The translations under genes and the position numbers were made by a program. Positions 1 through 64,000 of a DNA stretch of 64,000 nt are shown piece by piece. The stretch is from an uncultured Bacteroidales bacterium (lineage in GTDB: Bacteria; Bacteroidota; Bacteroidia; Bacteroidales; VadinHA17). Under the pieces are notes generated by a model that was not told the origin of the DNA, did not search any database, and saw only the letters and a program-made list of their open reading frames with translations. Location of the stretch: positions 528,139 through 592,138 of the forward strand of contig CAVPGA010000005.1 of the NCBI GenBank assembly GCA_963703935.1. Direction: 5' to 3'. How positions within the stretch are numbered: position 1 is the first letter of the stretch; every line of letters starts with the position of its first letter.

Positions 1-510
1 GAAGAGGCTGGAGAAAATACCAGAACTACTATAAAGCTGCTACTGAAGGAGCTGTTGCCGGAAATCAATCAGGAATCAACATGAAGGTGATCAGGTATGC
101 CGATGTATTGCTGATGATGGCCGAAGCTGAAGCTAACCGCTCGGGAGGAAGTCTTACTACTGCTATCGGTTACATGAACCAGGTAAGGGCAAGAGCCGAT
201 GTTGATCTGCCGTTATATGGCTCAGCTGCAATGAATGCCATATATCCTGTTTCCAATCTGGCTGAATTCATGGTAGCTTTGGAACATGAACGCAAGGTTG
301 AATTATGCGGTGAACAGGTTCGCTTCTCCGATCTTGTAAGATGGGGCAGACTTGCTGCTTTTATGACCGAAGTTAAACCCAGCTGTCCTAAAGCCGACCA
401 GGCTGCTTTGGTTTTCAATCCACCCAAAAATTATCTCTGGCCTATTCCTCAGAAGGAAATTGATGTTAACCCTAACATTGAACAGGACAGATCAGAATCC
501 AGGTTATTAA
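1..510 (+). CDS. SusD/RagB-family nutrient-binding outer-membrane lipoprotein, C-terminal part (5' end outside window; frameshift near the 3' end)
   Basis: The reading frame is open from the window start. Translated blocks RYADVLLMMAEAEANR, HERKVELCGEQVRFSDLVRWG and NYLWPIPQKEID are typical SusD C-terminal blocks. The canonical terminal QNPGY-stop (cag aat cca ggt tat taa, 493-510) lies in the +1 frame relative to ORF 81-620, so a 1-nt indel around 485-492 is inferred. Confidence 0.8.
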
Positions 511-616
511 TAGATAGTAAATGTTATGATTCAAAGAAATGGTCCTGCAAAACAGGACCATTTTTTTGGGTTAAATTGAAGTACATTCAGCCTTTCTTGC
601 TTACAATTTCACCCTT

Positions 617-3600
617 ATGATTAAGCTTTTAAAACCTGAATACTGTAAAAGGCTTTATCCCGTAGTTGCATTGATTGCTATACTTGGCACCTGTTTCTCA
701 TGCAAACCTGAAAAAACAGGGGAAGATCCTGTTTTCACGAAACTCTCCTCCCGGGAAACAAATATTACTTTTCAGAATTCGCTGACAGAAACCGATACTT
801 TTAACTATTTTCTTTATCCCTACATGTATATGGGTGGCGGGGTATCTGTTGGAGACTTCAATAACGACGGCCTGACGGATATCTATTTTACCGGTAATAT
901 GGTCAGCAACCGCTTGTATCTCAATATGGGAAACCTGAAATTTAAAGACGTTACCGAAATTTCCGGCACAGGCGGCGACAATCGCTGGATGCTGGGTTCA
1001 ACCATATGTGATATAAATGAGGATGGACTGCTCGATATTTACGTAAGTGTTTCCGGATTAAAGGGCAATTGCAAAAACCTGCTGTTTGTAAACCAGGGAA
1101 ACAATCCCGAGGGGATACCCGTGTTTAAAGAAGAAGCAGCTAAATATGGCATTGATGACAACGGTAAAAGCTCACAGACAACATTCTTCGACTATGATAA
1201 TGACGGTGATCTCGACCTGTACGTTGCCAATTACCCCATCACCCAGTTCAAGGCACCTCCCTATTTTTACCGGCAAATGATGAACAATGCAAAAATAGAT
1301 GAATCGGGACATTTATACAGAAATAATGGAGATGGCACTTTTACAAATGTCACAGTTGAAGCAGGTCTGTTGACTTTTGGTTTGTCGTTAAGCGCTACGG
1401 TCTGCGACCTGAACCAGGATGGATATAAAGACCTTTATATTTCAAATGATTTCACAAGCCCTGACTTCTATTTCTTCAACAACGGCGATGGAACATTTAC
1501 CGACAGGACAAAAGAAGTAATTGGCCAAACCTCATTTTACGGCATGGGGACTGATATTGCAGACTATAATAATGACGGTCTGCCTGATGTTATGCAAATT
1601 GACATGGCTCCTGAAGATAATCAAAGAGCCAAAGAAAATATGACCAGCATGAACCGGGAGGATTTTGAGGAAATGGTAAGTGAAGGACTTCACCATCAAT
1701 ACCGGTATAGCACGCTGCAACTAAACAGGGGAATCAGGGATAATGGCCTGCCATTCTTCAGCAATGCTGCATGGATTGCAGGAGTAACATCAACAGACTG
1801 GAGCTGGGCTTCACTATTTGCCGATTTTGACCTTGACGGATGGAAAGATCTGTATATAACAAACGGCATCCGAAGGGATATCAATAATATTGATTACTTC
1901 AACAAAATGAACGAATCAACGTATTTTGACAACGAAGTAAACAATAGCGAGTTATTAAAATGGGTACAGGATATGCCCTATAAACCACTTGTAAATTATC
2001 TGTATAAAAATAACGGAGATCTCACTTTCTCAAAATACAGCAGAGAATGGGGAATTAAGGAAGAAAGCTATTCAAATGGCGCTGCCTATGCCGATCTGGA
2101 TAATGATGGCGACCTCGATCTTATCGTTAATAATGTTGACGAAGAAGCTTTGGTATACAGAAACCTTGCCCGGGAAAAACAATTGGGCAATTATCTGAAA
2201 ATTGATTTTGAAGGAACTCCAAAAAATAAGATGGGAATAGGCTCAAGAGTTACCCTGTGGAATGATGGAAAAATACAAATGGCAGAACTGACCTTGTCAA
2301 GGGGGTATCAGTCTTCTGTGGAACCAATACTCTACTTTGGTCTTGCCAGGCATGAGAAGATAGATTCCATATGTGTAAAATGGCCCGACGGAAAGGTACA
2401 GTACCTTACGCAGGTAAATGCCAATCAAAAGCTAACGTTACATTACCCTGATGCAAAGATGACCGCTTCAGTTCCGGCTGTCAAAGAAAAACTGTTCCGG
2501 GAGATTACTGACCAGGTCCAACCCGGCTTCATGCATAAAGAAAACAACTTTAACGACTTCGATTACCAGCCCCTTCTCCCTTACAAGTTATCAATGACCG
2601 GTCCGGACATTACTGTGGGAGATGTTAACAACGATAAGCTCGAAGATTTCTTTATTGGAAACGCATCCAACAGCTCAGGTCAATTGTTCATTCAGAGCAA
2701 TGATGGAACATTCAGCGTTCAACAGGGTCCCTGGGAAACCGATAACCGGTTTGAAGAAACGGGTTCGTTGCTTTTTGATGCCGACAACGATGGGGATCTC
2801 GATTTGTACGTGGTAAGCGGTGGCTATGAATTTCCGGAAGGCTCAAAAGAATACCAGGACCAGCTTTACCTCAATGATGGCAAGGGTAACTACATGAACG
2901 ATGAAAAGGCTTTACCGGTAACCACTTCAAGCGGGTCATGCGTTAAAGCATTTGATTTTGACAAAGACGGTGACCTGGATTTGTTCGTGGGTGGAAGACA
3001 GGTGCCACAACAATATCCATTTCCGGCTCAGAAGCTACATCCTCGAAAACAAATCGGAAAAAGGGATTGTGAAATTTGTGGATGTTACCGATAAAGTTGC
3101 ACCTGAACTTAGCAAAGCAGGAATGATTACGGATGCCTTCTGCGCTGATATTGACAATGATTCATGGCCCGATCTGATCGTAGCCGGAGAATGGATGCCT
3201 GTTTGCTATTATAGAAACATTCACGGAAAATTCAGCAAAACTGAAATAGACGGAACCAAGGGTTGGTGGTTCAGCATTGATGGTGCCGATTTCGATAAAG
3301 ATGGCGACATTGACCTGGTTGCAGGTAACCTTGGCTTAAACTTCAGATATAAAGCAAGTTTCGACAAGACCTTTGATGTATTATGCTGCAGATTTTGACC
3401 ATGATGGAAAATCAGACATTGCACTTAGCTATTACCAGGGGAATAAACAATATCCGGTGAGAAGCAGATCGTGTTTTGTAACCCAGAATCCGGGTCTCGC
3501 TCTTAAATTCCCTACCTATAAAAGCTTTGCCGAAGCAACGATTTCGGATGTCTATACCAGGAAAGTGCTGAAAGAATCCCTTCACTTGCAAGCCGAGACC

Positions 3601-3972
3601 TTTGCCAGCTGCTATTTTGAAAACACAGGAAATGGTGAGTTTGTCATGCATAAATTACCCAATGAAGCCCAATTATCATCTATAAATGATATGATCATCG
3701 ATGATTTTGACAGCGATGGGCATCTGGATATTCTGGCAGCAGGCAATCTTGTATAACGTGGAAGTGGTAACCCCAAGAAACGACGGAGGAATTGGGAGTT
3801 TTCCTCAAAGGAGACGGGAAAGGCCATTTCATAGCTGTATCTTACGAATCATCGGGATTCTTTGCCCCTGGCGACGTAAAAAGTCTGGCGTTAATACACT
3901 TCAATAATAATAGACAAGGAAATTCTGGTTGGGAACAATAATGACAGACTTCAGATATTTAAAGTAAAATAA
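617..3972 (+). CDS. FG-GAP/VCBS repeat plus ASPIC/UnbV domain lipoprotein (CRTAC1-like), paralog 1, frameshifted in this assembly
   Basis: It has a lipoprotein signal peptide (VVALIAILGTCFSC). It carries many DxNxDGxxD calcium-binding blocks (DFNNDGLTDIY, DINEDGLLDIY, DYDNDGDLDLY, DLNQDGYKDLY, DLDNDGDLDLI) and an ASPIC/UnbV block (GIGSRVTLW..LSRGYQSSVEPILYFGL..VKWPDGK). Pieces 617-3094, 2952-3398, 3373-3756 and 3701-3907, plus a last piece reading DKEILVGNNNDRLQIFKVK-stop (stop at 3970-3972), are colinear with paralog 2. Confidence 0.8.
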
Positions 3973-4045
3973 GAATTCTAAAAGCTTCCTGTTTAATTAC
4001 CTTTAATTATAATACATTAGGCCCATATATCAGTTGCTTTAGATT

Positions 4046-7000
4046 ATGAAATTCCCTTTCTGTTTAGTACTCATAAGTCTTTCACTGTTTTCATGCAGCA
4101 AACTTTCTAAAGAAACCTTTGAAAAAATATCCTCTTCCAGGTCAGGTATTGATTTTATTAATGAATTGATAGAAAACGACACATTGAATTATACCGAAAT
4201 TCCCTTATATGTATATGGGCGGAGGTGTTTCGGTGGGCGACATCAATAATGACGGACTGGATGACATTTTCTTCACCGGGAATCTGGTTCCCAATAAACT
4301 CTACCTTAACAAGGGGAATATGAAATTTGAAGACATATCCGAAAAAGCAGGTATAACGGGTAATCATCAATGGTTCACAGGTTCAACCATGGCAGATGTG
4401 AACAATGATGGCTGGCTGGATATTTATGTTTGCGTTTCAGGGAAATATCAGCCATCGGATAATTTGCTTTTTATCAATAACAAAGACAATACTTTTACGG
4501 AATGTGCAAAAGCTTATGGTATAAATGACAAAAGTTCTTCTGTTCAGGCTACTTTTTTTGATTATAACAATGACGGCTTTCTGGATTTATATGTTGCCAA
4601 TTACCCGATAATACTGGTTAGTATGGGTGCCGAATTTTATCATAACAAAATGATCGAGAATAAATTCGAAGAATCAGGCCACTTGTATAAAAATAACGGG
4701 AATGGTACATTTACGGATGTGACTGACGAAGCAGGTGTACGAAATTTTGGTATGTCAATAGGTGTGGTTGCCATGGATTTTAATAATGATGGATGGAAAG
4801 ATTTATACATATCCAATGATTTCAATCCCCCTGATCTTTTTTATCTGAATAATGGTGATGGCACTTTTAGAGAAATAGTAAAAGAGGCTACATTTCAAAC
4901 CTCCATTTTTGGGATGGGCTTAGATGCAGCGGATTTCAATAACGATGAGCTGATTGATATGTTCCAGATTGATATGACTCCTGAAGATCATTTTCGCAGA
5001 ATGGTGAATGTAATCCCAATGAGTCAGAATACATTTGATTTAAGTGTTGGTTTTGGAATTCATTATCAGTATATGCAGAATTCATTGCAGCTTAATAATG
5101 GAATCTTTGATGGCATCCCGGTATTTAGTAATATTTCGCTGTTTGCAGGAGTTGCCTATACTGACTGGAGTTGGGGTGGTGTTTTTCTGGATATGAATAA
5201 CGATGGAAACAAGGATTTATTTGTTACCAACGGTGTTCTGAGAGACATAAATAACCGCGATATCTTAGAAAATGATCCGAATAGTGTTTATTTCAGACAA
5301 GTGAAGGAATATCGTCCGGAGCTTTTCCCAATTACCCCGGTAAGAAATTATGCCTTTGAAAACAATGGCGATTTAACTTTTGCTGATAAATCAGTTTCCT
5401 GGGGATTTGAAGAGCCGACTTTAGCCAATGGAATGGCTTACGGTGACTTCGATAACGATGGCGATCTTGACATAGTTATCAGCAATGTTAATGAGGAATC
5501 AGCTATCTATGAAAACAGAGTAGTTCATAAAGGCAATCATTATATTAAAATCAACCTGGCTGGTCCGGAAAACAATTTGTTTGGATTGGGAAGTATCGTT
5601 AAAGTAAAGACAGGTGATGTTACTCAAATTCAGGATTTTACGCTCACAAGAGGCTATCAGTCGAGTATGCCAACTACCATTCATTTTGGTTTGGGTCAGA
5701 AAGACACTATTGATGAAATAACTGTAATATGGCCTGACAGGAAACAGCAAGTACTTAAGAAAATCATAGCGGACCAGACACTTAAAATTGGACTATAACG
5801 ATGCAGTTGCTGCAAAAACTCAGGATACCAAAAAAAAGTATTTCAAAGACGTTACAAATCTGTCCGGAATAACATTTGTTCATCACGAAGATAATTACAA
5901 TGATTATGAATCTGAAGTGTTGCTTCCCTACAAGAATTCACAGATGGGCCCTGGTTTAGCTGTAGGGGATGTAAATGGAGACAAGCTTGAAGATTTTTAT
6001 GTCGGCAATGGAAAGGGCTTTCCCGGAGCTATGTATTTGCAAACTGATAAAGGTACATTCAAGGAAATTCCGGGCCCGTGGATAGGTGATTCGATTTATG
6101 AAGATACAGGAGCCCTTCTGTTTGATGCCGACAATGACGGGAGATCGGATCTTTACGTTGTCAGCGGAGGAAATGATCACACGAAGAAAGCAGCCTATTA
6201 CCAGGACAGGTTATATCTGAATACGGGGCAAGGCTTCATTAAAAGTATCAATATTCTTCCTGCCGATTTAAACAAAAGCGGCAAATGCGTAAAAGCTGCA
6301 GATTATGATAAAGATGGCGATCTCGATTTGTTTGTCGGAGGACGCATTGTTCCTGGAAATTATCCACTCCCTGCGAACAGTTATTTGCTGAAAAATAATG
6401 GAAAGAAAGGTGCTGATCTGAGATTTGAGAATGTAACAGAAGAAACAGCACCGGGACTTATGAATCTGGGACTTGTTACTGATGCTATCTGGGATGACTT
6501 TGACAGCGATGGTGATGTTGACCTTATTATTGTCGGGGAATGGATGAAAATTCGCTTTTTTGAAAACTCATCAACCGGTTTTACTGATGTTACCGATAAA
6601 GCTTGGATTTGGTGAAACAACCGGCTGGTGGTTTAGTATTAACAGTTGTGATATTGATAAGGATGGTGATAACGATTACCTTGCAGGTAATCTTGGATTA
6701 AATTACAGGTACAAAGCCAACGAAAAATCAATATTTGAAATATACTCCAATGATTTTGATTTGAATGGTAAGATTGATATCGTACTTGGTTATAGTGAAA
6801 AAGGGATAACTTATCCGGTTAACGGTTTTGATGGCACATCCAGGCAGATTCCGGTTATCAGACTAAGGTACAAAAGTTATGAAGAATTTGCAAAAGCAAC
6901 ATTGCCAGGAGATATATGGAGAACAAATGTTGAAAAGCTTCTTTGCATTACAGGGTAAATACATTTGCCCATCAATGGATTGAAAATAAGGGAAAAGGGA

Positions 7001-7339
7001 AGTTCACAATGCATGAACTTCCAAACAGGACACAGATTTCTTCCATCAATGATATGGTTGAAATGAAATATGACGATAATGACTCCGCTATAATAATTGC
7101 TGGTAATTTATATGGCACCGAGGTAGAGACACCGAGAAATGATGCAAGTATAGGACTTGTCTTGCAATTCAGACCCGAAAGGTGAAATAAAGGTTATTCC
7201 ACCTGAAGAAAGCACTCTTTTCATTAAAGGTGAGGTGAAAGCTATCAGGAAGATCAAATTGGCTTCAGGAAAAGATGCTTTTCTGTTCGCGATCAATAAT
7301 GATTCACTGAAATTGATTGAACTTGACTTAAACCCTTAG
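4046..7339 (+). CDS. FG-GAP/VCBS repeat plus ASPIC/UnbV domain lipoprotein (CRTAC1-like), paralog 2, frameshifted in this assembly
   Basis: It has a lipoprotein signal peptide (MKFPFCLVLISLSLFSCS) and the same architecture as 617-3972: YMGGGVSVGDINNDGLDDIFFTGN, DYNNDGFLDLYVANYP, and a UnbV block LGSIVKVK..LTRGYQSSMPTTIHFGLG..VIWPDRK. The six colinear ORF pieces are 4046-4249, 4209-5798, 5788-6615, 6560-6958, 6943-7185 and 7157-7339. Confidence 0.8.
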
Positions 7340-7432
7340 TTGAACAAAGATAAAGCCCTGCATTGTTTTGCAGATACGAAGACTATATCTTTATATTTAA
7401 ACCACTACCTGATTTTTAACTTTTTAATCAAT

Positions 7433-9965
7433 ATGAAAAGACTAACATTTTTGATCACTTGTAGTGCTACTATTAGCGGCATTCAATTATGCTTCGAGCC
7501 AGGATTTGAAACTCAATGATCTTGAGTATTTCGAGACGCAAGGCGTCAATGTCCTTGTGTACAATAACCTTTTTACCGGAGGTTTTAACGATGAGAAGAC
7601 CGCCGGTATAGAATTGATTCACCATGGCGTCAGAACAGCACAAGGCGGCGCTGTGAGACTTTCCAACACTCCGGAGCAGTGGGATCTTGTTCCGGCAATA
7701 CCAACCCGAACGGTAGACCGTGCGTCGAAAACCATTGAGTCTACGTTAAGGTATGAAGATTACGATTTTGATTCGCGGGTGGTTGTCACGGCTAAGGGTA
7801 AAGGTGTTGAGATATCTGTTTACCTGGATAAACCCGTTCCCACGGCACTTGAAGGGAGTGCCGGATTTAATCTTGAGTTTCTACCCTCGCAATATTGGGG
7901 AAAGACCTATCTGATGGATGGGCGTCACAATCGATTCCCGCGCTATGTGGTAGGTAACACCATTACGAGGCCTAACAGTGAAAAACCAAAGCAATTCAAG
8001 GGGTATGTAACTTCCGACGACAGGGGGACCGGCAGATTTATCGATCCGCTTCCTCTCGAAACCGGCCGTACCTTTCTTCTTGCACCCGATGAACCCGAAC
8101 GTCTGGTAAAAATCACCTCGCCTGATGCCGATCTTATGCTTTTCGACGGCCGTGTGCTGGCACAAAACGGCTGGTTTGTAGTTCGCAGTTTACTTCCGGC
8201 AGGAAAAACAGGCAAGGTTTTGACCTGGACAGTTGAACCAAATGCCATTAAAGGTTGGGTAAGAGAGCCAAATATCGGTTTCTCTCAGGTGGGCTACCTC
8301 CCTTCGCAACCAAAAGTCTCTGTCATTGAACTCGACAAGAAAGACAAACCGCTTGCAAAAGCATCGATATATAAAGTAGGCGACGACGGCAATGCTACCG
8401 AAGTATTCAGCGGCAAAATCGTATCCTGGGGTGACTATTATAAATATCACTATGTAAAATTCGATTTTTCTTCAGTTAACACCCCCGGTATATACTATAT
8501 TCAGTATGGCGACTTTAAAACAAATAACTTTTTAATAGAAAATAACGTTTACGATAAGATCACCGACGCCACCAGCGATATATGGATCCCAATACATATG
8601 AATCACATGTTCGTAAACGAGGCTTACAGGGTGTGGCACGGCGAGCCTTTTAAGGAAGGTTATCTCCAGGCTCCGCCAAACACCGATCACTTCGACCTCC
8701 ATAGACAGGGACCAACAACCGATACCAGGTATAAAGCTCTGGAATTGATCCCCGGATTAAACATAGGCGGTTTTTTCGACGCCGGAGATTTTGATATCGA
8801 GACAGGATCGAACATTGGCGTGGTGCAGAACTTTGTCCAGACATGGGAATATTTCAAACCCTTACGCGATCAGACTTTTGTTGATCAGAAGCAACGTTAT
8901 GTTGATCTTCACCGTCCGGATGGGACACCAGACGTGTTGCAGTTTATCGAGCATGGAACATTGAACCTGGTAGCTCAGGCAGAGATTATCGGCCACATGG
9001 CACAAACTCTCTCTAACTCTGTTCTGGATAATTACCATCACCTTGGTGACGCAGCCTCAATAACAGACGGACTTCCTTATAATCCGAATCTTGGCCCTTA
9101 CGAAGTAGCCCCTGACGGCCGGTCGAGCGGAGTTAAGGATGATATGTGGGCATTTACAAGCCGTAATCCCGGCCTCGATCTCAGGGCAGCAACGATGTTT
9201 GCCGCAGCAAGCCGGGCGTTGAAGGGATATAACGACGATCTTTCGGCAAGAGCGTTGCAACAGTCAAAAAGACTTCTGAAAGAGGCAACGGAATTACTTG
9301 CCAATCAGCCGCAGGATCGTGCTGGCATGGGTGGCGGATCAGCAAATATGGCCACCAATCTTCAACTGTACATCTCAACCGGGGAGAAACAATATATCGA
9401 TAAATTTCAGGAACTTTTATGGCCTGCACTTGAGCGTAACGTTAGTGGCAACATTTTGACGGCATTACATGCCATACCGCACATGGACGCATCCTTCAAA
9501 GAAAAGCTGCGGCCGTATGTTGTAAAGTACAAAGAATACATCGACGGGCTTGAAAAGGATAATCCGTACGGAGTACCCATCGGCCTTGGTAACTGGGCAG
9601 GAAGCGGAGCCGTGGTGAGCTTTGGTACCACCATTTGCTTTGCCAGCAAACATTTCCCTGATATTATCGACGCCAGCCATGCTTTCAAGACCACCAACTG
9701 GCTATTTGGCTGCCATCCGTATCACAATTATTCATTAGTGGCAACGGTGGGCGCCGCTCGTCCCAAAGCAGTCTTTTATGGTAATAACAGGGCTGATTTC
9801 TCATTTATTCCGGGCAATGTTGCTCCGGGTATATTATTCAGAAAACCCGACCACTTTGAAAACTACGACGACTGGCCATTTCTGTGGGGACAAAACGAGG
9901 GCACGATTGGTGGAAATACCAGTTATTTAATTTTTGGATCAGCTTTTAAGAATTTAGTTAAATAA
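7433..9965 (+). CDS. Glycoside hydrolase family 9-like enzyme with N-terminal Ig-like (CelD_N-type) domain
   Basis: The Ig-like block reads GFSQVGYLPSQPKVSVIE...DFSSVNTPGIYYIQYGDFKTNNFLIENNVY. The GH9 catalytic Asp pair is in GGFFDAGDFDIETG. A C-terminal block WGQNEGTIGGNTSYLIF resembles the GH9 Glu/NA motif. ATG at 7433 (MKRLTFLITCS) is one frame off the long ORF (7464-9965), so there is a frameshift inside the signal peptide. Confidence 0.7.
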
Positions 9966-10668
9966 ACAGATTGTTTTTAATAGTTTTGAATCAGCCACAG
10001 ATTCAACCTGTTCAATTTTTACATTTTTAATCCAAAGTCCAGTAATTCGTTTCCTGTTTCTTCAATTGGATTCAATCCTGAAAGTGTTTTATTAACTATT
10101 TGACTATCTATTTTTTCCAATGGAACAGGGATTTCATCATCCTTCTTTTTAAAGTACCCTGAAATCACCGATGTAAGAGAGGTAATCAGACTTATGGAAT
10201 TCATGATTACTTTTATGACCGATGACTATAATAGTGATCTGGACCCAAATTCACATCATCACTGGACAGGAACCATCATACTGGTTAAAGGGGAATAGCA
10301 GAATAATTACCTTAACTATAAGTTTTTAAACGCTAAACTAAAAAGCCCTGCATACGCCTGCAGCCTGATTATTCTATCGTATTTTCACTCCTACCCTTAT
10401 TGTTTAAGGGACGGAGTTGGAGGAAGGGTTAAGAAAAGAAAAAAGAGGATTGCTCGTCACTTTGTTCCTCGCGATTCTCTAGGGATAACAGCCCAAGTAA
10501 AAAGCCTTGCAGCGCTTGAGCGGTTTGTTGGAATTACGTATGAAATTGCTTTACATGGTCACCCCTCTTTGCGGAGCAGAGAGAGCCTGCCCTGAGCGCA
10601 GCGAAGGGGGCAGGGGGTGAGTTCGTGCCGGGATGAGGATTGCTCGCTCCGCTTCTGATCCCCGGGGG

Positions 10669-10917
10669 GGTGGCTTTTCAACACTTTACAACAATTATTA
10701 ACAGCAGTTTCGATTGGAAACGTGCGTTGGCAAACCGGAAATGGCGCGAACTTCAGCCTTTTTTGGGAGGGTGATGCATAAGGCATTTTGCCAAAAAAGG
10801 CTGAAGTTGTCATTTCCGGCGCCCTTTTTCTTTGGTTCGTTTCTTTTTGGACGAACAAAAAGAAATGAACATAAAAAAGGGTGACCTTTTGAGACACCCT
10901 CTTTAGGGTGAGGCCAA
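10669..10917 (+). repeat. 249-nt core, copy 1 (variant A: T/G); candidate structured RNA
   Basis: By eye it is identical to copy 3. It contains the long hairpins described for copy 3. The + strand is inferred from G:T wobble positions. Confidence 0.6.
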
Positions 10918-11091
10918 CGAGGGAGGATTATTCGCTTTGCTCATGATCCTTTGGGGAGGTGCTTAACAACGAAAAATCCCTGTCTCGCCTTCGGCTCGAC
11001 TGAGGTCTTTTTGTTTTAGTCCCTTATAAAAGGAAGCTTTTAACGGGTTTAAAAATGGGAGGATTGCTCGCTCTGCTCCTGATCCTCTGGG

Positions 11092-11340
11092 GGTGGCTTT
11101 TCAACACTTTACAACAATTATTAACAGCAGTTTCGATTGGAAACGTGCGGTGGCAAACCGGAAATGGCGCGAACTTCAGCCTTTTTTGGGAGCGTGATGC
11201 ATAAGGCATTTTGCCAAAAAAGGCTGAAGTTGTCATTTCCGGCGCCCTTTTTCTTTGGTTCGTTTCTTTTTGGACGAACAAAAAGAAATGAACATAAAAA
11301 AGGGTGACCTTTTGAGACACCCTCTTTAGGGTGAGGCCAA
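11092..11340 (+). repeat. 249-nt core, copy 2 (variant B: G/C); candidate structured RNA
   Basis: It differs from copies 1 and 3 only at gcgTtgg->gcgGtgg and ggagGgtg->ggagCgtg. Confidence 0.6.
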
Positions 11341-11513
11341 TGAGGGAGGATTATTCGCTTTGCTCATGATCCTTTGGGAGGTGCTTAACAACGAAAAATC
11401 CCTGTCTCGCCTTCGGCTCGACTGAGGTCTTTTTGTTTTAGTCCCTTATAAAAGGAAGCTTTTAACGGGTTTAAAAATGGGAGGATTGCTCGCTCTGCTC
11501 CTGATCCTCTGGG

Positions 11514-11762
11514 GGTGGCTTTTCAACACTTTACAACAATTATTAACAGCAGTTTCGATTGGAAACGTGCGTTGGCAAACCGGAAATGGCGCGAACTTCA
11601 GCCTTTTTTGGGAGGGTGATGCATAAGGCATTTTGCCAAAAAAGGCTGAAGTTGTCATTTCCGGCGCCCTTTTTCTTTGGTTCGTTTCTTTTTGGACGAA
11701 CAAAAAGAAATGAACATAAAAAAGGGTGACCTTTTGAGACACCCTCTTTAGGGTGAGGCCAA
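11514..11762 (+). repeat. 249-nt core, copy 3 (variant A); candidate structured RNA
   Basis: Hairpin 1 (11580-11664) has helices CCGGAAATG/CATTTCCGG and AACTTCAGCCTTTTTTGG/CCAAAAAAGGCTGAAGTT with an apical ATGC-ATAAG-GCAT stem-loop. Hairpin 2 (11665-11728) has CGCCCTTTTT/AAAAAGGGTG enclosing GTTCGTTTCTTTTTG/CAAAAAGAAATGAAC. Upstream there is a GTTTC-GATTG-GAAAC stem-loop. Confidence 0.6.
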
Positions 11763-11996
11763 TGAGGGAGGATTGCTCGCTTCGCCCTCCTACGCCAAAG
11801 GCTTCGGCGGGCAAAGCTCGCGATCCTTTCGGGTGGTGCTTAACAACGAAAAATCCCTGTCTCGCCTTCGGCTCGACTGAGGTCTTTTTGTTTTAGTCCC
11901 TTACCTACGCCGAAAGCAGAGCTCTTCGGTTTAACCCCCGGGGGGGTTTAGGGAAACCAATGGGAGGATTGTTCGCTCCGCTCCTGATCCCCGGGG

Positions 11997-12245
11997 GGTG
12001 GCTTTTCAACACTTTACAACAATTATTAACAGCAGTTTCGATTGGAAACGTGCGGTGGCAAACCGGAAATGGCGCGAACTTCAGCCTTTTTTGGGAGCGT
12101 GATGCATAAGGCATTTTGCCAAAAAAGGCTGAAGTTGTCATTTCCGGCGCCCTTTTTCTTTGGTTCGTTTCTTTTTGGACGAACAAAAAGAAATGAACAT
12201 AAAAAAGGGTGACCTTTTGAGACACCCTCTTTAGGGTGAGGCCAA
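11997..12245 (+). repeat. 249-nt core, copy 4 (variant B); candidate structured RNA
   Basis: It carries the same two substitutions as copy 2. Confidence 0.6.
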
Positions 12246-12410
12246 TGAGGGAGGATTGCTCGCTTCGCCCTCCTACGCCAAAGGCTTCGGCGGGCAAAGC
12301 TCGCGATCCTTTCGGGTGGTGCTTAACAACGAAAAATCCCTGTCTCGCCTTCGGCTCGACTGAGGTCTTTTTGTTTTAGTCCCTTATAAAAGCAAGCTTT
12401 TAACGGGGCT

Positions 12411-12450
12411 AAAACAAAAACCCCTCACCGCTTCGCGGCAAGGGATTTTT
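12411..12450 (-). terminator. Bidirectional Rho-independent-type terminator between the tRNA and the repeat array
   Basis: The stem is CCCCTCACCGC-ttc-GCGGCAAGGG (4 bp + 2x2 internal loop + 4 bp). It is flanked by aaaacaaaaa on one side and atttttc on the other, so a U-run follows the hairpin on either strand. It lies directly 3' of the minus-strand tRNA. Confidence 0.6.
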
Positions 12451-12455
12451 CTTTG

Positions 12456-12527
<72 letters not shown>

Positions 12528-12538
12528 ATATTGAGGTG

Positions 12539-12568
12539 CAAAGTTAATACTTCATACTCAAATACCAA
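12539..12568 (-). promoter_or_regulatory. Bacteroidota-type promoter (TTG-N19-TAACTTTG) for the initiator tRNA
   Basis: On the minus strand, TTG (12568-12566), a 19-nt spacer and TAACTTTG (12546-12539) match the -33 TTG / -7 TAnnTTTG consensus. The motif ends 11 nt upstream of tRNA position 1. Confidence 0.5.
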
Positions 12569-12675
12569 AAGAATCAAGCATTTTTTTACAATATTGGTTA
12601 CATTTGGAGGTCTTGTGAAAGTGCCAGGTTTTCCGTAAATTTACATACTATTGTAAAAAAGGCTGGTGAAAGGTC

Positions 12676-12700
12676 GCAGTTGGCAGTTGGCAGTTGGCAA
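12676..12700. repeat. Left inverted-repeat arm: (GCAGTTGG)x3 + CAA
   Basis: The sequence is gcagttggcagttggcagttggcaa. The 19-nt stretch ggcagttggcagttggcaa (12682-12700) is the exact reverse complement of 13171-13189. Confidence 0.9.
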
Positions 12701-12745
12701 AAAAACAAGGACATAAGCTCATAAAAAATATACAAGGATTGGATT

Positions 12746-13126
12746 ATGTTTGGCACTTTCAGGGATTTGACTGTTTACAAAAAAGCATTTGCATTTGCCA
12801 TGAGGATATTTGAAATCACAAAAAAATTTCCTCACGGGGAGAAATTCGAACTGACCGATCAGATAAGGAGATCTTCACGGTCTGTTTGCCGGGCAATTGG
12901 TGAGGGCTATAGGAAACGCCAATATCCAAGGCATTTTTCAGCTAAAATAAGCGATGCTGATATGGAGAATACCGAAACACAGGTTTCCCTTGATTTCGCA
13001 GAAAGTTGTAAATACATTTCCGTCAAAGAGTATAAAGAACTTATTATTGAATCTGAAGAAGTTGGCCGAATGCTTAATCATATGATTGAAAATCCTGAAA
13101 AATATCGTCCGAGAAACCAAATCTAA
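12746..13126 (+). CDS. Four-helix-bundle protein (23S rRNA intervening-sequence protein / Avd-like family)
   Basis: The ORF is an intact 126 aa. The pattern L.VYKKAFAF...I..ITKKFP..EKF.L.DQIRRSSRSV...IGEGY.K....F...I..A..E..ET...L....C.YI...EYKEL....EEVGRML..MI matches the family as I remember it (TIGR02436-type). Confidence 0.75.
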   Translation: MFGTFRDLTVYKKAFAFAMRIFEITKKFPHGEKFELTDQIRRSSRSVCRAIGEGYRKRQYPRHFSAKISDADMENTETQVSLDFAESCKYISVKEYKELIIESEEVGRMLNHMIENPEKYRPRNQI

Positions 13127-13138
13127 TCATATAACTTT

Positions 13139-13189
13139 TTGCCAACTGCTGTTTGCCAACTGCCCTGCTGTTGCCAACTGCCAACTGCC
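13139..13189. repeat. Right inverted-repeat arm: several copies of TTGCCAACTGC
   Basis: The sequence is ttgccaactgctgtttgccaactgccctgctgttgccaactgccaactgcc. The last 19 nt are the reverse complement of 12682-12700. Confidence 0.9.
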
Positions 13190-13261
13190 TACTTTCATAA
13201 GTACTATGCAATATTGAGAATATGAATTAATTTTGTCTATTAATTAAAATCAACCAAACCC

Positions 13262-13645
13262 ATGCCACGAGTATTCAAAGCCACTGACATTGAAAATGAG
13301 GAAAAAGAATTAAAACGCGACTATCTCGACAGACATATGCCTCATGTTATTTGTCCCGACCAGGTGAAACGCGGCGAGAAATTTGCAGTTAAAGTAAGGC
13401 TCGGGGAGGAATATCCTCACCCTGATGAACATGATCACTTCATCAGCGTGATTCAGCTGTGGAACAGGGAGACATTGCTTGCCGAAGCACGATATACTGC
13501 CGGAGTTTATGGAAACCTGCCATCACATGTTGAAATCGATTTCTATATCGTCGCTCCTGAAGTATCGATGAACCTGTCAGCAATGTCAGTCTGTTCAAAA
13601 CACGGACTCTGGCAGAGCGAGGACAAGCCGGTGAAAGTCGTTTAA
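13262..13645 (+). CDS. Superoxide reductase-like protein (desulfoferrodoxin ferrous-iron-binding domain family)
   Basis: The ORF is an intact 127 aa. The candidate Fe ligands are in the expected order: RHMPHV, YPHPDEHDHFI and C-SK-HGLW near the C-terminus (compare CNxHGxW in SORs). Confidence 0.65.
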   Translation: MPRVFKATDIENEEKELKRDYLDRHMPHVICPDQVKRGEKFAVKVRLGEEYPHPDEHDHFISVIQLWNRETLLAEARYTAGVYGNLPSHVEIDFYIVAPEVSMNLSAMSVCSKHGLWQSEDKPVKVV

Positions 13646-13732
13646 GTGGCGGGTAATTTTACTCTTTTTAACGCCGTTCATTAATTGAATGTCGGAGGAT
13701 TGTTATCTTTGCAGGCACACATTATATATAAT

Positions 13733-14598
13733 ATGCCAAAGAACGATAAGAAAAAAAGGACACTGGCGCGATAAATACAGGTTTTCTGTCAGTAATGACA
13801 CTACCTTTGAAGAAGTATGGAGGATCAGGCTTACCAAATACAATGCTTTTCTTCTGATTACGTTCCTAGTGTTTTTTATAATTGGCGCTACAACATTACT
13901 TATAGCTTTCACAAACCTGCGGGAGTTTATCCCGGGATATCCCGATGTAACCATGAGACGCAATATTCTTATCAGCGCTATACGTCTTGATTCGCTCGAA
14001 AGGGAACTTGGCCTGAGGGATAAGTACTTTTACAATCTGAATGCAATTATTTCAGGGAAAGAGCCTGTTGATATTTATTCTGTTATGGATACAACAAGGA
14101 ATTACAAATCTATAAGTTTTCAGTAATTCTCCTGAGGATTCAGCCCTGAGATCACAGGTTGAAAAGGAAGACCAGTATAATCTTTCGCTGGGTCAGACAT
14201 ACCCTGAGCCGGTAACAAGCCTGGCAGGACTGCATTTCTTCCCTCCTGTAAAAGGAATTGTCTCCGGGAAATTTGATCCTCGCACAAAGCATTTCGGAAC
14301 TGACATGGTTACAAAACCAAAATCAACTGTTAATGCCGCCCTTGATGGTACTGTAATCTTTACCGGATGGACAATGGAAACAGGATTTGTTATTGAAGTT
14401 CAGCACTCCAATAATATTGTTTCTGTATATAAGCATAATGCAAGTCTTCTGAAAGAGACCGGAGATCTGGTCCGGACAGGTGAAGCAATTTCTGTTGTTG
14501 GTGATTCAGGTGAACTGTATACATCAGGACCTCATCTCCATTTTGAGATATGGTACAAAGGAAGTCCGCTTGATCCTGAAAAACATATTATTTTCTAA
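13733..14598 (+). CDS. M23-family metallopeptidase with N-terminal membrane anchor, frameshifted in this assembly
   Basis: The C-terminal block is GTVIFTGW...GFVIEVQHSNNIVSVYKHN...GDSGELYTSGPHLHFEIWYKGSPLDP (LytM/M23). There is a TM segment AFLLITFLVFFIIGATTLLIAF. ATG at 13733 joins the long frame through a 1-nt length change in the A7 run at 13751-13757. A second frame change lies near 14120. Confidence 0.8.
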
Positions 14599-14613
14599 AA
14601 TCGGAAAAACGGT

Positions 14614-15783
14614 ATGCCAAAAAGAATTGCATTGTTGGGATCAACCGGATCAATAGGCACTCAGACACTGGATGTAATTTCCAGGTTTCCCTGTGAATTC
14701 AAGGTTGAAGTTCTGACTGCCGGAAATAATATAAAACTTCTCGCACAACAGGCAAAAAAATTTCTTCCTGATTCTGTCGTTATTGGAAATAAGTCACATT
14801 ATCCCCAGTTAAAGGAAGAACTTAAAGATTACCCATGTTAAAGTACTATGCAGGTGATGATGCCATTGAACAGGTAGTGACAGGTTCCAATATTGACCTT
14901 GTCATTGCTGCAATGGTTGGATATTCAGGACTGAGACCTACAGTTGCAGCAATTAAAGCCGGTAAAAAAATTGCCCTTGCCAATAAGGAGACACTTGTTG
15001 TTGCCGGGGAGATAATAAAAAAACTTGTTAAGGAATCAGGAAGCCGGATTATTCCTGTTGATTCAGAACATTCTGCAATCTTTCAATGTCTTGCCGGAGA
15101 ATCCGGAAATCCGATTGAAAAAATAACTCTGACAGCCTCAGGAGGTCCTTTTCTTAATTTTACACGGAGAGATGCTGAGAATGTCAAACCTTATGAAGCA
15201 CTTAAACATCCAAACTGGGATATGGGAAATAAGGTCACAATCGATTCAGCTTCACTAATGAACAAAGGACTTGAGGTGATTGAAGCAAAATGGCTTTTTG
15301 ATCTCGATCCCGATCAGATAAAAGTTAGTGATACATCCCCAGTCGATAATCCATTCAATTGTCCATTTTGCTGATGGTTCAGTTAAAGCACAGCTGGGAA
15401 TGCCCGATATGAGGATTCCGATTCTGTATGCACTTACCTATCCCGACAGATTCACTTCCGATCTTCCACAGCTTGACCTTAGCCTCTACCAGACACTTAC
15501 TTTTTGCGATCCGGATATAAAAAGATTCCGTAACCTTTCCCTTGCATATGACGCCCTTAAACAGGGTGGCAATATGCCCTGTATAATGAATGCAGCAAAT
15601 GAAGTTGCAGTAAATGCATTTCTTGCCGGGAAGATCGGATTTCTGCAGATGTCTGATGTTGTTGAATATACAATGGAAAAAACGGAATATTTTCCAGTCT
15701 CCGGGTCTTGGATTCCTTGAAACAACTGATATTAACGCCCGGGAAATTGCATTAAACTATATTAACAAACTACATAAGAAATG
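14614..15783 (+). CDS. dxr: 1-deoxy-D-xylulose-5-phosphate reductoisomerase, frameshifted in this assembly
   Basis: Motifs seen are [33 protein letters not shown] and [31 protein letters not shown]. The pieces are 14614-14841, 14835-15374 and 15328-15720, plus a last piece ending NYINKLHKK-stop at 15783. Confidence 0.9.
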
Positions 15784-17119
15784 ATGACAATACTAATTAA
15801 AATACTTCAGTTTATTTTGAGCCTTTCAATTCTTGTAATAATACATGAATTCGGACATTTTATTCTTGCCAAGCTATTTAAAACAAGAGTTGAAAAATTC
15901 TACCTCTTTTTTGATCCCTGGTTTTCACTTTTCAAAATTAAAAAAGGTGAAACAGAATATGGAATGGGATGGCTGCCTCTGGGCGGATATGTAAAGATCT
16001 CAGGGATGATCGATGAATCGATGGACAAGGAACAGATGAAACAACCTCCGCAGCCATGGGAATTCAGGTCAAAGACTTCATGGCAGCGACTTCTTATTAT
16101 GACAGGCAGGAGTGATTTTCAACTTTATTTCTGCAATGCTGATCTATGTTTTGGTACTGTATGCCTGGGGCGAAACTTATCTGCCGACTTCCAATGTTAA
16201 ATATGGTATTGTTACCGACTCTGTCGGATATTCAATTGGATTAAGAAACGGAGATAAGATTCTTTCTGTCGATAATCAGAATATTGAAAATTTTGTCCAG
16301 ATCACCACCGATATTGTCTTGAATGACCGTAAAACAATCCAGGTTGACAGGAACGGAGAAGTATTGAATATTAACGATTCCAACCGAGCTATGTTCCAAA
16401 GATGCTTAAGGGGAAAGGACAGATTGAACCAAGGACTCCTTTCGGACCTTATGTAATATCAGGCTTTGGGAAAGAATCTCCGGCAAAAGCTGCCGGATTG
16501 CTTGCCGGTGATGAACTGACTTGGACTTGACGGACTAAGGTTCACCTGGTATGATGAATTTCAGAAATATCTTGCCGAGAACAAGACCAGGTCAATGTCT
16601 GTGAATGTCCTGCGCAAGGGAGAAAATGTTGATATTCCGGTAATACCGACTACAGAAGGATTTCTTGGAATATTGAGTTCAAGATCGTATGACAAGATAT
16701 TTGACCTGAAAACAATAAAATACGGTTTCCTCGAATCAATTCCTGCCGGTATTGCAAAAGGATTCAAAACAATTGGAGATTACCTGAAGCAATTCAAGCT
16801 GCTTTTCTCAAAGCATACAAAAGCTTATGAATCGCTCGGAGGATTTATTACAATCGGAAGCATTTTTCCCGGGGTTTGGGACTGGCAGTCCTTCTGGAAC
16901 CTGACTGCCTTTCTTTCAATAATCCTGGCAGTGATGAATATTCTTCCTATTCCGGCTCTCGACGGCGGACATGTCATGTTCCTTCTGTATGAGGTAGTTA
17001 CCGGGAGAAAACCAAGTGATAAGTTCCTTGAATATGCACAGATTGCAGGAATGGTAATTCTTTTCGCACTGCTTATCTTTGCAAACGGGAATGATATATT
17101 GAGGCTGATAAGGAAGTAG
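15781..17119 (+). CDS. rseP: RIP site-2 metalloprotease RseP, frameshifted in this assembly
   Basis: There is an HEFGHF (HExxH) motif in the first TM region, a PDZ-like middle part, and a C-terminal NILPIPALDGGH motif. The colinear pieces are 15781-16200, 16112-16456 and 16595-17119. Confidence 0.85.
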
Positions 17120-17335
17120 ACGGAAGTCGGAAGACGGAAGTCTTAAGTGAATTAAGTCACTTAAAGAGCACTCTGAAGCAGAAGGGGACGGGAGTAGTAC
17201 TTGCGAACGAGTTAAGAGTCTGAGCTAATGAAGACTTGGCAGGACGGGGGTGAGTACGTGTGAAGACTAAGACCGAAGACCGAAGAAGGAAGGAAGGGAG
17301 AGTGGAAGAAGTTAAAACTGGGACTTCGGTCTGAA
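17120..17335. repeat. Intergenic cluster of short tandem and palindromic words
   Basis: acggaagtcggaagacggaagtc follows the rseP stop directly. Other elements are the palindrome TTAAGTGA-attaag-TCACTTAA, gaagactaagaccgaagaccgaagaagg, and GAC-ttcg-GTC. Confidence 0.7.
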
Positions 17336-17355
17336 AATATTATTCAGCTTCTGAT

Positions 17356-17385
17356 TTGTAAATAATCAAAGTATTTTTAACTTTG
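17356..17385 (+). promoter_or_regulatory. Bacteroidota-type promoter (TTG-N19-TAACTTTG) upstream of tatA
   Basis: TTG is at 17356-17358, followed by a 19-nt spacer and TAACTTTG at 17378-17385. The tatA ATG is at 17409. Confidence 0.55.
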
Positions 17386-17408
17386 CAGAAAATCAAATAC
17401 TAAAAGAG

Positions 17409-17567
17409 ATGGGAAAGATAGGTTTAACTGAGATAATACTGATTTTGCTTGTTGTTGTACTTCTTTTCGGAGGCCGTAAAATTCCTGAATTAATGAAAGG
17501 TATTGGTCAGGGTATGAAAGAATTCAAAAAGGCTTCGAAGGTTGATTCTGAAAGTGACCCGAAATAA
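17409..17567 (+). CDS. tatA: Twin-arginine translocase subunit TatA/E
   Basis: A 52-aa ORF not in the track (below 60 aa): [52 protein letters not shown]. It has the TM helix, the FGG.K.PEL hinge and the amphipathic helix typical of TatA. Confidence 0.85.
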
Positions 17568-17613
17568 ATCTCAGGGAAAGCAAATTCTAATTCAAGGATA
17601 TTTAAAGTGTACG

Positions 17614-17636
17614 GGCTGGTAAAACAGCCTTTTTTC
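17614..17636 (+). terminator. Rho-independent terminator after tatA
   Basis: GGCTG-gtaaaa-CAGCC followed by TTTTTT. Confidence 0.6.
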
Positions 17637-17887
17637 ATTCAGACTTTGCCGATGAGGGCGGGAGGGCAACCCGGAACCACCCCGGCCGGGAAAGTAAATT
17701 GTAAACCTCTCAAAAATCTATAGTCCCGGCCACCCCTCCTTGCAAAAAGGAGGGGAAAGTTATCAAACTTAAATTCAGTACTTTACATTCTGTTTTGGGT
17801 CAAATTCGTTCCCTATTTCCCTGTTCGAAGCCAAATTTAAACCTGCTTGTTGTGCCATTACGACCTTGGATTCGCGTACAGATCTGG

Positions 17888-18977
17888 TTATGAAACAGGT
17901 TCGTATTTCTGATTTCTTCTTTCAGGATCAAATCCTGCCTCCCTTATTATCGACTGCATCTCATCAGCATCAAAACGGTTATTTGCCCCTGCAGCACTTA
18001 CAACATTCTCTTCAATCATTATCGATCCAAGATCATTTGCACCGGCATGAAGTGACAGCATAGCAATTTCCTTACCGACAGTGAGCAACGAAGCCTGTAT
18101 ATTCTTAATATTATTCAGCATGATCCTGCTTATGGCGATCAGGCGTATGTAATCAGGTCCGTTATACCTGCTTTTTATTCCAAACTTCTCCGAAAGAACT
18201 GTCCCTTCATCCTGAAATGGCCAGGGTATAAATGTTATAAATCCATAATGTTCCTTATGTTTTTCAGCCTGAAGATCCCTGATCTTTATAAGATGTTCAA
18301 TCCTCTCTGCAATTGTTTCAACATGTCCGTACATCATTGTTGCCGATGTGGGCAGATTAAGCTTGTGAGCTTCTCTCATCACTCCAAGCCACTCCCCGGC
18401 AGTAGCTTTGGCAGGTGAAACTATTTTCCTGACCCTGTCGGACAGAATTTCAGCACCTGCACCCGGAAGACTGTCCAGCCCTGCTTCCATAAGCCTGGTA
18501 AGCACATCATAATATGACAGTTTTTCTTTTTTTGAAAGATAAACAATCTCAGGCGGGCCAAGTGCATGAAGTTTCAGTCCGGGATATAACTCCTTGAGTT
18601 TTCTGAAGAGATCTGAATAGAAATCGAGTCCGAGATCCGGATTCATGCCCCCCTGAAGCAGAAGCTGATCACCTCCAAGGGAAATCAGTTCATCAATCTT
18701 TCTCATATAGTCATCAATTGAAGTAACATATGCATCGGGAGAACCTTTTTTCCTGCAGAAATTACAGAACGAACACTGCGAAAAACAGATATTTGTGATA
18801 TTCACATTTCTGTCGATCATCCATCCGGCATACTTCCCCGGATTATGGATCTGCCGGAGCTTGCCTGCAACGAACATCAGCTCTTCGAGAGGGGCATTTT
18901 CATAAAGAAAAACTCCTTCATCCGTATCAAGAGGCAATAAGGTTCAGAGCTCTGGTATATAGCTTATTAAGTTCCAA
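17888..18977 (-). CDS. Futalosine-pathway radical SAM enzyme (MqnC/MqnE, CofH-like family)
   Basis: The radical SAM cluster is CFSQCSFCNF. Flanking blocks are NVNITNIC, GGDQLLLQGGMNPDL, KLHALGPPEI and GAEILSDRVR. The likely N-terminus (LELNKLYTRALNLIA) is one frame off just upstream of 18937. MqnC and MqnE cannot be distinguished by eye. Confidence 0.7.
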
Positions 18978-19020
18978 TTATTTTAAGTCTTTTCTTGTTT
19001 AAAATACAAAGTAATTAAGA

Positions 19021-19152
19021 ACTTACACAGAGTTCCACTGACCTGCCTGCCGGTAGGCAGGGATGTCACAGAGTCCACAGAGTTTGTGACTAATCGTGCT
19101 CATTATCCCCTCTGTGGAACTCAGTGATACCTCTGTGCTCCTCAGTGTAAGT
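19021..19152. repeat. 132-bp composite palindromic element with 12-bp terminal inverted repeats
   Basis: The ends are ACTTACACAGAG (19021-19032) and CTCAGTGTAAGT (19141-19152), which match 11/12 as inverted repeats. Internally there is CCTGCCTGCC-ggt-AGGCAGG, plus cacagag/ctctgtg words with GAGTTCCAC/GTGGAACTC pairing. Confidence 0.7.
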
Positions 19153-19309
19153 TTTTATAATTGTTGCTCTTCAAATTCGAAATTTATAAAGAAAAAAGAG
19201 TTATAAAGTAATTCGCAAAGTAAAGCATAATCGCAAAGGTAACTCTTTGGACACTAACCAATCAATAATTTAATTAACTTTACATCTTTTAATTCTGACA
19301 ATAAAATCT

Positions 19310-20775
19310 ATGAAACCAGAACTAATCAGAATATCACAAATATCTCCTGATCAATCTGTTGTATGTATCATTGGGAAAGACAAGATCCCGGAAAGCCTGA
19401 TGCTCAGCAAAACCGAAAAGGAGTATGCATAAAAGGACAGATAGCTGCGAAAGAAGAGTATGTAATTATCAACTCGTACTTTAAGAGTACATACCTTATC
19501 AGAACAAAGGAAGGTGTTCCGGATTACAAAATCAAAGGAGGAACTGAGAAAGACAGCTTCAAATCTAAGAAACTTATAAAATCGAATAATCATTCCGAAC
19601 TTGTAATTACCTCTGATAATGCATTATAAAGGAGCTGTTGAAGATTTTACTGAAGGACTGCTTCTAAGCTTCTACTCGTTCGACAAATACAAGACACGAA
19701 AGGAAAAGGGTGAGAAAAAGAATTTACCCGTCAAAACTTCTGTTGCATGGGGATATTGAAGATAAAGATCTGAACTGGCTAATTGATCTTACAGATGCTG
19801 TTTACTTTATCCGCGATCTTATAAATGAACCGGTTAACCATCTTAATGCCACCATGCTTGTCGGAAGAGATCAAGAAGATGGGAAATATTGCCGGCTTCA
19901 GGGTTGAAGTTCTGAATAAGGGAAAGATAGAAGCACTTGAAAATGGGTGGTCTGCTGGCTGTCAATAAGGGAAGTGTTGATCCTCCGGTATTCTGCATTC
20001 TTGAATGGAAGCCTGAAAATCATCTTGAACAGCGAATCCTGTTGTTCTGGTCGGCAAAGGAATTGTTTATGATACCGGAGGACTGAATATCAAGACCGGT
20101 GATTATATGGACAATATGAAAGGTGATATGGCCGGAGCAGCAACGGTTACAGGGGTTTTATATACAATTGCCAAAACCGGAATTCCTCTTCATGTAATAG
20201 GCCTTGTTCCCTCAACTGATAACCGTCCGGGAGGAAATGCCTACACCCAGGGTGATATTATCACAATGTACAACAAAATGACTGTTGAAGTTGGCAATAC
20301 TGATGCTGAAGGAAGACTTATCCTGGCGGATGCAATCAGCTATGCATCAAAATTTAAGCCTGAACTTATTATTGATATTGCAACTCTTACCGGTTCAGCA
20401 GCCATGACATTTGGAAACCAGGCAATTGCAGTAATGACCAATGCCGACAGAAAATATTTCAATCTTCTTGAAGAATGCGGCAATGATGTTTATGAAAGAA
20501 TAGCCGAACTTCCTTTCTGGGAGGAATATGGTGAAATGATAAAATCTGATATTGCTGATATTAAAAATATTGGAGGCAGGGAAGCAGGAGCTATTACAGC
20601 CGGTAAATTTCTTGAAAAATTTGCAGAATATCCCCTTATCCATCTGGATATTGCCGGAACCGGGATACTGAAAAAGGATGATTTTTACAGACTGAAGGAT
20701 GGACCCGGTTCAGGATTAAGATTGCTGTCAACATTTCTAAAGAGGCTTGCAGCAGATTATATGATAAAGAAATGA
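19310..20775 (+). CDS. pepA: Leucyl aminopeptidase (M17 family), frameshifted in this assembly
   Basis: The C-terminal ORF 20107-20775 carries MKGDMAGAA and NTDAEGRLILADA (M17 active site). The upstream pieces from ATG 19310 are colinear but cross several frames. Confidence 0.85.
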
Positions 20776-20782
20776 CATTGTT

Positions 20783-21841
20783 ATGGAAAAAAAAACAATA
20801 ATTGCAGGAATCTCACACGGAGATATTAATGGCATCGGATATGAGGTTATCATTAAAGCTCTGATGGATACCGATGATGAATGATATTTGCATCCCAGTT
20901 GTATATGGATCACCCAAAGTGGCAGCATATCATCGTAAAGCTTTGAATATTAATAATTTCAGTTTTAATAATATCAGATCAGCTGAAGAAGCTCATGCCA
21001 AAAAGGCAAATATGATAAATTGCCTTGATGATAATATCAGGGTTGAGCTTGGAAAATCAACACCCCAGGGAGGTGAAGCAGCACTTGATTTCTCTCGAAA
21101 AAGCTGTTGAGGATCTGTAAAAGCGGTAAGATAGATGTTCTGATTACAGCACCAATTGATAAACATAATATTCAATCGGAGAAATTTCATTTTAACGGAC
21201 ATACTGAGTATCTTAAATCAAAAGCAGGAGCAGAGGATGTTCTGATGTTCATGATAGGAGAAAGCATGAGAATTGGTATTGCAACAGGACATGTACCTCT
21301 CAGCAAAGTTCCGGAACTGATAACAGTTGACCTTCTTATCAGCAAAATCAGACTGATGAATCAATCTCTTATCTTCGATTTTGGAATACGCAAACCACGA
21401 ATTGCAGTTCTTGGACTTAATCCTCATGCCGGCGATAATTCACTGCTGGGAAGAGAAGAAGCTGAAATAATTATTCCTGCAATTCAGCAGGCTGTAAAAG
21501 AGGGGATACTGGCATTCGGACCTTTCCCGGCTGATGGATTTTTCGGAGCAGGATCATTTTCAAAATTTGACGGTATTCTTGCAATGTATCACGATCAGGG
21601 TCTTGCTCCGTTTAAAGCATTGTCATTTGATACAGGAGTTAATTTTACTGCAGGATTGCCATTCATCAGAACATCCCCTGTTCATGGAACTGCTTTTCAG
21701 ATTGCCGGAAAGGGAGAAGCTTCTGAAAACTCATTCCGCCAGGCTATTTATCTTGCCTGCGATATTTTCAGAAACAGGCAGATGTATTCTGAAATAACCA
21801 AGAATCCTCTTAAACATCAGGATATTGAAATCTCATACTGA
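20783..21841 (+). CDS. pdxA: 4-hydroxythreonine-4-phosphate dehydrogenase, frameshifted in this assembly
   Basis: The N-terminus is MEKKTIIAGISHGDINGIGYEVIIKAL. Later motifs are GHTEYL, LGLNPHAGD, AMYHDQGLAPFK and RTSPVHGTAF. Confidence 0.85.
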
Positions 21842-21890
21842 CAGGGTTGATGAACTTCCTCCTGATATTTTTAATCCTGAACAGTCAATT

Positions 21891-22480
21891 ATGATAGATT
21901 ATATAAAAGGAAACATTACCCGAATGACTCCTACATTTCTCACTATTGAAAATCGGAGGTATTGGTTATTTTATTAAGTATTTCACTTACAACTTTTTCA
22001 AAACTTGAAGGTAAAACTGAATGTTAAGATTCTGGTTCATGAAGTGATAAGGGAGGACAGCTCATCAGCTTTTCGGATTTGCCGATAAGGAGGAACGGGA
22101 TATTTTCAGACTTGCTGATATCTGTTTCAGGTGTTGGTGCAAATACTGCCAGAATGATGCTTTCTTCACTCAATCCCGGTGAAATTGAAAAGGCAATTAT
22201 CAGGATCAGATGTCAATATTCTGAAAGAGTGTTAAAGGGATCGGTTTAAAAACTGCCCAGAGGATAATTGTTGACCTGAAAGATAAACTTGGAAAACAAG
22301 CCGGAAGCGGTGAAATATTTGCATTTACAGACAATACAAAACGTGAAGAGGCGTTATCTGCATTAGTGATGCTTGGGTTTGCCAAAAGTGCTGTCTCTAA
22401 AAGTCCTTGACAAAATAGTCAGAGAAGAAAAAAACCTGACTGTTGAGGATATGATAAAGAGAGCGCTTAAGAACTTGTAA
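21891..22480 (+). CDS. ruvA: Holliday junction DNA helicase RuvA, heavily frameshifted in this assembly
   Basis: The start reads [10 protein letters not shown]. The helix-hairpin-helix blocks [16 protein letters not shown] and [19 protein letters not shown] and the C-terminal [15 protein letters not shown] are readable in shifting frames. Confidence 0.75.
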
Positions 22481-22498
22481 ATCTGAATATAAGCTGGA

Positions 22499-25400
22499 TT
22501 GGGATCAGGGATATCATATAAAAATCTTCTGATATTTTCATATTTTGTTCTCTTCGCTTCTCTATTCCTCTGGTCCGCCAGAAGCAAGTGGTCAGGTTTC
22601 AAATCAGACCTCTGTAAACGATACAACCAGAAAATCACCTTTAAAGTTAAAGGATGTTTCAGGAATTCCCTGGGAATCAGCACCAAAAGCTCCCCTTTTT
22701 CTCGATAATCCTTCAAATATAAAATCAACTGTGATGTATGATCCTGAAAAGAATGAATATATTCTTTATCAGAAAGTAGGAGCATTTGATTACGGCACTC
22801 CTGTTCATATGACTCCTGAAGAATTCCGGAAATATGAATACAACAAGGAGATGCGCGATTACTGGCAATCAAGGATCTCGGGAGATGAATCAGGATTCAG
22901 ATCAAATCTTATTCCACAGATAGAGATCGGAGGTGCAGCATTTGACAAGATATTCGGCAGCAATACAATCAATATAATTCCACAGGGATCAGCTGAGCTG
23001 ATCTTCGGGATCAATATTTCACGCACACGAAAATCCGACACTTTCGGAAAAACTCAGAACAATCCCCACATTCGACTTCAAGGAAAAGATCCAGATGAAT
23101 GTTACCGGAACAATCGGTGATAAGATGCAGCTGGGAGTCAATTATAATACCGATGCAATGTTCGAATTTGAGAACAGGACAAAGCTTCAGTATTCAGGAA
23201 AGGAAGATGAAATACTAAAAAAAGTTGAAGCCGGAGATGTAACACTTCCTCTTACAGGAACCCTGATAACAGGAAGTTACAGTCTTGTTCGGCCTTAAAA
23301 CCGAAATGCAGTTCGGGAAGCTTAACATGACAACAGTTCTTTCGCAGCAAAAGGGCGAATCATCAGTAATTGAGGTGAAAGGAGGTGCCCAGATCAGTGA
23401 ATTTGAGAGTATATGCTGATGATTATGAAGCAAACAGGCACTTCTTTCTTTCACAGTATTTCAGGGATATTTATGATGATGCCTTAAGAAACCTGCCTGT
23501 TGTCAGTTCAGGAATTAATATCGAACGGATTGAGGTATGGATAACAAATAAGACAAGCAGTTTTGAGGAAACAAGGAATATAGTTGCTTTTATGGACCTC
23601 GCCGAAAACAGAAATCATATTTACAATAAAATTCCGGCATTCCAGGCCAGCTCCGGGGTCGCCCAGGATATCCTGACAACGGGAGCAATCACCTTTACGA
23701 TGAGGCAACGGTGAATTATTCTGCTCTGAGAGATGTTGACCAGGTGACAACTGCATTGAGCCGTTATACCCGGGTTTTCAGATTGGCCGTGATTTTGAGA
23801 AGATTGAAAATGCAAGGAAGCTGAATGACAGGGAATATACCCTCAACAGCCAGCTGGGATATATCTCGCTGAATACAGCTCTGAATACCGATGAGGTTCT
23901 TGCTGTTGCTTATGAATATACTCTCAATGGCCAGGTTTATAAAGTAGGAGAATTTTCAACCGACGGAATAACTGCCCCACAGACTCTGATCCTGAAACTT
24001 CTTAAAGGGACAACCCTGAGTCCCAAATTCCCTACCTGGAACCTGATGATGAAAAACATCTATTCACTTGGTTCAGGCAAGCTCGAAAGAAATGATTTTC
24101 AGCTTAATATTCTTTATCAGGATGATAAAACAGGAAATTCAATAAATTATCTTCCTGAGGGAAAACTGGCAGATAAAATTCTTCTTACAGGTTCTGGGAC
24201 TTGATAATCTTAATTCCCAGCTTGACCGGGAATCAGATGGTTATTTTGATTTTATTGACGGTGTAACAGTAATGATGAACAGGGGGAAAATTATCTTTCC
24301 TGTTATTGAACCTTTCGGAAGCCATCTGCAGAAGACAGATTGGCGATCCAATCTGATTGCAGACAAATATGTCTTTCAGGAACTGTATGATTCGACTCAG
24401 ACAGTTGCCCGGCAGATGGCTGAGAAGAACAAATTCAAACTGACCGGACAGTATTACCTCTGAATCAGGATCTGAAATAAGGCTTAATGCAACAAATATC
24501 CCGCAGGGAGCAGTAAAGGTTACTGCCGGAGGTGTAACTCTTACTGAAAATACTGATTATACTGTTGATTATAATATGGGTACTGTAAGGATTATAAATT
24601 CAGCCCTTATTGAATCGCAGACACCTATCCAGGTTTCACTTGAAAGCAACCAGTTTTTCGGATTCCAGACCAAAACTCTTGTTGGAACACATCTCGATTA
24701 CAGGTTCTCAGATAATTTCAATATCGGAGGTACAATTCTTCATCTTACTGAAAGACCATATACCCAGAAAGTCAATTTTGGCGAAGAACCGATTTCAAAT
24801 ACAATCTGGGGTCTTAATACATCATACAGAGCAGAATCACAGCTTCTTACAAAACTCATTGACAAAATTCCCCTTCTCGAAACCAAAACTCCTTCAAGCA
24901 TCTCTTTTTTCGGGGAATTTGCCAACCTGATCCCCGGCCATTCAAGGGCAATTTCAAATGCAGGCAATTCATATATTGATGATTTTGAAGCAAGCGAAAT
25001 ACCTCTTGATCTTAAATCATTTAATGCATGGACAATTTCAAGTATTCCACAGGGACAGGATCAGCTTTTTCCTGAAGCACAGATTGAATAATAATCTGTA
25101 CAGCGGATTCAACAGGGCAAAAATTGCCTGGTATGTTATTGATCCTCTTTTCCTGAGGAACGGATCTTCAACCCCTGATCATATCAAGCAGAATCCTGAT
25201 CTACAATCGAGCCATTTTGTAAGGGAGATCTATGAAAATGAGATATTTCCCAACAGGGAAAGCCCAAGCGGAATACCTACAAATATCTCGGTACTGAACC
25301 TCGCCTATTATCCCGATGAAAAAGGTCCATATAACTTTGATACTGATCCCGGTCCCTATTCCAGGGGAATGAACTCAGATGGAAAGCTTAATGATCCTGA

Positions 25401-28400
25401 AACAAGATGGGGCGGTATAATGAGAGAGGTTCTTACAAGTGATTTTGAAACAGCCAATATCCAGTATATTGAATTCTGGCTGATGGATCCTTTTGTTGAA
25501 AATCCGACTCATGAGGGAGGTGATCTTTATTTTAACCTTGGAAATATTTCAGAAGATATTCTACGTGATTCAAGGAAAAGCTTTGAAAACGGACTGCCGG
25601 GTTCTCCGTTGCTTCAGAATATTGATACAACTTCCTGGGGAAGGATTCCCACAGTTCAGTCTGTTGTTCATGCCTTTGACAATGACTCTGAATCACGGAC
25701 TTACCAGGATGTCGGACTTGATGGACTGAGGGATCAGGATGAACAGACATTTTTCTACCGATTATCTCCAGAAATCTGAGGCAATAACCAGTCCTGAGAC
25801 ATTTACGGAAATCATCAAGGACCCTTCAAGTGATGATTTTCATTATTTCAGAGGATCTGATTATGATCAGAATCAGCTCGGAATTCTTGAAAGGTATAAG
25901 AAATACAACGGGCAGGATGGAAACTCACCGACATCGGAAATGTCGACAGAATCTTATCCGACCACAGGATCAACACTGCCTGATATGGAGGATATCAACC
26001 GTGACAATACCCTGAGTGAAACTGAAAGCTATTATCAGTACAGGGTAAGCATACGTCCTGAAAATATGAAAGTTGGATCAAATTATATTGTTGATGAGAT
26101 TGAATACGAAGCAACACTTGCAAACGGAAATAAATCAAAAGTCAAATGGTATCAGTTTAAAATCCCTATAACTGATTATCAGAAGGACTGTCGGCATGAT
26201 AAGTGACTTTAAATCAATACGTTTCATGAGGATGTTCCTGAAGGATTTTAAAGAGCCTGTCATAATGCGTTTTGCCGAACTAAATCTTGTAAGGGCAGAA
26301 TGGAGGAAATACAATATTTCATTCATGGAAGGCGGAGAAAGGATAACAGTACCTGAGCCGACTGACGGAACATTCGAAATAAGCTCGGTAAGCATTGAAG
26401 AAAATGCCGGCAAAGATCCTGTGAATTATGTATTGCCTCCCGGATTTGACAGGATTACTGATCCTCAGAATCCCCAGCTGAGGCAGCTCAACGAACAATC
26501 GATGGTTCTGAAGGTTCAGGATCTTGATGATGGAGATGCACGTGCTGCATTCAGGAATGTAAATCTTGATATCAGACAGTACCGGAGCCTTAGAATGGAA
26601 GTTCATGCTGAAGCACTGATAGGACAGCCTCTTTATGATGATGAACTTACTGCATTTATCAGGATTGGTATCTGATTATAAATCTAATTTTTATGAATAT
26701 GAAATTCCTTTAAAGCTCACACCACCGAAACCAGCGGAAGATATGATAATAAATCAGATGAAGTCGAGGGCAATTGTCTGGCCCGAGGAGAACAGGTTCA
26801 ATATAGATCTGTCAGTCCTCCAGGAAGCCAAAAAGGAACGCAACAGGCAGATGCAGGAGCCGGGATCATCACTGAGCATTTCGGATGTCTTTGCTTTTGC
26901 TGCTGATTCAAATAAGGTTTATGTGTGCGGGAATCCGAACCTGAGCAATGTAAAAGTGATAATGGTAGGTGTCAGGAATCCTATAAAGACCAGGAATCCC
27001 GCGTACCGATAATGGTGATCCAAAATCGGGAGAAGTATGGGTAAATGAATTAAGGTTAAGTGATTTTATTGAAAACGGAGGCTGGGCAGCAAATGCACAT
27101 TTACAGGCTCGTCTGGCTGATCTTGGAACTGTTGATATTGTCGGACAGGCAAGCACTCCCGGATGGGGAAGCATCGACAAAAAAGTAAATGAAAGGAGCA
27201 AGGAAGAGATATTGAAATATGATCTTTCCTCAAGCCTGGAACTTGGTAAATTTTTCCCTGAAGAGATGGGTGTACGCCTTCCTGTTTATGTTGGCTATTC
27301 TGAAACACGGATAAAACCGCAGTATAATCCACTCGATCCGGATATTCAGCTGAAAGATGCGTTGGATGAGGCTCCTGACAAGGTGGCCAGAGACTCGCTT
27401 AAGGCAATTTCAGAAGATTATGCAAGACGAAAGACAATTTCAGTAAATAATGCGGGAATAACCAAGCGCGGCGAAAAACCGCATGCATGGGATCTTGCCA
27501 ATTTCAGTGTGAACTACACCTATAATGAAATTTACAGGAGCAATACAAAGACTGAGATTGATCTGGAAAAGAATTACAGGGGAGGAATTAATTATAATTA
27601 TGAAGCACAGCCAGCCAATATTATGCCATTTAAAAATGTAAAATTCCTTAATTCGCCTATTTTCAGGATCATAAAAGATTTCAATTTCTATGCTTTTCCA
27701 AAGAGCATTTCATTCAGGACAGATATGTCGCGGTATTATAATGAAATAAAGACCAGAAATATAAATAATCCCTATCTTCTTATAAAGCCTACTTTCAGGA
27801 AAGATTTTGAATGGATCGAGGATGTTCGATATTAAATATGATGTTACAAGGCAGCTTAAAATTGATTTTACCTCAACAAATATTGCAAGGATCGATGAAC
27901 CTGAAGGGGGAGTTGACCGGAAGAGATACCGGAGTGATTACGAAAACTGGCAGGATTCAGTTCTTACAAATCTGAAGAACTTTGGAAGAACAACCTCATA
28001 TAATCACTTCTTCAATGTAACTTACAACCTTCCGATCAACAAACTACCTCTTCTTTCCTGGATCAATGCCAATGCAAGGTTCGGCTCTGATTATTCATGG
28101 CTCGCCGGCGCTCTGTATCCCGACTCCCTGAATATTAATCTTGGCAATATCATCAAGAATCATAATGAGCTTACCTTTTCGGCAACGGCCAACCTGGCAA
28201 CCCTTTACGGCAAGTCGAAGTTTCTTAAAAAGATTGAAAATAATACACGGCCCGATGCAGTTCAAAGGATGAAGACTGAATTCAAAACCGTAACTTTCAC
28301 AAGGGATAATGTTAATTTCAGGGCAGATATTGTCAGGGGCCTTACTCATAACCTGAGGACCAAAGATGTAAAAGTCAGGATCCTTAAAAAAGACGGGACA

Positions 28401-29954
28401 GAACTGGCTGGGAAACTTGATATAATTTCTGATAACAGGGTAAATTTTACAGCTTCCGAATCGTCAGATGGCTGCCAGGTATCGATTGAAGGAAGGATAC
28501 CGAAAAAACGCAATCCGCTGACAGTCACAGGGGAATATATGCTGCGTGCAATGATGGGGATCAGGACTGTCAGCTTAACCTATACTTCATCCCAGGGTCA
28601 ATATCTTCCTGGCTTTTTGCCTGAAGCAGGTTTCCTGGGAATGGCCAGAACCAACGATGTTTCAGCACCGGGGCTGCCATTTATCCTTGGTTACAGTGAA
28701 AAGAACTTCTTCAGTAAAGCTGTGCACAACGGCTGGCTTACCACGGATACACTGCTTAATACGCCTGCAGTTTATAACAATAAGCTCGATCTTTCATTGC
28801 GGAGTACTGTGGAACCATTCCCCGGACTAAAAATTGATATTAATGCCGACAGGAGATTCCTTGAAAATGAAAGCTCTTATTATACTGCTGATTTTAACGG
28901 CAATTTCCCTGACAGCACGCGTAACAGGGTTATTACCGGTAACTTTTCAATTTCAATTATTTCGTGGGGAACAGCTTTCGAAAAGATATCAAAGAAGAAT
29001 GATTATATCTCGGCAACCTTTGAAACATTCAAGAAAAATGCTGCAATAATATCCGGAAGAAGGGCGGGTGAGCGGCAAAGAATTGATCCGGGCTATAATC
29101 CTGACATAGATCCGACGACAGGACAACCCATTGAAGGCGAGTTTAAAAGCGGTTATGGCAAGACATCAAGGGAAGTTCTGATACCCGCATTTTATGCAGC
29201 TTATACGAAGACAAATCCGGCAAAGGTGGAGCTTGCGACATTTCCATCAGCCTTCCGTATGATGCCAAACTGGCGACTGACATTTGACGGATTGTCAAAA
29301 TTTGAATTTGTGCAGAAAGTATTCAGGTCGGTCAGCCTTACCCATCAGTACAGGAGCATTTACCAGATAGGATCCTATACCACAAACCTGAATTATGCAA
29401 CCGATGCCAGCGGTATCAGCAATATCAGGGATCTTCAGAAGAATTTCATCCAGCAGTATGAAATAAATGTTGTTACAGTGAGTGAACAGTTCAGCCCTCT
29501 CATAAATGTGGATATGAACTGGAAGAGTAACCTCACTTCACGCTTTGAATGGAGGAAATCACGTACTGTTTCACTTAACCTTACAAGCAACCAGATTTCG
29601 GATTACAGGATCAACGAACTGGTTTTCGGAGCCGGCTACAGGTTTGATGATGTGCAGATAATAATTAAAACAGGAAATGGCCAGAGAGCTTTGAAAAGTG
29701 ACCTCAACTTACGATTTGATCTTTCGATCCGGGATAACAAGACAATTGCCAGGAAACTTATTGAAGATGTTAACCAGCCGGTTGCAGGGATCAAAGTATT
29801 CACTGTGGGAGCAACTGCAGATTATGTTTTAAGCGACAGATTCAACCTTCAGATCTTTGCAGATCACACAATGAATAATCCTTTTGTTGCAAATACATTC
29901 CCGACCTCCAATACCAACTTCGGATTCAGCCTGAAGTTTACACTGGTTCAGTAG
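22499..29954 (+). CDS. sprA: Cell-surface gliding/T9SS protein SprA (~2480 codons), heavily frameshifted in this assembly
   Basis: There is an unbroken series of same-strand colinear ORF pieces from 22499 to 29954, the largest being 27807-29954. The composition is beta-rich and Asn/Tyr/Ser-rich. Blocks such as IPQGSAELIFGIN, GKEDEILKKVEAGDVTLPL and NYVLPPGFDRITDPQNPQLRQLNEQS match SprA as I remember it. The position directly after ruvA is the arrangement I recall for Flavobacterium johnsoniae sprA. Confidence 0.75.
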
Positions 29955-30121
29955 TAAAAAGTCCTGAATTCAACGTGGAGCATGCTGATTTCACCTCCTA
30001 AAATCAGCCAATCACTGTGAAAATAAATGAAATACACAATCCTTCGTAACATTTTTTTTAGTTACTTTTGACTGGATTTCATCAACCTGTTCAAAGTTTC
30101 CTTTAATAAAAGTTAACCTTT

Positions 30122-31636
30122 ATGAAAAGAACAAAACCGCATCTGAAATTCTGGCAGATCTGGAATATGAGCTTTGGATTTTTGGGGATCCAGTTTGGTT
30201 TTGCACTTCAGAATGCCAATGTAAGCAGGATCTTTGAGACACTTGGGGCGAAAGTTGAGAACATACCGATTCTCTGGATAGCTGCACCTGTTACAGGTCT
30301 CATTATTCAGCCTATAATAGGTCATATGAGCGACAATACATGGAACAGGCTGGGCAGGAGGCGTCCTTATTTCCTGACAGGTGCCATCCTTGCATCGCTT
30401 GCACTTATCATTATGCCCAACTCACCTGTCCTGTGGATTGCTGCAGGAATGTTGTGGATCATGGATGCATCCATCAATGTTTCAATGGAACCTTTCAGGG
30501 CATTTGTAGGAGACATGCTGCCTTCAGAACAGAGGACGACAGGTTTTGCCACCCAGAGCTTCTTTATCGGAACCGGGGCTGTTATTGCATCTGTTTTACC
30601 CTATGTCCTTACAAATCTCTTTAACGTTCAGAATACTGCTCCTGCAGGTGAGATACCACTTTCGGTCAGGCTTTCCTTCTATATTGGAGGAATTGTATTT
30701 ATTTCAGCTGTACTTTGGACCATAATCAGGACAAAAGAATATTCACCGGAGGAGCTGCGTGAATTTTCAACTGAAGAAAAAAGTGCAGAGGAAGTTGACC
30801 TGAACGGGATTAAATCGCTGGGGAGCACTCCCTTTGTAAAAAGAGGGATCTACTGGATCCTGGCAGGAGTTGCTGTAAGCATTCTTGTAATGCAGTTCTC
30901 TCTTGAAAAGGAATTATATATCCTCTCAATTGGAATTGCCGGATTCGGACTTATACAGATCATAACAGCAAGTCTTATCGCCGGAGGCAGGACCAGAAAT
31001 GGTGTTGTGGTTGTGCTGAGAGATCTGTTTATGATGCCTAAAACAATGGGTCAGCTGGCAGTGGTACAGTTTTTTACATGGTTCGCCCTCTTTTCAATGT
31101 GGATCTATACAACCTCTGCTGTTACCAGTCATGTTTTTGGCACTAAAGATCCCACAAGCGAGCTCTATAATCAGGGGGCAAACTGGGTAGGGGTGCTTTT
31201 TGGGGTCTACAACGGATTTGCAGCAGTTGTTGCATTTCTGCTGCCTGTCATTGCACGACATACCAACCGCCGTATAACCCACTCAATCAGCCTGGTGGCC
31301 GGAGGCCTCGGACTCATTTCAATTATTCTCTTCAAGAATCAATATCTTCTCATATTGTCAATGCTGGGAGTAGGCCTTGCCTGGGCAAGCATCCTTTCAA
31401 TGCCATATGCTATCCTCACCGGATCACTTCCTGCCAATAAGATGGGTACCTACATGGGTATATTCAATTTTTTCATTGTTATCCCGCAGATACTTGCAGC
31501 AAGTATCCTCGGGTTCTTTGTAAAAAGCCTTTTCGGAGGAGAAAGCATTTACGCACTTGTAACAGGAGGGGTTTCAATGTTTATTGCAGCTCTTCTGATA
31601 CTTTTCGTGAGAGATGTGGATGATGTCAAAAGATAA
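30122..31636 (+). CDS. MFS sugar transporter (SLC45/GPH-like, probable maltose/maltodextrin:H+ symporter)
   Basis: The ORF is an intact 504 aa with about 12 TM segments. It carries the motif GHMSDNTWNRLGRRRPYF and heads a maltose phosphorylase / beta-PGM / GH13 cluster. Confidence 0.75.
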   Translation: MKRTKPHLKFWQIWNMSFGFLGIQFGFALQNANVSRIFETLGAKVENIPILWIAAPVTGLIIQPIIGHMSDNTWNRLGRRRPYFLTGAILASLALIIMPNSPVLWIAAGMLWIMDASINVSMEPFRAFVGDMLPSEQRTTGFATQSFFIGTGAVIASVLPYVLTNLFNVQNTAPAGEIPLSVRLSFYIGGIVFISAVLWTIIRTKEYSPEELREFSTEEKSAEEVDLNGIKSLGSTPFVKRGIYWILAGVAVSILVMQFSLEKELYILSIGIAGFGLIQIITASLIAGGRTRNGVVVVLRDLFMMPKTMGQLAVVQFFTWFALFSMWIYTTSAVTSHVFGTKDPTSELYNQGANWVGVLFGVYNGFAAVVAFLLPVIARHTNRRITHSISLVAGGLGLISIILFKNQYLLILSMLGVGLAWASILSMPYAILTGSLPANKMGTYMGIFNFFIVIPQILAASILGFFVKSLFGGESIYALVTGGVSMFIAALLILFVRDVDDVKR

Positions 31637-31643
31637 TTTGGAT

Positions 31644-32320
31644 ATGCACACCAAAGCATGCATTTTTGATCTCGACGGAGTAATTGTCGATACTGCAAAG
31701 TACCATTATCTGGCATGGAAGAAACTTGCAAGTCTGATGAACATCCGGTTTACGGAAGAAGATAATGAACGGCTGAAAGGTGTCAGCCGAATGGCATCGC
31801 TTGAAATTATTCTTGAAATCGGTAAGTTGAAGCTTGATGCCCGCCAGAAGGAGGAATATGCTGCACTTAAGAATAGATGGTATCTTGATTATATATATGG
31901 CATGACACCTGATGAGATCCTTCCGGGCTCTCTCGAATTTATTTCTGAGCTTAAGAATGCCGGGATAAAAACAGCTTGGGTTCAGCAAGCAGGAACACTC
32001 CGCTTATTCTTGAACGTCTCGGTATTGATAAACTATTTGATGCGGTAGCTGATGGAAATATTGTAAAAAAGGCCAAACCTGATCCGGAAGTTTTTGTTAC
32101 TGCAGCAAAAATGCTTGGAGTCAGATCCGGGGATTGTGTGGTATTTGAGGATGCTATTGCAGGTGTTGAGGCTGCTATTAAGGCAGGGATGATATGTGTG
32201 GGAATTGGTTCGGAAAAAGTACTGAGGGAAGCTCATTATGTTGTTTCCGGGTTAGACAGGATGAACCTGAAGAAATTGGCAAAAATTGAAAAAATATCTG
32301 GTCATGAACAGTTACTATAA
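31644..32320 (+). CDS. pgmB: Beta-phosphoglucomutase, one frameshift
   Basis: Seen are the HAD motif I FDLDGVIVDT, LKGVSR, KPDPEVF and VFEDAIAGVEAAIKAGM. The pieces 31614-32048 and 31976-32320 are colinear. Confidence 0.85.
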
Positions 32321-34619
32321 GGATGATGAATGGCTTATAATCGAGGAAGGATTTCACCCTGACAGGAACAGGGAATCAGAAAGCATTTTTTCGATAGGTA
32401 ACGGTTATATGGGCCAGAGGGCAAATTTTGAAGAGCAATATTCAGGCGATACTCTCAGGGGCAGTTATGTGGCAGGTGTCTATTATCCCGATAAGACACG
32501 GGTAGGCTGGTGGAAAAATGGCTATCCTGAATATTTTGCAAAAGTTCTCAATGCTCCCAACTGGATCGGAATTGATATTTCAGTGGACGGGAAACCTGTT
32601 GATCTGGCAACCACCCCTGCCAGCTCATTCCGCAGGGTACTTAACATGAAGGAAGGGTACCTTGAAAGAAGCTTCCGGGTTATTTTATCTGAAACAGAAA
32701 TCTATTGAAATTAATGCCAGGAGATTTCTGAGCATGTCGGAACCCGATATCGGAGTTATAAGATATTCAGTCAGTTCCGATGAATTTGAGGGACTTATTG
32801 AATTCAATGTTTATCTGGATGCTGATGTCAGGAATGAGGATGCCAATTACGGAAAAAAATTCTGGGAAGAGGTGGAACGGGAAGTGGCTGAAGGCGAGGG
32901 GATTATTATTGCAAGAACCCTTAAGACCGGATTTCCATGTTGCTACCGGAATGTGCATGAAACTCCTTGAAAACAAAAAAGAAATACCGGTAAAACCATC
33001 TTTTTTGATTAGCAGGAAGAAATATGTTTCAAATGCTTTTTCCCGGAAAATCAAGCCGGGGAATGAACTTACCGTTCTGAAATATGTTTCAGTGCTTTCC
33101 TCTCTCAATATTCCAAAAGAATATTTAATGAAGGATGTGAAAAAGCGGCTGAAAGAGTCATCTTCAAAGGGTTATGACAAGTTATTTTCAGCCCATAGGA
33201 AGGAATGGGAAAAGATATGGAATGCTTCCGATATTGTTATTGAAGGAGATGTTGCAGCACAGCAGGCTATCAGGTTTAATATTTTCCAGCTAAACCAGAC
33301 CTATACCGGAAAGGATGAAAGACTGAATATCGGTCCAAAAGGATTTACAGGAGAAAAATATGGCGGAAGCACATATTGGGATACTGAAGCATTTGCACTG
33401 CCTTTTTTCCTGAAGACTGCTGATCAGAAAGTTGCAAGGAATCTTTTGCTTTACAGGTATAAGCATCTCGGACAAAGCATCAGGAATGCCGATAAACTTG
33501 GTTTTAAGGATGGTGCTGCACTCTATCCGATGGTGACCATGAACGGTGAAGAGTGCCATAATGAATGGGAAATCACCTTTGAGGAGATCCACCGGAATGG
33601 GGCAATTGCTTTTGCAATTTTTAATTATATCAGGCATACCGGCGATAAGGATTACATGGCCGATTACGGACTTGAGGTACTGATCGGGATTTCACGGTTC
33701 TGGAGCCAGAGGGCCACCTGGTCGGAGAACAGGAAGAAATATGTTATCCTGGGTGTTACCGGTCCGAATGAATATGAAAACAATGTCAACAACAACTGGT
33801 ATACCAATTCACTGGCTGTATGGACATTGTCTTATACTATTGCAACCTTCTGATTACTGAAAAGGAGGCTCCTGATAAGTTTAATGATATCCTGCAAAAA
33901 ACGAGTTTGACTATACTGAAGAGACCGGCCGCTGGCAGGAAATCATAGATAATATGTTACATGCCCTTTGATGAGGAGAGAAAGGTCTTTCTTCAGCAGG
34001 ATGGTTTTCTCGATAAGGAGCTGATGCCGGCAGATAAATTGCCGGCAGCTGAAAGACCGATAAACCAGCACTGGTCATGGGACAGGATCCTCGGTCATGC
34101 TTCATTAAACAGGCCGATGTGTTGCAGGGGATCTATGTTTTCGAAGGCAGATATGATACTGAGACTATTAAACGGAATTTTGATTTTTATGAACCGATGA
34201 CAGTCCATGAATCTTCATTGTCGGCCTGCATACATTCAATACTTGCATCCAGGATAGGTAATATCGACAAGGCTTATGAACTTTATCTTCGTACTGCACG
34301 TCTAGATCTGGATGATTATAACAATGAGGTCGGTGACGGCCTGCATATTACAAGCATGGCAGGAACATGGCTGGCAATTGTTGAAGGATTCGGAGGAATG
34401 AGAATAGCGGATGACATGGTAAGTTTTCATCCACTGATCCCTGATAAATGGAAATCATATTCATTTCATGCAAGGTTCAGGGGAGTGTTGTTCGAAGTCA
34501 GAGTGACCCGTCAGGAATTTACCATCAGAAATATGTCGGACAAAAACCTTGAAATCACAGTATCGGGAAATGGTTACAGTGTGTCAGGACATGGAGAAAA
34601 AAATATTAAATTGAACTAA
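32304..34619 (+). CDS. Maltose (disaccharide) phosphorylase, GH65, frameshifted in this assembly
   Basis: Seen are the N-terminal ESIFSIGNGYMGQRANFEE, the central GPKGFTGEKYGGSTYWDTEAFALPFFL, and ITSMAGTWLAIVEGFGGMR. There are six colinear pieces. Confidence 0.85.
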
Positions 34620-34641
34620 CCAAATCAAATAAACAGAAAAG

Positions 34642-36022
34642 ATGGAAAGACTACTGGTGATTCTCCTATTGACTTTGATGGCGGTTGTACTTGCGGTTAC
34701 AGGTTGTACCTTTTTTGCCAGAAAGAAGGAAATCAAGCCCTTTGTAAGTGAAGTTGTACATCCCGAATGGTCAAAAAATGCTGTTGTATATGAAGTAAAC
34801 GTAAGGCAGTATACCGGTGCGGGCACCCTTAAAGCATTTAAAGAACATCTGCCAGGGCTGAAAGATCTGGGTATTGATGTTCTGTGGTTCATGCCGGTAT
34901 ATCCGATAGGCATTGTAAACAGGAAAGGTGAGCTTGGAAGCTACTATTCGGTTAAAGGACTATATGGATATTAATCCTGAATTCGGCACAATCGAAGATA
35001 TGAAAGCTGTAATTGATAACGCCCATGAACTGGGGATGCATGTATTGCTTGACTGGGTTCCAAATCATACTTCCTGGGATAATCAGCTGACAGTGGACCA
35101 CCCGGAATGGTATACTAAAGACTCAACAGGGAAATTTAAACCTCCGAGAGGAACTGACTGGACAGATGTAATCCAGCTTGACTGGTCGCAAAAGGGATTG
35201 TGGGACTATATGATCGGTGCCTTTAAATTCTGGGTCAATCTTGGTGCTGACGGGTTCCGTGTAGATCACCCTCACAATACCCCGAAGGAATTCTGGGAAT
35301 TGGCCAGAACAGAGCTTGACAAAATCAAGCCTGTTCTGATGCTTGCCGAGCATGAGGGTCCCGGCTTCTTTATGGAAAAGGGCTTTGACATGAATTATTC
35401 CTGGGAGTTGTATCATCTTATGAACAGGGTGGCACAGAGAAAGGATAGCGTTACCGCCATACATAAATACTTTGCCAAAGAGCTCGCTGTATATCCAGAT
35501 AATGTTTACAGATTGATGTTCCTGACAAATCATGATGAGAACTCCTGGAGCGGGACTATCGATTCGCTTATGGGTAAAGCCCAGAAGGCTTTTGCAACGC
35601 TTACTTTCACTGCAAGGGGTGTTCCGCTTCTTTATAGCGGACAGGAGGCATGCCTTGATAAAAAGCTAAAGTTCTTTGTAAGGGACTCTATTGTCTGGAA
35701 AAGATGTGACATGACTGGTTTTTATGAAAACCTGATTAAGCTTAAAAAGGATAACGAAGCACTATGGAACGGGGAATTCGGAGGCCCGATGGTAATCCTC
35801 AGAACAAACAGGGATAAAAAAGTGTTTGCTTATTACAGGGAAAAAGATGGGAACAGGGTTCTGGTCTTCCTGAATCTTACAAAGAAGAATGTAGTTTTTA
35901 AACCTGTTTTGAAAGATCTGGAGGGAGAATACAATGACTTTTTTGCCGCAACTAAAACCACTCTGCCTGCAAAAAGTGTTATCGATCTGGAACCATGGGG
36001 GTTTAAGGTGTATGTCAGATAA
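34642..36022 (+). CDS. Alpha-amylase family GH13 lipoprotein, one frameshift near 34950
   Basis: The signal peptide ends VTGC. GH13 regions I-IV are present: LLDWVPNHTS, DGFRVDHPH, MLAEHEG and FLTNHDENS. Confidence 0.85.
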
Positions 36023-36026
36023 AAAG

Positions 36027-36146
36027 TGCACAGGGCTCAGAGCGCAGAGCACAGAGCACAGGGCGACAAAGGCATGGAGCGGGCGGCAGGGAGCAGGGGG
36101 CATGTAGAGAGAATCTGCGTTAATCTGCGTGATCTGCGGGAAATCT
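36027..36146. repeat. Intergenic short tandem words (gcacaga/gcgcaga; aatctgcgt x3)
   Basis: The sequences are cacagggctcagagcgcagagcacagagcacagggcg and gaatctgcgttaatctgcgtgatctgcggg. Confidence 0.7.
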
Positions 36147-36190
36147 TTAAGAAGTTTCAATGAGATTCAAAATTAAATATGTCTTATAAT

Positions 36191-38115
36191 ATGTCATATT
36201 TAATACGTATTTCATCAAAAAAAATCTACGGTTTAAATCTGCGGTTTTATTAAGTCTCCTGATGGGAGCATTATTTCTTCTGCCCGGTTGTAAGCCGGAG
36301 ACAAATAACCTTACCCGGGTTCCGGAGTGGGCAAAAGAAGCCATATGGTACCAGATCTTTGTCGAGAGATTCAGGAATGGCGATCGGACGAACGACCCGA
36401 CGCAGGAAGATATTAAGGGTTCATACCCGGCACAGATTCCGGAAAACTGGGCAATCACGCCATGGGGCCATGACTGGTATGCCCATGAACCCTGGCTTGA
36501 CAGTGTGAAAGTAAAGGGATTTAATTCTAAAATACAGGCAAGGCGATATGGAGGTGATCTGCAGGGTGTTCTTGAAAAACTTGATTACATCAGGGATCTC
36601 GGTGTCACTGCCATTTATTTTAATCCTCTGAACGATTCACCTTCACTTCACAAATACGATGCAAGGAATTACACTCACATCGACCGTAATTTCGGGCCTG
36701 ATCCTGAAGGTGATGTGACACTTATGAACTCAGAAACCCCGGGAGATAAGTCTACCTGGAAGTGGACTTCCGCCGATAAACTCTTCCTGACTGTTATTGA
36801 AGCCTGCCATAAAAGAGGCATCAGGGTTATAATGGATTACTCATGGAACCACACCGGACGCGATTTCTGGGCTCTGAATGATATAAGGAAAAACGGCGAC
36901 AAATCAGTATACAGGGATTGGTACAATGTAAAAGAATTTGATGATCCTGAAACAGCAGCGGATGAATTCAGATATGAAGGCTGGGGCGGAAACAATCCCT
37001 GGATGCCTGTATTCAGAAAAGATATTTACCCTCCTGATGATAGCGTAATGCCTTTTGAAGGGAATCTTCATTCGGCGTCTTTGAAGCAGCATATATTTAA
37101 CGTGTCAAAAAGATGGCTTGATCCTGATGGGGATGGAAATCATACCGATGGGGTTGATGGTTTCAGATTGGATGTTGCCGGTGAAATCCCTATGGGATTC
37201 TGGCGTGATTACAGGAAGGTGGTCCGGTCCGTGAATCCTGATGCTTATCTTGTTGGAGAGATATGGTGGCTTGAGTGGCCTGACAAACTTATGGACCCAA
37301 AAATCTTTCTTGAAGGCGATCAGTTCGATGCCATTATGAATTACAGATGGTACAGGATCGCCAGGGGCTTTTTTGCACAGGCAGAGCCTGTTCTTAATCC
37401 ATCGGGTTTCCTGACCGAGATAAACAGGATCAACGAAGGAATAAGCAGCGATAACCTCCAGGTAATGATGAATGTGGCAGCTACACATGATACACCCAGG
37501 CTTTCGACATCAATCTACAACAAGACATTGGATAAATACCAGGCAAAACCTTCAGATAATCCTGATTATAAAATAAATAAGCCGGATGAACGGACAAGGA
37601 AGGAACAGGTATTGCTACTGATCAACCAGTTCACCTTTACGGGCGCCCCACATATCTGGAACGGAGATGAAGCAGGCATGTGGGGAGCAGATGATCCGGA
37701 TTGCAGGAAGCCTGTCATCTGGGATGATATCGTTTATGAAGATGAAACTGCAAATTTCGACCCTTCAAAAAGCAGACCTGCCGATGTTGTCAGACCTGAC
37801 ACGGAATTCATGGGTTTCTATAGTAAGCTGGCTCAGATGCGGAAGGAAAACCCGGTACTGATCCGTGGTGATCTTAATTTCAATCTCGTTGATGATCCGA
37901 AGATGGTGCTTGCATATAGCAGAACTTCTGAAAATGATGAAGTGCTTGTTGTATTTAACCGTTCAGATTCCCTGCAGACTGTTACTGTTCCGGTCAGGGC
38001 TAACAGCGTCTATGAAAAGTTGCTGGTATCGGACGAGGGTTCTTTCAATTCTACGGGGAATGGCCTGGAGTTAACCCTGGAACCTATGAGCGCAACAATA
38101 CTGAAGAAAAAATAG
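36191..38115 (+). CDS. GH13 alpha-amylase/neopullulanase-like lipoprotein; N-terminal frameshift in an A8 run
   Basis: GH13 regions are present: MDYSWNHTG, DGFRLDVAGEIP, LVGEIWW and NVAATHDTPR. ATG at 36191 plus one extra A in the A8 run (36217-36224) gives MSYLIRISSKKNLRFKSAVLLSLLMGALFLLPGCK, a lipoprotein signal peptide. Confidence 0.85.
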
Positions 38116-38280
38116 GGCAACATTCTATCCGCCGTTTATTCCGTCGGAACAGTATGGTTTTGATAACGGCCGGAAAGGAAGTTTTTCAACAATCCTCCCT
38201 GAGTATAAAAAAAAGCTTTATTTTTGGCTGGACTTATATTGAGCCTGAAACCTATATTACTAATTCAATAACTTATAAAA

Positions 38281-38655
38281 ATGAATGTACCGGCAAACTT
38301 ATTGTACACCAAGGATCATGAGTGGCTTCGGATCGAGGGTGATTTCGGATATGTGGGAGTTACCGATTTTGCCCAGGGTGAATTGGGAGATGTTGTTTTT
38401 GTCGAAATTGAAACATTGGGCGAAACCCTTAAGAAGGAAGAGGTATTCGGAACCATTGAAGCAGTTAAGACAGTGTCTGATATGTTTATGCCGGTAGGAG
38501 GAGAGATCCTCGAAGTAAATCCTGCCCTGGAAGATAGTCCCGATGTTGTCAACAAAGATCCTTACGGAAAAGGCTGGATGGTCAGGATAAAGATCACTGA
38601 TCCTTCTGAGGCGTCGGGTTTGCTGACTGCCGAGAAGTATAAGGCACTTTTATAG
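38281..38655 (+). CDS. gcvH: Glycine cleavage system H protein
   Basis: The ORF is an intact 124 aa. Seen are [26 protein letters not shown] and the lipoyl-lysine motif EAVKTVSD. Confidence 0.9.
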
Positions 38656-41638
38656 TGTCTTTTTCACTTCAAATTCCTGATAACCTTCAACAATGTCACC
38701 GACTTTAATATCGTTAAAGTTGGAGATGTTAAGTCCGCATTCATAGCCGCCGACAACTTCTTTCACATCATCCTTGAAGCGTTTCAGGGATCCAAGTTCG
38801 CCGGTATAAATTACAATACCATCGCGTATTATCCGGACCCTGGTATTCCTTGTGATTTTTCCTTCCTTTACATAGCAGCCTGCAACAGTCCCAACCTTTG
38901 TGACTTTGAATATCTCACGGATTTCAAGTGTTGCAACAATTTCTTCTTTCACTTCAGGTGAAAGCATACCTTCCATTGCTGATCTTATCTCTTCAATGGC
39001 ATTATAAATGATTGAATAGAGCCGTGATATCAATTTCTTCTTTTTCTGCAAGTTTACGGGCACTGAGTGAAGGCCTTACCTGGAATCCGACAATAATGGC
39101 ATTGGATGCAGCAGCAAGAAGGATATCCGATTCAGAGATCTGTCCAACAGCCTTATGAATGATATTAAGCTGAATTTCAGGAGTTGAAAGTTTAATAAGT
39201 GAATCGCTGAGAGCTTCAACTGAACCGTCAACATCACCTTTAACAATTATATTAAGTTCCTGGAAGTTGCCAATTGCAATTCTTCGTCCGATTTCATCAA
39301 GAGTAATATGTTTCTGAGTACGCAGTCCCTGTTCCCTCTGGAGCTGGGCTCTTTTTGTTGCAATATCTTTTGCTTCACGGTCGCTGTCCATCACATTGAA
39401 TTTATCACCTGCCTGAGGAGCACCATTCAATCCGAGAATAAGAGCAGGAGTGGCCGGACCAACCTCATCAACCTTATTGCCTCTTTCGTTGTACATTGCC
39501 TTTATATGTCCGAAACAGCTGCCTGCAAGCATAATATCACCTATCCTGAGGGTTCCTGCTTTAACAAGAACTGTTGCAGTAAATCCGCTTCCCTTGTCGA
39601 GAGATGATTCAATAACGGTTCCTATTGCAGGTTTGTCAGGATTTGCTTTAAGATCAAGCATTTCTGCTTCAAGAAGGACTTTCTCGAGCAGAAGATCAAT
39701 ATTAAGTCCGGTTTTTGCAGATATCTCCTGTGACTGATATTTTCCGCCCCAGTCTTCAACAAGGTAATTCATATTTGCAAGCGCCTCTTTGATCTTTTCA
39801 GGATTTGATGTAGGCTTATCAATCTTATTGATCGCAAAAACTATCGGAACACCTGCAGCTGAAGCATGGTTGATGGCTTCAATAGTCTGAGGCATAACAC
39901 CATCGTCTGCTGCAACAACAATAATTGCAATATCAGTGATCTGTGCTCCCCGGGCACGCATGGCTGTAAATGCCTCATGACCGGGAGTATCAAGAAAAGT
40001 TATCTGACGCCCATCATCCAGGTTAACACCGTAGGCACCAATATGCTGAGTTATTCCTCCTGCTTCTCCGGCAATAACATTGGTCCTTCGGATATAGTCG
40101 AGCAGTTTGGTTTTACCATGGTCAACATGCCCCATTACCGTTACAATCGGAGGTCTTGGTTTAAGATCTTCTGCAGTCATCTTCTTCTTCTCTTACTGCT
40201 TCCTGAAGTTCTGCACTTACAAATTCAACCTTGTATCCGAATTCATCGGCAAGAAGTGCCATTGTTTCGGCATCAAGACGCTGATTTATTGAAACAAACA
40301 GTCCCAGGTTCATACAGGTGGAAATGATCTCTGTAACAGGAGTGTTCATCATTGAAGCAAGTTCATTAACTGACACAAATTCAGTAACTTTCAGAATATT
40401 CTTTTCCTGTTCGATCCTGTCTTCAACCTCCGGTGCTTCTGGCTTATTGCCTCTCTTTTTTCCCTGCGGTACCTTGATCCTTTTGATTTTCCTTTTGTGG
40501 TAAGACGTGCAAGGGTTTCCTTTATCTGTTTCTGAACCTCTTCCTCATCAACTTCAGCTCTGACCGATCTTTTCTTGATCACTTTCTTGACGGTCTTGTC
40601 CTTTTTGTCGGAGGGAACCGGTTTAACAACAGGCACATGTCTCCTTTTCCTTTGTAATCCTTTTCCTTTTCTTCTTTCTTCTGAAATCAGAATCTCCGTT
40701 TATCTTTACCTGCTGATATGGAACAGATTTCTTCTTCTCTTCAACAGGAAGATCTATCTTTCCCACAACTGTCAGACCTGATAGCTTCTTGAATTCAGGT
40801 TTGTACAGTTCAATAACATCTTCTTCTTCGGGGTCCGGAACTGCTGCTTTAACGTCAGTCTCACTGACTGTAACATCAGCCGGAGCTGTTTCAGGAACTT
40901 CCGACGGAACCTCTTCCCTGGTTTCTGCAACGGGAGGTTTCTTTTCTTCCTTTGCAACTTCCTTAACAACAGGTTTTTCTGCTGGTTTTTCTTTTCCTTC
41001 CTTCTTTGGAGCTTTTTCCTTAACGACAGGATCAAGGTCAATTTTCCCAACTATATGAAGATCGATGGAAGATTTTGCCTTTTCTTCCTTAGCCGGTTCT
41101 TCAATAGTAATTTTTTCTTTTTCAGGTGCCGGCTTCTTCTTTTCCGTTACTTCCTGTGCTTTAGTTTCGACAGGAGCTTTCTTCTCAGGCGCTTCTTTTG
41201 GAGGTTCATGAACTTTCGGGCTTTGGCTTTAATGTTTTTTCAAGATCAATTTTGCCAACAAGTTTAATATCAGGTTTTTTAATCTCTGTCTTTATATCAA
41301 CAGTTTTCTTGGGTCCAGAAGATATCTTTAACCAGAAATTCATCATCCCTTTCCTGGTCATCACTATCAGCTCTTTTCAGCAAAATCATCAATGGAGACA
41401 GATCTCTTTTTTCCTGTGAAGATCTTTAAGGATCAGCTTTTCAGATTCTTTTTTTACACTGATATCCGTACTGTATTCTTTTACAAGCAACAATATAAGC
41501 TTCATGCGGAAGTTTTGTATTTGGATTTGGATCAAGATCAAACCCTTTCTTGTGCAGAAATTCCACAATGGTGGATATCCCCACATTGAATTCACGGGCT
41601 GCTTTACTTAATCTTGTTGCCTTAATATCTTCTGTCAT
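38650..41638 (-). CDS. infB: Translation initiation factor IF-2, frameshifted in this assembly
   Basis: Seen are the N-terminal [21 protein letters not shown], a K/E-rich linker, the GTPase motifs [24 protein letters not shown] and NKID, and the C-terminal beta-barrels. The pieces include 41441-41638, 40391-40636, 40161-40376, 39002-40180 and 38650-39063. Confidence 0.9.
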
Positions 41639-41698
41639 AAATATGTCTTGCCTTTCTTAAAAACTTCAAAAATAACCGGTTATAACTGTTAAATAATT

Positions 41699-42939
41699 TT
41701 ATTCAAATTCAGCTCTAAGTATATTAACAACTTCTTTAACAGTTTCTTCTTCAAGATCAGTTCTTTTAACAAGATCGCTTATCGAAAGATTCAGAACACT
41801 TCTTGCAGTATCGCAACCAATAGCTTTAAGCTCTTCAATGATCCAGTCTTCAATTTCATCGCTGAATTCCTCAAGATTGACATCTTCTTCATCTTCACCT
41901 CCCGGCTCCCTGTAAACATCAATTTCATAACCGGTAAGCTGGCTGGCAAGCTTAATGTTAAGACCTCCTTTACCGATAGCAAGCGATACTTCATTTGGCT
42001 TGAGATATATTTCTGCTCTTTTTGTCTCTTCAACAAGCTTGATTGAAGTTATTTTTGCCGGACTGAGAGCTCTCTGTATGAAAAGCTGATTATTTGAAGT
42101 ATAGTTTATTACATCAATGTTTTCATTTCGCAGTTCCCTTACAATTCCATGAATCCTTGATCCTTTCATTCCGACGCATGCACCTACAGGATCAATTCTT
42201 TCATCATACGATTCAACAGCAACCTTGGCACGTTCACCCGGAACCCTTACAATCTTCTTGATCGTAATAAGTCCGTCAAAAATTTCAGGAACTTCAAGTT
42301 CGAAGAGTCTTTCAAGGAATACAGGTGATGTACGGCTGAGAATAATGAACGGAGTATTGTTTCTCATTTCAACTTTGATAACCACAGCCCTTATGGAATC
42401 TCCTTTGCGGAAATGATCGGAAGGTATCTGTTCACTTTTGGGAAGAATAAGTTCATTACCGTCATCATCAAGAACAAGTATTTCTCTTTTCCAGACCTGG
42501 TAAACTTCACCGGTAACAATTTCACCTATCCTGTCTTTATACTTGATATAGATATTGTTCTTTTCAAGATCAAGAATTCTGGCAGTAAGATTTTGCCTTA
42601 GTGAAAGAATTGCCCTTCTTCCGAAATCAAGGAATTTTACCTCATCAGAAACCTCTTCACCAACCTCATAATCTTCATCAATCTCCTTGGCTTTCGAAAG
42701 AGGGATCTGCGATATCAGGATCAGTCAAGCTCATCATCATCAACAACAACCCTGTTTCTCCATATTTCAAAGTCACCTTTGTCGATATTGACAATTATGT
42801 CAAAATTATCGGCTGAACCGTACTTCTTTGCAAGCATACTCCTGAATACATCCTCAAGAACACTCATCATTGTTGGACGGTCAATATTTTTCAGCTCCTT
42901 AAATTCCGAAAAAGTGTCGATCAAATTAACATTTTCCAT
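41699..42939 (-). CDS. nusA: Transcription termination/antitermination factor NusA, frameshifted in this assembly
   Basis: The N-terminus is MENVNLIDTFSEFKELKNIDRPTMMSVLEDVF. The KH region reads ACVGMKGSRIHGIVRELRNENIDVI and LAIGKGGLNIKLASQLTG. Confidence 0.9.
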
Positions 42940-42959
42940 CTGGTGTAAACCTCTTATTA

Positions 42960-43417
42960 TTACTTAATTGTTAAAACTACTCTTGTTGATTTTATCTGGT
43001 CAAAATTAAAAGAGATATCCTTTAATCTCTTTTGCTTTTCCTTTAATTTTTACTTCAGTTTCAAGTTCAAATCCTCCTGCTGTAACATTTTTCAGTATTC
43101 CTGTAATACTTTTGATCCTTCATTGTCAACCACTTCTACTTTTTTGCCTTCATTCTTATAATACTGTTCAATAACTCCGAAGGGCATATCAAGACCGGGT
43201 GAGGATACCTGCAGTTCAAAATCCTCTTTATCGCGGTCAAGACTCTTTTCAATATGCCGGTGAATCGCAGCACATTCATCAATTGTTATGCCCTTCATTC
43301 TTATCGGCAAGAACAGTAATCCTGTTTGAACTGCTTACTTTGACAGCAACAAGAAAGAGTCCGGTTCCTTTAATGAACTCCTTCACCGATTTCTCTATAT
43401 CTGTCTTTATCAATCAT
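42960..43417 (-). CDS. rimP: Ribosome maturation factor RimP, frameshifted in this assembly
   Basis: The central ORF reads ITIDECAAIHRHIEKSLD...ELQVSSPGLDMPF. The C-terminal piece ends DISFNFDQIKSTRVVLTIK-stop. It sits directly upstream of nusA-infB. Confidence 0.8.
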
Positions 43418-43605
43418 TCTCTGAAAACCGATAATAAAATAGGGGACTCTGGTCCCCTAGGTCTCAATTACCCCTCAATTCGGATGCAAAGGTAAATAAT
43501 GTTTCTGAAATTGCAAAAAATGAGGGAATAAATATTTCTGATATAAAGAGGACCTTTGATTCCGAGTATCCATACTTACCAACATTCCAGGCAAGTGACT
43601 CATCA

Positions 43606-43785
43606 AATGATGGAACCGCTCCGCGGTTCAGAGTTGAGATTTAGACCCTTAACTATAATGATGGAACCGCTCTGCGGTTCAGAGTTGAGCAGGATGCTGC
43701 AAAATGTAATTACCGCGGAGCGGTTTCATTATTTTAGTAACTGCAATAAAACCAATATAACAACCGCGGAGCGGTTGCATCCTGT
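43606..43785. repeat. REP/BIME-like cluster: two direct plus two inverted copies of a GAACCGC-TCC-GCGGTTC hairpin element
   Basis: The direct copies are aatgatggaaccgctccgcggttcagagttgag (43606-43638) and a copy at 43657-43689. The inverted copies are accgcggagcggtttcatt (43712-43730) and aaccgcggagcggttgcat (43762-43780). An outer CAGGATGC / GCATCCTG pair is also present. Confidence 0.8.
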
Positions 43786-43959
43786 GTAAGTTGTCATAAC
43801 CGTTTTCAAATTCTAAGGTTATGTCGCCTGAATTAGTTAATTCCTGTTTGACGAGGGCGGATTCGCTACTTCGATAAAAATCCATAAATTTGAACCAGCC
43901 TCCTTTACGTTCGACCCTGTTTAATTGAATTAATTATACAATAAAAGATACGTAAATGC

Positions 43960-44919
43960 ATGTCTGTTAATAAATTAACAATTGATGATTTCTACGAAAG
44001 GGAAGATTTTAAACTGCTTTCGCACTGCACTTTATGTCCCAGGGAGTGCGGAGTGGACAGGTTTAAGGGAGGTACAGGGTATTGCAGTTCAGATGCCGGA
44101 ACAAATATCGCCTCAATTTGCATACACAGGGGAGAGGAGCCTGCAATAAGCGGACAGGATGGTATATGCAATATCTTCTTTTCAGGATGCAACCTGAGAT
44201 GCGTTTTTTGTCAGAATCATGAAATAAGCAGGCCGGAAGCAGTATGCAGAAAAAATTCAATTGACTTTGATGAGGCATTGGATATTATTACCGGAATTCT
44301 CAAAATGGGAATTAAGGCTGTGGGATTTGTTTCTCCATCACATGTGGTCCCGCAGGTCAGGGCAATAATAAAAGTATTGAATTCAAGGGGATATAAACCG
44401 ATAACTGTTTATAATACGAATGGCTATGATAAAAAAGACGTGATCCGAAGCCTCGATGGATTAATTGACGTCTATCTTCCGGATTACAAATATGCTACTG
44501 CGGAAATCGCCAGGGAATTCTCCGATGCACCTGATTATCCCGAAGTTGCTTTGATGGCTGTTAAAGAGATGTTCTATCAGAAAGGTTCGGTACTGGCAAC
44601 GGATGAAGAGGAGAGGGCCGAAAACGGGATTCTCATAAGGCATCTTGTTTTGCCCGGACATATTGAGGAGAGCAGGAAGGTGCTTAAGACAATCGCAGAA
44701 GAAATTTCGACAGGAGTCAATATTTCCCTGATGTCTCAATATCATCCCACGGCGTTTGTCTCCGGTCATTCTGAATTGGGCAGGAGGCTTTATCAGTCAG
44801 AATACGCATCGGCAGTTAAAATAATGGAAGACCTTGGCTTCCGGAACGGCTGGGTGCAGGATATGGATAGTTACAGAAATTACAGGCCTGATTTCAGGAA
44901 GGAGAATCCGTTTGAGTGA
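43960..44919 (+). CDS. Radical SAM protein, PflX-like (pyruvate formate-lyase activase-related)
   Basis: The ORF is an intact 319 aa. It has an N-terminal Cys cluster (CTLCPRECGVDR...GYC) and the radical SAM motif GCNLRCVFCQN. Confidence 0.7.
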   Translation: MSVNKLTIDDFYEREDFKLLSHCTLCPRECGVDRFKGGTGYCSSDAGTNIASICIHRGEEPAISGQDGICNIFFSGCNLRCVFCQNHEISRPEAVCRKNSIDFDEALDIITGILKMGIKAVGFVSPSHVVPQVRAIIKVLNSRGYKPITVYNTNGYDKKDVIRSLDGLIDVYLPDYKYATAEIAREFSDAPDYPEVALMAVKEMFYQKGSVLATDEEERAENGILIRHLVLPGHIEESRKVLKTIAEEISTGVNISLMSQYHPTAFVSGHSELGRRLYQSEYASAVKIMEDLGFRNGWVQDMDSYRNYRPDFRKENPFE

Positions 44920-45036
44920 ATAAGATTAAAGGAGGGCGACAGATGTAAATTACTGCAGTTCAGTTGTATACGGTTCGAATCATAAGCTATCCTATTCCTT
45001 AGGTTGACTGATATGCCCCATGGGGATGTGGAAAGA

Positions 45037-47796
45037 TCACTTCTTTGTAGCCCTGATCTCTTCTTCGGGCGAGGTGAGAGTCATACCTGTTACAATGTTT
45101 TTATCATCAGACTGGAATTCAACAGTATATCCCTCCATGAATCTGACCGTAAACTTTGTTTCTGAAACGGGTGTCATTTCCATTTCAGGCTGACCAGGGA
45201 AAACAACGCTTAGTGTTTTGTTATCCTTCAGTATTACTTTTATTGTTTCCCCATCAAAAACGTAATCGCCTGCATACCTCTCCATTATCCCTGCTGCCAG
45301 TTCAACGACCGATGGTTTTGGCTGCACTGTAATTTTGGACTTTACATATTCAGCCTGATCAGTCATACCCGCCGACTGTTTGTCAGCTGCAATTCCGTTC
45401 AGTATCATTCCATCGAAATATGGCCGGATCTGAGGAGCGTAGACTTCCGGAATGGTGTCGCGGAATTTTACGATCATGTCTATCCCTTTCCTGAATTTAC
45501 CTGTATCCTTTATCCTCCTGAGAAAATTGGAGAAGGGCTGCAAAAGACTAAATTTCTCATTTCCCAAGGGCAATCTGTTGAACCTTTCGGCAAGGGAATC
45601 AAACTCATCTTCGGTAGCGTACAGGTATAAAGTACTTACAATTGCCCTGGAAAGCTCGCCCTTTACTTTCTCACGGGAGAGCTCCCTTGCCCTGGAAAGA
45701 GCTGTCAGACTGTCAATAGAACCAAGTGCCAATAAGGCATTGCCTGCCACGGAATAAGAAGAATCGTTTATTGCCTTGATGTACAGTTCCCTGTATTCAG
45801 GCTTCTGATATCTGCCAAGAGCTTCAATAGCAGTTGACCTGATGAGTGTGGAAGGATCGTTCTTTGCAAGACCGGCCAGTATTGGTTCAACCGAGGTTTT
45901 AATGGAATCGTTTATGAAATCCAGTCTCTGAATGGCAAATACTCTTAATCCCGGGTACCTGTCATTAATGGCATTTTTTAAAAACTCAAATGCTTTAGGA
46001 TCCTTTAACTGGTTCATTGCGGCAAAATCGATTGCTTCACGCCTGTCGAGATATAAACCTGCATTTTTATACTGGAAGGTATAATTATCAAGCGTTTTAT
46101 GATCTGTCTTTTCGCAGAGGAGTATCTTGTCTGCATCGAAATTTATAAGATCGGGTCTTACCCGTGAAGGGAAAGCAAATGTATCAGCCTGATGTTCAAC
46201 CCAAACCTTATAGCGTTTTTTAACTCCTTCCTGGTACAGGTCGATAGCTACCGGCAGCCTGAAGACCTTATCAGGCTGGGTTTGCTTTACAAATACCCTG
46301 GCATTTTGTGTCCGGCTGTCATAATCATAGCTGATATCAAGCTTCGGATGGCCGCTGCCATAGAACCACTGGTTCCAAAACCAGTTTAAATCCTGCCCGG
46401 TTACCTCTTCGAATGAAAGACGGAGTTCCTGCGCCTCAACGGCTTTAAACTTATAAGTTTCTAGAAACAGGTTTAATGATTTGTAGAAAGCGGAGTCGCC
46501 GACATAGTTACGAAGCATGTTGAGGATCCTGCCACCCTTCTGGTAACTGACAGCATCGAATAATTCCTCCCGGTTCCTGTAGTAGAAGCGAACAAGCTCT
46601 TTTTTCCCGCTGTTGCTGTACAGGTACGTCTGCATTCCTGAGAAATTGTGCGCATCACCTGCATCCTGACCGTATTTGTATTCATCCCACAACACTTCGC
46701 TGAAATCGGCAAAAGATTCATTCATTGCAATATTGCTCCAGCTTTCGGTAGTAACATAGTCCCCGAACCACATATGAAAAAGTTCGTGGGCAATTATTTC
46801 CTCCCACGAATTTCCATCGATAAGCTCCCTGGCATCCTGCTGTGCTGATTCGCCATGCACTGTGGCAGTTGTGTTTTCCATTGCGCCGCTTACATAATCT
46901 CTGACTACGATCTGGGAATATTTCTGCCAGGGAAAATCCACGCCCGTAATGTTTGAAAAGAAATTTATCATCTCAGGGGTAAGACCGAAGATCTTCCTGG
47001 CAACAGGAGCATATTCCTTTTCGACATAGTAGCTGACTTCCTTGCCTTCATACTGGTCTTTGATTACCGAATATTCACCTGCAGCAATCATCATCAGATA
47101 AGGAGCATGAGGCAGATCCATTTTCCAGGTATCGGTACGGGTCCCGTCCGGATGTTTCTTCCGCTTTACGAGCAGACCGTTTGAAAGTGTCTGGAATTCA
47201 GAAGGTACTGTCATGCTTATCTCATTTGTTGTTTTTTGATTCGGCTTATCGATTGTGGGAACCCATGCTGAATTTGACTCTGTTTCCCCCTGCGTCCAGA
47301 CCTGGGTGGGTTTATCCGTGTCCTTACCGAGGGGATCTATAAAATATAGGCCTTTGGCTCCAAATATTGCTGCACTGCCTGGTGCCTTAATGTCATTGGG
47401 TTTGGAAATATAATCAATGTATACTGTATAATTTTCTCCGGCCTTGTAGGTTTTATCAAGAGTGATATGAAGATTCAGTGTGTCATAGCTGTATTTCAAG
47501 GGAATATGCCTGCCGGCTTTTATAATAGAAACCTCATTGACGGCCATGCTTTTCGCATCGAGATTCAATGAGTCGGTTGGATAGAAGTGTGGTTTAAGGG
47601 TTATCCAGGCTTTTCCGGACATCCACGACCTCTGAAAGTCGAACCTGACGTCAAGCCTGGTATGGACCAGATCGTTGATCCTGTCAGGGGTTGCCCGGTA
47701 AATAGCTTTCCAGGCCTCTCCTTCCGGGTCTTTAGCCTGCTGTGAATACGAAATAATTGAGAAGAAAAGGAAACCTGCAATTATGATCTTCTTCAT
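45037..47796 (-). CDS. M1-family aminopeptidase (aminopeptidase N-like) with HEAT-like C-terminal region
   Basis: The ORF is an intact 919 aa with a signal peptide. It carries the GAMEN motif (VSGAMENTTA) and the zinc motif HELFHMWFGDYVTTESWSNIAMNESFADF (HExxH-x18-E). Confidence 0.9.
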   Translation of the reverse strand: MKKIIIAGFLFFSIISYSQQAKDPEGEAWKAIYRATPDRINDLVHTRLDVRFDFQRSWMSGKAWITLKPHFYPTDSLNLDAKSMAVNEVSIIKAGRHIPLKYSYDTLNLHITLDKTYKAGENYTVYIDYISKPNDIKAPGSAAIFGAKGLYFIDPLGKDTDKPTQVWTQGETESNSAWVPTIDKPNQKTTNEISMTVPSEFQTLSNGLLVKRKKHPDGTRTDTWKMDLPHAPYLMMIAAGEYSVIKDQYEGKEVSYYVEKEYAPVARKIFGLTPEMINFFSNITGVDFPWQKYSQIVVRDYVSGAMENTTATVHGESAQQDARELIDGNSWEEIIAHELFHMWFGDYVTTESWSNIAMNESFADFSEVLWDEYKYGQDAGDAHNFSGMQTYLYSNSGKKELVRFYYRNREELFDAVSYQKGGRILNMLRNYVGDSAFYKSLNLFLETYKFKAVEAQELRLSFEEVTGQDLNWFWNQWFYGSGHPKLDISYDYDSRTQNARVFVKQTQPDKVFRLPVAIDLYQEGVKKRYKVWVEHQADTFAFPSRVRPDLINFDADKILLCEKTDHKTLDNYTFQYKNAGLYLDRREAIDFAAMNQLKDPKAFEFLKNAINDRYPGLRVFAIQRLDFINDSIKTSVEPILAGLAKNDPSTLIRSTAIEALGRYQKPEYRELYIKAINDSSYSVAGNALLALGSIDSLTALSRARELSREKVKGELSRAIVSTLYLYATEDEFDSLAERFNRLPLGNEKFSLLQPFSNFLRRIKDTGKFRKGIDMIVKFRDTIPEVYAPQIRPYFDGMILNGIAADKQSAGMTDQAEYVKSKITVQPKPSVVELAAGIMERYAGDYVFDGETIKVILKDNKTLSVVFPGQPEMEMTPVSETKFTVRFMEGYTVEFQSDDKNIVTGMTLTSPEEEIRATKK

Positions 47797-47930
47797 GGCT
47801 TATTAATCAAAAAGTAATTGAATGTAAATGTAGATCAAAATATTAAACGGGACAAAGGTGTAAAGGTACGAAAGGCATGAAGGCATAACTTATGAATTAA
47901 AAGTGTCGTATTAATGATAAACAGTAGGAT

Positions 47931-48116
47931 TTATTTTGAAATCAGCTCGTTCTTTTTTAAAGGGATCTTGATCTGAATTGCCAGTATAAACAAATATTTC
48001 ATCAAAGGTACTTTGACGGTGATCCAAATTTCTTCCTTTTGTGTAAGACATCTTTAACAGTCATTTGTAACTCCTGTGTAAAGTACGTATGATTCGTGTT
48101 GGTAGTATACAGACAT
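47931..48116 (-). pseudogene. GIY-YIG nuclease family (UPF0213-like) small ORF, disrupted
   Basis: The minus strand reads MSVYYQHESYVLYTGVTND (the GIY-YIG YxxYxGxTxD block). It continues only by switching frames (..VLHKRKKFGSPSKY.., ..AIQIKIPLKKNELISK). The boundaries are approximate. Confidence 0.4.
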
Positions 48117-48231
48117 AATAGAGTTGAATCATCGAGGCAATTTTTAAAGATGACATAATATTCCAGTGTTTAATCCAAAAATACTAAATTCTAAGATTTT
48201 GTTACCTGTATTTGTTATTCCTGTTTGGCAG

Positions 48232-48401
48232 GGCGGATTCCTCATCCCGCGCCGCGGATTCGGAATGACAGACAGAATTCAGGTTAAGGGAAGAAGCGGC
48301 GATTCGCAAACGCCATTTTGTAATGCCGGCATTCCGGTGCGAATGCCGCTTCTCCCCATCCCAAAAAGTACCTGTCATTCCGAGCGCCAGCGAGGAATCC
48401 C
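48232..48401. repeat. ~170-bp imperfect long palindrome made of three nested inverted-repeat pairs
   Basis: The pairs are GGATTCCTC (48236-48244) / GAGGAATCC (48392-48400), TCGGAATGACAG (48260-48271) / CTGTCATTCCGA (48372-48383), and GAAGCGGCGATTCGCA (48292-48307) / TGCGAATGCCGCTTC (48339-48353). The central perfect palindrome is AATGCCGGCATT (48322-48333). Confidence 0.8.
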
Positions 48402-48452
48402 TTATGAATTAAAAGTTTTATCAGATAATCAACCACCCAGCCAAAAGTTCAG

Positions 48453-49169
48453 CTACATGAATTTTTCCCTTTTCTGGAGATTGAGAAGAGCTGCGAGCAG
48501 GAAGAGTATTGTGCCGGTGACAAGTATGATCCTGTTTTTAAGTGTTATAATTGCCCAGGTTGTTTCATTTACATCATAGGGGGGATTGAAGGGATTCAGG
48601 AAAACATTCCACTGACTTTTACGCAAGGGGTCCATCAGGATCATAAAGAAGAGACCGAATATTATCATGACTACAGCTGTCCCGTTACCGTTCCTGATCA
48701 CTGTTGAGAGCATGAATGCCATCATTCCAAGAAAAAAAACGGGTATCATTACCTGTATGGTAACACTTACAAACCGGAATTTAACTATCAGAACTGAAGA
48801 GAGGTAGGTAAATGCCAGCATGATCAGGAATGCGATAATAAAGATCAGAAGAATCCTGACCAGCCAGACTTTGTACCTGTAGTTGGGTATTCCGAACAAT
48901 ATCTCGATCGTCCTGGCATCCTGGTCATTCTGAATACCAAAAACCGTCGGATAAAATATAAGCAGTATTCCGGAAAATATGAATACACCGTAAAGGTCGC
49001 TCATTCTTGAAACGTCATTTTCAAAAACATAAATTACCGACAGTCCAAGGTAAAAGAGAACAGAACCTGCAAGAAACCAGATGAATTTATTTGCGAAGAT
49101 TATCCTCAGATTATAGATAATCATTCTGTAAATAAGGTCGAGGATGTTTCGTAACTTAATGTTTTTCAT
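48453..49169 (-). CDS. ABC-2-type transporter permease (6 TM)
   Basis: The ORF is an intact 238 aa and hydrophobic, with about six TM segments. It lies 5 nt downstream of the ABC ATPase domain gene on the same strand. Confidence 0.65.
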   Translation of the reverse strand: MKNIKLRNILDLIYRMIIYNLRIIFANKFIWFLAGSVLFYLGLSVIYVFENDVSRMSDLYGVFIFSGILLIFYPTVFGIQNDQDARTIEILFGIPNYRYKVWLVRILLIFIIAFLIMLAFTYLSSVLIVKFRFVSVTIQVMIPVFFLGMMAFMLSTVIRNGNGTAVVMIIFGLFFMILMDPLRKSQWNVFLNPFNPPYDVNETTWAIITLKNRIILVTGTILFLLAALLNLQKREKFM

Positions 49170-49173
49170 TTAT

Positions 49174-52100
49174 TTACAGTTTGCCGTTTTTTGGTTTCCC
49201 GTTGTTATCCTTCTTTCTTAGAAGCCACAGATATGCATCCTCAAGATTGGGGCTTGCATTTATTGCAGTTTCCCATGGCTTGTTTTCCGAAATTACCCTT
49301 ACCCTGACATTTTCACCTTCCGACATATGGTGAACGACAAGATGTGTTTCAACAAAGCTGCTGAACTCATTGGCCGGGATATTAAACTGCCATACATGTC
49401 CTTCGGCTTCTTTGGTCATATCTATTGGTTTGCCGAAGTACCTGAGCATTCCTTTATTCAGTACTGCAACCTGGTTGCAGGAGCTTGAAATATCTTCAAT
49501 GATATGGGTTGAAAAGATTACGATCCGTTCGCGGCTGAGCTCAACCAGGAGATTTCTGAATCTGATCCGCTCCCGTGGATCGAGGCCGGCTGTGGGCTCA
49601 TCAACAACAAGGATCCTGGGCAGATGAAGCAGTATCTGTGCAATACCCATTCTCTGTTTCATTCCTCCGGAATAGGATCCGATTTTCTCATGCCTGCGTT
49701 CATCCATATGAACTGCCTTGAGGACATAGGTGACCCTTTCTTCCCTGATTGCCGGATCGGTAATGTTCTTCAGCATAGCCTGATAGTGAAGATATTCATG
49801 TGCAGTCATATTCTCATAGCTGCCGAATTCCTGGGGCAGGTAACCTATCAGTCCCTGCAGCTCCTCCCTCTTCTTGTGTATCGAGGCCGTTTATCCACAC
49901 CTTGCCGTAACTCTGCTCAAGGATGCCGCAGATAATTCTCATCAGGGTTGTTTTTCCGGCACCGTTTGGACCCAGAAGTCCAAACATTCCGTTACCGATG
50001 TTAAGCGAGACCCAGCTGAGAGCCTTAAAAGGCTTTTTCTTTTTCCCGATCAGAGGCACTGCTGCAACAATCTTGTAAACTCCTTTCCTGATATCTTTGA
50101 ACCTGCCTTCAAGCCTGTAGATATCAATGTTTTCCCTTGAAAGCTTTTGTCCTGTTTTGAAGATAAATAATCCAAGGAACCAGATAAATCCCAGGATCAG
50201 AACGACTGCAATATTATCCCATTTCATCTGAAACCAGATAAGATTCAGCAGAGGAATAATCCAGAAAACTGCAAAATCTGCAATAGCTGAAAATCTTTTC
50301 AGCCACATTTTTCTCCCTCCTGCAGTAAGGTTTGAGAAGAGCTCTTTAAAAGAGGTCCATATAGCTGACAGGAAGAACCAGGTCAGCAGGCTGAAGAGAA
50401 AAATCCAGAATCCTTTTTCAAGGTAGAAATAGGTAAAGTAAAAAAGAAAGCCAAACAGCGGAAGCTGCCATCCGATAGCGCTCATATCCTTCCAGGTCCT
50501 GTAATGATTCTGCAATCCGAGTCGTTCTCTTATCCTGGCTCCGGCCTTCCATTCCCTGGCCCACCTGTTGTCCCTTTCATAGATCTTTACCAGGCTCTGA
50601 ATATGTATATTAATCGGCTCATCAGGCGGAATGACGGTTTCTCTTGCTTTCCTCAGACTGTTCATCACAAACCAGGTTCCGGCAGGAACCAGGATCAATA
50701 CAAGAATTGTTGTTATTAGTTTCCAGAGAAATTTGTCTATATTTCTGTATATCAAAAATATAAAGAAGGCGAAAATTAAAAGCTGAATGGTTTTGTTCTT
50801 CCAGGAGAGTGAATTGAACCACCTGAGTGCATTTTCCAGGCCGGAATAAAATGTTGGAATAAAGATGAGTGTCAGAAGTGTGCTTAGTGTAAGACCTCCG
50901 ATCACTGTTATGGCAAATGAAGCTCCGATTGCTGATACATATTCAGCCTGTCCCATTGCAAGCGGTACCATTGCAATGACTGTTGTTGAGGCAGTGATCA
51001 GGATCGGTCGGATCCTTGCAACCCCTGCTGTCATAAGTGCCCTGTGCCTGCGGTTACCTCTCTTTCTCAGTATATTTGTATAATCAATAAGTATAATTCC
51101 ATTATTCACTACTACACCGAGCAGGATCAGAAATCCGGTCAGTGTGTTTGCATTCAGCAGCGAATTTCCTGTAAGTATAAGGGCAATCAAGTGATCCGAG
51201 TGCGGCAAGTGGAATGCTGAACATCAGAACAACAGGAGTAGCAAGAGATTCAAAAACAGCAGCAAGGATCATATAGATCAAGAAGAAAGGCAATTCCGAT
51301 CAGGTAATAGAAATCCTTAAGCTGGTTTTCTTCATGAACAACTTCAACTGCAATCCCTGAGGGAATATTCATCCCTGCAACTATTGATTCAATCTCTGTC
51401 CTTGCCACCTTCAAGAAGATCTTTGGAATTCCTGATTTCCTCATTGAAGTTATAGGTTACGGTTATCCTCTTTTCCTGGTTCTCCCTGTGAATATTGCCC
51501 ATGCCCGATAGAAAATATGATATTCGAAAGCTCCTCCATTTCCATTACCGAACCACCTGTTCCCGTTACTTCAAGATGTTTCAGATCATCAATTGTCTTA
51601 TCTGGATTCTTTTTTATTTCGCCACTCTCATCAGCATATTTTATCATGATATCATAGCTTTCGGTTCCCTGCTTGAAAGTTGCACCTGATGAGTATTCTC
51701 TTCCGAAAGTTGACAAGTGCCGATGACAGATTGCCAAGAGTGAAATTATTCCTTCCAATATAATCCATATCAAAAAGGAGATGAACTTCGGGTTTATTAT
51801 CCTGAACATTTATACTGGCATTGTTAATTGTGGAAGATCATCGACATATGATTTTATATCATCAGCAAGGTTTTTCATCTGTGTCGAAATTCTGTCCTTT
51901 GATGATTACACTTTCGTTCTGGGATCCTATACCAAGCAGATTCATGAAATCTGCACCCGGATTGATAATTTCACCTCCGCCGCCTCCTCCTGTAAATCCT
52001 CCACTTGTTGATAGTTCATCCATGCTTATTTCAGCAGAAGAAATATTTTTTGTCTTTTCCGAAATATCATTTTTAATTTCAGGAAGCGATCTTTTGCTTT

Positions 52101-53948
52101 TCTTATCCCACTCTTCCGGAAGATTGATTGTAACAGTTGCCTGCTCTTCTTCAATCCGGCTCACAATATCCTCTTTTTCAGGCAATGATGCAAGCCTTGA
52201 TTCAATTTCCGCAACAACTGCATCGGTTTTTTCAAGTGTCGATCCTCCGGGCATTGTAACACGTCAGCCTGAAATTAGGTGTCGTCAACTTCCTGGGTTG
52301 AGCTGATGCTTAAGTGTCAGACTAATCAGCAGAGCTGCAAAGAAAACCACCAGGGTTCCGATTATTGTTGCGGCAGGTTTTCTCATGCTTGCTTTCAGAA
52401 CAAGATGATAAGCCTGAATCAGCCTGTCGTGTATTGACAACTTTTTGAAATATCTGAAGATTTACTGTTTTTGATTCCCGGAAAGCAGGAAAAAGGTTGC
52501 CATCGGGATGAACAAAACCGCAACAAAAAGCGATACAAGCAGGGTTGAAATTATTGAAACACCAATGTTCTTTCCGATAATTTTAACCAGGAAATTTGTT
52601 GAAAAAATAAATGGAAGAAAGACTATCAACGTTGTAAGGGTTGATGCAAATATTGATCTCCATACTTCAGTTGTTCCCTGTTTGACAGCTGTTTCCGGAT
52701 CCTTTCCCTGTCCCGCAAGCCGGTAGATATTCTCAAGTACCACAACTGAATTATCGACAAGCATACCGATTGCAAGAGCCATTCCGACCAGTGTCAGACT
52801 GTTTATTGATATATCGAACGCATAGAAAAAATTAAATGCCGTATAAACTGAAACCGGTATTGACAGTCGCAATTATAGCTACAAGCCTGATATTCCTGAG
52901 GAAGAACCAGAGTATCAGGACCGCAAGAATTCCTCCGGTTATTGCAAGATTGATGATCTGATTTATGTTCTTTTCCATCATCTCGGCACTGTTGTTCTGC
53001 ACAACGATCTCAACTCCCTCGGAAGCAAGCTTTTTATTGAGTTCATTTACCTGTTCAAGAGCATCATGGGAAAGCTTTATAAGATTTGCCTGGTTGTCAT
53101 TTACAAGGGTCATTGTAACAGCATCCAGTCCGTTAACCCTGCTATATGAGCTTTGTTCCTTTACTCCGAAAAATATTTCAGCAACATCCCTCAGAAGAAC
53201 AGGACCCTGTTTGCTTCACAATTATGTTTCCGATCTCCTTTACATCAGTGTATTCAGAAGTGACATTTACAAAAAACTCATCCTGTCCGTCGACTACCTT
53301 TCCGGCAAATGTTTTATCCCTTCCGTTATTATTCAGCAGGTTCCTGACCTGTCCCATTGAGATCCCATTTGCCTTGCATGCTTTTTCATTAAGCCTTACC
53401 TCAATTGAGTTTTCCTGTCCGCCGTAAACCTGGACACCGGCAATTCCGTCGATATTCTCAAATTCAGGTTTGATCTCCCTGTCAGCTATATTCCTGATCC
53501 TGTCTATACCTCCTTCGCCTCTGACCTGCAGCTCCATGAACTGGTTTGTGAGTTGCTCAAGGTCTATCTTAATTACATTTATTATAAACTCCTCAGGGAT
53601 AGTGTTTTTAACAATATCAATTTTTTCCTGGAGCTTCAGATTGGCATATTTGAGGTCGGCATTCTGATTGTAATAGATCATTATCGTCCCGTATCGCGAA
53701 GAGATATTTGATTCGATCTTTTCAATGCCCTCAAGAGTGCCGATTGCTCCTTCAATAGGGATAATTGCCTGTGTTTCAATGTAGGACGGATCGATTTCAA
53801 GTGGAGTACCAACCTGAACGATCAATGTGGGAAGCTGGGCATTTGGGAAAAGTTCGACCGACAGTCTTTTGTATGAAACATAGCCAAGCATGGTAAGCCC
53901 TATAAAGAGCATGCTGATAAGAATCCTTCTCTTTAAAATAAAATTCAT
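49174..53948 (-). CDS. RND (AcrB-type) efflux permease fused in frame to ~6 extra TM helices and an ABC ATPase domain (~1590 codons), frameshifted in this assembly
   Basis: The RND N-terminus is MNFILKRRILISMLFIGLTMLGYVSYKRLSVELFPNAQLPTL (53948). Colinear RND pieces run down to 51208. The single ORF 49814-51208 contains the RND C-terminal TM11-12 block (GVVVNNGIILIDY...RIRPILITASTTVIAMVPLA...LIFIPTFY), then TM-rich sequence, then Walker A (LLGPNGAGKTT). After one frame change near 49860, the piece 49174-49809 carries YSGGMKQRMGIAQ and ILVVDEPTAGLD. Confidence 0.6.
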
Positions 53949-53982
53949 TTCATTTTCTTAATTGAGTTTGTCAGCGCTCAAT

Positions 53983-56900
53983 CTACGTTTTTCCTCCGGT
54001 TACCCTTTGACTCAGACTATCGAAAACCCAGTAAACACAGGGAATTACAACCAGGGTCAGAAGGGTTGACGAAACCAATCCTCCGATCACTGCCAGGGCC
54101 ATTGGAGATCTCAGTGATGCACTTTCACCAATTCCGATTGTTAGCGGAAGAAGTGCAAGAATTGTTGTAAGGCTTGTCATCAGGATTGGTCTGATCCTTT
54201 GAGTTCCTGCAAGGACTATTGCCTCTTTCTTTTCAATTCCTTTTTCTCTTAGCTGGTTTATCCTGTCAATCAGTAATATTGCATTATTGACCGCAATACC
54301 TCCCAGCATGATTATCCCGATATATGCCATCATGTTCAGGCTTTTCCCAAGGAGGAAGAATGTCAGTACAGTTCCAACTCCCGCAAGGGGTATTGTAAGC
54401 ATTATAACAAATGGCTGGATTATAGATTCAAACTGAGCTGCCAGTACCATGAATACCAGATACCAGTGACAGGATAAGTGCAAAAGTGAGATTCGACATT
54501 GATTCTTTTCTCTTGAGCTCTTCACCTGTAAATTCAATTTTATAATCGACCGGAAGAGCTATGGATTTCAATGATGCTTCAGCATTCCTTTACCACCTGA
54601 TCGAATGGCATGGAACTGTTCACCATTGCATATATATAGCATGTCCTCGACTGGTTTCTTCTTGTTATCTCCCGGGGACTTACAACTGTTCTTATTGCTG
54701 CAAGTTCACTCAGCGGTACCTTTATGTTGCCGGCTGTTATCATCAGATCCTTCAGCTGATGAAGGGATATATCGCCAAGCTTGATGGTTATATCTTTCAT
54801 CTCACCATCTTTTTCGAAACTGCCTGCTGATGAGCCTTCCAGGTAGCTTTTTATCTGGTTGATGACATTTTCAACGGTATACATTATAATAACTTGTCTT
54901 AAACCTGTCAATTGCTACTTCCACCTCCGGTGTACCCTCATCAAGTGAGGTTGTGATATTATAAAGTCCCTGATTATTTTCAAGAGAATTTCTTGATTTC
55001 ATCAAGTATTCTTTCCAGTTCATCGTACTCTTTTCCTGATATCTCAAGGGCAAATGGTGCAGATGATGTTCCGAGGGAAGACTGCAGTGCCGTCTCTTCT
55101 CTTATAAAACTTACTTCAAGATCAGGAATGGTTTTAAGGTAATTTTCAATAAGGCTTATTGCCTCTTCAGTTCTTGCAGCAAAGTCATCAGTCAAAATTA
55201 TCTTTAATGAGGCGGTATTTTCACCGCTGATACCTGAAGATGTGCTTATTGTTGAAGTTTTATCCTCTCCTGTCTGGGCGTATATCATTCTTATTTTATC
55301 CGGAAGCAGTTCCCTGATTATCTCCTCAGCTTTTTGTGCAGTACTGAAGGTTCGCTCAAGATTGGTTCCCTCAGGCAGTTTAAGCTTTACAGTGAATTCA
55401 GCTGATTCCGATTTTGGCATAAATTCACTTCCAAGCTTCGGCAATAAGGAGGACAGATATGCCAAGAAGGAGTAACCGAAAGAAAAATTACAAGACCTCT
55501 TCTCTCGACAGTTTTTTCAAGGAATTCTTTATACCAGTTAAAACGAACAGGTGTGGAAATGTCCACTTTTCTTTTCTTATCTGGAAAGAGTGTGGAAACA
55601 AGCATCGGGATCACCAGCATTGCAACAAGAAGCGATGAAAGCAGGGCAAAAGCCACAGTCCAGGCCTGGTCCTTGAACATTTCACCTGAGGCCCCATGAA
55701 GATAAACGATAGGAAGGAAAACAACTATTGTTGTGACTGTTGAAGCCGTAATTGCTCCACCGACTTCCCCGGTCCCGTCTATTACAGCTTCTTTTAAGGA
55801 CATTCCCTCCTCACGGTTCCTGGTAATATTCTCAAGAACCACAATTGCATTGTCAACAAGCATTCCGGCCCCAAGCGCCAGTCCTCCCAGTGTCATTATG
55901 TTAAGGGTGAGATGGTTAAAATACATCAGGTTGAATGTGGCAATTATTGAAATGGGAATTGCAACACTGATGACAAGGGTTGTTCCTATCCTTCTGAGAA
56001 AAACATAAAGAATGAAAACCGCAAGAAGTATTCCTATGATAAGGGTATTCTTCACCTCGCCAATTGCATTGTGGATATAGTTGCCCTGGTCCTGCACTTT
56101 TATAAACTCATAGCCGGGCAATGCTTTTGCAAGTTCCGCAAATGCCTTATCAAGACTTTTTACTGCATCAACAGTATTGAATTTTGGCTCTTTGTAAACA
56201 GATAGTCCAATGCATCGTTCACCATTGATTGTTACAATATTTTCAGGATCCTTATTTTCAAATTTTATTGTTGCAACATCTCTAAGGTAAACCGGCACCC
56301 TTTCCGACGAGGATGCAGCTTCAGCGCCGGCGGTTGCAGATGTGGCGGGTTGCTTAAAACCAACAATTATATTTTCAAGATCATTGAGGTCCCTAAGCAC
56401 ACTTACTCCTTTAACGACATATTTGAGCCCCATATCAACAATTGAACCACCTGATACATTCCTGTTGTAGTTGCTGATCTGCAATGCAATAGCATCGGAA
56501 GTAAGACCAAATGATTCAAGTATATATTTGTTGGTTTCAATTACAACTTCACTTTCTTCCTTCCCTGTCAGTCTGACATCGGCAACACCTTCAATCCTGA
56601 CAAGCTCATTCCTGATATAATTCTCTGCAATTTTCCGCAGTTCATCCATATTGGTGATGCGTTCATTCTTCAGTCCAACGATCATCACCGGAGCAGCATT
56701 CGGATCATACTGGGATATTGTAAAATCTTCAAGATCAGAGTTCTGGCTGAATGAATTAAGTTCTTTCTGAAGATCCAGAAATGCTTCATCCATATCCTTG
56801 TTCCAGTCATATTCAACAGTGATTGTTGCAGAACCGACCTTTGAAACTGATGAAACCTGCGTCACATCGCTCTGACGCATTGAAAGTGATTCGATCTGAT

Positions 56901-57096
56901 CGACATAGTTCTTTTCAATCTCTTCCGGAGGTTTTTCACCGGCTTTCAGCTCAATATAGATCTTCGGATTATTCAGATCGGGGAACAGATCAGTCCCAAG
57001 CTTACCGAAGGAGATAAATCCCAGCAGAACTATCCCCAGCACCAGCATCAGTACTGTTACCGGGTATTTTACAGCAAATTGGGCAATTCTGTTCAT
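53983..57096 (-). CDS. RND (AcrB-type) efflux permease, first of two in tandem, frameshifted in this assembly
   Basis: The N-terminus is MNRIAQFAVKYPVTVLMLVLGIVLLGFISFGKLGTDLFPD. Seen are GMLVDNAIVVLENI, and C-terminal GGIAVNNAILLIDRINQL...RIRPILMTSLTTILALLPL. The pieces are 55387-57096, 54980-55465, 54871-55053, 54579-54911 and 53983-54537. Confidence 0.85.
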
Positions 57097-57101
57097 ATCG
57101 G

Positions 57102-58152
57102 TTATTTAATGATTTTTACCTTCGACCTGTTGCTGAGAGTCTCAAAACCGCAAGTGACTACACGTTCATTTTTTGCCAGTCCCCTTATAACTTCAACATC
57201 AGTAATATTCTCAAGCCCGGTTTCAATAATTCTTTCTGCAGCCACACCCCGGTCGACAATAAACACAGTTTTTCCTCTCTGGCGGGAAAGGATTATACTT
57301 TTTGGAATTACAATTACAGAGTCTTTACGGTTTGTAACAATATCAGCTTTTACAAACATTCCGGGCCGGAGAAGGTAATCAGGATTATCAATTGAGATAT
57401 TACCTTTGAATGTTCTTGTAGTCGGCATTAATGGCAGGTGACAATTGGGTTATACTTCCGGTTATTGTGTCCTCCGGAATAGTGTAGTTTGTAAGTTTTA
57501 CAAGCTGACCCGGTTTTATGACGGTAATGTATTTTTCAGGAAGCTGAACATCCATATACATTATCTGGTAGTCCATTATTTTTGCAATTGTTTTTCCGGT
57601 TTCAACCTGTGTGCCCTGAGTATAATAGGGCAGATCAACAATCACACCGTCGATCGGAGCGCTATCTTTGTCTTGTCAAGCTGGAGCCTGGCAGTTTCAA
57701 CAGTGGTTTTGGCATTTTCATAGTTTATACCTGCTGTTTTCAGCTCTTTAAGTGTCACTCCTCCTTTTTCGTAAAGTGATTCCTGTTTCCTGAGCTCACT
57801 TTCCGTAAGCTCCAGATTAAGTTAGTTGGTCTCCATCTTGACGGAATTTACATATTCCCTGTCTTCAAGCCGTGCAATCAGCGCACCGGCTCTTGATCCT
57901 GTCACCAAGCTGCCATGGCCTGTCTGGTCCGTGGATTTTTTTCAAGGAAATATGAAGCAGTGATCTTTGATTTCAGTTCTATTTCACCTTTCGGGAAAGC
58001 AGTACCTGTTGTATTGACGAATTCTTCAATTGATTTTAGCCTTATCTCTTCAACCGAAACAGGAATTTCAACATCGGCAGTCAGATTCTGATCCTGTTCC
58101 TGCATCCTGCAAATGCCATTATCATGGCAATGATTAGAAGGCTTTTTTTCAT
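57102..58152 (-). CDS. Efflux RND periplasmic adaptor (membrane fusion protein), frameshifted in this assembly
   Basis: The lipoprotein signal is MKKSLLIIAMIMAFAGC (ATG at 58152). The pieces 57902-58105, 57400-57645 and 57102-57428 have the barrel-sandwich/beta-barrel style ending VIRGLAKNERVVTCGFETLSNRSKVKI. Confidence 0.8.
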
Positions 58153-59652
58153 TTTATTAGTTTTATAATTATTCTTATTATCAATTGTCATTACCGGAGT
58201 CACCGGTTCTTTTTTCTCAAAGTCGTAAAGAGTCTGAATCTTAAGATTCAGAAGTTCAAGTTTATAGGAAATAAGCGAATTGGTGTATGAGAGCTGTTTT
58301 TCGGACAGCTGGTTCTGATAGATGTTCAGATCCATACCGGTAAGGTCACCGTTCTTATATTTTTCAAGATTGAGATCGTATGTAAGCTGTGCATTTGTAA
58401 CGGATTGTTGTGCTATTCCAATCTGATTTTGCAGATTTAGAAGGTTCCTGTAAACTTTTCGCACACCAAGTATAATATTATTCTGCTCCTCTTCCAGGCT
58501 TATTTTTTCTGTTTCAATTGAGGCTTCTGTTGCTTTAATCCTGGATTTTCTTTCACCCCAGTCCCACAGCGGGATAGACAGGGACAATGCAACGCTTTCA
58601 TTATCAGTAGGATTTGCATAGATATCACCGAAGTTTTCATTGTCCCCGAAAAGTCCGACGGAAAGACCGAGGCTTCCTTTGAATTCATTCAGAGCTTTGG
58701 TCTGGATAAGATCAAACTGAGAAGATTCAATTGATATTGATCTTTGCCTGAGTTCCATCCTGTTTGCCAGACCCTGATCAATTGCAAATCCAATATCAAT
58801 CTGTACAGTGTCAACGGCAATATTTGGAAGAACAATAAGATCATCATACAGGCTCATACCAATCAGAAGCTTGAACTCATCCTTTGCATTTTCGAGTGAG
58901 ACCTGCTTATTTTCATAATCCGATTTTGTTGTTGCAAGGTTCAGTTCAGCCTGGAACATCTCTTCCCGTGCAGAGATCCCTGCATCAACCTTGTTTTTAA
59001 TGATTTCATAGCTCTTTTGCATATTCTCATATGCCTGCTTGGCAATATCAAGACTCTGCTGCTGCTGATAAACATAGTAAAAGGCCTGTGTAACTCCTCT
59101 TTCCAGCGACAATAGCTGAATGGCATAGTCAAGTTGTGAATTTTCAAGGGCAAGCTGAAGTTCCTTTAACTGAAGTTTTGTCCTGTTATAGGTAAAAAGC
59201 GGCTGATCGAGATTAAGTGAGAGGTTATTGCTGAATCCTTTTGTAGATTGATTAGCATATTCGCTGTATGAATCATTATAGCCAAACCTGTTTATCAGTG
59301 AAATCCTTGCATCAGTGAAAACGATAGGCTGGGATACTGTAAACAATCCGTAACTCTCTGTGGTTTTGGTAGAGTTCCATTGTGAGATCAGGTCAATGAA
59401 TGAACGGTTCTGATTGTATTCGATGGGATTGATGGTAAGAGAAAAGTTTGATTTCAGGGCCGCATTCTGGGCATTGAGGTTCTCCTGGCTCCTTATAAGG
59501 CCAAGCCTTGTTTTCCTGATGGCCGGGCTGTTTGACTCCGCAATTGACAATGACTGCTCGAGGGTAAGTGCTTGCTGGGAAACCCCCGGCAGCGCTAATA
59601 AAAACAGTAGGATTAAGATCCCTGCTCTTGCGATAAGACGTTTTATATTCAT
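58153..59652 (-). CDS. TolC-family outer membrane efflux protein
   Basis: There is a signal peptide, the start LTLEQSLSIAESNSPAIRK, and two internally similar coiled halves typical of OEP/TolC. In this assembly the ORF (58081-59652) has no stop before the adaptor ATG, so the 3' boundary is inferred. Confidence 0.8.
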
Positions 59653-59687
59653 TTTATTAGATCTTGGTATTCATTTTTACTTTTCTT

Positions 59688-59832
59688 GTCTCTCAGTCTC
59701 TCAGTCTCTCAGTCTCTCAGGTCTCTCAGTCTCTCAGTCTCTCAGTCTCTCAGTCTCTCAGTCTCTCAGTCTCTCAGTCTCTCAGTCTCTCAGTCTCTCA
59801 GTCTCTCAGTCTCTCAGTCTCTCAGGTCTCTC
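59688..59832. repeat. 8-bp microsatellite (GTCTCTCA) x17, interrupted twice by an extra G
   Basis: There are four perfect units (59688-59719), G at 59720, thirteen perfect units (59721-59824), G at 59825, and then a partial unit. It lies 36 nt upstream of the TolC start codon (minus strand). Confidence 0.95.
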
Positions 59833-59983
59833 GGTCTTCCGTCTTCATGTACTCACCCCCGACCCCTCTCTGCTTTGCAAAGAGGGGTGCCTATGGATGA
59901 GGTATGATCGTTCTTCCTACCCAACTGTTCACCCCTAAATCCCTGCCTACCCTGCCTACCGGCAGGCAGGCGGCAGGCAGGCC

Positions 59984-62900
59984 CTAAAGGGGACTTTTAA
60001 GAACCCCCTTTAGGGGGCAGGGGGTAAAACCAGGAGGGGATCCCTTTATCCCTCTCCAGTTCTGCAGCACCCATTTTACCGCATCCCCGATAACATAGTT
60101 GCCGATCGATTGATTTGTCATTACAACAGTAGCTGTATCGGTTGACAAATAATATCTTCCCAGGTTATTCCATCCGCTTTCGGCATTTTCATACTCGAGG
60201 GTGATCTCTTCAGTCCCCTGATCATGATAGATCCTGAAATGCAGGTCCCGGCAGGGGCTTGTGCCGCCCCTTCCTCTTTCACCCGGCGGTGGCGGCGGAC
60301 CAGGGGGACCTCCATTCCGGACCACCACTCCGTCGCTTGCCTTGCCGATATAAGTGTAAATATCATAAAAACCCGGTTTGGCAATTGTTGCTTTCCACGT
60401 CAGAATCCTGTCACCTGTGCCGCTGCGGGTATAGACGGATGAGCGAATGTATTTGCCAAAATAGGATGACTGTACAACCGGCTGCCAGTATTCCGGGGCT
60501 CCCATTAATCTGATCTGTTCATAGGACTGCCCGTTTTTGTTCTGAACACCAAGGATCTTTTTCAGAGGACTCTCGTTGCTTAGTCTTGTAAATTTGAAGC
60601 CGGGATCCTCATTGTCAACTATGGTTTCAAAGGGATCTTTGAAAACCCCGATTTCTGTGAGTATTTCCTCATCTTTCAGGTCAATATTCCTGTTTTTGGC
60701 TTTAACAATCTCCTCAACAGGCAGGGTTATCTCTCCGGGGATGTTTTTAGCAACGAGTGCATTAATAAGAAGTGCCCTGGGTTGACCATCAAGTACCATG
60801 GAGATTTTTTTTGCTTCCATAGGTCCAAGAAAAACAATTTTTGCGATATCGGCTGCCTCCATTCCCCGGCCCTGGCCGGAAATCGCTACAGTGAATCCCC
60901 CTCCCGGTCCGGTTGAAACATCTACCCTCCGATCGTCGGCGCCCGAACCGCCGGTCCGGACTGAAACATTAAATAAGCCGCTAACAGGTTCTAAATTCGA
61001 AGCCGTGAATGTTAACAGGTATCTCACCCTGTCTCCCACAATAATTTCGGTTGCCTGAAGTTCTGAAAAAAGAAAACCCGGCTGCTCCTTGCTGTTAAAC
61101 CAGTTATCGAGGAAAGGATAGAATTCAAAACCAAATTTCTGCTTTATTTCTTTATTCATGTCGGAGATATCGACACTTTTAAAAGTATTATCATCAATAT
61201 ATTTTAGAAACCAGGTTTTAAATTCTTCAATTCCTGCTTTTGATCTTAATAGATTGAACAGATAATCTCCTTTAATAGTCAAAATTGTTCTTATTGTATC
61301 ACCTCCCGGATTTTTAGCGAGAAGATCTTTAAAACTATTGTCTTTCAGCACCAGATTTGCCCTGTCGTTCTCGGACAGGCTGCCGGAATATTCAAAAAAA
61401 TTGAATTCAGGTGTGGGCTGTACGACTTTCTGGAGATGAGATTCAAAAACAGCATTTATCACAGGGAAATCATCAGAGTAGAAATTATTCTTAAAAAAAT
61501 AGAAGCTGGGTCCAAGCCGATACCTCATAGGCTCATTCCAGGCAACTCCGTTAACATACCTGAACCGTTCACCACTTATGAATGTGTTACGGATAAAATC
61601 ATTGAATATTCTGACCTGCAATTCTTTATCAGTTATAACCTGGTTATTCCGGGCCATTCTTTTCTTCTGGCGGGTAAATCGTTTCTTAAATCCGGCGTTC
61701 TGAAGGGATACTAATCTTTCAGGGAGAAGAACCATTGATGGCTGCACTTCAGCCCTGGTCTGAGTGCTCCTTTTCGGGAAGGAGTAAAATTGGACAGGGA
61801 CCTCTAAGATACTCAGTGTTTTGAATGGATATTTTGTAGAAAAATTTGTTTCCAGGTCTCTCATTATTCCTGACACAAGCAGTGACAGAGTATCTTTTAA
61901 CTCTGCAAGATCTTTTTTATAATAGTCATTTCCTGGATAATGATAGCTTATATATTCAAGTGAATCAACTGTAAGAGTATCTGTCAGATAATTGCCTATG
62001 GCAAGAGTCAGACCGGTAAGCGGCTGGTCAGGCCTGAAACTAAAAAATCCGTCTCCGGCTGCCGGCTTTCCCTGCGAGACTGCTTTTAGCCCGTTTTTAG
62101 TTTGAACATTTAGTGAATACCTGGTAAAATCGATTTTTATTTTTGCCGGGTTAGAGGGATAATAATTCAGAGCTGCAACAGGATACCAGTTGCTTTCAGG
62201 TGTAAGCAGAACATACTTCTCAGTGAGGAATACCTGGCGTTTCCTGATATTAAGCATTTCGGCACGGTAGGGATCGTCTTTGAGGTTATCGGAATAGTCG
62301 GGATAGCAGAAAGCCTCATCAATAGTACCGGAATAATATATTTTTAAGCTGTCAGACTGATCCTTTTCAAGCATCCTCCCGGGATCAATTATTATAATAT
62401 GATTTGAAAGCCTGAAAGGTAAGCTCTTTATTGCCGGAGGTTATTTTCGAAACATTGAGGGAGGGATTGAGAGAGAAAAGATATTTGTCAAGCGGCTGCT
62501 TATTATTATTGATTATTTTAATATCAGAAGATGCCTCAAATGATGAACCATTATGAGTAAATTCAATTAACGCATCGGAGATTGTTGTGAATTTCTCATT
62601 TTCAAACTCCTTGTTTGTTTCTAAAACCAGCTTCTTATCATTGACCTTATTGATATAAGAGGACCATATTTTTGATCCCGTGAAGAAAGCTCCGGCGGTA
62701 AATAGAGTCAGAAGGACTATTGTGAGAGTTCTGTGGAATTTTGATTGCGGCAATCGTTTAAATGTGAGAATTGTTCCCATTACAAGTGCCATCCCAAGAA
62801 AAAAATAGAACAGCCTCTGGTTTATAATAAAACCAGGATTATCAAATCCTATCATGCCTGATTTAAAAATCGGAAGTCCGAATGCCATATAGTCAAAAAT

Positions 62901-63498
62901 CGATCCTGCCCTGTAACCAGAGGTAAAACATATCAAGAGCAGCATATACCAAGAAGTATCAGAAATGTAATTGCCTGGTTCCTGATCACTGACATGAGCA
63001 TAAAAGCCAGTCCGAGGCTGAAAACAATTGTTGGAACACAAATTATAAGAAGGTAGATAAATATGACATCAGATCTATTGACATGCTTTTTGAAATGATG
63101 TTCATGAGCAGGCCAATGCATAGGATAATTATATCAAGGCCGAGGAAAAGCCTGAGTATACCCAATGTTTTACCCATTATATATTCAAAATTTGACATCG
63201 ACCTTGTGTAAAGAACTTCATTGGTATCCAGTTTTTTGTCTCTTTTCAGGAAATCGGCAGCAAGAAAAATCACAACTATTGCCTGTCCGATATTGAGAAG
63301 ATAAAGATTGACAAGAGGAACTGACGATGGTATTGAAACCAGATCCCATGGTTCATCACCTATCGGGGAAAAGAGACCGATATTCATAATGGTGAAAATG
63401 AAAAGAGCGCCAAGTGAAAAGAGCCTGAAGAACCAGCTTCTTCTCAGGGTTTTTGCTTCATACTTTGCAACTGTTCTTATATTATGAAGAAATGCCAT
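59984..63498 (-). CDS. ABC-2-type permease fused to an aminopeptidase-N-like (apparently non-catalytic) region and a golvesin-C-like C-terminal domain, frameshifted in this assembly
   Basis: The N-terminal multi-TM part is at 63043-63498 and 62385-63041. The pieces join (..ELTFQAFKS / NHIIIIDPGRMLEKDQ..) into the 796-aa ORF 59984-62374. The C-terminal block WKATIAKPGFYDIYTYIG...YHDQGTEEITLEYENAESGWNNLGRYYL...VVMTNQSIGNYVIGDAVKWV matches the golvesin/Xly-type C-terminal domain as I remember it. Confidence 0.6.
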
Positions 63499-63513
63499 CC
63501 GGTAGACTTTGTA

Positions 63514-64000
63514 TTAATCCGATATTGAAGTTTGCAGTTTATGTTCCATAAAATATACATAAGCATGTTCAATATTCGGAATAATAGGTATTGAATTAAA
63601 TTCAGGAACATTATCTGAAACGATCTGTACTTCCCAGCCGTCTCAACCGGAATTGTTGAAATTACATTATATTGTTCTTTTACCGTTTCATATTCAAAAG
63701 GGGTCAGGATAAGCTTAAATACATGACCTTCAGCATGTTTTACAAGATTTTCGGGTGAACCTGAAAAGACCAGCTCTCCTCTGTTTAGAAGGGCCATTCC
63801 CTGACATGTTGATGATATATCACCAACAATATGAGTTGACAGAATAATAGTTACATCGTTCTGGCTCAGCTGTGAAAGTATATTTCTGAACCTGATCCTT
63901 TCATCGGGATCAAGACCTGTTGTTGGCTCATCAACAACAATTATCCTGGGATTTCCGATAAGAGCCTGGGCTATTCCCAGCCGCCGTTTCATACCTCCCG
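63514..64000 (-). CDS. ABC transporter ATP-binding protein (N-terminus outside window; one frameshift near the C-terminus)
   Basis: Seen are SGGMKRRLGIAQALIGNPRIIVVDEPTTGLDPDERIRF (signature and Walker B) and the H-loop STHIV. The C-terminal piece ends PNIEHAYVYFMEHKLQTSISD-stop (63514). It is a paralog of the ATPase domain at 49174-49980. Confidence 0.85.

Follow-up and report, generated by a model that had tools for sequence, protein, structure and literature searches.

At its left end the insertion sequence (IS) IS200 carries an inward-facing terminator hairpin with a T run, and a stem-loop that sequesters the transposase start. Tandem small-RNA arrays such as NsiR1 in Nostoc and LhrC in Listeria are made up of autonomous genes with mapped promoters and transcripts, and the BIME/REP, BOX and Correia elements are bacterial interspersed mosaic repeats. 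ISMsp1, an IS1182-family element of the Microscilla sp. PRE1 plasmid pSD15 (NC_002806.1), has the terminal inverted repeat GAAGAGGCYGTCTCAAAAG; its left inverted repeat (IRL) is a hairpin followed by a T run, and its right end is a hairpin preceded by an A run. IS1272 and IS1272L of Staphylococcus, members of the same family, insert into stem-loops without target duplications, and in one IS1272L variant 25 bp at the left end, the IRL among them, are duplicated in tandem within an intact IS (PMC5678879).

The locus described here lies in a 64-kb stretch of DNA from an uncultured Bacteroidales bacterium, the whole of which is called the window below. Tandem Repeats Finder and a second repeat search both give four units, from 10631 to 12441, at spacings of 423, 422 and 483 bp, and each unit consists of an S hairpin, the probable remnant of an IS left end, an S' hairpin, a B terminator and a spacer. 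The array and its IS-like parts are as follows (L numbers denote loci elsewhere).

10631-12441, unstranded: tandem array of four units (423, 422, 483 and 483 bp), from repeat finding
10674-10903, minus strand: putative IS1182-family left-end remnant, copy 1, by homology to the sequence upstream of the transposase gene in L094, L083 and L098-L101; inverted-repeat tip at 10903, reading inward to 10674
11097-11326, minus strand: putative left-end remnant, copy 2, by the same homology
11519-11748, minus strand: putative left-end remnant, copy 3, by the same homology
12002-12231, minus strand: putative left-end remnant, copy 4, by the same homology; 95% identical in the single-copy relative L085
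11724-11748, minus strand: IRL of the IS; also at 10879-10903, 11302-11326 and 12207-12231
11680-11715, unstranded: subterminal hairpin RH, 15 bp with one G:T; also at 10835-10870, 11258-11293 and 12163-12198
11580-11664, unstranded: subterminal 85-nt hairpin 1 (9-bp and 18-bp stems, apical part); also at 10735-10819, 11158-11242 and 12063-12147
11519-11579, minus strand: what is left of the IS spacer that separates hairpin 1 from the transposase-proximal hairpin, aligning to L094 421-487

The 249-nt cores from which the original prediction of a novel structured RNA set out (10669-10917, 11092-11340, 11514-11762 and 11997-12245) are exact in length and coordinates, and only two positions vary among them, 59 (T, G, T and G in copies 1 to 4) and 102 (G, C, G and C). 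The core motif has eight matches, as does the S motif, all within the array locus, against a chance expectation of about 0.1 for each. The 56-aa plus-strand ORF and the minus-strand frames of about 100-130 aa across the array are read-throughs of the palindromes, as was first proposed for the minus strand; protein-coding potential of the core was rejected, conserved starts being absent and the database "homologues" being unnamed single-contig calls.

All of the helices first described are present where they had been placed; the 9-bp, 18-bp and ATGC/GCAT helices are perfect, and the 10-bp and 15-bp helices have one G:T pair each. Compared with shuffled sequence, one unit folds with z = -9.1 on the plus strand and -7.8 on the minus strand. 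RH is found in every IS copy (see below), with compensatory variants in L090, L093 and L095. RNAalifold on a plain MAFFT alignment misaligned RH and the apical part of hairpin 1, and stems were counted instead on register-fixed arms, set at fixed offsets with the apex of hairpin 1 replaced by GAAA; 98% of hairpin 1 cells are paired, 10 of its 25 pairs are changed on both sides, and none of 500 shuffles scored as high. The expectation of compensatory changes across relatives is thereby upheld for hairpin 1 and the 15-bp hairpin, and such palindrome covariation is equally expected of DNA-level hairpins, so that it does not separate RNA from DNA. Two of the predicted pairings fared less well and are unconserved as such: the 10-bp outer helix around RH and the "competing" GGGTG/CACCC pairings are both by-products of the inverted-repeat hairpin with its A/T runs, and this hairpin is the IRL, AAGAGGGTGTCTCAAAAGG.

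Homologues of the core were collected by a metagenome scan with a core 22-mer, which gave 11 loci, and with the spurious core-spanning ORF as query, which gave 19 more. At two of these (L094 and L083) the core homologue lies directly upstream of, and on the same strand as, the gene for a 513-aa transposase that scores 465 bits against NF033551 (IS1182 family). Four further IS copies (L098, L099, L100 and L101), retrieved through transposase homologues, have the order IRL, RH, hairpin 1, spacer, GC hairpin, ATG, and the order from IRL through spacer is common to all six copies. The core has this same order from outside to inside: the IRL, on the minus strand AAGAGGGTGTCTCAAAAGGTCACCC and then a T run, which looks like an inward-facing terminator; RH; hairpin 1; and a spacer of about 60 nt. 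In IS terms it thus begins with the left inverted repeat and stops just short of the transposase gene. In intact copies the spacer leads to the GC hairpin, then to a hairpin that covers the start codon (CCTCAGGTTA..TAACTTGAGGT-ATG) and then to the transposase gene; in the window it is truncated at TTGAAAAG, inside the IS spacer, which leaves it without a transposase gene and a right end. One genome carries the IS at two loci, L098 and L099, in identical copies, and these define the ends as AAGAGGGTGTCTCA...TGAGACGGCCTCTT; the pair of left and right inverted repeats (IRL/IRR) reads AAGAGGSYGTCTCA.

The named element most like these is ISMsp1, whose transposase has 60% amino-acid identity to those attached to the core homologues. 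The terminal inverted-repeat core GAGGSYGTCTCAAAAG is common to both, and the window IRL on the minus strand is homologous to ISMsp1 GAAGAGGCTGTCTCAAAAGG as well as to the L098/L099 IRL/IRR; in ISMsp1 as in the window the IRL is a hairpin and then a T run. ISMsp1 differs in having only about 100 nt from IRL to transposase gene, without the module of about 165 nt formed by RH and hairpin 1, and the window differs in having no transposase at all. The terminal inward hairpin with its T run and the start-covering stem-loop of intact copies, here predicted from sequence, also resemble the IS200 left end; however, the transposase families are unrelated (IS200 is HUH, not DDE), and IS200 has nothing equivalent to the two long subterminal hairpins. 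Transposase homologues number more than 7,600 at E ≤ 1e-100, and the present data document an ISMsp1-like member of the IS1182 family from environmental Bacteroidales that is abundant and uncatalogued. Both of its ends mimic intrinsic terminators, a conserved module of two hairpins lies at its left end, and it is positioned behind tRNA genes.

Within the window, tblastn with the L094 transposase found no match and the right inverted repeat (TGAGACGGCCTCTT) is absent, the core ending in the IS spacer; with no intact IS or right inverted repeat in these 64 kb, the IS link rests on homology to sequences of other organisms. The window units have the IRL only and so lack the two terminal inverted repeats of a miniature inverted-repeat element (MITE), unlike L091, a transposase-less miniature derivative that keeps both ends (IRR hairpin, module and IRL). 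They resemble other solo left ends (L085, L092 and L096), which like the window all keep the IRL and differ in their inner cut points. As originally supposed, no Rfam family matched the core: window positions 8-16 kb at E ≤ 1 gave only the tRNA and chance microRNA-like hairpins, and Rfam 15 on 11 homologous loci at E ≤ 0.1 gave only tRNAs and hairpins of the same kind. One unit had no blastn match in phage and plasmid collections, nor had an exact 29-mer in 185,579 species-representative genomes or a 20-mer in viral contigs.

These comparisons suggest that the cores are orphaned left ends, on the minus strand, of an ISMsp1-like IS of the IS1182 family, amplified in tandem with local repeats, and from the sequences compared we give this reading a probability of about 0.8. 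The original proposal of a new free-standing RNA gene does not stand, since an IS match was found and the whole core is homologous to an IS1182-family left end. The array is ordinary mobile-element debris, not a new RNA class, and a false lead in the form of a striking multi-hairpin tandem array beside a tRNA gene is removed. The hairpins of intact elements most likely have cis-acting roles; those of the inverted repeats would shield the IS against transcription entering from its surroundings, and the subterminal ones would serve as transposase or regulatory structures. The window copies would be remnants and at most extra terminators behind the tRNA.

The remaining parts of each unit belong to the tRNA-Met locus, with the following features.

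12455-12527, minus strand: tRNA-Met (CAT), transcribed towards the array, from tRNA detection
12409-12451, minus strand: terminator T1, directly after tRNA-Met, from sequence and repeat analysis
11479-11518, unstranded: S hairpin (GGGAGGATTGCTCGC..GATCC..GGGGG); also at about 10633-10672, 11057-11096 and about 11962-12001
11766-11838 and 12249-12321, unstranded: S' hairpin, long variant, from repeat analysis
10921-10961 and 11344-11383, unstranded: S' hairpin, short variant, from repeat analysis
11855-11896, plus strand: B terminator-like hairpin and TCTTTTTGTTTT; also at 10978-11019, 11400-11441 and 12338-12379

A diverged S copy is also present at 10445-10486. A synteny search through the neighbouring GH9 gene gave 80 loci, of which only L015 has the tRNA-Met context in common; S-B units are present there, and the core and IS remnant are absent. 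By the inverted repeats found at the array, B is the tRNA's own terminator copied in inverse orientation; its identity to the L015 counterpart is 81%. In L085 a single core copy lies beside the same tRNA-Met, accompanied by S' only. B might also be a decayed IS right end, having 16 nt in common with that of ISMsp1 (CTAAAACAAAAAGACC); the likeness is confined to the A/T run and GAGAC, and B is at the same time a tRNA terminator copy that occurs without the core in L015. S, looked at as a pseudo-tRNA fragment, has 11 nt in common with the tRNA 3' part (AATCCTCCCTC). The conserved ends and variable centre of S had prompted an integron idea; no integrase ORF is evident between 6 and 18 kb in the window, and CRISPR-like or integron-like readings of the S repeats were dropped after the core had been assigned to an IS end. 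A bAvd-like gene neighbours the array, and a retron or diversity-generating retroelement, suggested by that neighbour, was rejected because no reverse transcriptase lies nearby.

From this layout, a stem-loop-seeking IS would have inserted among the many hairpins and terminators downstream of tRNA-Met, and its body would have been lost by a deletion ending in the transposase-proximal hairpin. Amplification to four copies would have followed by unequal recombination between the S direct repeats of about 40 nt, with S, remnant, S', B and spacer (422-483 bp) as the segment, and later exchange between units would explain why core variants are found in each of the four possible pairings with S' variants. 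The amplification mechanism is our inference from the repeat layout, and on that footing the case would illustrate remnant amplification by recombination between local repeats. It differs from the IS1272L duplication in that the units are 422-483 bp, combine an IS remnant with host repeats, number four and have no transposase. Stem-loop targeting by the present IS is likewise inferred, from its flanks: the IS in L098 starts 2-3 nt after a tRNA-Arg gene, and A runs lie left of the IRL. A position behind tRNA genes fits the targeting proposed for the IS1182 family.

If instead each unit were an independent insertion of a miniature element into the S stem-loop, which was duplicated as a long target duplication (S-core-S'), the direct hairpin repeats S and S' flanking every core would be accounted for, and one pathway proposed for stem-loop targeting in the IS1182 family does duplicate the stem-loop (PMC5678879). 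We consider this very unlikely. A right inverted repeat is lacking and the left edge of the core falls within the IS spacer, so the core is not a mobilisable unit; the spacer and B sequences are identical and the period is regular, as segmental duplication predicts; and the L085 core has S' only. No short target duplication flanks L098, L099, L094 or L091, and the family is reported to insert without one (PMC5678879); S and S' do flank the window cores and also exist without a core.

The G:T positions in RH and in the stems of L081, L087 and L089 favour a plus-strand transcript, as was argued originally. About three independent events agree with that argument and one (L100) is opposite, the left-hand 15-bp copy is reversed in relatives, and the G:T pairs therefore do not settle the strand; the core homologues share the transposase gene's strand, opposite to the one first favoured. 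The same pairs bear on a reading of the units as four plus-strand small-RNA genes, each with a promoter, a structured body (hairpin 1 and RH) and B as terminator, as in the NsiR1 and LhrC arrays, which likewise have head-to-tail near-identical units each closed by a terminator-like hairpin. A terminator-like hairpin and then a T run do close each unit on the plus strand, as first described, the plus strand folds slightly better than the minus strand, the stems covary, and by our reading an AT-rich TAnnAWTG-like box stands before the module in the composite elements discussed below. We nevertheless think the chance of such genes very small indeed. The core is collinear with IS left ends whose attached transposase is encoded on the other strand, its inner edge is where IS sequence has been cut short, B and S are parts of the tRNA locus that occur without the core in L015, the L100 wobble pair favours the opposite strand, DNA-level hairpins would show the same covariation, and a consensus scan found no plus-strand promoter within the array units. 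The unit body is IS-derived, in contrast to the autonomous genes of NsiR1 and LhrC.

Least probable of all is an artefactual copy number, in which an error-prone long-read assembler expanded one or two units or mixed strain variants. Frameshift-split genes are many in the window (dxr, rseP and 5788-7339) and point to an assembly of that kind; an exact-protein look-up of one neighbouring gene matched no record, probably owing to indel errors. The short-read relative L085 has one copy, and all four combinations of core and S' variants would also suit a mixture. On the other side, assemblers usually collapse tandem repeats rather than expand them, and neither unit length (422 vs 483) nor the S/S' variants are uniform, which makes at least two unit types real. 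Related elements are in tandem elsewhere too (L086 and L089).

The orphaned IS end remains our preferred reading of the core as a whole, and a portion of it may exist as an independent module, since RH and hairpin 1 occur without the IRL in composite elements of about 400 nt (L084, L087, L089 and L090) that are kept at an orthologous chromosomal site, where the modules are 85-100% identical and the linker only 55%. Two ISs with transposase genes of only 45-83% identity have modules that are 97-98% identical. These identities, the compensatory changes and the conservation beside a decayed linker fit a structured nucleic acid with a function of its own, candidates being an RNA carried by the IS, regulatory or directed outward, and a cruciform that a stem-loop-seeking transposase recognises, exapted by the host as well; we regard this as an unlikely but serious prospect for the roughly 165 nt that make up most of the core. 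The wider family is modular, with RH/LH hairpins, hairpin 1, Part I and small nested GAGCTCGCCGAAGGC modules, and its members are intergenic, sometimes tandem and conserved in place. In these respects they resemble the BIME/REP, BOX and Correia elements, to which they are unrelated in sequence.

The array occupies 10631-12441 as four head-to-tail units of 423, 422, 483 and 483 bp, and the four 249-nt cores (10669-10917, 11092-11340, 11514-11762 and 11997-12245) are exactly as originally described, with just two variable sites, core positions 59 (T/G/T/G) and 102 (G/C/G/C). Within the 64-kb window, neither the core nor the short motif S occurs outside the array locus. Compared with shuffled sequence, one unit is far more strongly folded on either strand (z = -9.1 on the + strand and -7.8 on the - strand). 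The parts of a unit, in order, and the adjoining tRNA features are:

Unit part 1: S hairpin, GGGAGGATTGCTCGC...GATCC...GGGGG
Unit part 2: the core
Unit part 3: S', a second S-type hairpin (short form in units 1 and 2, long form in units 3 and 4)
Unit part 4: B, a terminator-like hairpin, then TCTTTTTGTTTT
Unit part 5: spacer
12409-12451: T1, the tRNA-Met terminator
12455-12527, - strand: tRNA-Met(CAT), transcription directed at the array

B (e.g. 12338-12379) is an inverted copy of T1 (inverted repeats I7-I10), and S (e.g. 11762-11776) shares 11 nt of the - strand, AATCCTCCCTC, with the 3' part of tRNA-Met, in the T-arm/acceptor (12455-12475). By sequence, the tract thus resembles a series of reshuffled duplicates of the tRNA 3' flank, a pattern expected of a hotspot for integration or recombination. 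On the other side of the tRNA gene, a 23S_rRNA_IVP/bAvd-like four-helix-bundle gene (12746-13126; Pfam PF05635) lies between short tandem repeats in inverted orientation: a repeated GCAGTTGGCA to its left (12680-12700) and two copies of CTGCTGTTTGCCAACTGCC to its right (13146-13182).

Blastn against phage and plasmid collections gave no match, and a 29-mer had no exact match among species-representative genomes. An exact-protein look-up of a neighbouring gene also returned none, probably because window genes are frameshifted; frameshifts break a VCBS/FG-GAP protein gene (5788-7339), dxr (14614-15720) and rseP (15781-17119) into 3-4 overlapping ORFs apiece, which suggests an error-prone long-read assembly. 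Synteny of the neighbouring GH9 gene, by which the window falls among Prolixibacteraceae-like Bacteroidales, led to a single syntenic locus, L015, whose tract from GH9 to tRNA-Met contains a small genomic island as well as S-B units, and lacks the core; S and B thus belong to the tRNA locus and not to the core. The ~4.1-kb island (L015 13977-18114) lies between 13-nt direct repeats of the tRNA-Met 3' end (GTAGCGGAGGGAG) with S-B units on either side; by sequence reading it contains a primase/helicase-like, stop-interrupted ORF and a second of divergent-AAA/HTH type, and no integrase is visible in it.

Relatives of the core itself were found in metagenomes: a core 22-mer matched 11 loci, and the translated spurious - strand ORF across the core, a gene-caller read-through, matched 19 more entries in the database, all of them unnamed ORFs that occur on a single contig each. 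Locus L085 has a single copy, 95% identical to unit 4, beside the same tRNA-Met. At two of the loci, L094 and L083, a 513-aa ORF follows directly downstream of the core homologue and shares its strand, which corresponds to the window - strand. This ORF scores 465 bits against the NCBIfam IS1182-family transposase model NF033551 (cut-off 270) and has DUF772, DDE_Tnp_1 and DDE_Tnp_1_6 domains, and transposase homologues revealed the same left end in four further IS copies (L098 to L101). In the direction of the transposase, these elements are organized as follows:

Left end 1: AAGAGGGTGTCTCAAAAGG(N)CACCC and a T run
Left end 2: hairpin RH, GTTCATTTCTTTTG...CAAAAGAAATGAAC
Left end 3: CCAAAGAAAAGG
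Left end 4: hairpin 1
Left end 5: GGTTTGCC
Left end 6: variable spacer, ~45 nt
Left end 7: GAAGGGGGATGCCTCCCCCT hairpin
Left end 8: CCTCAGGTTATGTAACTTGAGGT hairpin, abutting the ATG
Right end: AAAAAAGCCGTCTCA...TGAGACGGCCTCTT

One genome has identical copies of the IS at two loci, L098 and L099, from which the termini are fixed as AAGAGGGTGTCTCA and TGAGACGGCCTCTT. Among named elements, ISMsp1 of the Microscilla plasmid pSD15 comes closest (60% amino-acid identity), and its inverted repeats, GAAGAGGCYGTCTCAAAAG, show clear homology to those of the core-linked IS; by this homology to IS ends, the GGGTG/CACCC hairpin noted earlier at the 3' end of the core (e.g. 11724-11748) is the IS left inverted repeat (IRL). 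At the 5' end of the core, ~60 nt align with the L094 spacer as far as TTGAAAAG, where homology ends. The core is homologous to an IS1182-family left end and would work like one. Solo left ends are present in L085, L092, L096 and the window, each with an intact IRL and a different inner truncation point, and L091 is a derivative that has lost the transposase but retains both ends. As the 64-kb window lacks both a transposase and a right inverted repeat, the units there are neither an intact IS nor a MITE, and the element is an undescribed ISMsp1 relative that survives in the window only as amplified remnants. The original prediction had taken the core for a candidate novel structured RNA, with a match to a known IS or MITE among the findings that would refute it; by that criterion, the novel-RNA reading is refuted by the IS match. 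The core has no counterpart among curated RNA families, as Rfam 15 yields only the tRNA and chance microRNA-like hairpin matches. We note that a GC-rich hairpin repeat, CCCCTCTTTGCGRAGCAGAGAG...GGCAGGGGGTGAGTTCG, adjoins the IS remnant both in the window (10547-10625) and in L092 (~10385-10435).

The S-core junction lies in or beside the transposase-proximal GC hairpin of the IS (window GGGGGTGGC aligns to L094 GGGGGAGGC), which suggests that a microhomology-mediated deletion may have removed the transposase gene and right end. The tract, like that of L015, has recurring S-type repeats of ~40 nt, and unequal exchange between such repeats could then duplicate the segment S - remnant - S' - B - spacer. 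Independent transposition of each unit into an S stem-loop is less likely, as the units have no right end and their spacers are identical. Core variants run a, b, a, b along the units and S' runs short, short, long, long, so that all four combinations occur; this points to further exchange among units after the amplification or, less likely, to mixing of units in the assembly.

The position beside a tRNA gene may reflect IS target choice. IS1272, of the IS1182 family, is reported to insert into stem-loops without target duplications, and a form with a tandem 25-bp left-end duplication is described (PMC5678879); some family members are reported to target palindromes (Siguier et al., as cited in PMC5678879). 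In L098 (1559-1640), the intact IS starts 2-3 nt past the 3' end of tRNA-Arg(CCG), at the expected terminator position, and in L094, L100 and L101 the IRL follows an A run. By analogy, the hairpin- and terminator-rich tract behind tRNA-Met would fit a stem-loop target.

All of the helices originally listed were found in place, and the structural description has evolutionary support. Hairpin 1, the 85-nt hairpin, was compared at fixed arm offsets in 18 distinct variants with the apex substituted by GAAA: 98% of cells are paired and 10 of 25 pairs have changes on both sides, values reached by 0 of 500 shuffles, and shifting the partner by one column lowers pairing to ~58%. Of the nested hairpin predicted beside it, the 15-bp helix is RH, with compensatory variants GTTCC/GGAAC (L090), GTCAC/GTGAC (L093) and CCAC/GTGG (L095); the 10-bp outer helix is made up of linker sequence and the A run beside the IRL, and is not conserved. 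The IRL hairpin covaries as GGGTG/CACCC, GGTGTA/TACACC and GATGTA/TACATC, with GGCTG/CAGTC in ISMsp1. These patterns show selection for hairpin formation, and would be equally compatible with RNA, single-stranded DNA or cruciform DNA. Of the G:T wobbles, which had been proposed to favour a + strand transcript, about three independent events point to the + strand (RH of the window subgroup, L081/L087 and L089) and one, in L100, to the - strand; the left-hand RH copy of the composite elements described below has the opposite polarity.

The module of RH and hairpin 1 is 97-98% identical between L094 and L083. Elsewhere in this comparison (L094 241-2160), the spacer is 50%, the region around the transposase gene start 87-93% and the rest of that gene 45-83% identical (per 60-nt window). 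As the modules are near-identical despite diverged transposase genes, and those of L098 and L100 are diverged with compensated stems, the IS group is mosaic. Module copies without an IRL form composite elements of ~400 nt, bounded by inverted LH/RH hairpins and CAAAGAAAA, in L084, L087 (9998-10326), L088, L089 and L090; these also hold hairpin 1, a linker of ~50 nt that evolves fast and another structured portion ("Part I"), GCTTGCCCACGCAATACAAC..CAAACAGTATTGC..GCAGCAAGC..CAAAATTCTCTGAGG, and have no Rfam match. Their conservation is seen at an orthologous site with an lptF/G-like gene on one side and a small ORF of 126 aa on the other, where flanking genes of L087 and L084 are 80-97% identical, the modules 85-100% and the linker only 55%, and they occur in tandem in L086 and L089. 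The L094/L083 identity, the IRL-less composites, the conservation at the orthologous locus and the tandem occurrence leave some room for a function of the module's own, which we would nevertheless judge improbable. Finally, RH of L082, L088 and L091 contains nested small GC-rich modules (..GAGCTCGCCGAAGGCAAATGAAC..), a sign that tiny hairpins have inserted as yet another layer.

What the first reader, a model, noticed from the sequence alone, without database searches (positions are those of the whole stretch)
49174..51208. RND efflux permease reading in frame into extra TM helices and an ABC ATPase domain
The uninterrupted 464-aa ORF 49814-51208 (minus strand) begins with the conserved RND C-terminal block (GVVVNNGIILIDY..RIRPILITASTTVIAMVPLA..LIFIPTFYSGLENALRWF, ending near 50815). 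It continues without a stop through about 230 residues containing roughly six hydrophobic helices, for example IQLLIFAFFIFLIY, LITTILVLILVPAGTWFVM, LPLFGFLFYFTYFYL, FWIFLFSLLTWFFLSAIW, FAVFWIIPLLNLIWF and AVVLILGFIWFLGLFIF. It then enters an ABC nucleotide-binding domain, with Walker A LLGPNGAGKTT at about 49945-49980. The signature SGGMKQRMG and Walker B ILVVDEPTAGLD lie in the next piece, down to 49174. There is no Met that could start a separate gene between the RND end and the second extra TM helix. An ABC-2 permease gene follows 5 nt downstream. A single polypeptide combining a proton-motive-force RND pump with an ATP-driven ABC module is not an architecture I know to be described. It could couple the two transport cycles, or regulate one by the other.
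Basis: partly seen in the sequence, partly recalled or inferred. Interest (0 to 1): 0.7.

Follow-up and report, generated by a model that had tools for sequence, protein, structure and literature searches.

The report
RND efflux pump fused to ABC ATPase
The flagged stretch is a real, widely conserved gene in uncultured Bacteroidota and related phyla that joins a complete proton-driven RND efflux pump subunit to an ATP-driven ABC motor domain in one ~1,590-residue protein, an architecture I could not find described in any paper.

Summary
ORF 49814-51208 (minus strand) runs in frame from the RND C-terminus through six extra membrane helices into an ABC ATPase.

It is an internal piece of one gene, 53948->49174. 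In this window that gene is broken by about 15 small indels, 13 of them insertions. With the insertions removed there are no stop codons and dN/dS is 0.03-0.05, so they are most likely assembly errors.

Of 65 orthologous loci not cut by a contig end, about 60 carry a single ORF of 1,537-1,604 aa. Many come from Illumina assemblies. Relatives at 28-42% identity in Cyclobacteriaceae, KSB1 and Latescibacterota MAGs have the same ~1,570-aa layout.

The layout is a full 12-TM RND domain, 2 TM helices, ABC strand beta1, a 4-TM insertion, then the rest of a fully canonical NBD.

The gene sits in a conserved cluster: a free paralogous ATPase, a large permease with a dead M1-like domain, OMF, MFP, RND#1, the fusion, and a small ABC-2-like permease.

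Best reading: an ABC-2-type module hard-wired to a probably heteromeric tripartite RND pump. How the two are coupled is inferred, not shown. No literature on it was found.

The parts
49174..53948 (-). RND#2::NBD fusion gene, about 1,591 codons. In the window it is broken by about 15 indels.
   Evidence: tblastn of the intact L002 orthologue covers residues 1-1579 across frames. Nucleotide alignment to 4 intact orthologues shows 13 insertions and 2 deletions. After correction there are 0 stop codons and dN/dS is 0.03-0.05.
50816..53948 (-). Complete RND permease domain (12 TM helices and the periplasmic domains).
   Evidence: Orthologue L077 matches ACR_tran at residues 2-1030 against model positions 3-1018, 534 bits. 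The window ORF matches model positions 904-1018.
50663..50791 (-). Two extra TM helices: TM13 at 50747-50791 and TM14 at 50663-50719.
   Evidence: Hydropathy analysis. The AF2 model of homologue P0076 has helices at residues 2-19 and 23-52 with pLDDT 88-95.
50573..50614 (-). Displaced first beta-strand of the NBD (INIHIQSLVKIYER).
   Evidence: The free paralogous ATPase starts 'RIQITELTKAY', against 'RIQIRNLTKIY' in the fused protein of the same locus. Splicing this strand onto the NBD extends the GldA model match to position 3, a gain of 3.2 bits. AF2 predicts a strand at residues 64-73 with pLDDT about 95.
50159..50476 (-). Four-TM insertion (TM15-18) inside the beta1-beta2 hairpin of the NBD.
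   Evidence: Hydropathy analysis. AF2 helices at residues 102-125, 129-157, 164-189 and 192-218. The insertion is conserved in homologues down to 28% identity.
50033..50134 (-). Conserved cytoplasmic connector (ENIDIYRLEGRF...GKKKK).
   Evidence: Nearly invariant across 60 orthologues. The motif N-I/L-D..GRF/L is kept in distant clades.
49177..50032 (-). Remainder of the NBD: beta2, Walker A (49946-49972), frameshift at about 49873, Q-loop (49825-49842), signature (49651-49671), Walker B (49579-49614), H-loop (49501-49515) and a C-terminal domain.
   Evidence: Pfam ABC_tran matches. Column identity is 0.93-0.98 across orthologues. The closest solved structures are the ABCA3/ABCA4/ABCA1 NBDs, TM_1403 and NosF.
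48453..49169 (-). Small 6-TM ABC-2-like permease, 238 aa, translationally coupled to the fusion gene.
   Evidence: Found downstream in 54 of 60 loci, 22 of them with a 4-nt overlap. There are only sub-threshold ABC2_membrane_2/3/4 hits. The family has at least 6,206 clusters in metagenomes.
53983..57096 (-). RND#1, the unfused paralogue (about 1,038 aa, frameshifted in the window).
   Evidence: An ORF of about 1,045 aa lies directly upstream in 51 of 60 loci. L077 matches ACR_tran at 728 bits. It is 27% identical to RND#2.
57102..58105 (-). Periplasmic adaptor (MFP), in several ORF pieces.
   Evidence: ORF pieces in the window. The L077 orthologue matches RND_mfp TIGR01730 at 195 bits, above its cut-off of 94.9.
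58081..59652 (-). Outer-membrane factor (TolC-like).
   Evidence: Pfam OEP, E = 6e-46.
59984..63498 (-). Large protein in 3 ORF pieces: N-terminal ABC-2-like TM region, degenerate M1-peptidase-like region, and a Golvesin_C domain.
   Evidence: Pfam Golvesin_C and weak ABC2_membrane_4 hits. Intact homologues of 1,124 and 1,133 aa occur in L085 and L087. No HEXXH or GxMEN motif is present.
63477..64000 (-). Free ABC ATPase (3' part; it runs off the window end), a paralogue of the fused NBD.
   Evidence: Pfam and NCBIfam matches. The L085 free ATPase is 45% identical to the fused NBD over 270 aa, E = 2e-77.

Best explanation
What is shown:
- The window holds one gene, 53948->49174 on the minus strand, for a protein of about 1,590 aa.
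- The protein has, in order: a complete AcrB-type RND permease; two extra TM helices; the first beta-strand of an ABC nucleotide-binding domain; a four-TM insertion; and the rest of a canonical NBD of the DrrA/GldA/ABCA type with a C-terminal domain.
- Each inserted block has an even number of helices, which keeps every NBD part in the cytoplasm.
- The gene belongs to a conserved cluster: free paralogous ATPase, large ABC-2-like permease carrying a catalytically dead M1-like/Golvesin_C part that is probably extracytoplasmic, OMF, MFP, RND#1, RND#2::NBD, and a small ABC-2-like permease.

What is inferred:
- RND#1 and RND#2 form a heteromeric trimer that docks to the MFP and OMF as a tripartite pump, by analogy with MdtBC.
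- The NBD tethered to RND#2 dimerises either with a second RND#2 NBD or with the free paralogous ATPase. It then drives the ABC-2-like permease(s) held next to the RND membrane domain by the six extra helices.
- The machine would then work as a hard-wired two-stage exporter. ATP hydrolysis extracts or flips an amphiphilic substrate from the cytoplasm or inner leaflet to the periplasmic side. The proton-driven RND trimer picks it up there and expels it through the MFP-OMF channel.
- The frameshifts in the window copy are assembly errors, so the gene is functional in the organism.

The confidence of 0.6 is a blend: about 0.95 or more that the fusion is real and conserved, and about 0.4-0.45 for the specific relay mechanism.
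For: The fusion is real:
- About 60 of 65 uncut loci have a single ORF of 1,537-1,604 aa. It carries ACR_tran at 2-1030 and ABC_tran at 1314-1449.
- Divergent relatives at 28-42% identity are 1,550-1,587 aa long, with the linker always at about residues 1035-1310. They come from Cyclobacteriaceae, KSB1 and Latescibacterota MAGs.
- The linker is under purifying selection, with dN/dS 0.04-0.08.

The NBD is probably active:
- Walker A, Q-loop, signature, Walker B (with the catalytic Glu) and H-loop are nearly invariant. Column identity is 0.93-0.98, higher than the RND part at about 0.83.

The NBD is split:
- Supported by comparison with the free paralogue, the splice test, and an AF2 model with pLDDT 86 and pTM 0.71.

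The operon is conserved:
- The small permease is downstream in 54 of 60 loci and RND#1 is upstream in 51 of 60.
- OMF and MFP are identified.
- The same cluster, including the free ATPase and the large permease, occurs in the distant loci L081, L085, L086 and L087.

The RND part keeps D407, R971 and T978 (AcrB numbering), as does its unfused partner.

The indels look like errors:
- 13 of 15 are insertions, not in homopolymers.
- The corrected gene has 0 stop codons and dN/dS 0.03-0.05.
Against: - No experiment or complex model supports the relay. The substrate is unknown.
- A trimeric RND and a dimeric ABC module are symmetry-mismatched. The 2:1 heterotrimer and the pairing with the free ATPase are both conjecture.
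- The small permease reaches no curated ABC-2 threshold and has no match among solved structures.
- Both RND paralogues lack AcrB's D408 and K940, with Asn at both positions. The best PDB match, ZneA, likewise has no Lys at the position of K940 in the TM10 alignment. Proton coupling is therefore assumed, not demonstrated.
- A Met at the end of TM14 in 55 of 60 close orthologues leaves room for an additional, separately initiated NBD protein.
- Indels cluster in the efflux genes while neighbouring genes are intact. That pattern would also fit very recent inactivation.
Confidence: 0.6

Rival explanations
1. ATP-energised or ATP-gated RND pump. NBD dimerisation is transmitted through the six extra helices to the RND membrane domain. 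It would replace, boost or gate the proton-driven cycle, in the way ArsA turns the ArsB carrier into a primary pump, or as mechanotransmission works in MacB and NosDFY. The ABC-2-like permeases would serve as the force-transmitting partners rather than as a substrate path.
For: - Covalent tethering is conserved over deep divergence.
- The NBD is the most conserved part of the protein.
- Both RND paralogues have Asn in place of AcrB's D408 and K940.
- The NBD's structural neighbours include NosF, and IMG names one small permease as the permease subunit of an 'ABC-type transport system involved in multi-copper enzyme maturation'. As I recall, that wording corresponds to NosY, and NosDFY is a mechanotransducing ABC system rather than a classic transporter.
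- The large permease carries a big non-catalytic domain, probably extracytoplasmic.
Against: - D407, R971 and T978 are all retained.
- RND pumps without a Lys at the K940 position, such as ZneA, exist without any ATPase.
- The unfused RND#1 has the same relay variant, so the ATPase does not compensate for a defect specific to the fused subunit.
- A dedicated permease gene translationally coupled to the NBD is what an ordinary ABC transporter has.
Confidence: 0.2
2. The fusion only ensures co-assembly, membrane anchoring or equal dosage of two pumps that otherwise work independently. Alternatively, an internal start at the conserved Met yields a separate TM-anchored ATPase alongside the fusion protein.
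For: - A Met is present at WFVMNSLRK in 55 of 60 close orthologues.
- Gene callers often annotate proteins of about 430-476 aa that start inside the linker.
- Gene fusions of operon neighbours are common.
Against: - That Met is absent in distant clades, which still keep the single ORF.
- Most of the short 'ATPase' calls sit on 1-3 kb contigs or next to frameshifts. One 526-aa representative clusters with a 1,567-aa member.
- The linker and the 4-TM insertion are under strong purifying selection. That is more than a passive tether would need.
Confidence: 0.15
3. The in-frame junction is an artefact: a sequencing or assembly error removed a stop codon or joined two genes in this error-rich contig.
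For: The window copy carries about 15 indels in 4.8 kb, and the neighbouring efflux genes are also fragmented.
Against: - There is no indel between 51191 and 49873.
- The same junction is in frame in about 60 independent genomes, including Illumina assemblies, and in distant phyla.
Confidence: 0.02

Closest known systems
MdtABC-TolC (E. coli/Salmonella), a tripartite RND pump with two different RND subunits (MdtB, MdtC) forming a heterotrimer
   Same: Two RND paralogues lie in tandem behind a single MFP gene. An OMF is present in the cluster. Both subunits give full-length ACR_tran matches.
   Different: - They are not orthologues: the MdtB and MdtC equivalog scores are 233-353 bits against cut-offs of 1,584 and 1,774.
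- RND#1 and RND#2 are only 27% identical.
- D408 and K940 are replaced by Asn.
- One subunit carries 6 extra TM helices and an ABC ATPase, which no described Mdt-type pump has.
ABC-2 / type V ABC exporters with DrrA-, GldA- or ABCA-type ATPases (DrrAB, GldAFG, NosFY, ABCA1/3/4)
   Same: The NBD's best sequence and fold matches are these families. A small 6-TM permease gene follows the ATPase. All catalytic motifs are present.
   Different: - The NBD is covalently attached to an RND permease.
- Its first beta-strand is separated from the rest by a 4-TM insertion.
- Scores fall below the GldA cut-off (172 against 402.6) and the DrrA cut-off (163 against 312).
- The permease does not reach any Pfam ABC2_membrane threshold.
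MacAB-TolC, an ABC-driven tripartite efflux pump
   Same: An ABC ATPase is genetically linked to an MFP and a TolC-like OMF.
   Different: No MacB-type FtsX permease or periplasmic domain was found. The MFP partner here is of the RND-adaptor type (TIGR01730), and full RND permeases are present.
ArsAB, in which a secondary carrier (ArsB) becomes an ATP-driven pump by binding the ArsA ATPase (from my own knowledge)
   Same: It is a precedent for one transport system using both a carrier-type membrane protein and an ATPase.
   Different: The ATPase family is different, the two proteins are not covalently fused, there is no RND fold, and there is no tripartite envelope-spanning assembly. The analogy applies only to the rival mechanism.
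Functional cooperation of single-component inner-membrane pumps with RND tripartite pumps (two-step efflux; from my own knowledge)
   Same: It is the same logic as the proposed relay: an inner-membrane transporter delivers substrate to the periplasmic side, and the RND pump removes it across the outer membrane.
   Different: In the known cases the transporters are separate, unlinked proteins. Here the two would be physically fused and co-transcribed.

Membership tests
RND permease superfamily (Pfam ACR_tran / AcrB-like) | Full-length match to the ACR_tran model, covering 12 TM helices and two large periplasmic loops. | tested here: met
   L077 orthologue: residues 2-1030 against model positions 3-1018, 534 bits, gathering threshold 28. 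Window fragment: model positions 904-1018.
RND permease superfamily (AcrB-type HAE1) | AcrB proton-relay residues D407, D408, K940, R971 and T978. | tested here: not met
   D407, R971 and T978 are invariant. D408 is Asn and K940 is Asn in 60 of 60 RND#2 sequences and in 43-45 of 47 RND#1 sequences. In the TM10 alignment, ZneA likewise has no Lys at the K940 position.
NCBIfam RND_permease_2 (NF033617) subfamily | Score at or above the curated cut-off of 1,250 bits. | tested here: not met
   RND#2 scores 455 bits and RND#1 scores 560 bits.
ABC ATPase (Pfam ABC_tran) | Walker A, Q-loop, ABC signature, Walker B with the catalytic Glu, and H-loop. | tested here: met
   GPNGAGKT, YLPQE, SGGMKQR, VVDEPTAGLD and STH are nearly invariant in 60 orthologues. 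ABC_tran scores 94.6 bits, above the gathering threshold of 25.
ABC ATPase (canonical NBD) | A contiguous NBD in which strands beta1 and beta2 form a short hairpin. | tested here: not met
   About 180 residues with 4 TM helices lie between beta1 (KIYER) and beta2 (KKKPFKAL).
MdtBC-type heteromeric RND pump | Two RND genes in one operon with a single MFP. | tested here: met
MdtBC-type heteromeric RND pump | Orthology to MdtB and MdtC, meaning NCBIfam equivalog cut-offs are reached. | tested here: not met
   353 and 345 bits for RND#1, and 233 and 253 bits for RND#2, against cut-offs of 1,584 and 1,774.
MdtBC-type heteromeric RND pump | Physical heterotrimer with defined stoichiometry. | not testable with these tools
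   This needs co-purification or cryo-EM. No multimer prediction was available.
ABC-2 (type V) exporter | A permease that belongs to an ABC2_membrane family. | tested here: inconclusive
   ABC2_membrane_2/3/4 hits have E-values of 0.0014-0.4 in 1-4 of 12 members, all below the gathering scores. There is no PDB sequence match. Six hydrophobic segments are seen by reading the translation.
GldA (gliding-motility ABC ATPase, TIGR03522) | Score at or above the equivalog cut-off of 402.6 bits. | tested here: not met
   172-180 bits.
MacB-type tripartite ABC pump | FtsX/MacB permease with a periplasmic domain fused to the NBD. | tested here: not met
   No such Pfam domain was found in the fusion or the neighbouring genes.

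The most novel reading that the evidence does not exclude
This would be a dual-energy efflux machine. ATP hydrolysis by NBDs covalently attached to RND protomers, and anchored through a unique 4-TM insertion in the NBD, would directly drive or gate the conformational cycle of a tripartite RND pump. PMF and ATP would then power one transport cycle. That would make it a new class of envelope-spanning transporter, widespread in uncultured members of the FCB group (Bacteroidota and related phyla).
Probability: 0.2. Interest if true: 0.9.

Novelty: new variant of a known kind. Interest (0 to 1): 0.72.

Why it matters
- RND pumps (proton-driven) and ABC pumps (ATP-driven) are treated as separate energetic classes of inner-membrane transporter in tripartite efflux systems. 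The 2021 Chem Rev review (PMC8277102) lists ABC, RND and MFS as alternatives.
- A conserved natural protein that joins the two challenges that separation. It offers a ready-made system for asking how cytoplasmic or inner-leaflet export is handed over to periplasmic capture by RND pumps, or whether ATP can act on an RND cycle.
- The split NBD, with four membrane helices inserted in its first hairpin, is an unusual ABC architecture in its own right.
- The system is not rare. The genome scan found 121 related stretches, of which the best 80 loci were kept, among one genome for each of 185,579 species. The partner permease has at least 6,206 sequence clusters in metagenomes. All of these are uncultured, which probably explains why it has not been studied.

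Tried and rejected
The single-protein query worked.
- Look-up of the window ORF P0001 in the contig index: not on record, so the source contig and its reads could not be examined.
- First AF2 run on P0003 with a shallow alignment: pLDDT 70 and pTM 0.42, not usable. A run with the diverse alignment A4 gave pLDDT 86.
- Foldseek against the PDB matched only NBDs. No known fold was found for the six extra helices.
- 'NIDIYRLEGRF' as an alternative candidate for beta1: rejected, because it gave no extension of the model match.
- Whether the fused RND has lost proton coupling relative to its partner: both paralogues carry the same D/N/N/R/T pattern, so the test does not discriminate.
- Paralogy between the small permease and the N-terminus of the large permease: BLASTP E = 2.1 and hhalign probability 0.35%, so not supported.
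- Profile search of the permease against PDB sequences: nothing credible.
- Long-decayed pseudogene: rejected on dN/dS, the absence of stop codons, and the 13:2 insertion bias.
- Literature searches for RND-ABC fusions and for the large permease: nothing relevant.
- Rfam scan of the window: only a tRNA.
Full report
**Observation**

On the minus strand, ORF 49814..51208 (464 aa) is free of stop codons. Pfam places the last 115 positions of the AcrB model (ACR_tran 904-1018) at residues 7-122. It places the start of ABC_tran at residues 403-446.

Between these two matches lie six hydrophobic helices. Walker A is at 49946-49972. The ABC signature, Walker B and H-loop follow in the next ORF, 49174..49809.

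Three corrections are needed:
- The ORF is an internal fragment. Its TTG start is only the first start codon after a frameshift-induced stop.
- The ATPase changes frame at about 49873.
- The permease begins 4 nt after the stop codon, not 5 nt.

**The window copy is riddled with indels**

Everything from 57096 down to 49174 is chopped into short ORFs. I aligned 53948->49174 with four intact orthologous coding sequences. The alignment shows 13 window-specific insertions of 1-2 nt and 2 deletions, mostly not in homopolymers.

None of these lies between 51191 and 49873, which is the stretch holding the RND/ABC junction.

After removing the insertions, the gene has no in-frame stop codon. Its dN/dS against the orthologues is 0.03-0.05, and 0.04-0.08 in the linker. 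The 13:2 insertion bias, the absence of nonsense mutations and the strong purifying selection argue for assembly errors rather than decay.

The neighbouring M1 aminopeptidase gene (45037..47796) is intact, so the errors are clustered. I could not inspect the reads because the contig is not in the look-up index.

**The fusion is real and conserved**

A database search with the 276-aa linker found independent metagenomic proteins in which the RND C-terminus reads in frame into the linker. These are P0008, P0018, P0038, P0045, P0057 and, at 40% identity, P0024.

A scan of one genome per species found 121 related stretches, and 80 loci were fetched. Of the 65 loci where the reading frame is not cut by a contig end, about 60 have a single ATG-to-stop ORF of 1,537-1,604 aa, most of them 1,578-1,595 aa. 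Many are Illumina assemblies. The few exceptions carry shorter, interrupted reading frames; several come from the same 'MFD' MAG series as many intact loci, and I did not examine them further.

The L077 protein (1,587 aa) matches ACR_tran over residues 2-1030 and ABC_tran over 1314-1449.

An exhaustive HMMER search with the window linker found 106 clusters at 50% identity. They include about 17 full-length proteins of 1,550-1,587 aa at 28-42% identity, always with the linker at about residues 1035-1310.

Source names place these proteins in Cyclobacteriaceae, candidate division KSB1 and Latescibacterota MAGs. IMG already labels some 'multidrug efflux pump subunit AcrB/ABC-type multidrug transport system ATPase subunit'.

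Short 'ATPase-only' calls turn out to be contig-edge or frameshift fragments:
- L081 has a frameshift exactly in TM14.
- The 526-aa protein P0076 clusters with a 1,567-aa member.

**Anatomy of the extra region**

The order is as follows:
- the end of RND TM12
- two TM helices
- a K/R-rich cytoplasmic stretch
- 'INIHIQSLVKIYER'
- an amphipathic helix
- four TM helices
- a highly conserved connector (ENIDIYRLEGRF...GKKKK)
- 'PFKALSWVSLNI' and Walker A

Three lines of evidence show that 'INIHIQSLVKIY' is the NBD's first beta-strand, displaced by a 4-TM insertion in the beta1-beta2 hairpin.

1. In distant loci, the free paralogous ATPase of the same operon begins 'RIQITELTKAY', against 'RIQIRNLTKIY' before the insertion in the fused protein. 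The rest of the two proteins is 45% identical over 270 aa.
2. Splicing the strand directly onto the NBD extends the GldA model match from position 16 to position 3 and adds 3.2 bits. The alternative candidate 'NIDIYRLEGRF' adds nothing.
3. An AlphaFold2 model of P0076 built on a diverse alignment (pLDDT 86.3, pTM 0.71) predicts six helices and a 10-residue strand at that position with pLDDT about 95.

The even helix counts (2 and 4) and the positive charges on the predicted cytoplasmic loops give a consistent topology (reading of the sequence).

Foldseek finds only NBD matches: TM_1403, LptB, NosF and ABCA3/7/4. The helices match no known membrane fold.

By sequence, the NBD is closest to the ABCA3/4/1/7 NBDs and to bacterial ABC-2-type ATPases. 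It falls below the curated GldA and DrrA cut-offs.

Across 60 orthologues the NBD is the most conserved part of the protein (0.93-0.98 column identity). The RND part is at about 0.83 and the linker at 0.67-0.88. All catalytic motifs are intact.

**Genomic context**

In L077 the order is OMF, MFP, RND#1 (1,047 aa), RND#2::NBD, then a 239-aa membrane protein whose start overlaps the stop codon by 4 nt.

The small membrane protein is present downstream in 54 of 60 loci, and RND#1 is present upstream in 51 of 60. RND#1 and RND#2 are 27% identical.

The small protein has six hydrophobic segments and only sub-threshold ABC2_membrane hits. It has no PDB relative by sequence. Its family has at least 6,206 clusters in metagenomes, nearly all named 'hypothetical protein'.

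In distant clades (L085/L086 from a marine metagenome, L087 and L081) the cluster starts further upstream. Two more genes are included there:
- a free ABC ATPase of about 295 aa
- a protein of about 1,125 aa with ABC-2-like TM helices, an M1-peptidase-like region and a Golvesin_C domain

The same two genes lie in the window at 63477..>64000 and 59984..63498. The M1-like region lacks both HEXXH and GxMEN, so it is not a peptidase.

**Proton relay**

I aligned 60 RND#2 and 47 RND#1 sequences to E. coli AcrB, MdtB and MdtC. D407, R971 and T978 are invariant. D408 and K940 are Asn in both paralogues.

In the TM10 alignment, the best PDB match, the heavy-metal pump ZneA, also has no Lys at the K940 position. 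The pattern therefore does not show loss of proton coupling. It also does not single out the fused subunit.

**Mechanism**

Shown:
- a conserved single polypeptide that joins a complete RND permease to a complete, probably active, membrane-anchored NBD
- a conserved operon with MFP, OMF, a second RND, a second paralogous ATPase and two permease-like proteins

Inferred (confidence about 0.4-0.45 for the specific relay):
- RND#1 and RND#2 form a heteromeric trimer, as MdtBC does (PMC8277102).
- The tethered NBD pairs with another RND#2 NBD or with the free paralogue, and drives the ABC-2-like permease(s) held beside the RND membrane domain.
- An amphiphilic substrate is moved by ATP to the periplasmic side, then expelled by the proton-driven RND/MFP/OMF channel.

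The main rival (about 0.2) is that ATP hydrolysis acts on the RND cycle itself or on periplasmic domains by mechanotransmission. The similarity of the NBD and small permease to NosF and NosY, and the large non-catalytic domain, probably extracytoplasmic, point weakly that way. A passive co-assembly role or internal initiation (about 0.15) is not excluded. The artefact explanation is rejected.

**Comparison and novelty**

The parts belong to known kinds: RND tripartite pumps, ABC-2-type ATPases and MdtBC-like paired RND genes. Curated family thresholds for MdtB/C, RND_permease_2, GldA and DrrA are not met. MacB-type features are absent.

Two features set the protein apart: the covalent RND-ABC fusion and the NBD split by four TM helices. 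Five full-text searches and a comprehensive 2021 review of tripartite pumps gave no description of such a protein. These searches cover open-access text only.

I therefore rate it a new variant of known kinds. It is sequence-known but uncharacterised. It is widespread in uncultured Bacteroidota, KSB1 and Latescibacterota, and of clear interest to transport biologists.

Noticed in passing
window 59984-64000 (-); L085 1400-5680; L087 1329-5610: A free ABC ATPase lies upstream of the efflux genes. It is 45% identical to the fused NBD and has the same C-terminal 'NLEDAY' domain. Next to it is a protein of about 1,125 aa with ABC-2-like TM helices, an M1-peptidase-like region lacking HEXXH and GxMEN, and a Golvesin_C domain. 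This pair is conserved across distant clades, so the unit is probably a 7-gene cluster with two ABC modules.
   Followed up: partly
window 49174-58105 (-): Indels are concentrated in the efflux genes (MFP, RND#1, RND#2). There are about 15 in the fusion gene, 13 of them 1-2-nt insertions outside homopolymers. The adjacent 919-aa M1 aminopeptidase gene is intact. This pattern suggests locally unpolished long-read assembly.
   Followed up: partly
window 58081-58150 (-): The OMF ORF ends '...KMKKSLLIIAMIMAFAGCRNRIRI'. It reads into what looks like the lipoprotein signal peptide (lipobox AGC) of the next gene, the MFP. This is probably another frameshift or a lost stop codon.
   Followed up: no
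window 45037-47796 (-): An intact secreted M1 aminopeptidase with HELFH and GAMEN motifs, HEAT repeats and DUF3471 lies about 650 nt downstream of the small permease on the same strand. In L077 the genes downstream of the permease are on the opposite strand, so the linkage may not be conserved.
   Followed up: partly
window 48453-49169 (-): The small permease family has at least 6,206 90%-identity clusters in metagenomes. Nearly all are named 'hypothetical protein', with no Pfam domain on record. It is an abundant, uncurated membrane protein family with invariant motifs: GIQNDQDA..IEI.FG.P.YRYK, RNGNGTA and WNVFLNP.
   Followed up: partly
L075 (JBLNAO010000361.1): A contig binned as a Chloroflexota MAG carries a fusion locus 71% identical to the Bacteroidales type. 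This is probably bin contamination rather than transfer.
   Followed up: no
L015, L020, L021 (all from CAZGGZ01): One MAG contributes three loci with the fusion. Two of them have identical match coordinates, which suggests strain variants or duplicated contigs in the bin.
   Followed up: no
window 12456-12527 (-): A single tRNA is the only Rfam hit in the window. The region 9965-14835 has no ORF of 150 aa or more, which may reflect further frameshifted genes.
   Followed up: no
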